Source: Mayamaea pseudoterrestris
Lineage: Eukaryota
Direction: 5' to 3'
DNA: 64,000 bases
Assembly: GCA_027923505.1 (NCBI GenBank)
Contig: BROI01000011.1
Span: forward strand, 62,001-126,000
Shown: positions 1 to 64,000 of the stretch, piece after piece
Layout: each line of letters opens with the position of its first letter
Position numbering within the stretch: the first letter of the stretch is position 1
Program-made: the position numbers and the translations under genes
The notes under the pieces: generated by a model
The model's database searches: none
Told to the model about the DNA's origin: nothing
What the model saw: the letters and a program-made list of their open reading frames with translations, nothing else

Positions 1-1
1 C

Positions 2-1132
2 ACCAAGACGCCGCCTCCTACTTCGTCCTCCTCGTCGTCGTCCAAAAAGAGTCGCCAGCGCCTTGAGAAACTTGGAATTGATCAAAGCAAGCAGGTTCCA
101 GTAGCGCAGTGGGTCATTTTGCTCTTACTCATGGCCTATGGCGCTTGGAAGCTGTATGCGAGCAAGCAGCAACATGCTGCTGCTGCTAACAAAAAGACTG
201 CCACGAATCGCAGCGTTACGAGCAAGGTTAAGACTGGTAATTCCAAGAGTAAGCAGCAGCAAGCCAAGGGCAAGAATGGCGCGCCCAAGCACGAAACTGC
301 CAAGAAGACTCCAAAGGCTGCCACCGAAACCACTGGAACCAAGAAGAAGAAACCAAAGACCAAGCCAAGCAAGCCGGCGGTCACCTTCAAGCAGGATTCC
401 GAGGAGGAATCCGATTCCGACTCGTCGTCATCCTCGAGCGACCGCGCCAAGCCGGCCGTCAAGCCAAAGGCTCCTGTTACCATGCAAAAGGCCAAGAGCG
501 CTCCCGCTCCAGTTCAACAAGCTGTGCTTGAAAATGACATTGTGGAGGATGGCTGGCAGACAGTCAAGGGAGGCAATGGCGTTGCAAACGACAAGAAGCC
601 AAAGGCAAACAAGCTCAATGGCAGCGTCAACACTCCGAGCGCAACGCAAGAGTCGGTAGCTGACGCGCCACCTTCTGTAGCTGTTCCGGCTACAGTGGCA
701 ATGTCGGATGCGGCAGTTGTCAACGCCAATCCGAGCAATGGAGTCGCTACTTCCGAGCCTGCTGCGATTCCACAGGAGGTTGGCTTTGTCGCCGCTCCAA
801 CGTCATCCAAGAACAAGAAGAAGAAGAAAAAGAGGTTGACGAGTGATGCGGGATCGACGATTAGCAATTTGTCCGCCTCGTCGTCAACGGCATCCCCCAA
901 CACGGAGGCGGATGCAGCCTTGGCGGCTCGTTTGCAGGAGGCGGAAAACAATTTTGACGCGCCAGCCGAGGAGGACGATTGGGCCCAGGTTAGCAAGAGG
1001 TCCAAGCCAAAGCGAGAAAAGGCCAAGGAAAGCGAAGCGGCGGCTGCAGTTGCAGCCGAAGGCGACGTTGACGTTGCTGCAAGCGTTGCCGCCATTGAGG
1101 CAGAGGGAGGTGAGACGCAAGAGGAGGAATAA
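2..1132 (+). CDS. Hypothetical membrane-anchored Lys/Ser/acidic low-complexity protein (5' partial)
   Basis: The frame of ORF 119..1132 stays open back to the window edge. It has a hydrophobic segment (VAQWVILLLLMAYGAW), then Lys-rich disordered sequence, two W-x-x-V motifs (GWQTV, DWAQV) and a DAALAARLQ motif. An AT-rich 3' region follows the stop. Confidence 0.7.
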   Translation, partial: TKTPPPTSSSSSSSKKSRQRLEKLGIDQSKQVPVAQWVILLLLMAYGAWKLYASKQQHAAAANKKTATNRSVTSKVKTGNSKSKQQQAKGKNGAPKHETAKKTPKAATETTGTKKKKPKTKPSKPAVTFKQDSEEESDSDSSSSSSDRAKPAVKPKAPVTMQKAKSAPAPVQQAVLENDIVEDGWQTVKGGNGVANDKKPKANKLNGSVNTPSATQESVADAPPSVAVPATVAMSDAAVVNANPSNGVATSEPAAIPQEVGFVAAPTSSKNKKKKKKRLTSDAGSTISNLSASSSTASPNTEADAALAARLQEAENNFDAPAEEDDWAQVSKRSKPKREKAKESEAAAAVAAEGDVDVAASVAAIEAEGGETQEEE

Positions 1133-1350
1133 TTGAGTTCAATTTGTCGACTACTCTACGACGGACATGATAGTATAGTTGCAGCATCAAGATGATCTTG
1201 ACGCTTTAGTTGTTATAAATTGATAATACTTATTTTGTGTTACATTTCGTGAATTAAATTTTGTGCAGAACAAGGGCGAGTCGTCATGTCGAGTCGCTCG
1301 TTTCGTTGGGAACGGCTGCGCAAGTGCCACTTACAACCTGTTCATCTGCA

Positions 1351-2454
1351 TCATTGATCGTTGGAAACTGCTGCGCTATTGTCACTGACAACCTGTTCAT
1401 CGGCATCATTAAGTTGTTGTATACCAAGGCAAACTTTTGCTAAAGATAGAAAGGCCTGCGAATACGTGAATTCGCCTCGTCTCGGCTCAAGAATAACTCC
1501 GCGTTGCTGCAGCTTCTCCATTAGCTCGTCGGCACTTAAACGCTTCCAGTCCATCAGCTCCTTTTCGTATTGCAGTCGCTCGTCGGTATTGCGTCGTCGG
1601 TTGAGTAGCAGCTGCTTGGCCGCATGCTTGGTTTCCGCTTCGATTCGTCCAAACAGTCGGCCTCGTTCAAACGCTCGCGCCGTTCCATTCTGTGATTCCT
1701 GCAAGCACTTTGATATGATGCGCTGCTTGACGATGCGACGAACATCGCGCAAGACTTGGTGAATGTCATGATGTGTATTTCTCCATGCTCGTGGATCCTC
1801 AATGATGAAAAGTGGAATGTCTTGCTCGTCACATAACTTCTGCAACAGCCGCATCGCCTTTGGGACTGCCTGCAAAGCCGCACCATTGGCAATGACTGCG
1901 TGCGGCTTGTTCGCGTCAACAAGACGACTACCAATTGATGCTGCCGTGGCGTTTGTAAAGACACTCATCCATCCTTCGCTGCTACCACGAGACGCAGGGT
2001 ATTCCGCTTGATAGGTGCGGCCATAAAACCAACGATTCCACCACCTTGCTGGCTGCAAGGTTGCATCAAATGAGACACGGCCCGATAGGCGCAGTTCCAA
2101 TTCCTCCATCCAAGCGTATTGGTTCCATGGTGCGACAAGCTCCTGTTCGACGACTGAAAGACTGCTACTCTCCTTGTTGTTCACGGCAAGCATTGCCGCG
2201 TCCTCGTCGCTCGTCTTTTGTATTTGCTGGCGCTTCCGGTCGGCAAGCTCCTTGCTTGCCACCCGCCCAAGTTTGGAGCGAATGCTCTTCGAGGACGAAA
2301 TTGTAGCAACTGTTTTTTGATTGTTTGGATTCAGAGCTTGCACATCAGCCTGCAATACTTGAACACCAGGCGGGCGATCATCACTACTGCTCGCAGCGGT
2401 TCGACATTCCAAAAGACTAGTCACCCAAGCCTTTTGCTCCACTGACAGGCGCAC

Positions 2455-2485
<31 letters not shown>

Positions 2486-2955
2486 GGCGCGGTGATTGCA
2501 TTGGAATCAAGCGCCAGGGTCACTTGCTTGTCGGGCGCAACGCCATGTGGATAGACTCTGTCAAGCGCCATCTGACAAGAACCTCCCTTGAAACCGCCCG
2601 ACAAATCGACATTGACAGCAACAATACGTAGCGACGAATCCTGCAGTAGACTTGCTTGCACTTTTTGCTGCTGATTTTTGGAGTTTGGTTTCAATGATAA
2701 TGCGCTAGAGCGAAGGTACGGTTTGCTCGCCAATTTGTTCATGAAATCAATCTCAATCTGATACTCCAGTGAGTCCTTCGTATTGCTTCGCATATCATTA
2801 TCTTCCATGGACGTGTACGATGCGTGAGCTGCTGCTAGCAAGAGGAGCGATGACGCTGTCAAGGCCGTCACGCTTGAAAGAACAAACGGCGATTTGCTGC
2901 TCCACGTCTGCTGTGCATGTCGGCGCATGTACTGCAAGGGTTGAGCCGAGAGCAT
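1351..2955 (-). CDS. Hypothetical protein with poly-Gln tract, possibly organelle-targeted
   Basis: Long ORF 1351..2994; first ATG (MLSAQPLQ) at 2955; no family recognised. Confidence 0.7.
2456..2485. repeat. (TGC)10 microsatellite encoding poly-Gln on the minus strand
   Basis: Perfect trinucleotide run read directly from the sequence. Confidence 0.95.
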
Positions 2956-3307
2956 GATTTCAAGTAAGAGGAGTATCGAGAATGCAAAGTTCACTGTTGC
3001 AAGCGATCGCTGAAATGGCCTCGGGTAGTGAGAGAGTCACACCATGTTCGTTGCCAAGGTTGATGTCTCGGTGTCTCGCCAGTTTCGTCGTATCAGAACC
3101 GGTACGATTTTTTTCATAACCGCTCCGACAAATAAACTCTGCTACGTCATCAAGTTTGTCCACTGGCGTTCGTAAAAACCTATTTGGTGTGATTAGATGG
3201 TAACTCTTCGAACGCCACTAAGTGCCGATCTTTCGCTTCAACGAGCGCCGCTCGGCGGTTCGTGGCCATGCCGCTCCTCGCGCTGCAATACCCACACGAG
3301 AATCACC

Positions 3308-4047
3308 ATGAAGGTTGCAACTGCTTGTCTCGTTTCCATTGCGTCCGCTTCGGCGTTCGTGCAACGACCCAGTACCTTTGGAGTTGCTTGTGAGTAATAG
3401 AAAAGAGAGGTTTAAAAATAATTTCTCGTGATGCCCTTGACAAAGAGGAGAGTCTCTTGACGTGTCAACAGCTGCTGCAACTTTTGCAAACAATACAATG
3501 AATGCGAGAAAAATCGTCTCTTATTACACGTCGTTATAATTACTTTGATCCATGTCGTCACTAAATTACTTCTCCTCGTCACGTCATTATCACAGCATCA
3601 GCACTATCCATGGCTGACAAGGAGGAGTACGACTTGAAGTTTGGATCAAAGAACTTGTATATCCCAGCCAAGTTTGGCGATGGCGGCCAGGGACAATTCG
3701 GTGCCCGCAGTCCCAACGACTGGCGCGTTCCAGGCACCAGTCCGGTCGGCCAAGCAAGTTACGCTGGTGCGGCGGACGGTGGCGATGAGCCATGGTTTTC
3801 CGAAGCAATCTCCACCGTGTCGCTCGACTTGAAGCAAGCAGAGTCTGCGCTAAAGGCATTCACCAAGGACGCTGCCAACTTTAAAATGTCCGAATTCGCC
3901 AAGGAAAATAACCTTGACGACAAGGACGGCGCCATGAAGAAGCTTGTGGATTCCATGGGATACGACAAATTTTTGGAAGCCACGTCCAAGCAACTTGCCA
4001 AGGAATGGGAGAAGCTTTCCGGAAAGACTGAAAAGGCTGAGAAATAA
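3308..4047 (+). CDS. Small plastid-targeted protein of unknown function (exons 3308-3389 and 3596-4047)
   Basis: Exon 1 reads MKVATACLVSIASASAFVQRP (signal peptide plus ASAF motif). A GTGAGT donor at 3390 and CACAG acceptor ending 3595 splice it in frame to ORF 3610..4047. Confidence 0.85.
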
Positions 4048-4595
4048 ATGCTAAACTATATTATTTGACATAGCGTTAGTAGTAACACCCTCAATCGATT
4101 CAGTGTGCGCGTTTGGACGACCAACGGGCAGCGAGGTGCAGCATGGGAGCATTCATGACTAAAACGTCGGCTATTAGTTGTTAGTTTGACTTTAGTTGAC
4201 GAGTACCAAAGTTGTATGCTCTGCATACCCTGCTGCAATGCATTAGATAAGTTGTCAGAGCAATAGCTGCAAGCAAAAGGAGTGGAAATAACGCGGTAGC
4301 TTCAATGAGTACCGTAGCGACGTGAATCTCCGCACCGCACGCAAAAGCTGCCCGACCATGACGATTGGAAATACGCGACAAGGAAACGCTCGTCACAGCA
4401 GGCAGTCACATTGGAAGGAATTACTCATATCAATTCATTTAAGCCGAGTGTTTTTACGCCTCTACAGTGAGGTACGGTAAACGCAGCAGCGGCTTTGAAG
4501 CTTCAAATTAAACTGAAAATCTTTCCAAGTCAACGGCTACAATCTACGTTCAACAAACAGTCACTTGATTTGACTCCATTGCATCAATCAGCATC

Positions 4596-4687
4596 ATGCC
4601 CTGGTTTTGGAGCAAGCAAAATGACGATGAGTATGACACCGAGTCTGACTATGAAGACGATGAGGATGAGGATGACTATACCGGAAG

Positions 4688-4718
<31 letters not shown>

Positions 4719-7118
4719 AAGGGCAAGGAAACCATTGGCGAGACTATAATAAGTAACGAAACAGCAGACGCTGCAGCAGCAGAAGGAGCTACAGAAGAAG
4801 TTACAAACTCAAGCAAAGAGAAGAAAGTCAATAACAATTCACTCGACGCGGATTCCTACCACTATCCAACCGCATTAGGTAATGGCACGTCGCCGACTGC
4901 TTCATCATCGAGGCGACACCCTTTGGACGCTTCGACGACACTTTCGCAGGCCGAGAGTCACGACGAGTCCACCATACTGGATGACGCTTTTTCGTCGTCG
5001 AGCGATCAAGACGATGAGAGTGCTAGCAGCAGTAATAGCAGCGACAATGCACCGGACGAGGACATTGCTTCCGGTCGCATTCCCGGAGCCGTCACGCTGC
5101 CCAAGCAGTTGCATGATAATGATGCTCATGCAGTCACTGCTGGCTCTCTTTCGAATATCGTCACTCCAATCAAACAGGAGCACAAGCTTCGACGACGCGT
5201 CGATAGTGCCGTTTCGTCGCTGCATGATGATGACGACGATAAGAGCACCAGCAGTTCGAACGACGACTTGAACATTGACTTGGAGGAGCGCTTGCTAGCG
5301 GCTGAGACTATTGAACGGAATGAACCACCAGATGACAATGATGATCAATCAGCGGACAATGAAGACGACGACGACAAGAATGGCATGGACCAAACCTCAC
5401 TCACGGAGAAGCGATCGCTGCTGCTCCTCGCCGCCGAGCATGACCGGGTCGACATTCTACAGGCCATATTAGGAGCTTCCGATGCAGCAACATCTAGCAA
5501 CTTGCTGAATCCTCTCGATGGTGTTCCGCCGCTGCATTTGGCCGTTTCGTACGGATCAGTCAATGCCACCAATTGCTTACTGCGCATGGGAGCCAATCCA
5601 AGCATTCGGCCGAACAACTTGTCGGAGAATAAGGGAAATGCAGCTACACTGGGCAAGAACATGCAGCGCTTCGACGGATTGTCGGCGTGGGAAGTGGTCT
5701 TTGGCGTCACGACGAATGTCAAGAATGGGTCCAATAGTGAAACTCACGGCAAACTCAACGACGCTGACAAGATGAGCACCACTTCATCGGCCCGTCGCCG
5801 CAACAAGAATGTTCCCATTGTATCACTTGCTCCATCCAAACAGGAAGGCGTGCGGCATGCGTTCACGGCCGAAGCGTTGCGATGCATTGGATCGGACGAA
5901 ATACATCGGCTAGAGCAATTGTTGCAGTCGGGCATGCCTCCATCGATTGACATTGGCGGCAAGAGCTTGTGCGATTGGTCCGTCACAATGGAAGCGGTGA
6001 AATGCGAAACATTACTGACGCAGCAGCAGTTGTTGGAGTCAGATGATGCGCAGCAGCAGCAACTTGAAAAAGCAAATAATGAAGAGGCGGTGTCGAATGG
6101 GCACACGACAAGCAATACGCAGCAACAGAAATATTATGAACCTCGCATACTTGACCGCGACCAGGAGCATGACTCGCTGGCGCAACTCGCCAACCGTCTC
6201 GATGAACTCGACTCACTTGGTCAGGCACTGTCCATTAGCTTGGACGGCTTGGCCGAGGAGGTTAGTGTTTGTAACGGCTTGCTGCTCATGGGTGGAGGTG
6301 CGTCAGCGTTGGCCGCTCACGTACGCAGCTTGAAGGACGGCAAGGAACGCAAAATGGCGGAACTGATGCGACTGCAGGAAGCGTACGAAAATAGTCAGGA
6401 TGAGCTTGCCTATTGGGTGCAGCAGGGTGGGCCAGATGCTGTCAAGGTTTCGCAAACCATGACATTGCCGCCGCCAATACAGTCGCGAAGGAACCTGATA
6501 CGATCAATTGCCAAGGACGACGAGGTAGCGGAACGAAAGCAAATGAAAGCCCAAGTGGCTGCCAGTGACCACAAGATCTGCAAGCTTCGAGCTTCCATCA
6601 CTGACCTTTCGGAAGTGCTTGCGCGTGAACTGGCCGAGGTGGAAAAGCGCGGACTTGATGGCGGCATTACTTTGGTCCGTGGCTTGCGCGAAGAGATTCG
6701 AGAGATCGAATTTGCCTTGTCGGAAGTGTCCAACGCCGAAGCAACTTGTCGGACCAAGATTAACTTGATCCAGTCCATAATTAGTTCTGCTGCTGTTAGT
6801 CCCAAGAGCAAGGAGCAGGGTGCTAGCTCGTCGGATAACAGTCGAGGACCCGATTCGAACAGTTTCTCCCAACAAGACGGAACAAGTCACGCTGAGCCAA
6901 CATTCGCCGACGCGCCAACAAGTAGCAACAGTGACAATGCTGCATCCTCATTGCCAGAGTCGCAAGCCATTGCTAGTGGTCATTCCACCGCCTTGACGAT
7001 TCGCCATGAAGGCCACCAAGGCTTGTTTCCGTTTTCACTATGGGAAATTATCAAGCGAATCATTGGTTTCATTGATGAGCCACGACGAGCCACCTCTCAA
7101 CCCATCTTGGTGGTTTGA
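4596..7118 (+). CDS. Ankyrin-repeat and coiled-coil protein with acidic N-terminus
   Basis: 840-aa ORF; ankyrin motifs LLLLAAEHDRVDIL and GVPPLHLAVSYGSVNATNCLLRMGANP; heptad-rich C-terminal half. Confidence 0.85.
4691..4718. repeat. (CGA)9 microsatellite encoding poly-Asp
   Basis: Perfect trinucleotide run read directly from the sequence. Confidence 0.9.
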
Positions 7119-7290
7119 GAGCTGTGCACGCGTGGAGTCGACTGATGATGAATGATACGGCAATATGCGACAAACTCTTACAAGTTGCAGCATGCGTCGT
7201 GTAACTTGTTTGTCTATATTAAATTAAAACTTTCTATCATTTGCTTGTACTTTACTTTCAAGCTCCATCAACCAACCAAGCTATTATCAA

Positions 7291-7767
7291 TTACCACTCA
7301 TGCTCATCGTCGCTATCCACCAAGAGACGAACGCGAATCGATGCAACCGGAGCGTCGTCACCATGGCGCCTTTGTCGCCACGGCTTGCCAAGAAAACTGC
7401 AAAAGGCTCGAACGGCTTTGGAAATGATGCAAGTGGTGGGTACAATGGATAATCCGTCGTCAAAGTCTTGTAGGTCCATCCACAGTTCATTGCTTTCATC
7501 TAGTGGATTCGGAATGACAATGGACAACTTGCATCCATCAGCAGGAACGTGGCCAGACTGCAATGAAACGGCCATTTGGAGCATGCTGATTCGCTCCTGT
7601 ATGTTTGGTCGTTTCGCCGGTGGATCGGGATGTTTGCTGCGACGACGACGAAGCCGCATCAAGTGCTGCATGAGGCTCGCTTCATCCTGCTGCTCAGCCA
7701 TCAATCTCTTCTTTTTCTTCTTTTCCTCCTTTGCTGCTCTGAATCGCTTCATAGTCAAGAGACCCAT
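7291..7767 (-). CDS. Small basic hypothetical protein
   Basis: 158-aa ATG-initiated ORF lying between two plus-strand genes, with Lys/Arg clusters. No family recognised; the 5' end is uncertain. Confidence 0.45.
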   Translation of the reverse strand: MGLLTMKRFRAAKEEKKKKKRLMAEQQDEASLMQHLMRLRRRRSKHPDPPAKRPNIQERISMLQMAVSLQSGHVPADGCKLSIVIPNPLDESNELWMDLQDFDDGLSIVPTTCIISKAVRAFCSFLGKPWRQRRHGDDAPVASIRVRLLVDSDDEHEW

Positions 7768-8077
7768 GCTTATATACTTTATCTATCACCAGCAAGCAAG
7801 GTCTCCTCTTGTCGTAGCAGTGAACGTCCTTCATGGTGAGGGTTGTGGCGCATCATGGTCTTGTCCGTTTCTTCGCACGCGCACCCATTGTTTGGCGAGG
7901 GTGGTGAATGTCGTAGTGGTTATGTCACGCATCTTAGCGGTACTTGATGCGACACGCTCCGAGAGCCAACCATGCATCATCGCCGGCATTGCATTTCAAA
8001 ATTCTTTCGCAGCTCCTCGCCTGATTTACCTCCTTTCTTTCGTCACCAACTGCTATATATACTACTACTCTTAAACA

Positions 8078-9406
8078 ATGCCAAAGAGAGGAAACAAGCG
8101 CCGCAAGAAGCGTACGCATGTCAATGACAATGTGAATGAAGCCGGTCAATCCGCGCTTGCCACCAAGGACGACAAGATTCCGCGCAGTCTCATTATGCGT
8201 CGCGGACGCACGGCGGCGGAAGTGGCGGAACTCGTGGACGATTTGCGGCATTTGATGCTTCCCTATACGGCGCTGCAGTTTCAGGAAGATCCCAAGAATC
8301 GGAAATTGAGTCTCGCGCAGTATGCCACGGCGTTTGCACTGCCCATGGGAGTGAGTCACTTGATGAGCTTTTCGCAAAATGAGGATCGACTGAACCTGAG
8401 ACTGGCGAGGACACCGGATGGACCGACACTGAGCTTTCGTGTACACAAGTTTAGTCTTAATCGGCATATCAAGAGTCTGCAAAAGAGACCCGTGTCCTAT
8501 ACAGCCGCGCTGCAAGCGAATCCTCCCATTGTGGTGACGAACAATTTTGGAAACGATGCTGCCGCCAACGCTCCCGTCGCTCCACATGTGAAACTACTGC
8601 GAGTCACGTTTCAGAATCTGTTTCCAGCCATTAACGTTGCCACCGTCAAGCTCGTCGAGTGTCGGCGCGTCGTACTGTTTGACTACGTTGACGTTCCCGA
8701 CGAACATGACGCGACCAAAACCATTCGCATGGTGGAAATGCGACACTATGCCGTCAAGGCCACTCCCGTTGGCGTCAACAAGCGAGTACGACGACTGGTG
8801 ACATCCACGAAAAAGCTGCCAAACTTGAACAAGTGCTCCGACGTTTCCGACTTTATCGCAGGCACGTCTGGTTTCGTGTCGGACGCGCCCAGTGACTCGG
8901 AACCGGAGGATGGAGCACAGCAGCATGTGACACTACCGGATCGCTACGTGGGCAAGGGGAACAACAAGGCGCAAAAGAGTGCGTTAAAGCTGGTGGAGAT
9001 TGGGCCGCGCTTGACCATGGAACTCATTAAGGTGGAAAAGGGACTTGGCGGTGGCGACGTTTTGTATCATGCGTTGGTGCACAAGACTCCGGAGCAGGCC
9101 ATGGAGATTAAGAATAAAAAGCATCAAGAAATTCACTTGAAGGAGGAGCGCAAGGCTATTCAGCAGCGCAACGTTGATCGCAAGCGCAAGGCACTGGAAG
9201 AAAAGATGGCCGTCAAGAAGCAACGCAAACTGGCCAAGGAGGAGGAGCGCATGGAGCGACTGCGCAATGGTACAAGTGGTGGAGACGATGGAATTGATGA
9301 TGTTGAAGACAAAAATGGGTCTGCCAGTGGTAGTGGGGACGATGAGAGTGATGCTAACAGCGGCAGTGAAGATTCCGCCAGCGACGAGGAAGTGCCGTTG
9401 AACTAA
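8078..9406 (+). CDS. PPAN: Brix-domain ribosome biogenesis protein (Peter Pan/Ssf1 family)
   Basis: N-terminal KRRKKRTH; LMLPYTA, GVSHL, GPTLSFRV, TFQNLFPAINV, RRVVLF, EMRHY and LVEIGPRLTMELIKVEKGL match the Ssf1/PPAN Brix motifs. Confidence 0.93.
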   Translation: MPKRGNKRRKKRTHVNDNVNEAGQSALATKDDKIPRSLIMRRGRTAAEVAELVDDLRHLMLPYTALQFQEDPKNRKLSLAQYATAFALPMGVSHLMSFSQNEDRLNLRLARTPDGPTLSFRVHKFSLNRHIKSLQKRPVSYTAALQANPPIVVTNNFGNDAAANAPVAPHVKLLRVTFQNLFPAINVATVKLVECRRVVLFDYVDVPDEHDATKTIRMVEMRHYAVKATPVGVNKRVRRLVTSTKKLPNLNKCSDVSDFIAGTSGFVSDAPSDSEPEDGAQQHVTLPDRYVGKGNNKAQKSALKLVEIGPRLTMELIKVEKGLGGGDVLYHALVHKTPEQAMEIKNKKHQEIHLKEERKAIQQRNVDRKRKALEEKMAVKKQRKLAKEEERMERLRNGTSGGDDGIDDVEDKNGSASGSGDDESDANSGSEDSASDEEVPLN

Positions 9407-9498
9407 AAGAGTACCATGTAGTACTGCTGTTCCATCGGTGCGTGCTTAAAAATGCAAAGAATAATAAAATTTACCGCCAAAAATGCGCCGAAAGGCTT

Positions 9499-12400
9499 CT
9501 AGCTGATTATGCAATCAGACTCGTTCGGTTTCCGCCCAGCGCTACTACGTTGACGTTCTTGAATCGTTGCCAATTCATCGCCTTGTGTACACATACGGCC
9601 GTCGATTTGGCCCGCCTGAGATTGCGAAAACGTTTCGGCTTCCTGTGCTTGCCTTTGCATGTTAACCCCTTTCGACGAATTGCTACCGCTACTCTTGGTC
9701 GGACCGAGCGAGAGTGCGGCAGAAGTGACACCGCCAATCACAGCACCAGTAGCCGTCGCGACTCCTTGCGCGGCCGATGTCACTGCACCAGCTCCTTCGT
9801 GGGCGGCGCCTCGAACAATAGCCGTTGTGCCAGTCACAAGCTGCTCTCCCGTATTTTGCACGCCGAAAACTACGCCGCGCGTATCGTCGCGAACGTCGTC
9901 TATCAAACGTGCCGCCACCGTCTTGGAACCTTCCTCCAGCTCCTCTTTTCGGTAATCTAGCGCCTGTAACGCAGCGTATATGCGTGCTTCTTGAAGCACG
10001 CGATGCTTTTTCAGCCATGGCATAAAGGCCTGCACAAAGACTTGTCGCCACGCAGCTCCAGCTGGATTAACAAACGACTTGGACTTGATCCGCATCAAGC
10101 ACATTTGCGTAATGCGCTCTATGTAGGGATGTCTATGAGCCTCATGAACCAGCAGCTCCTTGACAAAGTGGATTGGAACTGCGTCAAATGCATAACCGCC
10201 AACGTGAACATTCGGCGAAAGATACGGCACGTCAATCCGACCAACCCAGAATACAGCTGCCAAGAGAAATTGAGTAATGCGTCCAATCAAGACACTCGCA
10301 CCCAATCCAATGAACCAGCATTCGAGCGCCAATGTGCCAATGTTGTAGGATCGAGGATGAGTCCGATAGAAGCCACGAAAGCTCCGACGACAAGTTTTTG
10401 TCAGTAGCGTTTTGAATAAAATAGTGATCGTGAGTCCCAGACCCCATCCGAGAACTCTCAGCATGAACGTCTGACTAAATTCCCATATGAAAAGAAAAAT
10501 AAATAAGGCCACGAGGGCCCAAAACAAGATGGCAGCTCCAACTAGACCGTAAATTGCGTTTCCAGTGTTCATGTGCGTCTGTAGTTGCGAAGAAAGAGAG
10601 AGGCGTGAGCATGAAGTGACTGTTGTAGCACACACGCATCCTATTAGGAACAACGTACCGTATCAATTGCCGTCCTATACAATCGAAAGTACGGCGAGCC
10701 AAGACTAGCAAGCTGGCCAGTTCGAAACTTCATGATTGTCGAACATGCGCTAGGAATATAGAGCGCAACTAGAAGGACTATGACGACTATCACGACAAAG
10801 TCCGCTGGATAGAATGCTGTCTCAATGTTCTGCCTCGTAGGAATTAGTCTGTTCGATACAAGAGTCAAGATGTGGATGGCGTGAGCAACAGGTATGACGC
10901 TGGCATCAGCAGGTGAGTTCACACAAATCTTCACCAGACTTACTGCATTACCCAGTCTGGCGTTTCAGGCGCTAGCTCAATTCGCTTGTCCTCGCAATAT
11001 TGTGCCAGTCTCTCAGTGAACGTGAATGATCCAAACCTTCAAGTAAGAGAACAAAAGGTGAGCATAGCCGAGCAGCCATAGTCGTCACGGTTTTCACACG
11101 CAATGACATACCCAAGTAAAATGCCAAGTACAACCTGCGCCGTCTGGAAGACAAGGATTCTTGTTGGAATCCATAGCCCTTCCGTATCGAACAACTGTCG
11201 CGAGTAGATTTTCTTGGCCGTCCAGAGAAATCCACCCGCAGGCTCATCGCCACAGCCCCGCAATACGAAATTGAGCATGGTCTTGTCCAAACTGGCTTGT
11301 CGCACACTCAGTTGTGCAGTGGACATGGAAATACGTATGTTAAATTTAGATTCCGATGCATGGAGGAACATTGCGTTCTGCAGTGTTCTGTTGAGCTTTC
11401 GTGATGCTGCCTGTTTCAAACGAAACTCGCCGATGGTATTCGACGTGGACGTCAAGGTTCGCAGAAACAATGGAGCATCGTCTGGACATTGGATCAGACT
11501 CATACAAAACTGAAAACAAAAACCAACCACAAGTATAGCACCGGCGACAAACGTCGTCCGCTGGAGATGCTGCCAGAATGCAACGTCAACCAACTCTTCC
11601 GCCGCATTGTATGGAGTGGTTCGTCCTTGCTTAAAGCGAGTCACAACAAGTGGCGGCACGACAAGATACACCACCGTAAGCAGTACAATAACAACCAACC
11701 GTCCCGGCTTCCGTCCGCGCGCCGCATTCCCAAGTGATAGCGGGCCCATGATAACTAATCCAAACAGTGTCGCACAGACAGCAAAGGCGAACCATTGCCA
11801 TAGCACTTTGGCAAAGATGCAGCCAAAGCTGTCAACGTCCGCCGACCCATACTTTTCACACGGAACCGCCACCAAGGTTCGTGCAAGCGCAATGTATGAG
11901 AGCGTCATGAGAATGTAAAACACCCAAATCATGATTACCATGTGAATGGAGGAGTGTGCATCAACGACGTAGTCAATGCCCGTGTGGTCAACCATTGGAA
12001 TATTTTTGTCGCTTTCGCTACTTGCTTTGAAAGTATTTGCAGCGTCAGAATCATGGCTCAATGGGATTGACTCGACGGCGTCACTACTAATCTTCTGCTG
12101 CTCTTCGTCAAAGGCCTCGCCTTGCGTGTTGGCAAGTCTACTCTTCGTCTTTTGTGGATTGTCGTCAATTACCTTCGCAACATTTAGTCCATCGATGCCT
12201 TTGCTGCCTTGAGCATCGCCATAGGTATTCGGAATATAATCCTCTTGCTCAAATACATCGTAAAACAGCGTCGTCAATCGATGCTCATGTCCAACTTGCC
12301 ATTCCTGAATGTCGCTCGTCAAGGCCTGCAGCAGTGCCTCCTCGTCGAATCGTCCCGAGTCGGTCGTTGCAGCCTGCACCATGCTCTGCAAAAGCGTTAC

Positions 12401-13375
12401 ATCCTGCGACAATTCTAGCTCCCCAACCTCTATCAAAATGCCTTCGACAAGGTCAATGGTCAGAATGGGCGGCCATTCGTTTCCATCTAGTCCGTTTTGG
12501 TCACGAGGTTGATCCTGCATCGAACCAACATCCTTCAACATCATTCGCAAGCCACTCGACAACAAGCTTGATGGAACTTCGTCTCGTGGATCCACTGCTG
12601 CAAGAACTGATTCTTCGGCGGATTGCTGCTGTTTTTTCTGCTGATAGTTGCGAGCAAATTGCGCCAGCGTTGGAATGAGCAAAACGGCGAAAAGCTGCAC
12701 AATGTCGAAATAGGCTTCCGGAACGTCATCGTCGCTCAAGTGAATCATCGGATCGACAACCTTTGCAGACTTGCTACTACCACCGACTGTAGTTTGATGC
12801 GTTTCATCTGCATTTCTACTTGCACTACTAGCAGTAAAGTGTCCGTCCCATGCTTCCACCTCATCTTGTGCTGCAGCAGAAACGACATGCAACGAAGCGC
12901 TCCCCTTTTCGCTGAGGCGGCTGCTTGCACCATTCAGAATGGACGACTCGAACGGCTGCTGCTGATTGCTATGACTGCTTGAATTATCGCTACTTTCATG
13001 TCGTTTGCGATTCCTTCCTCCTCGCTTCTTCTTCTTTTTTGCTGCGACTCGTTCCATGCCTTGCCTCGCAATAACTTCCTGCAACATCAATTCGGCGCGC
13101 GTCGTTCCAGCCAATCCATTCACTAATTCTCTCGCTTGACGCCTCGATATTTTGATTCCATACCGACTCGTCAATAGTCGCTGCACATCGACACTTCCAA
13201 CGAGTCCATTGTCGCGTGGATGCTCGCAGGTTTGCAGCAAGGCGCTCAGATATTCCAGTTCCTTGGCGTCGGCAAAGGCCCCAACGTTTCGCTGAAAGTG
13301 AATGCCGGTTCTGCTTGTCGTAGATGCTGCTGCTGCATTGCTACTGCTGCTGGATGTTGCAGTAGATGAAGACAT
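9499..13375 (-). CDS. Large multi-pass membrane protein with STRA6/RBP-receptor-like C-terminus (4 exons; introns about 11037-11111, 10849-10943, 10579-10658)
   Basis: ORFs 11039..13375, 10644..10934 and 9499..10653 join in frame through GT-AG introns. Many TM segments; motifs WVGRIDVPYL, HEAHRHPYIERI and AWRQVFVQAFMPWL. Confidence 0.75.
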
Positions 13376-13741
13376 GATGGTACTGTACTGAAGAACTTGT
13401 AAATGCTCTTGGAGAGAAAACTGGAAGCAAGATCCTGATGTTGCTGTTCGCGGATGAATCCTGCACGCCGCGCCGCCGCGACGGCCTCCAACGAAACAGC
13501 TGAAAAAGTCAAAATGTCATGAATGTTGTGGTTTTCATGTCCGTTGTTGAACACGATGCGACATGAATGCTTCAGGAACTTGTGCATCCATCATCCGGCA
13601 CCATGATGCCATGATGGCTTGTCACAATCGTCGCGTCACAGCCAACCAACACTATTGCTTGGCGACAAACTAATAAGTCGCATACAGAACACAGAACTGC
13701 ATAAACATTTATAATCATTAACAAGACGCTAGATTTTGTAA

Positions 13742-15530
13742 ATGAGTCCAGAACCTGAAACTGAAACTGCTCCAGAGGCTGCCGAGCAATCGGCAACCAT
13801 TACTATTGACAATGGCAATGACGCCGACATGATGGTCGAAAAGCCATGGTAAGATAATGCAAGCGAGCATTCTGCTAGATAACGGAAAAGAAGAAGCTTC
13901 GTCGTCACCAAACATGTCAATGCAGTATCCGTTTTTGGAAGCGCTCATTCATTCGTTCGTTCGATCCACTCACATTATCGCGCCACTCTCACTCTCACTC
14001 TCATGCTAATCAAGGAAAAAGTATTCCACCTACGCACTAGCCATTGATCCCGACCAAAACGACAAGGCTGTTGCATTCAAGGTTTGCAGCTCGACTCGTC
14101 CGCACATGCGCGTCTTTCACTGCGCCTGGTGGTCACATTTCAATTCCTTTTTTCTTTGGTTCAGCATTACGCCACTGCTGGTGGAGATTCGAGACTCGCT
14201 CAACTTGACCAAGGAGCAAGTATGGACGTCATCCATTCTTGGTGTGAGTGGAAGTACCATTATGCGCTTCATGCTCGGGCCGCTGTCCGACAAGTATGGA
14301 GCACGCACCTTGATGAGTCTCATTTTGATTTCGGCCGCCATTCCGACGGCCTGCACAGGACTGATTCAGAGTGCCAATGGATTGTATATTTTGAGGTTAT
14401 TTATAGGAATTGCGGTGAGTTGATTAAATAGTGAAATCCGCTGGTGAAAAAGCCGTCAAGGTTGACTTAATTCACCATTTGCTCTTACTCTTGCACACAC
14501 ACAGGGCGGCAGCTTTGTCACGTGCCAGTACTGGTTGAGCATGATGTTTGCCAAGCAAATTGTTGGCACCGTCAATGGCATTGGAGCCGGCTGGGGAAAT
14601 ACGGGAGGAGGAGCCTCGCAACTCATTATTGGAACCGCGCTCTTTCCGCTCTTTCAGGACGTGTTCTTCAATGGCAATTCAAACTTGGCGTGGAGAACCG
14701 TTTGCATTGTACCAGCCGTAATTGCCATTATGACTGGCATTACCGTATACTTTATCAGTGACGACGCACCAAAGGGCAACTACCGCGAGTTGCAGCGCCG
14801 CGGCTGCATGCCGGAAATTTCGGCTTCTGCATCGTTTCGATCCGGTGCCATTAATTTCAATTCATGGATCTTGTTCTTTCAATATGCCTGCTGCCTTGGC
14901 GTGGAACTGACAATGTACAATGCGGCTGCCTTGTACTTTGCTGATGAGTTTGGTCAATCCACGGGAAAGGCAGCTGCGATTGCGAGCACGTTCGGCTGGA
15001 TGAACATTTTTTCGCGCGGCAGTGGCGGATACGCCAGTGACTGGGCTAATAAGAAAATGGGAATGCGAGGTCGATTGATTGTGCAAACGACGTTTTTAGC
15101 GTTGGAGGGCGCCATTCTGTTGGTGTTTGCGAATGCAAAGTCACTGGCTGGCTCGATTGTGGCCATGACGGTGTTTTGTTTGTTCGCGCAGGCAGCGTCG
15201 GGTTCGTCGTTTGGGATTGTTCCGTACATTAATCCGCAAAACACTGGAAGTGTCTCGGGAATTGTCGGCGCCGGTGGCAATGTGTGTGCTATCGGTTTTG
15301 GGCTGGGCTTTCGGCAGCTATCCTACAAGCAAGCGTTCACGCTCATGGGAAGTCTAGTGCTGGTAAGTTCGCTTCTATCAGCTTTTGTAAATATCAAGGG
15401 ACATCGCGGTATTCTATTTGGACAGGATGAAAATCCCCGCAACGCTGCTCCAGAACCACAGTCGACGTTAATGGTACCGGAAAAGGACCCAGAAACTGCG
15501 GCACCGGATAGCGACAAGGCCAAGGCATGA
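13742..15530 (+). CDS. NRT2: High-affinity nitrate transporter NRT2 (MFS/NNP family); exons 13742-13848, 14015-14414, 14505-15530
   Basis: RPHMRVFHCAWWSHF, GPLSDKYGAR, AGWGNTGGG and FGIVPY..GSVSGIVGAGGN nitrate signatures; both introns have canonical ends and keep the frame. Confidence 0.95.
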
Positions 15531-15892
15531 TGACGCCAATTTTGGTTTGCTTTTTTGAAGTTTTTTCGCGCTTAAAGCGTCATAGTTAAGCATTTCGATT
15601 TTGTTTACACTTTTGTTACAAAGGTTTGGTGTTTAGGCTCATTGCATGCGTATATTCTAACTCGAATTACGTGCGGAGCAACTAAAGTTGCAATGCGCCG
15701 GCTTGCTTGCATGAAACGCCCGTCGATCCACCCGACGCCAATTCGGACGCCTGCCGGTTCCAGTCACGTTACGACACTCACTGTAATCGTCGGACGGCTT
15801 CACCATGGACGAGCATCATCAAACGGCCGCCCATTCAAGTCTCTCAGAATGTCCTTCCTTTGTATTGTAAATTCTATACTACAGCGATATAA

Positions 15893-17206
15893 ATGACTCC
15901 TTCCAATTCCTTCACAAATACAGCATCATCCTTGCGATGGCGAGCTCGTCTGACCAAGGACGCCACGACGACTCCCAATGACGATTCCAATCTGTTGACT
16001 CTCTCCACGACGACTTCGTTTGATTCCGTCACATCCATGAAACCATCATCGAAACGATGGACTCGACAACGAATCATTCAACGAATAATATTTTTCATTT
16101 GCAGTCTCTGCATAGTTTCATCGCTCTACAGTTTGCTGGCGAGTCGCACCATCTTTGTTTGCGTCACGGCTGGCTTGAGCGTCTTTTCGACGCTGGTGTT
16201 AGTGCGGCAACGACTACTACTATCGCATGCTCCAACCGTTAAATCACAATATATTTCCATGAGAAAGCAGCTCCAGTCGTTGCGACTCAAGAATGAACGG
16301 CTGCTGCAGCAGTCGAGTCAATTGGAGGATGACGCGGAAAAGATGAAAACGTTGGAGCAGCAGTTGAAATTACTAGCAGCACGAGGAGCCAAAAGTACTG
16401 CTGCTGCTGCAACTGCTAGCAATCAGCAACACAATGCAAGCAGCCTAACGACGACTGTCTTGCAGTATGCCAAGCTCCAGCAGCAACTGATCAACTTGCT
16501 GGCGACGCAGGTTCAATCCACCATGCTCAAGGCGTTGGTGCTGGCGCATCATGTCGACGATGACGAAAAGGCGACGAAATCATTGCAGCAGCAGCTTGTT
16601 CCACCAATGTATCGATTAAGGATGGAGCAACTTGACCGGCTCGTCAAAAAGCTTCACACCATTCCTGGAGTGACGAGCGTTCACACCGCGTACCTGCAAG
16701 ACTTGCTTCATTGGGAACCGCCACGAACAATTGCTGCCAATGACAACGATGGCGACGACAATGACAATATACAAGCGCACCGCCGCTACGAGACTGCTCT
16801 CGCTGAACATGACAATGGCGAATGCACCAAGCTCGTCCCAATATTGATGCATCAAGTGGAAATGGACGCGACGCTGCAAACGTTGTCTTGCAACAAGTCC
16901 AGGCAAAAGCTAGCCTTTGGAACGACGCCGCGGGGCACCCATGCGTTCTTCACACCCTTTCGCAAGGATTATCATGTCACTGATAACGATGATGCAACTA
17001 CGAAGAATACTAGTCTTGGATCAAAGCCGACGAATCGACAACAACCACCGGTGGTGGTATTTGGTATGCACATTGACGGCATGGTCCATTCACGAGTAAA
17101 GGAAGGATTGGAAGGAAAGGAAGGCGACCGATGGAACGGAAAGGAGACGGTGGTTGATCGTCCAAGAACCAAACCAAGCCCAAAGGGAAGTTTGCATAGT
17201 TGTTGA
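15893..17206 (+). CDS. Hypothetical protein with two TM helices and a coiled coil
   Basis: 437-aa ORF; two hydrophobic segments near the N-terminus followed by a heptad-rich Gln/Leu region. Confidence 0.65.
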   Translation: MTPSNSFTNTASSLRWRARLTKDATTTPNDDSNLLTLSTTTSFDSVTSMKPSSKRWTRQRIIQRIIFFICSLCIVSSLYSLLASRTIFVCVTAGLSVFSTLVLVRQRLLLSHAPTVKSQYISMRKQLQSLRLKNERLLQQSSQLEDDAEKMKTLEQQLKLLAARGAKSTAAAATASNQQHNASSLTTTVLQYAKLQQQLINLLATQVQSTMLKALVLAHHVDDDEKATKSLQQQLVPPMYRLRMEQLDRLVKKLHTIPGVTSVHTAYLQDLLHWEPPRTIAANDNDGDDNDNIQAHRRYETALAEHDNGECTKLVPILMHQVEMDATLQTLSCNKSRQKLAFGTTPRGTHAFFTPFRKDYHVTDNDDATTKNTSLGSKPTNRQQPPVVVFGMHIDGMVHSRVKEGLEGKEGDRWNGKETVVDRPRTKPSPKGSLHSC

Positions 17207-17345
17207 CGAATGTGTGTCATTACCACTGGGCAGTTTATGTTCGCGAAGCTAGTAAATGGACTGTACATTTATTTCGATTTACAGTTAAGCGTTGGTGATA
17301 GTTTCGATTAGCTCCTTGATCAAGAGCTCTACATGGACGATGACA

Positions 17346-17782
17346 CTAAATGTTCATAAACCGCCGAGGTATGCGCGTCGAAATAACGTCATTGCAGCCC
17401 AAATCGAACGATGGCTCCTTGTCATCAGGGCAAGAGTCGTAGCTATCGTGAAGCTGGATCTGACACATTGTAAGACCGTGGAAAGTGGAAATACTCGCAG
17501 CGCGCAGCTTCACTCAGTTACCATCGCATCATCACTTTCTCTAAAAGCTTCCAAGAAGAGCGTCGCTCGCATGACTGGACTCTCTAGTCGAGGACTTTGT
17601 TTTAGAGCCATGAGCTTGCTTCTTCGCCAATTTTTGGATGGCGATCCGGACGACGATGTTTCGCTTGAGAGGTGCATGGAGTCGTCGCTGTTGAGCCGGG
17701 GTCGCTTGACTTGATGGACCGAAACGCTGGAAGGACTATCCGTAAGGTGCTTGCGATCCATATTGGTAAATAGGTAGGCCAT
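17346..17782 (-). CDS. Small Ser-rich hypothetical protein (exons 17782-17522 and 17459-17346)
   Basis: A GTAACT donor after ...DDAM and a TCAG acceptor give an in-frame second exon (IQLHDSYDSCPDDKEPSFDLG...MNI*). KRPRL resembles a nuclear localisation signal. Confidence 0.5.
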
Positions 17783-18559
17783 GATTGTTTCGAAGGGGTT
17801 GGATGCTATTGTGAGACGGGAGTTGTCCGGCAGTCCGGCAGAGCAAATCAACGAAAGAACACTCCATCCTTCGGTTTCACGACTGTCGGTCACTAATGAT
17901 ATTCTTCGCTTAACCATCAACGACTAGTGCCTCGAGTACAGATATGCCCCAGCGGATAACTCCGTCATCGACAAAATATCTACATTGCCCGGCATGACCG
18001 ATTTGATACAATGACGGAGTCGTAAAGCCAATTTAGGCCAATCATGTTGCGTCGAATGATCGATGGAATGTCAAATGCGCGAGCCCCAAAGTCATTCGGT
18101 CATACTCGTATCATTATCCCTTCACCTAACGATTTGACTATTCCTCCAGTAGCAATACCGTCGGTAGGAGGAAACGCAATTAGCTGCAAACCGCGCTTTC
18201 TGTAGTAGAATGTTTACAAATTATGTGTTGTCGTCTGGCAGCTCAGCTCATTTACAAAATTGGATCTCAATACACATGCGATTGGCAATCCTAGGGGAAG
18301 ATGCGACATGTGCCAACGCTTTCGAAGTATTTACAACCAGGAGAGAAAGGAGCTTTCTAAAAAGGACCTACAGATCGTCATTTGTCCATTCACCAGTCCA
18401 GTGGTGAACTGCGCTATGTTACGACGTAAAGTGTACTTGTACCAGAGTTGTCAGCTGTCATTTTTCGACGGGCACCCATGTTCTTTCTGATAAGTCAAAT
18501 CAGTTTCTATATATGGACGACGACGAGTGTCAATTTTATCTATGTGCAACAGTAATCAA

Positions 18560-20272
18560 CTAGAGAATCTCGATAATCTCCGGCACTTTTTTGGCAAAGG
18601 TAGGCGGAGGCTTCATCGTACGAATAACATCGAGAGCACTTAGCTTGGCACCGGATGTTGGAGGATTAGGAGCATTGGTGGTGAAAGCGGCAGCAGCTCC
18701 AGTAGCAAATGTGACAATCTTGGTCGCGGTGGCTGGCCCATCCACAACGATAACGCAGTCGTCGTCATCACTATTGTCGTCTACATTGGTCACATCAGCT
18801 GGATGCTGCAACGTCCAGGCATCGTGAGCTTTCAAAAAGGCAAGCGGAACGCCATTCTTGTTTTGCTCCTTTAAGTTGAACATGACATCCTGGAGCGATT
18901 CAATGACCTCCGTGAGCCAAGCATAAGAAGGACTTATCGTTGCCGCTGCATTCAAAGCCGCCGCAGCTGAGTTTTTTGATACTCCAGTGGCAGCGGCAGC
19001 GTCCGCTTTTGCTGACTCACCGCAAATGCGGGGGACGACGCAATCAACAAAGTACGCTCGTGGAAGGTCGCGAAACCATTTCATGGACCGCTTTTCCAAC
19101 TGCAGCAATTCAATCAGTTTCATCTTGGCGTCTGAATTCGTCGCCACCGTGCTCAATACTTGTCGCGTTGCATCATGATTCAAAATCCACGACGAAGCAA
19201 ACATGGCTGGATCCGTTCGCCAAACGTCCAGACTCCCGCTTTGGAGCTGCTTCAACTGTTCATCTTCAATCGCGCGTCGGCGCTTGCGAGCGTCCTCCTT
19301 GCGCGACACTTCGGATTGGCGACGTGCTTCATCCATCTTCTTGGCTTCGTCTAGCTCCTCGCGCGTAGTAATAATGTCAATCATGACAGAGTCGACTGAA
19401 ACATGCATCTGTTGCGTTGCTGGTACTTTGGCAAAGACTGGATGCTTGCGTGGTGGAGCTTGTCGTTGTTGCTCCTGCTGCTTGGCGACTAGTTTTCGAA
19501 TCGATGTGAGCACTTCGAATGTATCCGAAAATCCCATACCTTGCAACTGTCCTAGCAAATGTCGTTCCTGATCGTTATGTGGCACTTCATCGGGCAGTGC
19601 GTACTCCGTTTTGACGTAGACTGGAGCCGTTCCCGGTGCTGCTGCAGCTGCGTGAAAAGAATTGTTTGAAAACGAGTTTGCAAAAGCCATCTGGTCTTGA
19701 TGATGGTTCGCAGCCGCCCCGACTGCGTCATAATCCAGTCGCCCATGTACATGCCGTCGCTTAGGAGACTTTTGCCGCGAGCGAGGAACTGAAAAAGCAG
19801 CCCCATCCGTAGTCAAATCAAAGCTTGTCCGTTTCCGCGAGTTTGGACTAGCCATTGCTCCAGGAGTAGCTTTGCTTTCGGCTGCATGAGACATTGAATG
19901 ATGCATGTTCGGCATGGCAGCATTAGCTTGTCGGACGGCAGACGCAAAGGCTGGAGATTGCATCGTGCTTGTGGCTGCTCCAGCCGTCACGCTGGCGTAG
20001 CTTGGTGCAGCCGCCGCCACATGCGCTGGCGGTGCAGGATTCGGAGGAAGCAGCAAGGTCGCCGCTGCCAAGGCTTGAACTGCTTCTGGATTCACAGTCG
20101 TGCAGGATTCATCCGTATAAAAGTAACTGTTGATCTTGTCAACGAGGATGTGCTTGCGGGCGCCGGAAAAGTTGCGAGGACGGCCGGACGGATGATCACA
20201 GACGAATGGTAGATCCTTGAGAGCAGTCAAAACTTTCTTCAATTGATCCACTGCAAAATTAAAAAGAGGCAT
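18560..20272 (-). CDS. Hypothetical nuclear protein with SAP-like N-terminus, UBA-like segment and SIM-like motifs
   Basis: 570-aa ORF; VDQLKKVL...SGARKHILVDKI, LQGMGFSD, DDDDCVIVVD and C-terminal PEIIEIL. Confidence 0.75.
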   Translation of the reverse strand: MPLFNFAVDQLKKVLTALKDLPFVCDHPSGRPRNFSGARKHILVDKINSYFYTDESCTTVNPEAVQALAAATLLLPPNPAPPAHVAAAAPSYASVTAGAATSTMQSPAFASAVRQANAAMPNMHHSMSHAAESKATPGAMASPNSRKRTSFDLTTDGAAFSVPRSRQKSPKRRHVHGRLDYDAVGAAANHHQDQMAFANSFSNNSFHAAAAAPGTAPVYVKTEYALPDEVPHNDQERHLLGQLQGMGFSDTFEVLTSIRKLVAKQQEQQRQAPPRKHPVFAKVPATQQMHVSVDSVMIDIITTREELDEAKKMDEARRQSEVSRKEDARKRRRAIEDEQLKQLQSGSLDVWRTDPAMFASSWILNHDATRQVLSTVATNSDAKMKLIELLQLEKRSMKWFRDLPRAYFVDCVVPRICGESAKADAAAATGVSKNSAAAALNAAATISPSYAWLTEVIESLQDVMFNLKEQNKNGVPLAFLKAHDAWTLQHPADVTNVDDNSDDDDCVIVVDGPATATKIVTFATGAAAAFTTNAPNPPTSGAKLSALDVIRTMKPPPTFAKKVPEIIEIL

Positions 20273-20835
20273 TAATTAAAGTATATAAGAAAACCAACAG
20301 AAGCGCTTAATGTCGAAGTGGAGCAATGGTGAGCAGCAAGCGACTCACCCTTCAAGTCGGCGATACGTCCATAATACATGCAGTGATTTCCATATCCAAT
20401 CGTTCGGATAATCCAATCGCAAATTTCATCTGGTAATGGAGTCGTCATTTTTATGTTAACGGCTTGAGTGAAAGCGGCTGCGATATTGAGATTTTTAGCA
20501 AGGAGACATGCAGTGAAAAACCTCACTCGCTCTTTCCCATGGTGGCGCCGACGCGTCGAATTTTTGGCGGGTGTCGCAAGGGGAGCGACGGATATCGGAT
20601 GGCGCGACTAGTTTAGCTAGCTGGTTACTGTCTACAAGGTCCAAGGGTCATTCCACAACCGAGAGCTTTACAGCTCGCAATTTAGTACAATGGCCAACGC
20701 TTTATTCGTCATATGTAGGTTTGCTTCTAGTTAGATACAATAAAAACAAGTGATCAACATCAAAATGGAAACGGCAGGCGTCGCAGCTCCCCGTCATTAC
20801 AAAACTTCGCCAGCTTTCCTCATTACGGACGGTAT

Positions 20836-23800
20836 TCAGCAAAACAGCATGCCAGCATCACCGCTTGAATCTACCAAATCTTCGCATTCACGCACTAGCT
20901 CGGCAACCACTTCCTCTCCACGAACTTCCCATTCCGCACGGTTTCTCGTCGCATAGTTTAAACACTCATCACTGTTTACGCCAAACACCTTGCATTCCTT
21001 CAGTTTCTTTGCCAAGGGTATGACATAATTATCAAAAAAGCCTAATTCGCCCTTGTACCAGAAAGATGCTGGATCCACAGCCATTCTATTGGAGCGGTAC
21101 GCAATGGTGAGTTCTCGGAAAAGCAAGCGATTCCACTTGCGGTAGATATGCCAATGCTGCATGGTATGAGACACATCAGAGGCCTGGATGATATGCTCAA
21201 GGACAATGGTTGCACGCAACGTGTTCTGGTCAATTCCATTGCATGCTTCCGGCGCAAACGCCTTCTCCCACCGGCTCTTGCGTAAGGCACCCAGCTGAGG
21301 ATCAAAAATGTCCGTTGCCATCACCTCATTCACAACAATTTGACGAAAGCGCTTGTATTCAGTCATATTAGCAAACAACATGCGCCGCAAGTCGGCAAAC
21401 TGATCCGTCATGAGCAGCGTCGACGCAATCTCGAGCGAATTTTGCTCCGCCAAGCTTTGGTGCTTGAAATGGTCCGCCAATAAGGGCTCTTCCTTGGCTG
21501 ATTGAACATTCGAAACACCGCGATGGTCAACATCGTGAATGAGAGCAGAGAAGACAATTGCAAAGTGAGCCAACGGGTCCGAGTTGATGCCCAGTGTATA
21601 ACTGTGCAAAAGCGCCAGCGTCTTGTCCTTGTCGTTGATGCACGCCTTGACTTCTTCCTCGTCGGCCACTTCCAAATCCGGTGCGACGATACGCTTCAAG
21701 TGTTTAGCAACGCTCATGGTGACATGACAGGCATGTTCAAAGTTGTGAAAGGGATTGCTGTCGCGATACATGCTGGCAATGATGGAAACGTACTCCCGCA
21801 ACTGTTGGTGGACGGTAGAATTAATCTCAATCTCGCGCCAGTCGCAATCCTTGATGTCAACATCAGCGTCAAACTTGGCAAGAGTAATGGACTCGACAAC
21901 CTCATCAATGCCAATTAATCCTCCAGACAAGTCAAAGGACTGGTCGACATTGTTATCATTCGACTGGCTTGGCAAGAACGGCGAAGCGGCTCTCTTGACA
22001 ATTATTTGCTTGAGAAACTCGGAAAGGAGCTCCGTCATCCAATCCACCTTGCGATCACGCCTGAGTGCAGCTTCCGCATTCTCATTCGACGGCACAGCGG
22101 CATCAAGCATAACATCGTCCTGGTCGCTACTGTGCGTGCCGCTGGAGGCGACACTGTTGGACAACTTTTTCGTTTGAGTGCGCAGCCAAAAGGTTCGAAG
22201 AACTCCCTTGCCCTTGGCATTGACAGCATCTTCACGGGGCGTCAGCCAGTGGCCTTTGCCAGCCAATGTCAATAAGGTTGCAGTGTCTTGTGACACTTGG
22301 ATCCGTTCTCGAACGCCAGTTCTGTGTTGATTAAAGCAAAGGATGAGAGTGTGCATGCGAGCTACCGTCCAGCACTTGAAAACCAGACAGTGGATACTTA
22401 CGACTCCATGCGCGAAGCTGTATTGACAGTATCTCCAAATAGCTAACGACAAGTGAGCGCGGTGTGAGTATTGAGATAAATTGCCGCTGCAAACGAAAAA
22501 GGCGACCTATAAGAAGTCGCTTACCTGAAATCGGCTCTTGTCGCCTCTAAGGACGCCAGCAGTCACTGGTCCAGAATGCAAACCAACTCGCATACGCAAG
22601 TCCGTCGTATCCGGACCAAGGGTTGTCTCCAGTTTCTGGGTGACTTCAGTCATTTTGATCATGCACTCACTGGCGAACCGAGCCATGATAACGGCGTGGC
22701 TTGCCTGTGGATCGGGCAAGCCAGTCACAGCCACGTAGCAATCGCCGACGGTCTCAACTTTGAAGACTTTGCGGCTCTTGGCAATTTCGTCAAACGAGTT
22801 GTATATAGCTTCCAACAATTGGAATACTTGGGATGGGTCCCTGGTTGATGACCAAGCTGTGAAGCCTGCGGATAGAATGAGGCAGATTGACGTTAGCCAT
22901 TGCTAAAATCACTCTACAGCGCAAACTTAAAATGTGATGCGCATGCACTTACCCGAAATGTCCGCGAATAGAACGGTACAAGCAGGGAATAAGTCAGCGA
23001 TACATGATTTGCCTTGCTCGTCGCCTCCAAGGAATTTGTTCAGCTTTTGATTCTTGGAAGATAAAAGGTCGTTTTGGGGGCTGTGTTGCATCAACTTGTC
23101 GGCCACACTTTTTGGAAACAGGGACTGGACAATCTTGGTGGTTTGCACGGCGCGGTGCAATACCAAGTTCTGCCGGCGCTCCACCAAGCGATCATAGACC
23201 AAAAACATTACAAAGGTGAACACAAAGACCATGGCAACGGCAAAGGTGATGAGCGCCGGCAGGTTGGTCCGGTAGTCATCCAGCATGAGTTGCGTCGGGT
23301 ATGAAGTCATTTGATACGTGCACTCGTCTTGATAGAGTGGAACGCCATGCGGACTGCCATCATCAACTGTGGCAACGTCGGCAAACGTGGCAGTCTTTCT
23401 CATGTGTTCAAACTTGTCGTCATGCAAATCGCCCAAACCAACTGGATCTGGTTCGTGCCCTGTAATCTTGAAGGTGTAAACGTCGCCGCAGTTATTGTCG
23501 AGAACCATGTTGATGCCGCGAATCTGGTCTGGTAAAACGTTGACAAAGTAGCTCTCCCATCGAATCAGCGCCACTAGTAGGGCCACTGGCTTTTTGGTTG
23601 CCTCATCAAAGCTGTCAAAGATAGGCAAGTAGATTCGCGTTAATGGGCTTGTAACGTATGGGAAGACGCGCTTCTTGGAGATGGAGAGTAGCGTAGTGTA
23701 GAGCTTGGTTTCGATTTCATCCACTGGGAATTCAAAGTTGCCCATGGTCACCGAGCCTGTCGAAATGCTTGCATTGGCAGCGTGCGTCGCAGAAGGATCA

Positions 23801-24693
23801 GTCAAGAGGTTGCGATTAACGAGTGTCCGTATAAAGACAGGTGACGTTTCCCATGTAGGCAAGAATGGTCCATTGGAGCGTTCAATAATGGCATCTCCCT
23901 CCTCGTCGAGTGTGAATATATGATTCGCCATTCCGTTCAGCGTCAGGGTCTCTTCGAGCGTCACCCGCTGTACAACCTCCTTGGCGTCAAACTTTAAGTC
24001 GTACTGGCCGTAGCTCAAGCTCTTTTCGTACTCCAAGTCGCGCGCATGCCACTGGGCTGCGTCACCGTGAAACGAATACTGCTCCCACTCGTTGCGCTGT
24101 TCCAAAGTGACGAGCGGGTGCATTGTCACCAACAGGGCTCCGGAGATTGCGCGTGTTGGAATGGCACGATGTTGAAATGCCGATAGTGTCGTAAAAGGGT
24201 ACGATGTGTTGGAATCCAAAGCATGAGCTGTTGCTGCGACTGTCAAAGAACTTACTGCTCCAAGCTTTCCTTCCGCAATGTGATGGAACGTTTCTGCGTC
24301 AAGAGGAGAGAATTCGAGTGACGAAATGTCAGACGATTAGACAAATGGCAAGCAAGTCCTCCTCGATCGGATCAAGTCTAGCGGTGACAGCAAACATCGA
24401 CCATCGCAGTGCATAATAAACGTACCGAGCAGCTTTTCGGAGGATGAAAAGTAAGTACTGGCAAAGGAGGAGTACTGCGCTTTGGAACTCACGAAATAGA
24501 CAACGGTGGAAATAGCAATACCGGCTAGAAGCATGATGAGCAAGACGGCTCGTTTCAACATTGTAACATGCTGACTCTCGCGTTGAAACATGAGCTCCTT
24601 CTCCTCGAGCATTTCTTGTCCACTCCGACTCGATGCATTGGATGTGCTCAAGTCAGCCTTGGATCCACTGCTTTCGCTGCTGCTGGAGCTCAT
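20836..24693 (-). CDS. Receptor-type class III nucleotide cyclase / HD-type cyclic nucleotide phosphodiesterase fusion, copy 1 (5 exons)
   Basis: TM, extracellular sensor (CHASE-like) and TM, then VLFADISGFTAWSS, KVETVGDCY, RVGLHSGPVTAGVL, a 41-nt exon LFGDTVNTASRMES (22402-22442), then PDE motifs FHNFEHA, IHDVDH, MATD and QASDVSH. Confidence 0.92.
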
Positions 24694-26505
24694 GGTGTCG
24701 TAATCTTGGAACGATCTTGTTGCCGATTGATTTGTGAAGCGAAAGCTGCCTTCCTTTAGGACGTTAACGCAAGCGTCTTGGGAGTCATTGACGCTTCCAA
24801 GCTGGCGCAAGGGCAATAAGGGCATAAGTAAAAGAGATGGTCCGTGACTTAAGGAAGGCTTCGATGAAGGCCAAACGAAGGAATGACGTTTGAGCGTCTC
24901 AAATTTTAATATTGCCTGTGCAGTCTCTGAACGCACGTTTACCAGTGTGGGGTATTTTTGGTATAGAAATGTCTCTCTTACTCAAGTTAATGCCAAGTGA
25001 CACATTCAACAGCGAGTTCCTTCCTCATCGACGAACTTTTGATCTTGATGGGAGGCCCAGCAGTTTCTGTACCTACCGGTAGTACAATCTTTCTCAGTCG
25101 ATTCAGATGATCGAAAATGACGTGCGCGGAGTACGATTAACCAAACCAGTTGACCACTTTCTTGGCCAGGTGCAACCGAATCTTTCCATGCAGGATTGCA
25201 GACGCCTCAGCCTCAACGACCAATGACAGCAGCGAGATTGAAGGGCTCGCCAGATATTGTCGCAACATTCAGCGTACCGGTTACCGGTATGCAATGGACG
25301 CACACGATGCTTTATATACTGGTAGTACAAGTTGGAGACGCTCGGTTGGCCAGCTGCTGCTATGCGCTATGCGCAATGCGGATTGCAGATGGCGGCTCGT
25401 TGCTCGCGAAGTTCGGTCATACCAAACATTGAGCTACCGTAGATTCCTTTGCAATCACTACCCAAAGCTAATTGAGCAAATCAGCATATTTTGGTCGCGC
25501 AACTGGCTGGAATAGACGAAGACGAACGGTCGAACGGTTGACAGTTGACAGTTGACATTGGCTTGGCATTGTTGCGTGCGACGAATTTTATGCGCTTGCA
25601 TTTGAAATCTCAGTCTGCAAGCCTAGAAAACCTATGAATTGTATGAGCGTGCTCTTTAAAGCAGTATTGCATCATCCAATGAATACCAAGTAGAAGGAAG
25701 TTGGTCGTCGCGTCGTCGCAACTCGAATGTAAATCGTCCGTGATGACGCTCGTCGCTGATTTGCACTGCGACTTAAAAAATTGTCTTTTCAGACGCGCTC
25801 TATTCCTGACGATCCTCGAGACGATGGTCGCGCATTCCTTCACATCATCATCAAGATCACCATGGCATCAAGAGCCGTCGCCAGCTGGGATAAATGCCAT
25901 TGAATGCGAATGTATTATCAAGCCGCGAGCTTCAACCAGCCAAGGACGGATCATTTTTCTGAATGAATGGAGAATTGCATGATTTGATTGATGCGACATG
26001 GCGGAACCAGCGAAAAAGGAATCGGCTTGCCTGCTGATTCTTCCACGGTTTCGATGCCACTGCCGATTTTTAGCAAGCGAAACATGATCGACGAGCAGTT
26101 TTTGCAGTATTCTTTACCCGAACTGACGCGAGTCAAAGGTTGACTCTTTCTCGAGCGATTCATTGACACGAGAAAGGGAGTCGTCTCGCTGCCTCGCTGC
26201 CAGCATGAACGCTACGGATCCAAGTACAATAGCCAATGGCTCGTTGCATCGAGCTGCACGTACAACGACGCCGCTGCATGTAGCGAAGCAACAGTAGCGC
26301 CCTACTGCGTCCTACGCTCCTCGATCGAGTGACGCAAGACAAGACTACTCAACAATCTACAAATCAAAAGACGCTGGAAAAACTACCGCGGATTAAGTTT
26401 GATTACGGTTTCTACTTGCTTGGAATAATGACATGCATGGACGACGGATCAAAAGATGACATTCAACTGCCCCATCCGTCGCCTTTAAAAGCTTTCTTGG
26501 CTTTC

Positions 26506-29500
26506 TTACAAAAAGAGTCGTTCCTGATTGCCGCTCGCCGACGGATCCAAGTCGGCAAACTCACGAATCAACTCGGCAACGGCTTCCTCTCCCCTGGCTT
26601 CCCACTCGGCTCTGTTACGGACGGCATAATTCAAGCACTCGTCACTGTTCACGCCAAAGACCTTGCAATCCTTCAACTTTTTGGCCAAGGGAATGATGTA
26701 GGAATCAAAAAAGCCCAACTCGCCTTTGTACCAAAAGGACGCTGGATCGGCAGCCATTTTGCCGGAACGGAAGGCCAAGGTCAACTCCTTGAACAAGAGG
26801 CGGTTCCATTTGCGGTAAATGTGCCAGTGCTGCATGGTATGGGAGACGTCGCTTGCCTGGATAATGTGCTCCAACACAATGGTCGCCCGCAAAATGTTCT
26901 TGTCCACATTGGGAGTAATATCAGTCGAGAATGCTTTCTCCCAACGGTTCTTCCTCAAGGCATTGAGCTCCTTGTCAAAAATATCCGTCGCCATGACGGC
27001 ATTGACCATGACCTGGCGGAACCGGAGAAACTCCTCCTTGTTGGCAAAAAGGGTCTGGCGCAAGGCAGCAAACTGCTCGGACATTAACAAAGTCCAGGCA
27101 ATCTCCAGAGAGTTCTGCTCGGCGAGGCTTTGGTGCTTAAAGTGCTCAGCAAGGGCTGGCTCCTCCTTCTCCAGCTGCATATTGGAGATGCCACGGTGGT
27201 CGACATCATGAATAAGCCCACTGAATACCAAGGCAAAATGAGTGATCGGGTCCGAGTTTATGCCATGGGTATAGTCATGGATGAGCGCCATTGCTGCCTC
27301 CTTGCTCTTGCTGCAAGCCTTCTTCTCATCGTCATTAATCTCAAGCTCCGGTGTGGCAATGCGCTTCAAATGCTTGGAGATGCTCATGGTGACATGGCAG
27401 GCATGCTCAAAGTTGTGGAAAGGGTTGTCTCTGTACATGGAAGCAATGATTGAGACGTACTCACGGAGCTGTTCCAGAATAGTGGAATCAATCTCAAGGT
27501 CGCGCCACTCCGTTTCCTTGCCGTCGGCGTTGGCATCAAAGCGAGGCAACAAGATAGCTTCCACAACCTCATTAATACCGATGAGATCCTCGGACATTTG
27601 GAAGGAAGTGGACTTGGTCGTTGGATTGGCATCGCGCTTGGCTAGGATCTGCTTAAGGTATTCTCCAAGAAGCTCGGCCATCCAGTCGACTTTGCGGTCG
27701 CGCTTGAGGAGCTCTTCGGCATCGGCGCTCATTGGAACCGCGTCAATCATGGCGTCATTGTCGCTGCTATGCGTGCCACCACTGGAGGCTACACTGCCGG
27801 CCTTTTGCTTGGCTTGGGTACGCAACCAGTATGTTTGAAGGACGCCTTTACCCTTGGCGTTGACCGTGTCTTCGCGTGGGGAGAGCCAATGTCCCTTGCC
27901 AGCAATTGTAAGCATGTTGGCTGTCTCTTGTGACACTTGGATTCGTTCACGTGTGCCGGTCCTGCAATGAATCGAAATTGGCTGTGTGAGGAATGGACCG
28001 AGCGCAAGGGGACGAATGTGGGTAAAGCACATCAACAACTTACGATTCCATTCGCGAAGCAGTATTCACAGTGTCTCCAAAAAGCTGTGTGAAAAAGGAA
28101 AGAACCTTAGATTGCTACATCGTGTTGTCGTCGCGGCGCCCAAAAAACTTTTCAACTTACCTGAAAGCGACTTTTATCACCGCGCAGAACCCCTGCAGTT
28201 ACAGGACCAGAGTGCATTCCTACTCGCATGCAGAGCTCGGCGGTGTCGGGTCCAAGTGTCGTCTCGAGCCTTTGTGTTACTTCCTTGATCTTGATCATGC
28301 ACTCACTAGCAAAGCGTGCCATGATAACCGCATGGTTTGACTGCGGATCTGGCAATCCGGTGACAGCAACTGCAAAGGATTGAAGTTTAGCTACATCTCT
28401 GTACGAACGTACGCAACGACGAATTTTTTGGTGACGTACCATAGCAATCTCCAATAGTCTCGACCTTGAACACCTTGCGACTCTTAGCAATGTCATCGAA
28501 TGAGTTGTAAATGGCCTCCAACAACTGGAAGACTTGGGACGGGTCCCGCGTCGACGACCAGGCAGTGAAGCCTGATGATGAAATGGGGCCAAGGGAGTGG
28601 GTGAGCAATTGTCGACGCTGTTAAGACCGAACGACTTTGAATTAACAAGACTTACCGGAAATGTCAGCAAAGAGGACAGTGCATTCCGGAAACAAGTCAG
28701 CAATGCATGATTTGCCTTGCTCGTCGCCTCCCAAAAACTTATTTAACTTTTGGTTCTTGGATGACAGAATATCGCTGTCAGGGCTTTGCTGCATGAGCTT
28801 GTCAGCGACGCTTTTGGGAAAGAGAGACTGCACAATGGCTGTTGTTTGCTCGGCTCTTTGGAGAACAAGGTTTTGGCGTCGCTCAACGAGACGGTCATAA
28901 ACAACAAACATGATGAAAGTGAATGCAAAGACCATGGCAACGGCAAAGGTGATGAGGGCAGGCAAGCTGGTACGGTAATCATCCAACATGACCTGACTTG
29001 GGTAGGAAGTCATTTTAAAGGTGCATTCATCTTGGTTGAGCGGAATTCCGGTCGGGCTGCCGTCGTCCACGGATGATACATCTGCCATGGTTGCCATGCG
29101 GGCGTAGTGATCAAATTTGGTTTCATGCAAGTCTCCAAGACCCACCGGATCTGGCTCCGTTCCGGTAATTTTGAAAGTGTAAATGTCACCGTCGACCGCC
29201 GAACAAGTGCTCTCTAAAACCATGTTAATGCCGCGGATCTGCTGGGGCAAGACATTGACAAAGTAGCTTTCCCAGCGGATGAGGGCAGACATGAGTGCGA
29301 CTGGCCTCTTTGTGGCCTGGTCAAAGCTATCGAAGACAGGCAGATAGAAACGCGTCAACGGACTGGTGATGTAGGGAAAGGGACGACGTTTTGAAATGGA
29401 AAGAAGTGTGGTATATAGCTTCGTCTCTGCGGCAGTGTATACGACAAGCGTTAGCAGCGGCGCGGCTGAGTCTAATAGCGACAAGCAAAGCATTTTAGCA

Positions 29501-30590
29501 TACCTGGTGTAGCGTCGCTCTGTCCGTAGTCATCGCCGGCAAATTCAAAACCGCCAATGACGACTGTCCCAGTTGCGACCGTTGCGTTTGCGTATCTGGC
29601 CGCATCTGGATCGCTGAGCAAGTTTCTATTGACAAGGGTGCGGATAAAAACTGGCGACGTCTGCCAAGTTGGCAGGTACGGCCCTTTGGAGGGGTCAATG
29701 ATTGCGTCTCCTTCGTCGTTGAGAGTAAAGATGTGGTTTGCCAAGCCATCCAAGATCAGGTTTGGATCCGGTGACACTCGTTGTTTGACGTCCTTGAGAT
29801 CGAAGTTGACACCAAATTTATCATAATGTAGCAGTTTTTCGTAGTCTAATCCTTCCTCGTGCCATCCAGCATCCTCGCTTGTGAAGCTATAGGCCTCCCA
29901 CTCGTCGCGCTCGCCTGAGGAAACAAGCGGATTCGTGGTGACAAGGAGAGCGCCGGAGAGTGCGCGGGTGGTCAACGCTCTGTGTTGAAACCAAGACAGG
30001 CTCATTTCTGGCCATTCGTTCTCGTGGTCCACTGTAAAACATGTTTATAAGGATCGTGAGTATCATTTTGAACTAGTGCCGACTGATGTCCGCCCGCGGC
30101 ATGCTGCTGTACAGGCGGCGCATCATCCACACGATACTTACAAGCGTGAGCCGTCATTGCCACAGTCAATGAAGAGAGAGCCCCAAGGCGGCTTTGCGCG
30201 ATCTGCTGGAAGGTGGCTGTGTGTAGACGATTGTGAAAGTGTGTGAGAGTCGTGCTCATGACGATCGCTCAACTCGCTACCAACCAACCGATACCGACAC
30301 TCACCAAGCAATTTCTCAGAAGCGCCAAAATACATTGCAGTAAAACTCTGCTCTTCACTGCGCAAAGTGATGAAATATACGACGGTGGAAATTGCAATGC
30401 CTGCCAGCACCATGATGAGGAGAACGAAGCGCTTCAATCTTGTCACTTGCGCCGACTCGTTCTTAAACATGGCCTCCTTCTCCTCTAGTAGCTCTTGACC
30501 GCTCTTGGTAGAGGCATTTGAAGTGCTGAGGTTGCCGCTGTGACCGCTACTGACGCTCTGTTCATCGCTCTCGCTGGCTTGAGAGTTCAT
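26506..30590 (-). CDS. Receptor-type cyclase/PDE fusion, copy 2 (8 exons)
   Basis: Same domain order and motifs as copy 1; ORF fragments 30138..30590, 29472..30032, 28642..29493, 28387..28608, 28152..28703 and 26506..28038 join via GT-AG introns. Confidence 0.92.
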
Positions 30591-32554
30591 CGTTCTTATA
30601 AGAGGATTTCTGAATGCGACTGGCGAGGTAACCGGATCTGTTTAAACTTGCGCTTGATTGCGGATCTTTTTGCCTTGCACTTGCTGGAATGCTGTAAGCT
30701 GTAATGCTCGATTGATAATTATATTGCGTTTGTTGCTTGTTTCAGGCGAGATTGGCTCGGATGAAAAAGTGAGCGGAAGGTGCTCGATTGCGTCGGGAAG
30801 TTGATTGAATCGGTGATGCCATTTTCACGACCTTCAATATCAATGGAGTTGAACGAGAAGCCGTTCCAATATAGCCTTTCCCGACGAAGAAGGCGAAGTG
30901 TTCGAGTTTATAGCTCGTCACTCGACTCCGAGGGTCCTTTGAGACTATTCAAACTCTGCTTCATTTCGTCAATTAAATCCTCATGTGTTCTTTCCCGCAT
31001 GAGAGGTCCAAAGCCGGATGCATGCCGACGACGCTCGCTGCTCTTTGATGTTAATTGGTGTCACGTCAATTGCCTAACGTGCTCAGCACGGATAAAAAGA
31101 GCGTTCTCTCGGCTCAATGACATCTCCGGGATATACGCCCTTACATTCTTGAACGAGATTGTCTCTAGGGTGTGGTTGACTGGATCTTTCGCTACTCCCA
31201 CTCCTACTTGTACCGAAATTATTGCGTGTCCATGTTCAAAGGCAACCTAAGCCTGCGGATATCTGTGTTTAAAGTTTATGGTGGCTGTGCATAGATTTTT
31301 CATGGTTGCTGCACTAGTTTACATGATATCTATCATGCGGCATCATTGCCCGATCGCAACAATTGCATCGCTTGCATTCATTGTTAAGGGACAATTTTCC
31401 GTACCTTCTCCGGTACTGTAGGGCAACTGATTTTACAATACATAAAATAGCAAGTGCAGGCAACGCATGCGGAGCGCTGCCAGCACGCCACAACTATAAC
31501 CAAAGTATATGCATCGCCTTGGATGAATGGATTTGAAAAAGGAGGATCATATTATTGTGTTTGTTTGACACGACAGGCTCGCTCGCTATGGACTCGGCCG
31601 GCGTGTGTGTCAGTGCCAGTACGATTTGATGAAGCAGTGTTTGTGACGAGGCGCCGACGGCTCATCACTATGGCTGTTGCCATAACCACCATGGCGCTTT
31701 TCCTCTGTACTAATAAATAGCGCGGCGTTAAACTCCGAATATGATTGGATCGAGCAAATACTCGGATGCCTATTTTCGATATAGCGAGCTCACTACGTGA
31801 TCAGGGCGCATGCGGGCGCAGCGATACGACTTGCTTGTTGCTTATGTTCGATTCTACTTGCTTTGACAAAGAGAGCAATAGTATGCTGCAGGAAATCATA
31901 ACAGCACCATTGGAGCACTCTCAGAGCTTCCCCTTTCGCATCGCTGACTGACTCTTCGCGCCGGCATGATGATTGACGCTCCAGCTCCGTGTTGCTTGAT
32001 ATGAATCGGCATCGTCTACGCATCGCAAAGGCTTAGGGCCAACTGCGAATCAACGAAGAAGCTACGATGCTTTGAAATCATACTTACAGTCATGGCGTCG
32101 AATAAAAGACGTGCGACAGCGCAGTCGCTCGTCGCCAGCCTCGCTCCGAAGCAACAGAACATTTTTGACATATTCCAACCATGGGTGCATCGATGCCCGA
32201 TGCCGCTGAGTTCGTGATACGCGTACACGGCTATTGGACTTGCGCACGCCAGTCTATACATTCGAACTGCCAAAAAATACCCTCACGACGCGACGATTTG
32301 ATGGCATGATTCATGATGAATTTGGGAGACGCGAGGCGGTGATTGCTGATCCAGCCTGTGCTACTCGACAATTTACAAGGGAAGGAAAGTTTGCAGCGAG
32401 AGCTGGGTGCCTGCCATGCCATCGTCGTCCGTAGGAAGGACTTTAACAGCGGTGGTTCCAACTCCTACATGAGCAATCTTTTGTTTAAACAATAAAGAAT
32501 ATCAATTCGGGGTTTTATAATATTCATATGATTTCGACACGACGGTTGGCCGAC

Positions 32555-35500
32555 TTAAAGAAAGAGTCTTGCCTCATTGCCGGGATCCTGGAGGTCTGCA
32601 AACTCTTTCACTAGTTCAGCAACCGCCTCCTCTCCCCTGGCTTCCCACTCAGCTCTATTACGAACGGCATAGTTCAAGCACTCATCACTGTTGACGCCAA
32701 AGACCTTGCAGTCCTTTAACTTCTTGGCCAAAGGAATGATGTAGGAATCAAAAAAGCCCAATTCGCCCTTGTACCAAAACGACGCCGGGTCAGCTGCCAT
32801 TTTACCGGAGCGGTAGGCCAAGGTCAGCTCTTTAAAGAGGAGACGGTTCCATTTGCGGTAAATGTGCCAGTGCTGCATGGTATGAGACACGTCCGAGGCT
32901 TGAATGATATGCTCCAAGACGATGGTTGCCCGCAAAATGTTCTTGTCCACATTTGGGGAAACCTCGGCGGAGAAAGCCTTTTCCCAACGGTTCTTCCTCA
33001 AGGCATTGAGCTCCTTGTCAAAAATATCCGTCGCCATGACGGCATTTACCATAACTTGACGGAAACGAAGGAACTCTTCCTTGCTGGCAAAAAGGGTTTG
33101 CCTTAAGCCAGCGAACTGCTCGGACATCAACAGAGTCCAGGCAATTTCCAAGGAGTTCTGCTCGGCTAGACTCTGGTGCTTGAAGTGCTCGGCAAGAGCA
33201 GGCTCCTCCTTCTCCAGCTGCATGTTGGAGATGCCCCGGTGGTCAACATCATGTATCAACCCGCTGAACACCAATGCAAAGTGGGTGATTGGATCCGAGT
33301 TAATACCATGGGTATAGTCATGGATGAGCGCCATGGCTGCTCCCTTGGACTTGCTGCAGGCCTTCTTCTCGTCATCATTAATCTCAAGTTCCGGTGTGGC
33401 AATGCGCTTCAAGTGCTTGGAGATGCTCATGGTGACGTGACAAGCGTGCTCAAAGTTGTGAAAGGGATTCTCGCGGTACATGGAAGCAATGATGGAGACG
33501 TATTCTCGCAGCTGACCAAAGACGACGGGGTCAATCTCGATATCATGCCAGTCGCCCTCAGTTGACTCCTTGTTGGCGTCAAAGCGAGGCAGTAAAATGG
33601 CTTCCACCACTTCGTTGATTCCAATTAAATCCTCCGGCATCTCGATACTGCCAGCCGGACGTGCCTTGGATGATAACGGATCGACTCGTTTGCCAAGTAT
33701 CTGCTTCAAGTACTCGCCAAGGAGCTCCGCCATCCAATCAACCTTGCGGTCGCGCTTGAGAATGTCTTCTGCCTCAGCACTTGCAGGGACGTCCAAGTCC
33801 ATTGCCATGTCATTGTTGCTGCTGTGGGTTCCACCACTAGAGGCAACGCTCCCCGCCTTTTGTTTGGATTGAGTGCGAAGCCAATACGTCTGAAGCACTC
33901 CCTTGCCCTTGGCATTAACAGTGTCCTCGCGCGGCGACAGCCAATGGCCTTTGCCGGCCAAAGTCAAAATATTTGCGGTCTCTTGCGACACTTGAATCTT
34001 CTCTCTTGTACCAGTCCTGTTGGAGAAAATGATTGAATGCACTGTCAGTTCTAGTCGCGCGGCAGTGAAAGCAGGTGCAAACAAGTAGCGTCTACTTACG
34101 ATTCCATGCGGGAAGCAGTATTGACAGTATCCCCAAACAACTGTTTTGAGAAAGAGCGAGTGATGTGAGTATGTCTAGTGTGTTGTCAATGTGAGCTCGA
34201 GACGAAAAAATAACACACTCACCTGGAAGCGACTTTTATCGCCTCTAAGGACACCAGCTGTCACAGGTCCTGAATGCAAACCGACTCGCATGCAAAGCTC
34301 CGCAGTGTCTGGACCGAGGGTGGTCTCAAGGCGTTGAGTCACCTCCTTCATCTTGATCATGCACTCACTGGCAAACCGGGCCATGATAACGGCATGATTC
34401 GCTTGCGGGTCTGGAAGGCCGGTCACAGCAACTACAAAGGCAGCGGAAGATGTGAGCTTCATGGAGATATTTGTATTACATCAACTCCTAGAAACGTACC
34501 GTAGCAATCGCCAATCGTTTCAACCTTGAACACCTTGCGGCTTTTAGCAATGTCATCAAAAGCGTTGTAAATGGACTCGAGTAGCTGAAACACTTGAGAT
34601 GGGTCGCGCGTCGATGACCAAGCGGTGAATCCTGCGGTAGTAAGAAGAAGATGGTATCGGTGAGCGACTGGTCAGTGGAGTAGAATACAAGATGGCAACC
34701 AACAACATACCAGAAATATCAGCAAAAAGTACGGTGCACTCGGGGAACAAGTCGGCAATTGTCTTGGTGGCTTGGTCGTCGCCACTGAGAAACTTGTTGA
34801 GGCGTTGGTTTTTGGACGCGAGCGGATCCATATCTCTCGTCTCCTGAATCAACTTGTCGGCAACGCTCTTGGGGAACAGAGATTGAACAATGGCCGTTGT
34901 TTGTTCTGCCCTTTGAAGCACCAGATTTTGTCGACGCTCGACCAGTCGATCGTAGACGATGAACATGAGAAAGGTAAAAGCGAACACCATGGCGACCGCA
35001 AAGGTGATGAGCGCCGGCAAGCTTGTGCGATAGTCGTCAAGCATCACTTGGGTCGGGTACGAGGTCATTTGGAAGGTGCATTCGCCTTGGTTTAACACGA
35101 TTCCATTTGGACTACCATCATCAACCGTCTCAACATCGGCCATGGTTGCCATGCGGGCCAAATGATTAAACTTGGGGTCGTGGTGGTCGCCCATGCCGAC
35201 TGGATCGGGTTCGTGTCCAGTAATAACAAAGGTGTAAACGTCGCCATCAGTTGCTGAGCAAGTGCTCTCCAACACCATGTGGATGCCTCGTATCTGCTCC
35301 GGCAATATATTGACAAAGTAGCTCTCCCAACGAAAAAGTGCCGTCATTAACGCCGTTGGCTTTTTGGTTGCTTCGTCAAAGGTGTCGAAGATAGGAACGT
35401 AAACCCTTTGGACGCGGAGGAGAAAGAGCGACGTTAGAAAGGGATCGTCGTGAGACCATGCACTGACAAGAAAATGATATTCTTACCGAGTCAGCGGGCT

Positions 35501-36606
35501 TGTTACATATGGAAAGACGCGTTTCTTGCTAATTGAGAGAAGCGTAGTGAAAAGGTTTGTTTCCGTTTCATCGACTGGAAATTCAAAGCCGCCAAACACA
35601 ACTGTCGACGTCAAAAGACTGGCATTCGCAAATTTGCTGGCAGCAGCGTCGGTGAGAATATTGCGATTAACCAGCGCTCGCAAAAAGACGGGTGAGGTTT
35701 CCCAAGTAGGAAGGTATGGACCTTTGGAAGGATCAATGATGGCGCCGCCAGTGTCATCCAAGGTGAAAATGTGATTGGCAACGCCGGTCGAAAGATTGAG
35801 AGCAGGATCGTGCGTCACTCGTTGAGAGACATGCGACAAGTCAAAGGAGACTCCATAATCGCCGTAATCAAGCTCCTTCTGGTAGTCCAATCCTTCAGTG
35901 TGCCATTCGGCTTGGGTGAACGAGTAATTTTCCCAGCTTTCACGCTCATCTTGCTCAACCAACGGGTTGATGGTTACGAGTAGAGCGCCCGACAAGGCGC
36001 GAGTCGTCAAAGCTCGATGCTGGAACCAACTGAGGCTCGTCCATCCCTTCTTGTGGTCTACTATGAGTTATGGGAGGACAATCACTGTAAGAACTGAGGT
36101 TCGTGTCGAAGTTTCGAAGCAATGCGAGGAAACATTTTTATGAACAACTCACACATATGGGCCGTCGTGGCGACAGTCAATGAGCTCACGGCGCCAAGGC
36201 GCTGCTCAGCAATCTCCTGGAAGGTCGCTGCAGAAGAAAGAGTTGAAAGGAGCGTTAGCGCGACGAGTAATATAAGAGACGGACGACACAATTATTCCAA
36301 CTCAAACTTACCAAGCAATTTTTCCGAACTGCCATAGTAAGTTGCAGTGAAGTTATTGATTTCCGAATTACGCGCCACCACATAGATAACAGCTGAAACT
36401 GCTATGCCGGCAAGCAGCATGATGAGGAGGACTAAGCGCTTCAATCTTGTGACTTGCACGCTCTCGTTTTTGAACATTGCTTCCTTCTCCTCCAATAGCT
36501 CCTGCCCGCTCTTGCTAGAGGCATTGCTGGTGCTGAGGTCCGCTTTGGATCCAGTGTTGCCACTGCTTTCGCTGCGCTCGTCACTCTCGCTGTGCATTGA
36601 GGCCAT
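32555..36606 (-). CDS. Receptor-type cyclase/PDE fusion, copy 3 (8 exons)
   Basis: Same domain order and motifs; start MASMHSESDE at 36606; PDE region almost identical to copy 2 at protein level. Confidence 0.92.
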
Positions 36607-37266
36607 GGTGGACTCGTATCGTATCGTGTTGACTGTGATTCCCTTCGTTTCGCTCAAAATTGTGAGCCACGATTTCGCGTCCACGCTGGCATTTGCTTTG
36701 ACAAGCCCACTTCGGATCGTGTTGATTACTTGAAGTGAAATGTGCATAGTGACACGATTTCTGTTCCAAGGAACGAGGTCCGGGCATAAGTTGTGACACC
36801 GATGGGAACCTTGTCGGGTCAGGCGACCGTCACAAATAAGCAAGCACGCGGCGACTGGCGTCGAAGGATCGTCATCTTCAATTCTTTACAATGACTCAAT
36901 AAAAGCGCTCGTGCTTCATGAACGCGAAGGATGCTTGTTGACATTTTTTAGAAGACACTTCAAACGCACACTGATTAACGGGAACGGCCAGAAACGAGAA
37001 TACCACCCATTCCTTGAGTTTGGCTTGGTCGTGTTTGAAGCCTCATGACGACCCAAATCGTTTGCCGAGCGAATATCCAAGCAGCGAGCCAAATATTAAC
37101 CGAATACCGGTACGAGATCCGAATCGCGGTGACGTGTGATGTGATAGCAGCATTGAAGTTTAGCTAACTGGTACAATTATACAGCGTATCACTGTACATG
37201 CATAGCATTCTATTGTCGTATGTAACGTAGCATGTCTAATATACAAAAGGATATCCGATTTTCGCT

Positions 37267-38561
37267 TTACTGCTTGGCACTGATGCGATGAATGAGTTGG
37301 TTCATTTCCTCAGGATCAAATCCAAAGTCTTCCTCCTCCTCGTCGCCATCCTCCGAGTCGCTCAAATCGGATTCCTCATCCGAGTCACTGTAGTCTTCGT
37401 CGTCATCATCCGAATCATCGTTAGCAGTGGTAGCATCTTGCCTGTCCTGCTCCATCATCATGTAGCGAGCTTCCGTTGGCTTCATCTTGCCGCTGACCAC
37501 CATGCGAGCCAGCTCCAGTGAAAGAGCGTTGGCTGGATCAGAGATTGGATTCGAATGCGCCGGCTTGGTGCACAATGCAGGTTGCTGCTCCTGCTGATCC
37601 TGTCCTTGCTGCTTTTGCTTCAGGTTTGGCCAAAACTGGTCCTTGTGCTTGGCAAGCCACTGCAGCCACTCGTTCCAGTGGTCCTTGCGTATGTAGTCGA
37701 GCGGCAGTGAACCGCGCGAGTCTTGCATGCGCATGAGGCTTGGGTCAGCCTGCAGCAAGAGTTCCACAAGCTCCAGCGCCGGCTCACTGGCCCAGCAGGC
37801 GTCGTGAAGGGGCGTGCGTCCAAAGTCGTCCGACACTTGCACCGAGGCGCCGGCGTCGAGCATGACTTTGAGAAAGTCCAATTGTCCGCGACGACAGACC
37901 ATGTGCAACAGAGACTCGCCGAAGGAGTTGCATGGATTTGGTGAAATGCCAGAGTTCATAATGGATGTAAAGGCTTCAATGTCGTTGGTTTTGATAAGAT
38001 CGGCCAAGTAGCGATCGTACGATGCTTGTTGAAGTTCTGATGGCTTGTTGTAGTAGGCAGTTTCAAGTGTCTTGAAGGGAGTACTTCCATAGCCTCGCGT
38101 ATGAAGCATGCCGTCCATGTATTGGCGGGGTGAAAGTGTTGGTGCTGGTGGCTGAGAAATGAAAGCGAGGGAACAAACGTGTAAGAGAAGAACGGGGCAG
38201 TACGAGACGAGAGCAGTCATTCTCGCTTGCATATGCTTACCTTGCGCGCCTTGCGGACACTGCCATTGGTATGCGAGCTGGCTGGACTCAGTTCAACGCT
38301 CATGTCTGCCGTCGATTCTTCCGCTAATGGAGGTGGCGGAGTGTTGCAATCCTTGCGTCCAAAAATGACGCGACGCATGAAGGAACGCTTCTTGGAGGTC
38401 GATGACGACATGGAAGGCAAGTGCATGGAAGGTTTGGTAAAGGTTTTGCAGGCAATTTGACTGGGCGGTGCAACATGGACTTCCTTCCCGCGATTGCTCG
38501 CAAGGAAGATGCTCTGCAGCGCCATGGGGATGCGCGACTTGTGCTGAACGGTTACCGTCAT
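37267..38561 (-). CDS. Ankyrin-repeat protein with acidic C-terminus (intron 38152-38240)
   Basis: NSFGESLLHMVCRRG, DDFGRTPLHDACW and DSRGSLPLDY ankyrin motifs; the exon 1 ORF 38217..38561 splices in frame. Confidence 0.85.
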
Positions 38562-39311
38562 GGTGAAGCAGCAACTAATATGTGTGGATCGAGAGGTGTG
38601 GTTGCAGTTATGTCTGTGGTGAGCAGCGAGAGAAAGCGACGATTGTCAACGGTGAAACGTCAATTTGTGAGCAGCATTGCAGGAGATGTGCCTCGTATTG
38701 CCATTGCTCGACTGCCACGCCCACGTTCGTAGTTCCACTCATCGACGTGGCGCAAAATGGAGACCAAGGCTGTTGAAATAGGTAATTGTGGAAGCCTTCG
38801 TCAGTGAAATACTTAACAACTTCCACATGTTCTTACTTCCGAGAGCAGGACATTTTGGCTGAGGTGGCGCCGTCAGGTAGCATGCGGAGAGCCACGAAGA
38901 AGTCGGTGAAGCCAAAGCCAAATGGCTCGTTAATCGGGCCATTGAGTATTCAGGATAAAGGAAGCCTCATTAGCCAGCATGACGCCGAATAGATACGATA
39001 TGTGTCATCATCTCGAAACTGTATGCCACCTGTTAGCAGTCACTGGTTTGACACGATCCTTCGCCGCACGTACTTGAAGTTGTTATCCGTTGCGATCTTT
39101 TCAGTCGTGAAAATCATGTACCGGAGTGACATTAAAGTGGACGATTGAACATTGGACCGCAACTGGATTGACCGCTTGGCGTCTCGCAAAAAAACGACTG
39201 CTGCTATCATAGTGGCAGCAGTCGCGCAGGTTCCCAAGCCGACGCACAGTAAACTACTCGTATGTGTAAGCTCAAAATCATCATAGCTAGCTGTGTAATG
39301 TCACTTCAACT

Positions 39312-41140
39312 TTATCTCGACGATGCTCGCAGCGCCATGACAGATTCGGCCGTCATGCAAACAGCAGAAACGGCAATGACAATCCCAATGCTAAACGCAA
39401 TGTACGAATGTCGCTGATACCGTTGCAACAGCAAGGCGATAGCCGACTGTCCCAACAAAGCTGAAACGAAGCCAATCAACAAGCAAGCAATCGCATAGTC
39501 GTGCGAAAGTAGGCCAAACACCATGAAACTAATCGTCGCCGTGCTGCTTGTGAAAAAGATCATGCAGGCCGACGTTGCCGAGGCGACTTGCGGATGGACA
39601 CTGAGGGCGAGTAGCAAGGGACCCATGACCATTCCTCCTCCTGATAGACAAAGAGAAAGAAAAAAGGAATGAGTGAGTGAATGAGTATGAGATTGCATGC
39701 AGTTTAAATTAGCGTCGTTGTCATATCATTCTTTGGCGACTATTGAATTTGACCCGCGAAAGACGCACTGCGTTAACACTCAGTGACATACCAATGCCAA
39801 AAAGCCCTGCCACCAAGCCAGCAACAGTAGCATACAATGGGTACTTGATGGTATTGTGCGTGTCCCATGAAATGTCGGAAACAACCACTGCACCAACACC
39901 AGTGTCGAGTCGACTCAACACGACGCGACGGTTCCACAACACAAAGGCGACGATCAAGACCAAAATTCCAAAATTTGCCGTCCAAAAGCAAGTGGTTCCG
40001 CAGTGTGGCAATGGTTTGACGGATGGAAGTTCGGATGCATCGCTCACTACGTCGGGACTGGCCGACATGCCTTCGCCGAGCGAGCCCTTGGCCAGATTGA
40101 TCACCGTCACCACGGCAAAGAGAGCTGTCAGTTTCAACGCATCGACCCAAACTTGATGCGTATTTTCGGAAACGTTTGGTGTCGACTGTCGGTGCAGCTG
40201 GTTCTTGGTGCTACTTGATGCAGCAGCTGCGCTCGAGCCGGCGGCTCCGTAGCTACCACCACCGCCGCTTCCAATGCCAAGCAGTTTCTGCTGCTCCTGC
40301 ACGCGCAACGCATCCTCGGCGGCTCGCTTGGCCACCGTTTCCTTGTCGTACAGCTTCTTGGCCTTTTGCAGCGTCAGGTACGAGGTCAAGGATAGCAGCG
40401 CTAGTAGTAGAACCACCAAGACGGCTGCTGGAAGTAGCGTATTGAGCATGGCACCTACCAAGGTTCCAGCCATGGTCATTGGCTCTAATAGCAGCAACAA
40501 GTCCCAGTCAATGCATGGTCGTGATGGATGCAGCGGGTGTTTCTTGGGAGCATTGATCAGATTGTTTGCGAGACTAGCTCCGAGAACAGTCACTGCGGTT
40601 AACGGAATGGCAGCCTTGACGTTGAATCGCATCACAAGCGTATAGACGGGAAGTAGAATGCCTGTATAATGCATAAAGGAGGAGAATGAGTTGCAATGGA
40701 TTAGCAAACGTTGCGAATGAGTTCGTGCAGCTCGCTTTTTATACGTAATAATGCAGCCAAGGGACAGCCTCATCGCCTAGGATCTTCCTTCCAAATCTTG
40801 TACTTGATTATATTCTCTCCCGCGCATGTCTCCTCGATTCATTCCACTCCATACCATCATTCGTTACGCTCTACGCACCTCCTCCTCCAATCCCTCCAGC
40901 CGCCGCCACGGCCAAGCCAACAATGGCAACGCCAAACCCGAAATACTCGTGCTGATCCAATGGAAACAGTGGAGGCAGCTTGGCATTGTGCGCATCAAAA
41001 ATGTTTCGCTCCGAGAATGCAGGTGCTTCGTTGCGAATTGGATGCGCCTGATGAGAAACAATCAAGCCGGAGGCAATGAGCGTCACGAGCGCCACGCCCG
41101 AGATCCACGCGAGTCGCTCGCTGGAGAGCAACGGAGGCAT
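39312..41140 (-). CDS. TauE/SafE-family (sulfite exporter-like) membrane protein, 3 exons
   Basis: Repeated AAGGIGGGGILLP and GLFGIGGGMVMGP motifs, RPCIDWDL..LEPMTMAG and HPQVASATSACMIFFTS; introns 40662-40878 and 39641-39791. Confidence 0.88.
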
Positions 41141-41536
41141 GACTACGCGACAATCAAGTGACGATGGTTTAATAATTGAAGCCGTTAGTTTGCAGCAGTC
41201 GATGCTGTCGGCACCTGGCATTGTGTCATCCGTCAGGCTTCGAATGGATGGACGGATCAAGTCGTGCGGAGCGTCATTACCGGTAAGACGCGGTTAAGAG
41301 ATGCTGCGACGTTTCGTCGTGCTATCATTTGCGCGAGGCAGCTACCCATGTTTGCCGTATGTATATCACTTTCTTTTCCTTCAGTTCTAACAAGTACACC
41401 ATCGGCCCTATTCATAGTGTCTACAAGTACATGAAGGTGTAGAAAGGGTCAAAGATAGGATCATTTACAGTATTATTGTAAACAAAATGACGCGCGGCTC
41501 AATCTCAATGCAATGCGTCGCATGAGAGATCCAAAT

Positions 41537-42450
41537 TTAAAACTGCGAGGTAACCGTATCAACATGGTCCGCCACCATGCCAAGGTTGACAAGAATCTCC
41601 TTTTCGTTCACTAATTCTTGCGCAACAATGCCAGCAGCGCCAAGCATGGCCAAGCGTCCATTCTGGAGCTCCTTGGTTTGCATTTCAGCAAATTCGGCGG
41701 GGTCGGTGGGCTTGAGTCCAAACGGGTCAAAGCCAACATCACCGGGGTAGTAGTCGGGGTTGAGGAACTTGCCCGAGTCCATGGCGTTGCTGGGAGCTCT
41801 CCATCCGCGGAGCGCGCGGTTCAATTCAAGCGTTCCAATGGTAATGGCGAGAATTTCAAAGAAGAATGGCGCGGCGGTGCGAACGACATCGAGGTGGCGG
41901 ATGGAGGGACCAATGTCGCGGGCGGCGCTTCCAAAGAGTGGATGAAACTTGAGTGGCTGCTCCGTCACAAGCATGCCAACGGTGGCAAGCATGGCGACAC
42001 GTCCATGCTGGAGCTCGGCCTCGCGGTACTCCTTCATCTTTTCGAGGCTGGCCGATTGGGCAAATCCAAGGGGATCAAAACCTTCCGGAATGGGGTCAAT
42101 GGCGCCTGGAAGACCATAGGCAAACGCATTGTCATCGGGTGACCATCCGTTCATGGACTTGGCAGAGTCGAGCTGCAAGTTGGTCTGGCCCTGCATGTTT
42201 TTGGTGCAGCGAAAAGACGTGGTGAGTACTGGTGCAAAACGAAACATTCCCTCCATCGTGGGTCTAGTGAACAGCTCGCAGTCATGAACAGTCGAAAGAT
42301 CCTTGTAGATTCCATGGATCATTTGTTTCATTTATCATTTTCACAATCGGCAGTCGCTGCGCCGCGACACGCAACAGATTGACTTACATTCTTGGACGGA
42401 GCAAAGGCAGCCGCAGAGGCAAGGAGGGAGGCGGCAAGAGCGAGCTTCAT
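41537..42450 (-). CDS. LHCX: Fucoxanthin-chlorophyll binding protein, Lhcx (LI818/LHCSR-like) subfamily
   Basis: Exon 1 MKLALAASLLASAAAFAPSKN (ASAFAP presequence), then FDPLGF, REAELQHGRVAMLA, GPSIRHL, YPGDVGFDPFGLKP and QTKELQNGRLAML. Intron about 42191-42387. Confidence 0.9.
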
Positions 42451-42630
42451 GGTTGTAGAGATGCAAATGTATGTTAAACGATCAAGTTTGTAGATTGTGA
42501 GAGGAGAAAATCGATCGGAAGATTTTGCTCGAGAGAGATCGGATCTTTTTCCTCGATTTCCGAACGCAATGGAATTGGTGAACCTTTGACAAAGGCGATG
42601 TGTCATTTTGCGAAAGAAACAAAATGGGAC

Positions 42631-42646
42631 TGACGTGTTGTGACGT
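42631..42646. promoter_or_regulatory. Tandem TGACGT bZIP/aureochrome-type sites upstream of Lhcx
   Basis: TGACGT at 42631 and 42641, about 180-195 bp upstream of the Lhcx ATG. Confidence 0.45.
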
Positions 42647-42788
42647 GGTTTTTAAAGTGGTGCTACGACATCCTTTTTTGTGTGAGAGAAACGCTGCGAC
42701 ATTCTGTCACGCTTGGTGACCATGACCATGGCGGCGCTCGACGCTGGCAAAACATGAATCCAAGCAGTATCGAGTACGGTAACGAAAT

Positions 42789-44573
42789 ATGCTAATGCCC
42801 CTGTTTCCATCGACGACAGCAGCAGCATCTCGTTCCATTCAAGGCCCATTATCTCGACGAGCCGGACAGCAGCAATCACATGGCAGCAGCAAGAAGAATA
42901 ATGAAGCTTGCTCGCCATGGAACAATCGACTCGTCAAGTGCAGCATCGGTGCCAGTCTATTGATTTGCATGGCAGCAAATGTATGGCTGTTTGCAAATGT
43001 TGGACGTAATAGCAGCAAGGAGACAACGAGAATAAAGGCCAAGCAGCAAAGTGAATTGACATCAGGTGCTTCCTCGTCGTCGTGCCGACTCCGAGAGTAT
43101 CCATCACATCGCTATTATCACTGGAGTCGCGAACTTTCGGACAAGTCGAAGCATCCTTCCTTCTTGACAGATTCCGAATACATTTACGGAGAATGGCCGA
43201 AAATACTTGACATGATTTCTCCCCCGCAAAAGCTTTGCGTCGATCAGTCCGACTGGCTGCCAAAAGATGCATCATCATCGAGAGTAAGCACCGTCAATAC
43301 ACTTCCATTCGCCGATGGCACCAATCCAAGCATTGTATCCATGCAGCGACTGCTACAATACGCTCCAAGTGTACACGAAACGATTCATAAACTACATCCA
43401 ACTGCCAAATACATTGCAACCGCCTGCATGACCAATAGTCAATGCACTTGGCCGGAAGCCACGCCGCCGCAGAAACCAATCGTCGTTTTGACCGTTTTCA
43501 TGATTCTTGACGCTTCCTTTCAGTCGCTCCACCAAACGACTATTACATTAGAACGAGATTCCGCCTGGGGCAGGCAGCCGCAACCATTGCAGCAAGTGGA
43601 TCAGCACGCGACGCCAGCGCTGGACGACGCGCGCCTGTTCGTCCACGACCATCAACTATGGATCAGCTACCGGGAAGGTCACGTTTTTGGTTACGAGTCG
43701 CAAGTATTGAATCCAGTGCATTTCAGTGTGGAAGAAACGTTGAGCGTTTACATCAAAACATCCGAAACGACGTCGTTTTGCTGCGGCCGCAACATGGCAC
43801 TCATGCAGGATGCAAATGACGACGACGCCAAGCAATCTTCATCGTCAAGTAGTAGTATCCTGCGAGCACTCACGTGGGTGGATCCAGTCACGGTGGAAGC
43901 GGTAAATACCACGCCGCTGCTGCAGCAACAAAGCAAGCCGAACAAGGGTCGTCGACTACGTGATTTAAAGTTGCACGAGAATGAGACGGCGCTTCGTGAT
44001 GCGTTCATCAATGGCAGCACTACTATGGATGCATATCTGCCACTGCAACTACAAGACCAACCATTCCATCGACGTCTCGCATCCAGTATCAAGAAGAAAA
44101 AGTCTCACATTCACGGCACGAATGCCTTTATGGTTCATTTACCGGACCGCAACGAGTACTTTGGCATTGGGCACTTTCATCGGCCGCCCGATCGCGCGCA
44201 GAATCCGTACGCACGGTTCGGTCACCACTATACGCACTGCTTTTACACCATTACGGACCAACCGCCGTATGTCTTGACAAACTTGAGTCCCGAATTTTTG
44301 CTTCCAGCAGCGGCAGCTAGTGGTGGCAGTCGCAAGGAGCTAAATGCGGCGGAAATGATTCAGTTCCTGAGCGGCCTCGAGATTGTCGACAGCAAGAGCT
44401 CGAGCGAAAAGGACCGCGTCGTTGTGATTGCCTATGGCATCAATGACTGCGAGGCTGCCGTGACAACCTTGCCGTGGCAAACGGTGGTGTCGCTCATGCG
44501 GCCGGTTCGTCAAAATGCTGCTGCTGCTGCTGCTTTACAGGTAGTGGATTACATGCAGCCACTGCGACCATAA
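42789..44573 (+). CDS. Type II membrane protein with predicted five-bladed beta-propeller glycan-enzyme-like domain, paralog A
   Basis: N-terminal TM; GTNPSI, LDDARLF, YFGIGHFH, HYTHCFYTI..PPY, IQFLSGL and IAYGINDC recall GH130/GT91/GT108-like propellers. Confidence 0.7.
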   Translation: MLMPLFPSTTAAASRSIQGPLSRRAGQQQSHGSSKKNNEACSPWNNRLVKCSIGASLLICMAANVWLFANVGRNSSKETTRIKAKQQSELTSGASSSSCRLREYPSHRYYHWSRELSDKSKHPSFLTDSEYIYGEWPKILDMISPPQKLCVDQSDWLPKDASSSRVSTVNTLPFADGTNPSIVSMQRLLQYAPSVHETIHKLHPTAKYIATACMTNSQCTWPEATPPQKPIVVLTVFMILDASFQSLHQTTITLERDSAWGRQPQPLQQVDQHATPALDDARLFVHDHQLWISYREGHVFGYESQVLNPVHFSVEETLSVYIKTSETTSFCCGRNMALMQDANDDDAKQSSSSSSSILRALTWVDPVTVEAVNTTPLLQQQSKPNKGRRLRDLKLHENETALRDAFINGSTTMDAYLPLQLQDQPFHRRLASSIKKKKSHIHGTNAFMVHLPDRNEYFGIGHFHRPPDRAQNPYARFGHHYTHCFYTITDQPPYVLTNLSPEFLLPAAAASGGSRKELNAAEMIQFLSGLEIVDSKSSSEKDRVVVIAYGINDCEAAVTTLPWQTVVSLMRPVRQNAAAAAALQVVDYMQPLRP

Positions 44574-44793
44574 ACTTCTACCAGGTGTCTTTTTGCTTTT
44601 CATCATTTGTTTAAGTATGTAGAGTACTTGCTAACATGGTAGAAGATGCTACTCGTATTGCTCTTTCTACGGTACAAGTACAAGCTACGTACGACTAAAA
44701 GTACGCCGGCCTTCGTCCAGTAACGATGCGACGGCATTAGCGAGCATGCGACCGATATCATTTTTCCATGTTCCAGTGTCATGATGAATCTCG

Positions 44794-46695
44794 ATGCATT
44801 TTGAGGCACTGCATCAAGCAAGTATTAATATGCACGCAATCATTCAGTTGCTCCTGCGCATCATGCCATCATCCGTTGCTACCGGTAGTGCTCGTCCCGT
44901 GAGTGGGCCGCTGAGTATCAATACTCGTAGTGCCAGTCGTCGTCGTCGCTACCTTGGAACGAGTCAGCAGCCCTTGCGATGGACGCGACAAAACTATATT
45001 CTCATGGGGACTCTCAGTTTGATGGGGCTATTTGTATTTGGAAGTTTTGCAGTGGATATTGTGGGTTTTTATATCGAAAGTTATCGGATTGGAAACTCTC
45101 ATGTGGAGCGTGACAATCAACGTACACAATACTTGAAAAAGGTACAAGAAGAAAGGGAGCAAAGCGAAGCGGCGAATGCACGTTTCCAAGCCTACGATCC
45201 TTGCTCGTTTCGAAACTATTCCTTGCATCGTTACTACGATTGGGTGCCAAACTACACGATTCTTAATCCAGTCAGCAAATGGTGGCTACCAAGACATGCA
45301 GAGTTTCTAATGGTGACTGACTACTTGTTTCGAAAGTGGCCGAAAATGTTACGAGATACGAGTCCTCCGCGCAAGCTATGTATTGATCAGTCCGCATGGC
45401 GTCATGAACGTAAATATACACGTACAGCAGCAGCTGGTTCTCGAGTGGAGTTTTTCACTCCAGTTTCGGATGGAACCAATCCGAGTATCATTTCGCGGCG
45501 CCGGCTGGAGCAATACGCTTTCAATCATACAGCGTTTCTGTGGGCCAAGTTTCCAAGTGCAGCCTACCTTGCGACGGTGACGCTACCGGTGAATGGACAA
45601 TGTATTTGGCCCGCCGCGCCGATGAACAATGAGACAATGGCTGTCAACCAACGGCGCGATTTGTTTCGAACAATATTGTTGGTGTTGAATGATTCGTTTC
45701 AGCGCTTGGAGGAATGGACCATTGCTTTAGTACCAGACACAACATGGGGACGCCTACCGACGGGCCACCGTATTCAGGAAACGGAAAATAATTGCATCGA
45801 AGCTTGTCAGTACACTGGCGTTTCTTATTGGCATGGGACCACGCCGTTGATGGAACATGTCCAACTGTTCATTCATAATGAGCGATTGTGGATCACGTAC
45901 CGTAACTCGTCCATGTTCAATCCCGACGCGCAAGCGATCAATCCCTTGCACTGGCGTGGAGAAGTCGGAGTGGAAATCAAGGCGTCGGAGACGGCTACAT
46001 TTTGTTGTGGGCGAAACATGGCGTTGCTGCAGCACTTTAAACGTGCATCATCAGAGCCGCCGCTGTCGTCGTCGCCGCCACTTTGGGCCTTGACTTCGGT
46101 TGATCCAGTCACTGTGGAACAAGTGGATACGACGCCACTTTCAAATCGGACCAGAAGCAAGTGGCAACGACGACGACGATTGCAACAGAAAGCCTCTATT
46201 GAGTTTGCACGTTCCAATAAATCACCCATGCGCGGCACCACAGGCTTCATGGTTCACTTGCCGGACCGACGCGAATACTTGGGCATTGGCCACATGCATA
46301 GACCATTTTCCGAAAACGAAGGACCGAATCAATACGCATGCGGCGGACATCATTTCACGCATGCCTTTTTTACCATTTCGGATGAGCCGCCGTATAAATT
46401 GACGAGTCTGAGTGTCGAGTTTATGCTGCCAGCCGCAGTGGACAACAACAAAACGTTTAACGCGGAAGTGATCCAATATTGGAGCGGTCTGGAAGTGGTT
46501 GAAGCTGATGAGAAGGAACGTATGGTTGTAATTGCATATGGCTTGAACGCATGCGAGTCGGCTATTACGACGTTGCCGTGGTCAAAGGTGGAATCTGTGC
46601 TGCATCCAGTCAACGACAAAGAGGATGGAAGTGCGGACGCCAAGCAAATAGTTGATTTCATGGCGCAATTTGCATTTCCACACGGTACTGGTTGA
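44794..46695 (+). CDS. Type II membrane beta-propeller protein, paralog B (start may be the ATG at 44863)
   Basis: Collinear with paralog A (KLCIDQS, DGTNPSI, FCCGRNMAL, VDPVTVE, GFMVHLPDR, IAYGLN). Confidence 0.7.
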   Translation: MHFEALHQASINMHAIIQLLLRIMPSSVATGSARPVSGPLSINTRSASRRRRYLGTSQQPLRWTRQNYILMGTLSLMGLFVFGSFAVDIVGFYIESYRIGNSHVERDNQRTQYLKKVQEEREQSEAANARFQAYDPCSFRNYSLHRYYDWVPNYTILNPVSKWWLPRHAEFLMVTDYLFRKWPKMLRDTSPPRKLCIDQSAWRHERKYTRTAAAGSRVEFFTPVSDGTNPSIISRRRLEQYAFNHTAFLWAKFPSAAYLATVTLPVNGQCIWPAAPMNNETMAVNQRRDLFRTILLVLNDSFQRLEEWTIALVPDTTWGRLPTGHRIQETENNCIEACQYTGVSYWHGTTPLMEHVQLFIHNERLWITYRNSSMFNPDAQAINPLHWRGEVGVEIKASETATFCCGRNMALLQHFKRASSEPPLSSSPPLWALTSVDPVTVEQVDTTPLSNRTRSKWQRRRRLQQKASIEFARSNKSPMRGTTGFMVHLPDRREYLGIGHMHRPFSENEGPNQYACGGHHFTHAFFTISDEPPYKLTSLSVEFMLPAAVDNNKTFNAEVIQYWSGLEVVEADEKERMVVIAYGLNACESAITTLPWSKVESVLHPVNDKEDGSADAKQIVDFMAQFAFPHGTG

Positions 46696-46759
46696 TAAAA
46701 GTTTTGATAAGCATTTATAAATAGTGGAGGCAGCAACTGCTGCCGATCACCGTCTTACT

Positions 46760-49700
46760 TTACACAATGTCAACGTATGAACCCGTTTCTGTAGCTCGGC
46801 TCTCGCGCGATGCAATGCTGCTCGTATCGTAAGAATACACACGACTTGCCGGAGCGCCTTGCCAAATCGTATCCGCTTCTATAACCTCTCCTGTCATGGC
46901 CAGACTCTTTTCCAGGAGCATGGCTCCCGATTCGACAGTCACACCTTGCTGTACCCGAGAGCCAGTCCGCAACGTGACATTGTTCTCCAGCTTGATAGGC
47001 ACCAGCTCAAAGTTACCCCGCGTGTTCAAGTGACAGACAACCGACGAGCAGTCTACGACGCAGCGGTCGCCCATAACGACCATATCAATTTCGGGTGGAA
47101 ATGGATCCGCTCCTGCTGGATAGAGACAACAATCATCTCCGAGTTTGCCTCCCATCATGCGAAAAAGTGTGGCAAGATACGGTGTGCCGGCAATAAAGTC
47201 GAGAAAGTTGACCTTGCCACTTTGGCGGACCTTTGATACAATCTGGTAGCACTCCCAATTTTGGGCGTATGGGTCTTCATGGTAATTGTATCGACCTTCC
47301 TTTCGCGTGCCCATGAATGCCCACTTGGCGCCAATCTCCACCAGAAGCCACATTGCGACGCGGATGCAATGCGTGAAGCAAAAGGCAATGAGCATGACAG
47401 TATATACCTCTGAAAAGGTTACGTAGTCGCGCTGGTAAACGCGACCTTGTATAGCTCCGTACCAATAAAAGGCACTCAAGTGTAGCGCTCCGAGCATTGA
47501 AAAGCAATCTAGCGCAGCGATGATGCTCTTGGTAACAAGAGTGAACGAGATAATGAGTGGCAGTGGCCAAACAAAGTAGTTGGCTTCTCTCTGATAGAAG
47601 GCCTTTCCAAAGGGACGTAAGGTCGAGTCGTCGCCAGTCATTTGCAGCATCTCAACTTTGACATCAGCAGCAAGGACAGGTCCGTCATAGTCTTCAGCGC
47701 CCCTCTCAAGCATTACAGGTTCGCCGCTCTTGGCTCCAAACGAAACACTCGCTTCGGGTAGATACCTCCCTGCCGGACATAGTGTATTAGATCCAAGCAC
47801 GGCGTTTTTGCCGATTATTGAACCAGGGAGGACAACAGTATTATCCGACACGTTAGCTCCCGCACAAAAGACGATTTTCTCCGCTGAGTCAGTCGTTGTT
47901 GCGAGTATTGTCGACCGGGAACCAAATACAACATCGTCACCAATCTCCAAAAGGTCGAATTCGCCAGAGAATATTGGCTGATGGCCTGGCCAAAAGACTC
48001 GCTTTCCGACTTTGGCGCCAAGCGCGCGGTAAAGACAGCTGACAAGCTCATAATGCCGGCCGACAAGCTCCGTGTAATCCTGCATTCGTTCTCTTGTGAA
48101 CAGATCTTGAGCAAGTTTGTGGCGAACAAGTTGCCATTGGGAACATGTATCACGTGGACCAGGTTGGAATTTGCCAATGACTAGCCGTTTGACCAAGACT
48201 GCGGCTAACATGTACATGAACGGTGCAGCAATGGCACGAGCCACTCGAATTCCAATGTAAAATGGAATGCGACGAGGATCGCAGAGCCACGCCATCAAGT
48301 CGTTAATGCTGTCAAAAGCCTTCCCTTGACGCCACGGCATAGATACCATCCAATACAGAACGTAGAGAGCCGGAAGATGGCTAATTGTATCAACCATGAA
48401 CATGATTGGCCTACAGATGAAGGTCTGCGATATCCAAGTTGGCTCTGGTAGCGCTTGTCGATTGTACTTTGAATGTTTGACGTCATGGCCCGGCTCGATC
48501 AGGGATGCATTAACTTCGTACGAACTCGTCGCTGGACCCAAGTGATGGAAATCTGGAACGGCAGTGTATGGACAAACGACCGACTTTACTCCAACGCTTG
48601 CAAAGTCGCCAACTGCGACTGGCCCAAGCATCATGCAACCATTGTCAACTCCAAAACCTCGAATGGTTGAGTACTCAACCGCCGCTCCTTCTCCAATCGT
48701 CACTAGATCGTACTCGGCAATATCCGACTCCAAACTTATTCGTGCATTCTGTCCGATTGTGGCGCCGCACAACTTGTAGTAAAAGCAAAGCAAGCTTTCC
48801 GTCGAGCCAAAAATGCCGCGTCCAATCAACTTGCGCATCACATCTACAAACCACCATCGTAGGTAAGATTGGCCCCAGATCGGGTAACGGCCAGCTTGAT
48901 ACTTTCCAATTATGGTCCATTTTAATGCCACAAAGACCAGAGGCGTAATTGTGATCCAAAGAAAATGATATGTGATCAAGGTCGCAACAAAAAGAATGAG
49001 ACTGTGAACGCTCGGCACCTTGTACAAAACAAATACCAGCGACCGAAAGAATAGGAAGAATCGAGTCAGCTGCCACACTGGATAGACAACTAATAGAGGA
49101 ATCAGTTGAAACAATGAAGCGAATAGACCAGAAGAATTTTCGAGGCGTGTATGATCAAATGGCTTGCCATGCGGTCGAAACTTTTCGGAGAATATCGTCG
49201 AGACTGCCATAGAAGCAGTGTAGCCGTCGGATGCGTCAGCACGATCTGATCCGTCCACTGACTTTCCTTCTTTTCGCTCGCGAACAATCTTGGCAATCGC
49301 GATGCAGTTTGTATGGTGGAAGACTTCAGAGCCTCCGAACGACACGTTGTGAATCTTACGGACCTTGCTTGCAAGCTGTGATGCCAGCATGGACGACCCT
49401 CCGACGTTGAAAAAATTGGTTGTCCTGTACAGCACAGGGAAACAGTGAGATCACTAGAGCCATCTTGTAGCTTCCTCAACAATTTTACGGCAACAACTTA
49501 CGGTGCGGGCAAACAATCAAGGTCTAATAATTCCTGCATCAGCTCTTGCAACGAGCTCACAAGCGGATCAGTCGGTCCAACACCAAACAATTTCTCTTCT
49601 TGTTCAATCGACCCAACTGCGTCGCAAGATTGCGGCGGTGGTAGTTCCTGATCCGGTTGGCGCAGGGTACAAACATGACTTGGAACGGCGAACGCATCCA

Positions 49701-52005
49701 ATCTCTCCTTAGCCACCCTGACTACGAGGAGTCGTTCAATATTGTACACGTGACACACAATCGCGCCAATCTTGTTTGGATGCGGCACCACGATTAGATC
49801 TTTTTGTGGCCCATCAACGAGCGCTTCTCGCAAGATATCCTGGACTCGAGAACATTGAACGCTTATTCGCTGACATGGAATTGCGACAGAAACTGGTGTA
49901 CCCTGCGGAGGACATTCGGCTTGAAACGTTCGCTCAATCGGGTACATTGTGTCATTAAGCTCGGGTAGTCGTAGACGCTGCGCTAGCTTGACGCGAAGAA
50001 CCTTGTTCGTGTGCGATTTTGGCAGTGTCGACATGTACACGACACACTGCGGCCACTTTGGCGCTGTCAGCCTTCCTTCACCGAGGAAAGCATGCAATGT
50101 TGTCAGATCAATCATGGGCATGTTCGGGACAGGAATCAAAACTATTCCAACTACTTCTTGAAGTATCGAATGCGGCGTCGAAAAGGCAATACAGTTCTGC
50201 ACGAGTGGGTGTTCATTGACGGCTTCTTCTACCTCCAATGGCGAAATAATTTCGCCGCCTCGGTTAATGACTTCCTTCGATCGCCCCGTGATGTAAAGAT
50301 ATCCGTCAGAGTCTTGGTATCCAATATCGCCAGTGTTAAACCAGCCGCCAGGCAGAAATGTTTGTTGTTGCTGCTGTTCCCCTGCCATGAGACCATATCC
50401 GCGAAAGCAGGGTGCACCTCGGACACAAATCGCCCCTTCCTTGCCCGGTGACATGGCTTTCATACCATCCACGTCATAGATGGCAACTTCTGGACCCACC
50501 GCGACGCCACTAGTTCCAGGCTTTTCTAGCTGATACGTCGCTGGCGGACTCGTAATCGGCATACACTCGGTCATTCCGTAACTCGGCAAAACGTTCGCCT
50601 GAAAGGCTTGTCGCAACTCGCGCGCCAAGCTTGGCAGTAACCCTCCTGCGGCGTTTGCAATCATGCGCAACTTGGGGTGAGTTCCCGACGGAATGCGTCC
50701 ACATCCCTTGCTGTCGATCAAGCCTTCCGCCTGACCAGTCTGCAGAATAATTTGATGCATCGTTGGCGCCGCATAGTACCAGGTAAATCGTTCTTCCTTT
50801 AGCAAGCTCCAAAAGACGGCAGGATCAAATGATGGGCAACAAATAACGCAGCCTCCACTGAGTATAGGCGAAAAGACTTGTCGAATAATGCCTCCGACAT
50901 GAAATAACGGCATGAGGTTCAAGTTGATATCATCCGACGCGAGTTGCCAGCTAATGGCGATGCAGGATGTTGCAACCAAAACATCAGCTAGTAAGTGTGG
51001 AACAAGCTTTTTGCTTCCCGTAGTTCCGCTCGTGAACAAGACAAGAATTTCGTCATTGTGGCCATTGGGTTGCATGCTGCTGCTGGCATGTTCGTCATTG
51101 TTCTCATTGTAATTGTACGCACGCTGCTGATACTGCACTGCCGGATCATTTCCGAAGCTTGCCTTGATGGCAGACTCTTCCTCAGCGTTTCGTCCAGCGG
51201 ATCGATCTGCTTCATTCGTCAAAGTAGCGTGTGGGGTGGACGCATTTTGTGCGGGTCCATTGTTGGAGTCACCCATCATGCCAAGGATACGTCGCGGACT
51301 GGATGGAACGACGCTAGGGTATTTCGCAATCGACTGCTGCTGCTGCGGTTGCTGCAACACGAACAAGCCGGCGTGTTTCGCGTCCTCCTGCAAACCGCAG
51401 TAGGCAATTCCCAGCTTCTCCGCCACTTGCTGAATTCCATTGCTCTTGCCGCTACTACATCCTTGTTGACCAATCACCAAGTCCACCGACGCCAAAACCA
51501 AGTCGCTCTCCAGCTCCGCCACGGCTCCAAACGCGTTCAACGGCACGCACGAGCACCACGTCGTCAAGCACAAAATCGCCAGTGCCAGCGTCGGCCCATT
51601 CTCCAAGCACAAGGCAACCCGATGCCCACGTCGAATACCCAGTTTCTGTAGCGCCAAACCAGTCTGCTCCATGCATGTTCGTATTTGCTCAATGTCGAGG
51701 GGTAATCGACCATCAATGCTTGCCAGCGCCGCTGGAAGAGGTCCGCTGCTAGAGTTGCTACTTGTCGATGCCTTGGGCAAGGCTTCCAATAGATTGCGAA
51801 CCTGCGGCAGTACGGCTTGCGCGACATGAGTTCCGATAATGCTTCCATTTGGTTGCAGCAAATGCTTGGCGAGTCCGACCAGCGGTGGGAGTGGCGTGTT
51901 GGTATGCTTGCTTGCTTGACTCAATCGAGCGTGGTAGGAACTCGCAGCTGCCGCGTCCAAGACGGAGCTTGATCGAGAGAGCGAGGCCATGATGGAGGAT
52001 GACAT
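46760..52005 (-). CDS. Membrane-bound NRPS-like synthetase: adenylation domain, thiolation domain, TM segments and hexapeptide-repeat domains (Pls/PosA/polymalate-synthetase-like); intron 49425-49501
   Basis: A-domain FTSGTTGSKK, SYGMTE, FNTGDIG, GRSKEVINRGGE and LPKSHTNK; carrier motif NFFNVGGSSML. Three TM plus LbH units begin KWTIIGKYQAGRYP, KRLVIGKFQPG and KWAFMGTRKEGRY. The two ORFs splice in frame (CC|G). Confidence 0.9.
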
Positions 52006-52602
52006 TGATAATGATACAGTCAAGTGTTTTGATGTGATGTTTCGTCCGCAATCTTTCGGATTAATCTCTCGCAACGTTCTTGGTTTTGCAATCCGTGCTA
52101 CAGTGGCTGAATCGTGTCGCAAGAACCAACACTTTCGAGAGCGACCGACCGGTAACACTCTCTCTGTTCGTCTCGGAGTCTTATCAACGTGTTTTATGTA
52201 TGTGCTCGACTCTCACTTCCACGAGAGAATGGCAGCAAGAGAGGTGCGCAAGTAGGAATTGGATCACAAGATTGGATCAAACCGGAGTCGTCTGGATCGC
52301 CTGCGAGATAACTGAATAACTGAATAACTGATAAATAACAGGCAGCTTGCTCTTGAACGTCCAGTAGAGCCAAGCTGCTAGTCTTGGTCTTGCTATGGAG
52401 CGGAATCTGTGTGATGGAGCGAGGGGCGGAGCAGGATGGATGCCGACGTCGCCAAGAGAATCAAGCGGCATTGAAAATTACGTCTACTTAACAAGATACT
52501 TTCTGAACGGAGCATTTGAAATTCAAGCCTTCGCCAACGTGTACCGTTACGACAGCCGACTAACGCGACCTCACATTCTTTGAAAGGCTTCATTCGTTCA
52601 CC

Positions 52603-54159
52603 ATGGCAATCCTCTCGCAACGACAGCAATTTTCATTCACATTAGTATGGATATGCTGCATGTACTTTATGAATATTCGACATGCTTGTGCCCTTTCATC
52701 CAGAGCAGCGCATCCTAAACAGCCTCCCCGCAGTCACCAAACATCACCACCATTGTCACGCTCATCATCGCAACGACAAAAGGTCGCCATTATTGGGGGC
52801 GGCATTGCCGGATTATCCTGCGCACAGCAACTAGTCAATCATTCAAAATATCAAGTGACTGTCTTTGACACCGGAAGACTTCGGCCGGGAGGACGCTGCG
52901 CCAGTCGATTACCAAATGATGTAGCATCAAAGAAGGATGCAGCGTCGCCGACATTTCCCATACTTTCGCAGTACTGTATTGACCACGCGGCGCAAATAAA
53001 TGACGTTGAAACAGAGAAGAAGAGCAATGAGCATTTATATGGAGCATTTCAAAAACAAGTGTGCCAATGGAAGGAGCGAGGAATTTTAAAGGAGTTTCCA
53101 AAAAACTCGCTGGTCCAAATTCAGGTCGACAAGCATGGAGTTGCAACCTCAATCGAGCCCGTAGCTTCATCATCATCGTCGTCGTCGTACCTGCACGCTC
53201 CGCAAGGCATGGGGTCAATTCCAATTTCCATTCTCAACGCTATAGAAAGTGTTTCTGGAAACGATGATGGCAAGTTTGTCTATCGACAAGACGTTTGGGT
53301 CAGTCCATCCAACGGTTTGCGCTACTTGAATCAAACGCGCGACTGGCAAATTTCATCCAATGGCAAGTCATTGGGTCGCTTCGATCAAGTCATTATTGCA
53401 CACAACGGCAAGTGCGCCGACCGGTTAACAAGTGCCACGCCCGCTAAGCTCATCAACAACCTGCTCAAGGTCAAGTTCGCTCCAACGACAACAAAAAAGT
53501 CACAACGCATGACGCTCAATAGCATTTACAGTTTAAGCTTTGCACTACCGCGCGGATCAAATCTTTCGAAGCGATTGGCGAGCGAAAGTGGAAGTCCGTT
53601 CATGTGCGGCATGATTCAAAAGCATCCTAGCTTGTCCTTTCTCACCTGCCAAACTAACAAGCTTCAGCAACCGGCTGCAGATTGCGAGCATGAAATCTGG
53701 ACGATTTTAAGTACAGCAAACTTTGCATCGCAGCACAAGGCGCCGCAAGAGTTTTTGCCCCAAGATGTTATCGCAAACGTATCCAAACTGTTGATCAACT
53801 CGCTCGAAGAGTGTTTGGGCATGTCGCAACAATCTATACATGCAAGCATACTCGAGCATCGCCTCCAACTTTGGGGTGCAGCTCTTCCACTCAATGTGTA
53901 TCAAAGCGGTGAAGACAAGAGGGATGGCTTTCTTTGGGATGGCAAGTTTCAAATTGGTGTCTGTGGTGACTGGCTAATGGAGCCCAGCATTCGCGGAGCA
54001 TGGACGAGTGGACTGCAACTGGGACGATTGCTTACAAACGATGACCGACGCGACAATGCCCAAAGTAAGCAGTTCAAAGGTGCGTTTTATAGGAGCGATG
54101 CCGCGGCGGAAGCGGGGATTGGAGCATTTGATTTGCCGATTGCGGTGGCGGAAAGGTAG
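52603..54159 (+). CDS. Renalase-like FAD/NAD(P)-dependent oxidoreductase
   Basis: KVAIIGGGIAGLSCA, GGRCASR, DHAAQ, QLWGAALP and GVCGDWL..SIRGAWTSG; N-terminal hydrophobic presequence. Confidence 0.88.
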   Translation: MAILSQRQQFSFTLVWICCMYFMNIRHACALSSRAAHPKQPPRSHQTSPPLSRSSSQRQKVAIIGGGIAGLSCAQQLVNHSKYQVTVFDTGRLRPGGRCASRLPNDVASKKDAASPTFPILSQYCIDHAAQINDVETEKKSNEHLYGAFQKQVCQWKERGILKEFPKNSLVQIQVDKHGVATSIEPVASSSSSSSYLHAPQGMGSIPISILNAIESVSGNDDGKFVYRQDVWVSPSNGLRYLNQTRDWQISSNGKSLGRFDQVIIAHNGKCADRLTSATPAKLINNLLKVKFAPTTTKKSQRMTLNSIYSLSFALPRGSNLSKRLASESGSPFMCGMIQKHPSLSFLTCQTNKLQQPAADCEHEIWTILSTANFASQHKAPQEFLPQDVIANVSKLLINSLEECLGMSQQSIHASILEHRLQLWGAALPLNVYQSGEDKRDGFLWDGKFQIGVCGDWLMEPSIRGAWTSGLQLGRLLTNDDRRDNAQSKQFKGAFYRSDAAAEAGIGAFDLPIAVAER

Positions 54160-54360
54160 ACTACTTTTTTCCGGATCTTGCACCAGCTAACTGTGCTTTC
54201 GCTCGAATCCTGATGTATGGTGCGCTTTGCACCTTTTTATTCGTAAAACCGTGTTACAAAGAGAGTTAAAAGCTTGCACTAGCATCGTGAATTATCAATA
54301 GATGCATTTATGCATTTATCTATCTTATCAGGCTAACTCGTTAGGTTTTGTAGTTCTGGC

Positions 54361-54552
54361 CTAGCCCTCTTCGTCTTTTACCTTTTTTACCAAGTCCAAA
54401 ACGAATGCGTCGTCGCGCATCACTCGTTCAAGCGCCTCGGCCCGAGACTTTATACAGGACTTGCATCGCTGGCAACCAGGACCTTTGTCGAGTTGGCTCT
54501 TGCTGAAACTCCATTTGTTCTTTTTCTTTTTGCAACTGAAACATTCAGGCAT
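54361..54552 (-). CDS. Small Stc1-like CxxC...CxxC zinc-finger protein
   Basis: MPECFSC...FSKSQL...RCKSC pattern in a 63-aa ATG-initiated ORF. Confidence 0.6.
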   Translation of the reverse strand: MPECFSCKKKKNKWSFSKSQLDKGPGCQRCKSCIKSRAEALERVMRDDAFVLDLVKKVKDEEG

Positions 54553-54867
54553 GGTGCAACCACTTGCAATATGTGGGCGCAGATAAGTTTACGCCAGGTT
54601 GCGTTTCCCGTTCTCTAGGTGAGAGCCTACCGAATTCGTAATTCGTACGAGGTTCGAATCGTTTTTAAAGTAAATCCATTCGTCTTGAAACTCATCCGCA
54701 TGATTAACGATGCTCAACAGATATGCCCGATAGGAACGACCGAATGAGACAGAAACGGGGTTACTAAACCTGATAGCTGCGAGTTCCCCACCAGCGCGCA
54801 ATCACATGGATAGACATTCGGCGAAACCGACCAAGGCACTCCAAGCCAATCCGCATTAAACACCGCT

Positions 54868-56841
54868 TCAATTAAGCTTAATGCACTCGCGAGCTGACAG
54901 GGTCAAGATCTTGGCCTTGTTGCCTATCCGTTCTGCTACTTGCGGCAAGGTTTTTACTCTCACCAAGCATTTTCCGGTGCATCCTGGTAAATCGTCAAGA
55001 GTAAGCTGATTGTCGGACCAAACAGAGATTCTAGCCTCCCAAAGGGAATCGAGCTGAACAGTTCTTTCGCTACCAGTAACCTCGTCCAAGACAGTTACTT
55101 CCATCATACCCATTCCTGCCCAGTAGGATCGGAGAATGGCCAGGTACACGACATAGCAAGGACGCTCCGGCAAGTCAACATCAAACTCAAGGACTTCGCC
55201 CCCATCCACATTCGATGCAATCCAACCCATTTTGGTGGCAAACTTGCCACCGTCGTACGTAAATTGAAAGCCTGGCGTATTGTTGGCGGCTTTCAGAACA
55301 TGGCAGAACGCATCCTCGCATTCCGCGTCCTCGACCAAGGCAAAGTTGCTACGTGTGAGCAACGCATTGGGCGTACCAAGCCAGCCCACCAGTGGCAGAT
55401 TTTGTGGAGCGACAGCTGAGGATATTGTTGATTGCTGCGTATCCGACAGCTGCTGTCGCTGACAGTCATCCTTGACTGCCGTCGCAAGGGCTTGGACGAT
55501 GAAATCTTTGGCAATGGCGTGACCTCTGGCACTAGGGTGAACAGCGTCCACCGAAAATAGTTCAAGAAAGCAATATTCTCGTCCCGGCGGTGGCAAGGCA
55601 TTCATATCGCAGTTGTGCCCCGATTCTTCCATGATGTCGCATACCGTCAAACACTTTCTGGCGCTATATGTCCGGTTGTAGTAGTTGCGAAACTGTTCAA
55701 TCATTGTCTCCGGACGACACTCGTGACAACCATAAGGAAACGGCTGGATACTTTCACCAATGGGCACTGTATATAGCTCTGTTGCGTTCAATTTATGGTA
55801 CATCAAATCAAAGATTTCCGGAAGCATTGCATCCGCGTACGAAATCATGGGCACCTGATAGTGCTGAGCCACACCCATGTGCAGCATTTGGGCCGTCTTG
55901 CGCTGCAAGATTGACGATCGAAACTCGACAAACATGATGGATGCTTCAGGAAAGGATGACAGTAGCTTGTAGACAACAACTTCGGCGCAAAGTGCCAAGT
56001 CCTCAAAGTTTTGGAAAAAGACGTCCATTTGCGAAACAGCGTAGTGAACATGATCCTGTCCTTGGTAGTCATTCACGGCATACTCCAAAGTCACCACGTC
56101 GGGTACTTTCATATTCTGCGTTCGATTCAAAAAGTCTAGCATGGTGGTCATGCGCTTGGCAAGGTGGCAAATATCAGCGCCATGCTGGGCCATGTTGTGA
56201 ACGCGGTGACGCTCGTCTTGGTTTGGCATTGGATATTCCTCATTGAGCCAATGCTCCAGCAGTCCCGTATATCCTTCGGAACCAATATTCATATTTAACT
56301 CTACTCCATGTGATTTGGTAATGGACCCGCCAAAGGAAACCACGTGTATGGGTTTTTTACGCTGCCGGAGCTTTTGTGCGACTTGCGCAAGTCGATACGG
56401 GTGACCCCAATTGGCTCTCGAGCGTCGCATCGAGTCTTGCGTAAGACCAGGTGTCTGACGACTGGTGGCTTGTACAAAGGCAGACTCGCAAACGTCGGCT
56501 TGGACTAGAGGAGTAGTTGGAGCAGCAGGAGGAGGAGTGGATGGAATTTCGTTTGCTTTGCTTGCTATTGCTGCTTCGGCATGTTGACTGACATTTTTTA
56601 ATTGGCTTTTGAGCCTTTGTATTTCCTTTAGCAGTAATTTGACTTGTTCATCGTCTTGTTTGTTGCTTTCTGAAGCATTTACGTGATTTATAACCGTTCC
56701 AATGGCAGGCTGATGCTGCAGCATGCCGGAGAATTGCATGCTACTCGAGCTGTTGTATATTGAGTATAACAACGATGCTGCCACTACAGCTAGTAGAAAG
56801 AAAATGGCTCGGGATCCTGAACATTTGTTCTTCGTCTTCAT
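54868..56841 (-). CDS. Type II membrane SGNH/GDSL-hydrolase-like protein, paralog A
   Basis: N-terminal TM and coiled coil; FGGSIT (block I), EYAVND (block III) and DAVHPS (block V). Confidence 0.82.
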   Translation of the reverse strand: MKTKNKCSGSRAIFFLLAVVAASLLYSIYNSSSSMQFSGMLQHQPAIGTVINHVNASESNKQDDEQVKLLLKEIQRLKSQLKNVSQHAEAAIASKANEIPSTPPPAAPTTPLVQADVCESAFVQATSRQTPGLTQDSMRRSRANWGHPYRLAQVAQKLRQRKKPIHVVSFGGSITKSHGVELNMNIGSEGYTGLLEHWLNEEYPMPNQDERHRVHNMAQHGADICHLAKRMTTMLDFLNRTQNMKVPDVVTLEYAVNDYQGQDHVHYAVSQMDVFFQNFEDLALCAEVVVYKLLSSFPEASIMFVEFRSSILQRKTAQMLHMGVAQHYQVPMISYADAMLPEIFDLMYHKLNATELYTVPIGESIQPFPYGCHECRPETMIEQFRNYYNRTYSARKCLTVCDIMEESGHNCDMNALPPPGREYCFLELFSVDAVHPSARGHAIAKDFIVQALATAVKDDCQRQQLSDTQQSTISSAVAPQNLPLVGWLGTPNALLTRSNFALVEDAECEDAFCHVLKAANNTPGFQFTYDGGKFATKMGWIASNVDGGEVLEFDVDLPERPCYVVYLAILRSYWAGMGMMEVTVLDEVTGSERTVQLDSLWEARISVWSDNQLTLDDLPGCTGKCLVRVKTLPQVAERIGNKAKILTLSARECIKLN

Positions 56842-56940
56842 CTTGCAGAAAAATCAGTTCGTCTGCAGTCTGCAGTCTCTTCTAGCGTGACTGCAGCACC
56901 GCAGAATTTCAAATAATGCCTGCTAGACGACGCTTTCGTG

Positions 56941-57953
56941 TACGAGGTCCGGCTAGCGATAAATTCACACGCGATAGCCCGTGTTAATTAGCGTTCTCGC
57001 GGTGGATCACGCGATAAATTTCACGCGCGCACGTCATTTTTCGTCGACCATGGCGCATCATTGCCGTCGCTCTACTAGTATTCTTCTACAATGCCTCCAC
57101 TACTATACATGAATCGCAGACCTTAATAAGTAGGAATCTATGACACTGATCCTGGATACGTAGATCCCACAGACAAGGAAGGGTATCAGTCCTTGATGGA
57201 GCGACGAGAGCAAGCCAGTCTTGTAGGCGGTGTCTCCCTTGCATCAGGATCAAAGAACCAGCCAGCAATATACAACAAAGCGTCGGCGCAAAGCATCCTC
57301 TCTAATCTGTACTATAATATGAATTAGAGGTGGCGCGACATGACAAATTGATAGTTGAGCTCGACAAACGACATTGCAATCCTTTGTTGCTGCCTGCTTC
57401 GTCGCCTTGAACTTGTCGGCCTTGCACCAGCGTTTAAATGAAACAGACTGCAAACTTTGGAGTAATAGCTTGGATCAAGACGAATTGACTATTACAAGGC
57501 GCATCAGTTGATTCTCCATGGTGTGTCGACGATTCGGCGGCAGCAAGCCTTGCGGCATGCTCATGCTGTCGTTGTTGACGAGCTGGAACACTTCAAGTGT
57601 CATTGAAACGGAGTACGCGACGCCATAGATTGCTAGCTTTGAGACTGCAAACTACAGGAGACTGCTTCGCAAGAGTGAATGATCATTCTGAGTCGTCAAT
57701 GGACTAGAATTCTCGTATGAATGAGGAGTGCACGCGCATTTACACGGTCGCTCGCGATGAAAGAATGGCCCATTTTAGCGAGTATAAACTATAATTTGAT
57801 AGTCCATTATCATTCAATACATCATATTATAGCTTGTAAGTGGTTGATAAGTCGTAACTATGCTTCTATCAGGTGTTAATGGTCGTTTTGGTGGGTGGCC
57901 GTCGATTTAACACGGGCTATCGCGTGTGAATTTATCGCTAGCCGGACCTCGTA
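56941..57953. mobile_element. Non-autonomous Tc1/mariner-type DNA transposon (MITE-like) with 45-bp TIRs and TA target duplication
   Basis: 56943-56987 (CGAGGTCCGGCTAGCGATAAATTCACACGCGATAGCCCGTGTTAA) is the exact reverse complement of 57907-57951. TA flanks both ends and no long internal ORF is present. Confidence 0.88.
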
Positions 57954-58389
57954 TGCAAAAAAACCGGTCAGTAGCTCGGTCGTCGCAGCAAGTCAACAAC
58001 GATATGCTTGGGATGCTAGCGTGATCAGCGTGGTCTAAAGTCGGCACATTGCTGTGATGGAACAGAGGGTCATCATGGCTCGCCTCGAATGACGGTGGTT
58101 TGCTCAAAACGTCAGAGTTAGTAATCATCCAATCAAAACTCACCAAAATTGGCACGACTCCTTTTCATGATCGCAGCGTACGTCGTCTCAGGCATTACCA
58201 CTCCGACACGTGCGTCAGACGCGCGTCACGCTTCGCGCGGAGCAAAATCCACCATGATCGAAGGCTGTCACGAAGCGGCCCAAAATCTTGCTTCTGTAGA
58301 TAAAAACAAAATACATTGCTTACAGCGAGAGTCAAATCAAGCTCCGTAAAAGAAAATCGCAAAATTGACTGCAATATAATTAACAATTC

Positions 58390-61300
58390 ATGCCTCCAAT
58401 CGACGATCCATCCGCGCTGCAGCTCGATCCGGAGCCCCCATCTGTGAGAGCTTCTGCAGCAACAACAACATCTCCTACAACAGCATTACCAGGCCGCGTC
58501 GTTCGCTTGAACTTTTACTGCATTGCCGAACTACCGATTGGAAGTACGCTCCGCGTGACGGGTAGTACGCTCTGGGCGCCGGGAACGCTGGCGCATGATC
58601 CGTCCGATGCGGCTGCCGTGTACGCGCACGAGCAAGCCCAGGGGTTTACCACCAATACGCCGTCTCCGGATGATACAGTCATGGTCATGGATGAATCGGA
58701 ACATGCAAACGTATTGACTGCGTGTGCTGGAAGTGGAGCAGGCGGAGGAAGACCATTGTATGCGAGTAGCATTGAAATGGTAACGACGCCGGAAACGTAT
58801 CCAGTGTGGAAGACGCGTCGGCCCGTCATTTTGGTGGTTCACGCGCATGACAACCATAACAAGGGCGGAAATACGAGTAGTAGTAACCTTTCCGCGCCGC
58901 CTCGCCGCCGCATTCAGCATCACTACTACCGCTATCTAGTGGTCTGTCCAGGAGCAGCTGCCGAAAATGTATTGGAGCAGCCAGCGGATTTATTAATGGA
59001 GGATGTTAGTTTGGGCAATTTGATTAGCACCTCCAATGAGGAGTTTGGATCGACACCAGTCATGCAGTGGGAGGATCCATTTTCAAGCATTCTCTCCAGT
59101 ACAAGCTTGGCGGATGCTAGGGCCAATTCCATTGCGGAAGCTAGCGCTGTTAGCATGGCGAGTAGCTTATTTGGAACGACGTCGAGTAATGCCAACGGTG
59201 CGACGGCCAAGGATTATAGAAACTTGCCGTATCGAACATTGGATATTGATCTTGCGACGAATCAGCCTCTTTGGGACGATGGAACTGGAAGTGGAGACGA
59301 GGAAAATGGAGTGCATATGGATCATTGGAACGTTGCGGATGATGTCACCTTTCGTCCATATCGGATTCGGGAAGTGGTATGTGCATGCGCGAGTAATATA
59401 CAGCTGCAAAGGATTGTTTGTAAACATTCGCAAGACTCACTTGGTAAAATTTTCAATCATTGTTTCCTGTTCTTCAACCATTCTTCAATTTCTCTCAGAT
59501 TCACCAAGAGAACCGCCGCAAACTTCTTACACGCAGCGTTTCCAGCGTCGTTGGAGACGATACCGACATGGCGACGGATCGACTCGAGGATGAGGATCGC
59601 ATTCTTTCGTCGTCGAATATCATGGCGAGTGGCGACGCGACTCCAGTCTTTTCAGCAAGTAGTCGCATCTTCTTTGTTTGCTACCACTTGCCCGTTGTCG
59701 TTGCGCAAGATCCAATCACCAAGGATTGGAGAGCTTCATGGAGCGAAAGTATTTTGGCAAGAACGGAAGGTTCGCGCATATTGGCCATGTATGAGAGCTA
59801 CTGGGTTGGAACAGTGACCACCTATCCGCCATTGGAAACGGCAGAGGACAAGGATGCTGTTAGCAAGCTGCTGAAGGAAATGAATTGTGTTCCAATATTT
59901 TTGGATACGGCCATTCGTCAAGCGCACTATTATGGATTCTGCAAGCAAGTCTTGTGGCCAGCTTTCCATAATATCGACTTGTTGGACTTGTCAACGAGTG
60001 GATGGTTGTCGGACCCAAACGGCAATGGTCACGATGCAGATTCAAGTACCTCTGGAACGGCCCCTGCGAGCAGCGACTGGGACCAGTCGCGCCTCGAACA
60101 CTGGTGGCTGGCCTACAATGCCACGAATGCGGAGTTTTGTCGCGTTTTGGCCAATTACTTTCGACCGGGCGACATTTTGTGGATTCATGATTACCACTTG
60201 AGCATTTTGCCCAAGATGCTGCATTCGATTGAAACGGAAACGTATGGCAAGTGCGTCACGCGCAAGGTTTTCTTTCTGCATATTCCATTTCCGACGTCGC
60301 AAATCTTTCGCGAGTTGGAGTGCGGCGAAAGTTTGCTCCAGGGCATGTTGCATGCGGACGTGGTCGGCTTTCACGCATTTGACCACGCTCGTCACTTTTT
60401 GAACGCGGCCAAGCGCATTTTGGGTCTCAATTATGAAAGCATTGCTGGTGGGTTGATTGGAGTCAACTTCCAGGGCAAGACAGTCTTAGTATCCATGAGC
60501 AATGTTTCGATTGAGCCTCGCATGGTAGATGTCGCCCTGATGCTGCCGACGGTTGCGGAAGGGAAGAAGGCTTCAAAGAAAAAGCATGACGGCCGCATCA
60601 TCATTGGGGGCGTAGACATTGGCCAGCGCTTGTCGGGAGTGGCTCTCAAGTTTCTAGCCTATGAACGCTTACTGCAGGATTATCCAGTCTGGCAGAGTAA
60701 GGTCGTTATGGTGCAGCGTGTTTTGCTTCCTGGATCCCGCAAGGTGGACGAAAAGGCGACGATTGCTGAGCTCCGAGCGATTGTCAAGCGCTTGACAGAT
60801 AAGTTTGGGTCTAAGGTCATTGACTACGAAGAATCGGCCGGGTCGTCTTTGCCGTTGGATCAGCGGCTGGCGTTGTGGAAATCGAGCGACATCCTCATGT
60901 GCACACCGATTCGTGAAGGCCTCAATCATTGGCCGTTGGAATTCATTTACGCGCACAAGGCTCCGGAGAGTCCAGGGGTTGTGATCATGTCCGAATTTTC
61001 GGCGGTGAGCTCGATTTTGAATGGGGCGCTCCGTGTCAATCCCTTTGACATTCAAATGAGTATTATTACAATCGACAAGGCACTCAGCATGGAGCTCCAG
61101 GAACGTGAAGGTCGTCGCTTCCGCGACATTGACTTTGTCCAGGGCAGTCCATCGGATCGCTGGGTCAAGAATGTTTTACGCGATCTGCGCGATGCGACCT
61201 GTCGCCAGTCGGCGGCAAACCAGAGCGAGACGAACTCGCAGTCTCAAACACCTTATGGGACACCAAACCCCAAGTCACAGGCATTAATCGACAGTACCGC

Positions 61301-62330
61301 GGCATTTCTGAGCCGAGAAAGTAATGCGGCGTTTGTTCACTTGTCCATGAGCACATTGCAGCGAGCGTACAATGCCACCAAGCGTCGAGTCATTTTCACG
61401 GACTTTAATGGAACCATTGTTATGAAAGAACCGCCAGGCAAGTACTTGAAGCGAGAAATTCTTGGTTCGAGTGGAAACAAGCCGCCGCCAGCGGTCATTG
61501 AAGCTCTTCAGCAACTTGTGGAGGATCCTCGAAACACTGTCTACGTAGTGTCTGGCGACTCATCGGAAAATGTGCTTAGTGCGCTAGGCCACATCCCCAA
61601 GCTCGGTTTGGCTGTCAGCAATGGAGGTAGATACTCGCCGCCCATTTCTCCAGAACAGCCTCAGCGCCGCTGGCTAACGTTTGACTTGGGTGTGGACTGG
61701 GATGCTGTCAAGCGCGTTGCGCTACCAATCTTATCCAAGTACACGGCTCGCTCCAATGGATCATTCGTCAAGCTCACGTCATTTTCGATTGGCTGGTCGT
61801 ACTACTCGTGCGACCCGGAGTGGGGGTCGTTGCAGTCGGCTCATTTGGTACTCGAGCTTGAGAATGAGCTTCGAGCCTTTGACGTTCGGTTTGTGACGCT
61901 CAAGGGCATTGTGGAAATTGTCCCTCGAAAGCTGAACAAGGGTTTGATTGTCAAGCGAGTTTTGCGCGAAGTAGCCGCGCAGCATCCGGAAGGAGTTGAC
62001 TTTATTTTGTGCATGGGAGATGACATTTCGGACGAGAAGATGTTCACGTCAGTCTTTTCGTACATTGCCGAGCTGGGCGACAGTTTCCGAACTGCTGGAC
62101 CTCCGGTTGTGCGAGACGATGGCACATTTGAACCTCCCGTTCCTGACAATTCCGTCGTTCCAGATCCCTTGTTTGCGTACACGGTTGCCGTTGGCAAGAA
62201 GTCGAGCCATGCATCGACCTATGTCAATAGTGCCACGAACGTTGCGAATGCTCTCGTGTTGCTGGCAAGTGGACAAGCGCCAGATGAGGGAATTTGGGAT
62301 CATCATACCACGGAACACTTGTTTGGTTGA
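58390..62330 (+). CDS. TPS: Trehalose-6-phosphate synthase/phosphatase family protein (GT20 + HAD) with CBM20-like N-terminus; intron 59377-59498
   Basis: HYYGFCKQVLWPAFH, WIHDYHL, FFLHIPFP, SEFSAVS..LNGALRVNP, and HAD-type LCMGDDISDEKMF; the exons join in frame. Confidence 0.92.
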
Positions 62331-62859
62331 CGAGTGGCGTATCGCTTGCGTCATTGATCTCCTACATTACCTAAGCCTTGATACCTAGTCTATGCATGAT
62401 TAACCATTGTAGCTGTATACTCGTTTCACTGTCAATTCACGTAACATCATTGTAGACTGTATCCGACTTGAGTTTGAATCTATCCAGCGTGCTTATAGTA
62501 TATATAGAAGGCTTACAGTTGACCGATGGTTTCGAATACGTAAACGTAGTACAGTTGCGTCACACTTTCAGTACCGCTACGACCACATGACAGTCAAAGG
62601 CATTGACACGCACCATGAGTAGACTGCGAAATGCCGACGAGGAAAGGCGGCGTTTGTCCCTTCCTCTTTAGTCTGAACATCCCTTTCGTTTTGAAAACCG
62701 ACTATCAGAAAACGATTTTCGCTGCTAGAGGAAAAGGGAGTTTGTGTATTTTTTCTTTGAGAGTTTTCGAGATTGAAAAGCATCGAGCAATCAGGCAAAC
62801 GACGTTTCTGCATTTCGGCGTATCATTTCCTTTCCATAACTAAAACTTGGCAATCAATC

Positions 62860-64000
62860 ATGAAGCTTACAACGACGAGACTCTCATTCGGTCTGTTAGT
62901 GACGGCGATTGCGTCATTTCTCTGCAGTTTGTATTTCAGCAGTCGACTGTCGCTTGGTGCAGTCCATGGAGGTGGAGCAGGAGTCATCGATGGGACGAGT
63001 CATGACGCGGCCATCGTTTTGAATCGCTTCGAGCACCACGCGGCAGCAGTCTACTCCAAGAAACTGAAAGAGCTATTGAATGAGAATCGAAAGTTACGTC
63101 TGGAACTACAAGGAAGCAAGCAGTCACATGCAGCAGTGATTAGCAACAAGACATTGGCAACGAGTATGACTGCTGGTGCTACTGTCAACGACGTTTGCGA
63201 CGCAGCCTTTGCCCAAACAACCAAAGATCAAACCCCCGGACTGTCTCCAGACTCCATTCGTCGCTCCCGAGCCAATTGGGGTCACTCATATCGACTGGAT
63301 CAGCTTGCTCAAACACTCACGCGTCGTCAGCGCCCGCTGCAAGTGGTTGCCTTTGGAGGCTCCATTACCGTGGCCCACGGCGTTGTGCGAAACTTGACCT
63401 ACGCTGGCTCTGATAGTTATACGGGTCATTTGGAACATTGGCTGAACGAACATTATCCTATTTTAAATGTCGGAAATAGCAAGGGCCAAAAGCAGCGGCA
63501 AACGAACGCATTGAAACGACACCGCGTCTACAACATGGCGCAGCATGGATCTGACTCTTGTGCACTGGCAAAGCGCATGACAAGCATGATCGAATTCTTG
63601 CGACGATCCCACGAAGCGTTTGAAGAACCAGACATGATACTGTTGGAGTATTCCGTCAATGATTATCAGGGGCAGGATCATGTGGATCACGCTGTTTCAA
63701 AGCTCGATGTATTCTTTCAAGGCTTTCAAGATATTGCCTTGTGTGCCGAGGCTGTCGTCTACAAACTCCTAACAGAATATCCAAACGCTGCAGTCGTTTT
63801 TGTTGAATTCCGGACCGCCATTCTGGAGCGCAAGACTGCACAAATGTTACACATGGGTGTCGCGCAGCACTATCAAATACCTGTCATTTCATATGGAGAC
63901 GCCGTCTTTCCCGAGTTCTTTGAACTAGTAAACGACAAGTTGAACATTAGTGACCGATATACAGTGCCCATCGGAGAGACACTGCTTCCATTTCCCTACG
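62860..64000 (+). CDS. SGNH-hydrolase-like protein, paralog B (3' partial; absent from the ORF track because it runs off the window)
   Basis: ATG at 62860 (MKLTTTRLSFGLLVTAIASF); QTPGL, RRSRANWGH, VVAFGGSIT, NMAQHG, EYSVNDYQGQDHV and KTAQMLHMGVAQHYQ closely match paralog A. Confidence 0.88.
   Translation, partial: MKLTTTRLSFGLLVTAIASFLCSLYFSSRLSLGAVHGGGAGVIDGTSHDAAIVLNRFEHHAAAVYSKKLKELLNENRKLRLELQGSKQSHAAVISNKTLATSMTAGATVNDVCDAAFAQTTKDQTPGLSPDSIRRSRANWGHSYRLDQLAQTLTRRQRPLQVVAFGGSITVAHGVVRNLTYAGSDSYTGHLEHWLNEHYPILNVGNSKGQKQRQTNALKRHRVYNMAQHGSDSCALAKRMTSMIEFLRRSHEAFEEPDMILLEYSVNDYQGQDHVDHAVSKLDVFFQGFQDIALCAEAVVYKLLTEYPNAAVVFVEFRTAILERKTAQMLHMGVAQHYQIPVISYGDAVFPEFFELVNDKLNISDRYTVPIGETLLPFPY

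Follow-up and report, generated by a model that had tools for sequence, protein, structure and literature searches.

A long gene on the minus strand of the freshwater diatom Mayamaea pseudoterrestris raises the question whether diatoms possess a membrane-bound polymer synthetase and, if so, which polymer it would make. It lies in a 64-kb stretch of contig BROI01000011.1 (positions 62,001 to 126,000; hereafter the window, i.e., the whole stretch of DNA that was analyzed). The original prediction, made from the sequence alone, was that its product has the layout of the epsilon-poly-L-lysine and poly(malic acid) synthetases, with an adenylation (A) domain of a carboxylic-acid type, and that the alga may make and export a polyester such as polymalate. 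According to the reviews consulted, polymalate is known from Physarum and a few fungi and it was not until 2020 that a synthetase for it was named, in Aureobasidium, while a 2022 review describes the Physarum polymalate synthetase as still unidentified. The analysis reported here suggests that the product of the diatom gene is probably a polyester synthetase of the polymalate (PMA) synthetase family, NRPS-like, with a single module and a membrane anchor, and that it would make poly(malate) or something very close to it.

Gene Structure and Transcripts

The gene consists of two exons with an intact open frame (Table 1). Two minus-strand ORFs, 49498..52212 and 46760..49450, are united via the intron into a spliced CDS of 5169 nt, the 1722-aa product of which is letter-identical to the database protein MPSEU_000582000 (P0003), annotated as “hypothetical protein.” Exactly the 77-nt intron is absent from contigs in three of the four public runs (X1, X3, and X4), one X3 contig extending 962 nt to one side of the exon joint and 297 nt to the other; an X2 contig retains it and is unspliced. 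The runs stem from one study and, because their library kind is not on record, the spliced contigs count as evidence for the exon joint and not for the level of expression. The MMETSP transcripts P0059, P0067, and P0087 of relatives, all flagged “complete,” have the A and thiolation (T) domains in a single ORF and match the C-terminal domain over its whole length (97–99% query cover). The prediction of one spliced gene at 46760..52005 is borne out to the exact coordinates by the identity of the CDS with P0003 and the spliced contigs, and the possibility that the two ORFs are separate transcripts is countered by these contigs together with the full-length MMETSP transcripts. A second intact paralogue is present in M. 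pseudoterrestris.

Table 1. Coordinates (within the window) of the gene and of the domains that it encodes.
Feature	Position	Strand	Details
Exon 1	49502..52005	-	ATG 52005..52003; codons 1-834 and bases 1-2 of codon 835; N-terminal extension, A domain, first part of T domain
Intron	49425..49501	-	77 nt, GTAAGT...CAG (GT..AG), phase 2, within carrier-domain coding region
Exon 2	46760..49424	-	Base 3 of codon 835, codons 836-1722, stop 46762..46760; remainder of T domain and three membrane/beta-helix units
Adenylation (ANL) domain	50002..51687	-	Residues 107-668; Pfam
Thiolation (carrier, PCP-type) domain	49256..49572	-	About residues 812-891, split by intron
Unit 1	48488..49126	-	TM1, TM2 (exon-2 residues 108-135, 142-171); C1 strands about 234-300
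Unit 2	47699..48436	-	TM3, TM4 (exon-2 residues 330-361, 383-416); C2 about 478-573
Unit 3	46826..47563	-	TM5, TM6 (exon-2 residues 621-655, 670-704); C3 about 782-864

Domain Architecture

The protein comprises, in this order, an A domain, a carrier domain, and three homologous units, each made up of a membrane-helix pair and a left-handed beta-helix. Pfam places AMP-binding at residues 107–537 (2.7e-48) and AMP-binding_C at residues 591–668. The phosphopantetheine site of the carrier domain is Ser846 (codon 49393..49391), within FFNVGGSSM, and is invariant in all 24 family rows of the alignment. For exon 2 alone PP-binding scores 18.9 bits against a cut-off of 20.8, the domain being divided by the intron; PF00550 is on record for the entire 1722-aa protein, the family profile matches solved PCP domains (1dny, 1.1e-14), and the carrier-domain helices are present in the AlphaFold2 model (11–56).

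The three units are mutually homologous (hhalign 99.6, 99.7, and 99.1%), and the AlphaFold2 model (pLDDT 85.7, pTM 0.86) contains three pairs of long helices with a beta-helix after each. Unit 1 was delimited by hydropathy, this model, and hhalign to units 2 and 3 (99.6 and 99.7%), while unit 2 contains a Pfam Hexapep match (exon-2 residues 522–548) and the motif GDDVVFGSR. His1292 of unit 2 (G-x-H-Y-E) is invariant in 24 of 24 rows, 23 named eukaryotes among them, and is Asn in bacterial relatives. His1633 of unit 3, in the motif H-(L/I)-N-(T/S)-x-G, occurs in 30 out of 30 rows and in all eight bacterial rows and is, therefore, being present in every relative examined, a candidate general base. 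In total, 71 C-terminal positions are, together with Ser846, invariant across 24 rows from four eukaryotic groups. Pfam, hhalign, and the AlphaFold2 model thus agree with the predicted succession of an A domain, a T domain with a GGSS serine, and three TM/hexapeptide units.

An A-like domain, a T domain, and a C-like terminal domain with six membrane helices, all in one polypeptide, are also what defines the PMA synthetase (PMC11286673; PMC9210645). The literature describes it as an A-T-C enzyme whose helices number six and whose knockout has a phenotype (PMC11286673; PMC9210645; PMC11905612). A single A-T module followed by such a terminal domain is likewise the layout of Pls and PosA, which make epsilon-poly-L-lysine and delta-poly-L-ornithine. 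In the published account their terminal domain spans about 730 residues; its six membrane helices are arranged as three pairs, and its three soluble segments, C1–C3, are weakly similar and mutually homologous and were modelled as three packed left-handed beta-helices (PMC10522769). The homologous units and the AlphaFold2 model of the diatom protein match this description, so that the anticipated likeness to Pls/PosA holds. The profile of that domain, TIGR02353, matches in three stretches (E 2.2e-61) with 208.1 bits, below its curated cut-off of 423.1, as do the Aureobasidium (199) and Physarum (220) proteins.

Searches for a solved Pls-like structure by sequence, family profile, and fold found none; what they turned up was limited to PCP domains, hexapeptide acyltransferases, and gamma carbonic anhydrases. 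The nearest folds of the soluble units (Foldseek) are gamma carbonic anhydrases and the hexapeptide O-acetyltransferases 3ect, 3hjj, and 3ftt (maltose, galactoside, and VCA0836 enzymes; E 7e-5 to 1e-3). The latter esterify hydroxyl acceptors as soluble homotrimers using acetyl-CoA, whereas the diatom protein has three non-identical repeats in one chain, with membrane hairpins and a predicted carrier-borne supply, and identity is only 11–21%.

Adenylation Domain and Acyl Pocket

The core motifs of the A domain, TSGTTGxKK (325–333), YGMTE (476–480), GRSKExINRGGE (574–585), and Lys668, are intact, and a low-complexity insert is found at about 205–310. The A4 stretch, LMPLFHVGGI (364–373), was confirmed to be without Asp, as had been noted for MPLFHVGG; we take one of its residues to pair with the amino-binding Asp of amino-acid A domains. 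The best solved relatives are the oxalyl-CoA synthetases 6qjz, 5ie0, and 8aff (E 1.7e-57 to 4.7e-47), and the best NCBIfam matches are FadD7 and long-chain and malonyl-CoA ligases. At the level of sequence, an A domain of the carboxylic-acid type is supported.

AAE3 (Arabidopsis 5ie0, Lathyrus 6qjz) and Pcs60 (yeast 8aff) have the core motifs and the WY.A.PT.HQ stretch in common with the diatom domain, of which FTWYYAAPTMHQ aligns to ATWYTAVPTIHQ of AtAAE3. However, they are soluble proteins of about 515–545 aa that transfer the acyl group to CoA, whereas the diatom A domain is part of a longer chain with carrier and membrane domains, and its acyl group should go to the fused carrier. The oxalate pocket of AtAAE3 comprises, in the residue list of PMC8905533, eight positions, two of which, Ser289 and His319, contact oxalate and are given there as conserved only in oxalyl-CoA synthetases. 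In our alignment the eight positions correspond to V370, G371, A452, A453, G477, M478, P483, and K668, which means that five are substituted (His216 to Gly371, Cys288 to Ala, Ser289 to Ala453, Ala313 to Gly, and His319 to Pro483). Since Ser289 and His319, i.e., two of the three oxalate contacts, are replaced, oxalate appears unlikely as the substrate. The predicted resemblance to AAE3/Pcs60 consequently stands for the fold and the core motifs and fails for the oxalate-specific contacts (Ala453 and Pro483; also Gly371).

The Aureobasidium protein P0363 and the Physarum homologue P0108 have the same residue as the diatom protein at each of the eight positions. These positions were defined on a C2 ligand, and a C4 acid would contact further residues beyond them. 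The same eight residues occur in 16 of the 24 family rows (all nine diatom rows, Physarum, Aureobasidium, and five other fungi), and in the eight bacterial rows the pocket varies, if at all, at position 370 only (V, A, or S; V in three Novosphingobium rows). Arg375, which may have a functional role, is invariant across the family rows, and the pocket-flanking stretches MPLFHVGGI, NAAGGL, and SYGMTECMPI are almost constant from diatoms to ascomycetes and bacteria. This near-constancy of pocket, Arg375, and flanks argues for one substrate across the family.

Family Membership and Phylogeny

The diatom protein is 35% identical to P0363 of Aureobasidium pullulans over 1472 colinear columns (809 bits) and 35% identical to P0108 of Physarum polycephalum over 1628 columns (901 bits). 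The family includes roughly 100 diatom-like sequences as well as members from fungi, protists, and a small number of bacteria; in 48 out of 52 representatives (at least 1200 aa, with a match to the C-terminal domain) the A domain scores at least 200 bits against that of the diatom. In three trees the diatoms form one clade within the family (support 100) on a long stem branch (0.7–0.8 changes per column), flanked by the Aureobasidium protein on one side and the Physarum protein on the other, both of which come from the classical producers of polymalate. The diatom protein groups with the Aureobasidium protein, with the divergent relatives outside; the branching order is tentative because the root rests on two representatives (P0256 and P0223). 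This grouping and the colinearity at 35% identity with the protein that represents the Aureobasidium cluster substantiate the proposed likeness to polymalate synthetase. Homologues also occur in many fungi that are not known as polymalate producers.

We take P0363 to be orthologous to the PMA synthetase published as QHD40385.1, an assignment inferred from genus, length (1690 aa vs. about 1682 aa), and architecture, QHD40385.1 being absent among the 15 of the 126 members of the P0363 cluster that were listed. QHD40385.1 is reportedly the PMAs of Aureobasidium melanogenum studied by Wang et al. in 2020. The Aureobasidium enzyme (about 1682–1690 aa) has the same order of parts as the diatom protein, i.e., an AAE3-like A domain, a T domain, six membrane helices, and three beta-helix units, and P0363 has the same invariant Ser, His, and Arg in addition to the same pocket. 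In contrast, the diatom protein belongs to another kingdom and to a separate, long-stemmed clade, its A domain carries a Q-rich insert of about 105 residues, and its N-terminus is longer. The identity of 35% leaves room for a different monomer.

Among the neighbors scanned within the window (an FAD/NAD oxidoreductase, a GDSL esterase, a TauE-like exporter, an FCP, an ankyrin protein, a TPS/TPP, and two phosphodiesterases) there is no evident partner gene. The seven bacterial loci scanned contain no malate-pathway gene in the neighborhood of the homologue, which in the two Novosphingobium loci among them is immediately followed by a phosphopantetheinyl transferase gene.

Proposed Mechanism and Alternative Readings

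In the mechanism that we propose, the AAE3-like A domain would adenylate a small hydroxy-dicarboxylic acid, most likely L-malate, and the acyl group would be loaded as a thioester onto the phosphopantetheine arm of Ser846. With three helix hairpins holding them at the membrane, the three tandem beta-helix domains are predicted to assemble into a single pseudo-trimeric, acyltransferase-like body. This body would pass the acyl group on to a hydroxyl, either that of free malate or that of a growing, non-tethered chain, with His1633 of C3 as the likely general base. The six-helix bundle would act as an anchor and may pass the polyanion across the membrane in which the enzyme is presumed to sit. 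The expected bond is an ester, in contrast to the isopeptide bond made by Pls/PosA, from which the diatom protein also differs in the acyl-CoA-ligase type of its A domain, without an amino-acid signature.

The same machinery could serve another chemistry, either with a different small hydroxy or dicarboxylic acid (glycolate, glycerate, tartronate, tartrate, citramalate, and the like) or by malyl transfer to a cell-surface polysaccharide, lipid, or polyamine instead of a homopolymer. The substrate is, after all, deduced from pocket identity at eight positions only, the stem of the diatom clade is long, the beta-helix units are similar to sugar-acylating O-acetyltransferases, and many fungi without known polymalate have homologues. 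Moreover, the literature that we searched holds no report of polymalate in diatoms, in line with the original prediction, which knew of no such product there: papers containing both words were off-topic by their titles, and those naming polymalate synthetase all concerned Aureobasidium or biomaterials and nanomedicine, none of them diatoms. We nevertheless regard such a different chemistry as rather unlikely, since the pocket, Arg375, and the flanks are almost constant from diatoms to ascomycetes and bacteria, the reviews consulted link the one genetically studied member to polymalate (the evidence as described there being genetic and not an A-domain assay), and the three-unit terminal domain is, in the account available, known only from homopolymer synthetases (PMC10522769).

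It is far less probable that the protein is a CoA ligase for oxalate or another acid joined by chance to a membrane anchor, or that it is a degenerating remnant without polymerase activity. Oxalyl-CoA synthetases are indeed its closest solved relatives, and fungal homologues bear the corresponding database names, but neither Ser289 nor His319, which contact oxalate in AtAAE3, is retained, Ser846 and the 71 C-terminal positions are invariant in 24 rows from four eukaryotic groups, all 1722 codons are open, spliced contigs exist, and the same diatom possesses a second intact paralogue. A plain oxalate ligase was thus rejected on account of the replaced contacts and the invariant serine of the fused carrier. 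A synthetase of a cationic homopoly(amino acid) of the Pls/PosA type, e.g., for epsilon-poly-L-lysine, deserves hardly any credence and was also rejected, because in spite of the common A-T-(TM pair + C)x3 layout and the TIGR02353 match (E 2.2e-61) the A domain matches acyl- and oxalyl-CoA ligases best, both by family and by structure, the A4 stretch is without Asp, TIGR02353 stays below its curated cut-off, and the protein falls together with the polymalate-synthetase cluster of Aureobasidium.

Implications of a Probable Polyester Synthetase in Diatoms

If the diatom protein is a polymalate-type synthetase, it is conceivable, although we propose this only tentatively, that beta-poly(malate) or a closely similar polyanionic polyester is produced and released by diatoms as a group, as well as by the scattered protists and bacteria with the gene. 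In that case the polymalate pathway would be ancient and widely distributed, reaching beyond Aureobasidium and Physarum, and the same family would also supply the polymalate synthetase of Physarum. The polymer would represent an overlooked part of diatom exudates or of the handling of metals, calcium, or silica: a biodegradable, strongly chelating polyester would join algal exudates and dissolved organic carbon and could bear on frustule or metal biology. From the family picture, candidates for the Physarum enzyme and for producers among the bacteria can be named on the basis of sequence.

Fungal homologues are named “Oxalate--CoA ligase” and “peroxisomal-coenzyme A synthetase” in the databases. 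For these proteins of 1600–1800 aa, names such as “Oxalate--CoA ligase” and “hypothetical protein” are misleading.

The evidence obtained supports the assignment of the diatom protein to the polymalate-synthetase family, as a membrane-bound single-module synthetase. This kind of enzyme is already known from Aureobasidium; what is new is the presence of the gene in diatoms, its conservation and its likely, predicted activity there. The diatom copies are labeled ‘hypothetical protein’ or ‘AMP-binding enzyme’ in the databases. A full-text search of openly accessible literature (polymal* with diatom, judged by title) revealed no link between polymalate and diatoms, and a search of the same literature with six enzyme names matched only studies on Aureobasidium or on biomaterials and nanomedicine, none of them linked to diatoms. 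The main text of the Mayamaea genome paper mentions neither the gene nor malate.

Gene Structure

Two minus-strand frames (49498..52212 and 46760..49450) lie in head-to-tail arrangement, separated by a short intron (see the table). With the first ATG of the upstream frame (at 52005) as start, splicing results in a CDS of 5169 nt encoding 1722 residues. This product is 100% identical to a protein on record for the pennate diatom Mayamaea pseudoterrestris (P0003, ‘hypothetical protein MPSEU_000582000’). The coordinates of the original prediction, 46760..52005, were exact.

Four public sequencing runs from one study (X1–X4; library kind unrecorded) carry 79–89% of the gene’s sampled words, and their contigs were aligned over 46400..52500. 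Exactly 77 nt are absent from contigs of X1, X3, and X4, bounded on the plus strand by CT..AC, i.e., GT..AG on the gene strand; one X3 contig flanks the splice joint by 962 nt and 297 nt, while an X2 contig retains the intron. Three relatives on record as complete MMETSP transcripts (P0059, P0067, and P0087) contain the adenylation (A) and carrier (T) domains and the whole C-terminal domain in one frame (97–99% of the query). The intron-skipping contigs and these relatives speak against two separate transcripts and for one spliced gene, as had been proposed. Between 46573 and 51382, contigs of the four runs also differ from the window at dozens of single positions, often clustered at three-base spacing (e.g., 47735–47816 and 48065–48077), as would be expected if alleles or strains differed at synonymous sites.

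Features of the synthetase, of its surroundings in the window and of bacterial homologue loci
Feature	Position	Strand	Remark
Intron	49501..49425	-	77 nt; starts GTAAGT, ends CAG; phase 2, splits codon 835
AMP-binding	residues 107-537		Pfam, 2.7e-48
AMP-binding_C	residues 591-668		Pfam
Long helix pairs	108-135/142-171, 330-361/383-416, 621-655/670-704		AlphaFold2 model, exon-2 numbering
FAD/NAD-binding oxidoreductase ORF	52564..54159	+	divergent neighbor of synthetase gene
GDSL-type esterase/acylhydrolase ORF	54868..56853	-	two genes upstream
Cyclic-nucleotide phosphodiesterase	26506..28065	-	clear Pfam match
Cyclic-nucleotide phosphodiesterase	32555..34174	-	clear Pfam match
Trehalose-phosphate synthase/phosphatase fusion	59448..62330	+	clear Pfam match
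Chlorophyll a/b-binding (FCP-type) protein	41537..42331	-	clear Pfam match
TauE/SafE-like exporter	39721..40776	-	clear Pfam match
Synthetase ORF, bacterial example	L003:1745-6502		bacterial-genome scan
Phosphopantetheinyl transferase gene	L001:6366-7298		Novosphingobium locus
Phosphopantetheinyl transferase gene	L003:6519-7304		Novosphingobium locus

Adenylation Domain and Acyl Pocket

The A-domain stretches quoted in the original prediction are present in the protein. The best solved relatives of this domain are oxalyl-CoA synthetases, i.e., those of Lathyrus (6qjz, 1.7e-57), Arabidopsis (AAE3, 5ie0, 4.2e-57), and yeast (Pcs60, 8aff, 4.7e-47), and its top NCBIfam models are acyl-CoA ligases. 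The oxalate pocket of AtAAE3, as given in an excerpt of the Lathyrus paper (PMC8905533), comprises Val215-His216, Cys288-Ser289, Ala313-Met314, His319, and Lys500. At the equivalent positions in a HMMER alignment the diatom protein has Val370, Gly371, Ala452, Ala453, Gly477, Met478, Pro483, and Lys668; the catalytic lysine is retained but the oxalate-specific contacts are lost. Because two bulky residues of AAE3 are replaced by Gly and Pro, the pocket should be larger. Arg375, situated one turn past the A4 stretch where AAE3 has Ala, is invariant in the family; it might bind the second carboxylate. The eight pocket positions are the same as in the diatom protein in 16 of the 24 family rows (all nine diatom rows, Physarum, Aureobasidium, Hortaea, Acrodontium, Diaporthe, and two basidiomycetes); the remaining rows have Ile in position 370, Gly in position 453 or Thr in position 478.

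Toward its N-terminal side the A domain also contains a low-complexity insert (Q runs, N/S-rich; residues about 205–310, 51080..51390 on the minus strand) without counterpart in AAE3, the HMMER alignment to which is interrupted between residues 171 and 313. A further Q run, EQQQQQ, occurs at residues 542–547.

Carrier and Terminal Domains

The carrier domain is interrupted by the intron, and exon 2 by itself scores 18.9 bits against a Pfam threshold of 20.8; the database entry of the full-length protein lists PF00550, and the family profile matches solved PCP domains (1dny, 1.1e-14). Its attachment serine, Ser846 (FFNVGGSSM), is unchanged in all 24 family rows. Within the C-terminal 790 residues, three stretches match NCBIfam model TIGR02353, the terminal domain of the ‘Pls/PosA family non-ribosomal peptide synthetase’, with an E-value of 2.2e-61 and a score of 208 bits, below the curated 423. 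Profile–profile comparison relates the three C-terminal units to each other with probabilities of 99.6, 99.7, and 99.1%.

Exon 2, modeled with AlphaFold2 from 32 aligned rows (pLDDT 85.7, pTM 0.86), starts with a carrier domain of four helices; after a disordered linker come three repeats of two long helices leading into short helices and a beta-helix. This layout agrees with that described for Pls/PosA in an excerpt of PMC10522769, with six membrane helices in three pairs and the soluble parts C1–C3 modeled as three packed left-handed beta-helices. Sequence, profile and fold searches yielded no solved structure of a Pls/PosA-like terminal domain, the nearest solved folds being hexapeptide O-acetyltransferases and gamma carbonic anhydrases. 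In C3, His1633 (H-L/I-N-T/S-x-G-x-F) occurs in 30 of 30 rows, six divergent representatives included, and in C2 His1292 does not vary among the 24 family rows, of which 23 are from named eukaryotes and one is a further representative.

Proposed Product and Mechanism

Poly(malate) or a very close polyester is the probable product of the diatom enzyme. Use of another monomer or acceptor is less likely. That the protein is an oxalate-type ligase like its best solved relatives, or a relic, is very improbable with the oxalate-specific contacts lost, and a poly(amino acid), as made by the bacterial Pls/PosA synthetases that share its type of terminal domain, is hardly to be expected next to an A domain of acyl-CoA-ligase type.

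For polymalate, two reviews (PMC11286673, PMC9210645) describe a proposed route from malyl-AMP via malyl-S-carrier to ester formation by a C-like domain. The diatom synthetase would follow the same three steps, each of which we infer from conserved motifs and from the precedent of non-tethered chains in Pls/PosA. In the original Pls work the growing chain was reportedly non-tethered.

Distribution and Fungal and Slime Mold Relatives

Longer proteins were sought in a word-indexed search with 319 matches, and among the best 120 of these, 103 rows have 43–100% identity to the query. Organism names are given for 12 of the 103, each of them a diatom: Mayamaea (twice), Seminavis, Epithemia, Nitzschia, Pseudo-nitzschia, Cylindrotheca, Stephanodiscus, and a Bacillariaceae MAG. 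Within the same best 120, a tier at 30–35% identity comprises Mucoromycota, chytrids, basidiomycetes, and a Physarum polycephalum transcript. Exhaustive searching with HMMER retrieved 2256 representatives (E <= 1e-3). Joining of this A-domain type to this terminal domain is the rule, since 48 of the 52 representatives of at least 1200 aa also have an A domain that matches the diatom one with 200 bits or more.

A Hortaea homologue led to the Aureobasidium cluster (P0363, 1690 aa), whose 126 members include A. melanogenum; P0363 aligns with the diatom protein over 1472 colinear columns at 35% identity. The polymalate synthetase described in the literature comes from A. melanogenum (QHD40385.1, encoded by a gene of 5049 bp), and a 96.5% similar gene is reported from A. 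pullulans (PMC9210645, PMC11905612). From genus, length and architecture, P0363 is presumed to be the orthologue of QHD40385.1. The Physarum transcript P0108 (1728 aa; 1628 columns, 35% identity) has the same A-T-three-unit layout and pocket residues as the diatom protein. An excerpt of a 2022 review (PMC9210645) states that the Physarum polymalate synthetase had not been identified; P0108 is an obvious candidate.

A paralogue from the same diatom, encoded outside the window (P0085, MPSEU_000980400, 1701 aa), is 52% identical in its C-terminal part, retains the pocket, the carrier serine and the C3 histidine, and takes a basal position in the diatom clade. For two basidiomycete homologues (P0121 and P0122), precomputed Pfam annotation comprises, besides the A-T-hexapeptide set, RING-finger families (PF00097, PF13923, PF13920, and others), which suggests that some mushroom-forming fungi have a zinc-finger domain fused to the enzyme. 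Three other proteins (P0256, P0223, and P0204; 1256–1702 aa) match TIGR02353 at 167–191 bits with their terminal domain, while their N-terminal parts match the diatom A domain weakly (55–125 bits) and no acyl-CoA-ligase model at 1e-10; they may represent a separate branch with another type of substrate.

Phylogeny and Bacterial Homologues

In all three trees (FastTree with 43 rows and two quick IQ-TREE runs with 29 and 33 rows) the diatoms form one clade with support 100 and a long stem, within a group that also holds Physarum, the diplonemid Artemidia, and further sequences. Next to this group stand chytrids with Mucoromycota, then basidiomycetes, and then ascomycetes including Aureobasidium. 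Because the root rests on two divergent representatives, the trees are used only for the statement that the proteins of the two classical polymalate producers flank the diatom clade.

The family alignment was used for one scan of bacterial genomes, which yielded ten loci, in Novosphingobium, Myxococcota, Planctomycetota, Kitasatospora, and a Dormiibacterota MAG. Eight of them encode full-length proteins (1476–1591 aa, measured between stops) whose A domain is of the same type (372–419 bits). The pocket of these eight equals that of the diatom except for position 370 (Val, Ala or Ser); Arg375 is shared, as are the carrier serine and the C3 histidine, and the C2 histidine is replaced by Asn. The bacteria form one clade adjoining Physarum and Artemidia (IQ-TREE run of 33 rows), which may point to horizontal spread of the gene. 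Among seven loci scanned for neighbors, both from Novosphingobium have a phosphopantetheinyl transferase gene directly after the homologue, followed by a ferritin-like gene (L001 only) and then a TonB-dependent receptor. The homologue of one Planctomycetota locus is followed by a secretin-like gene (L009:6682-9270).
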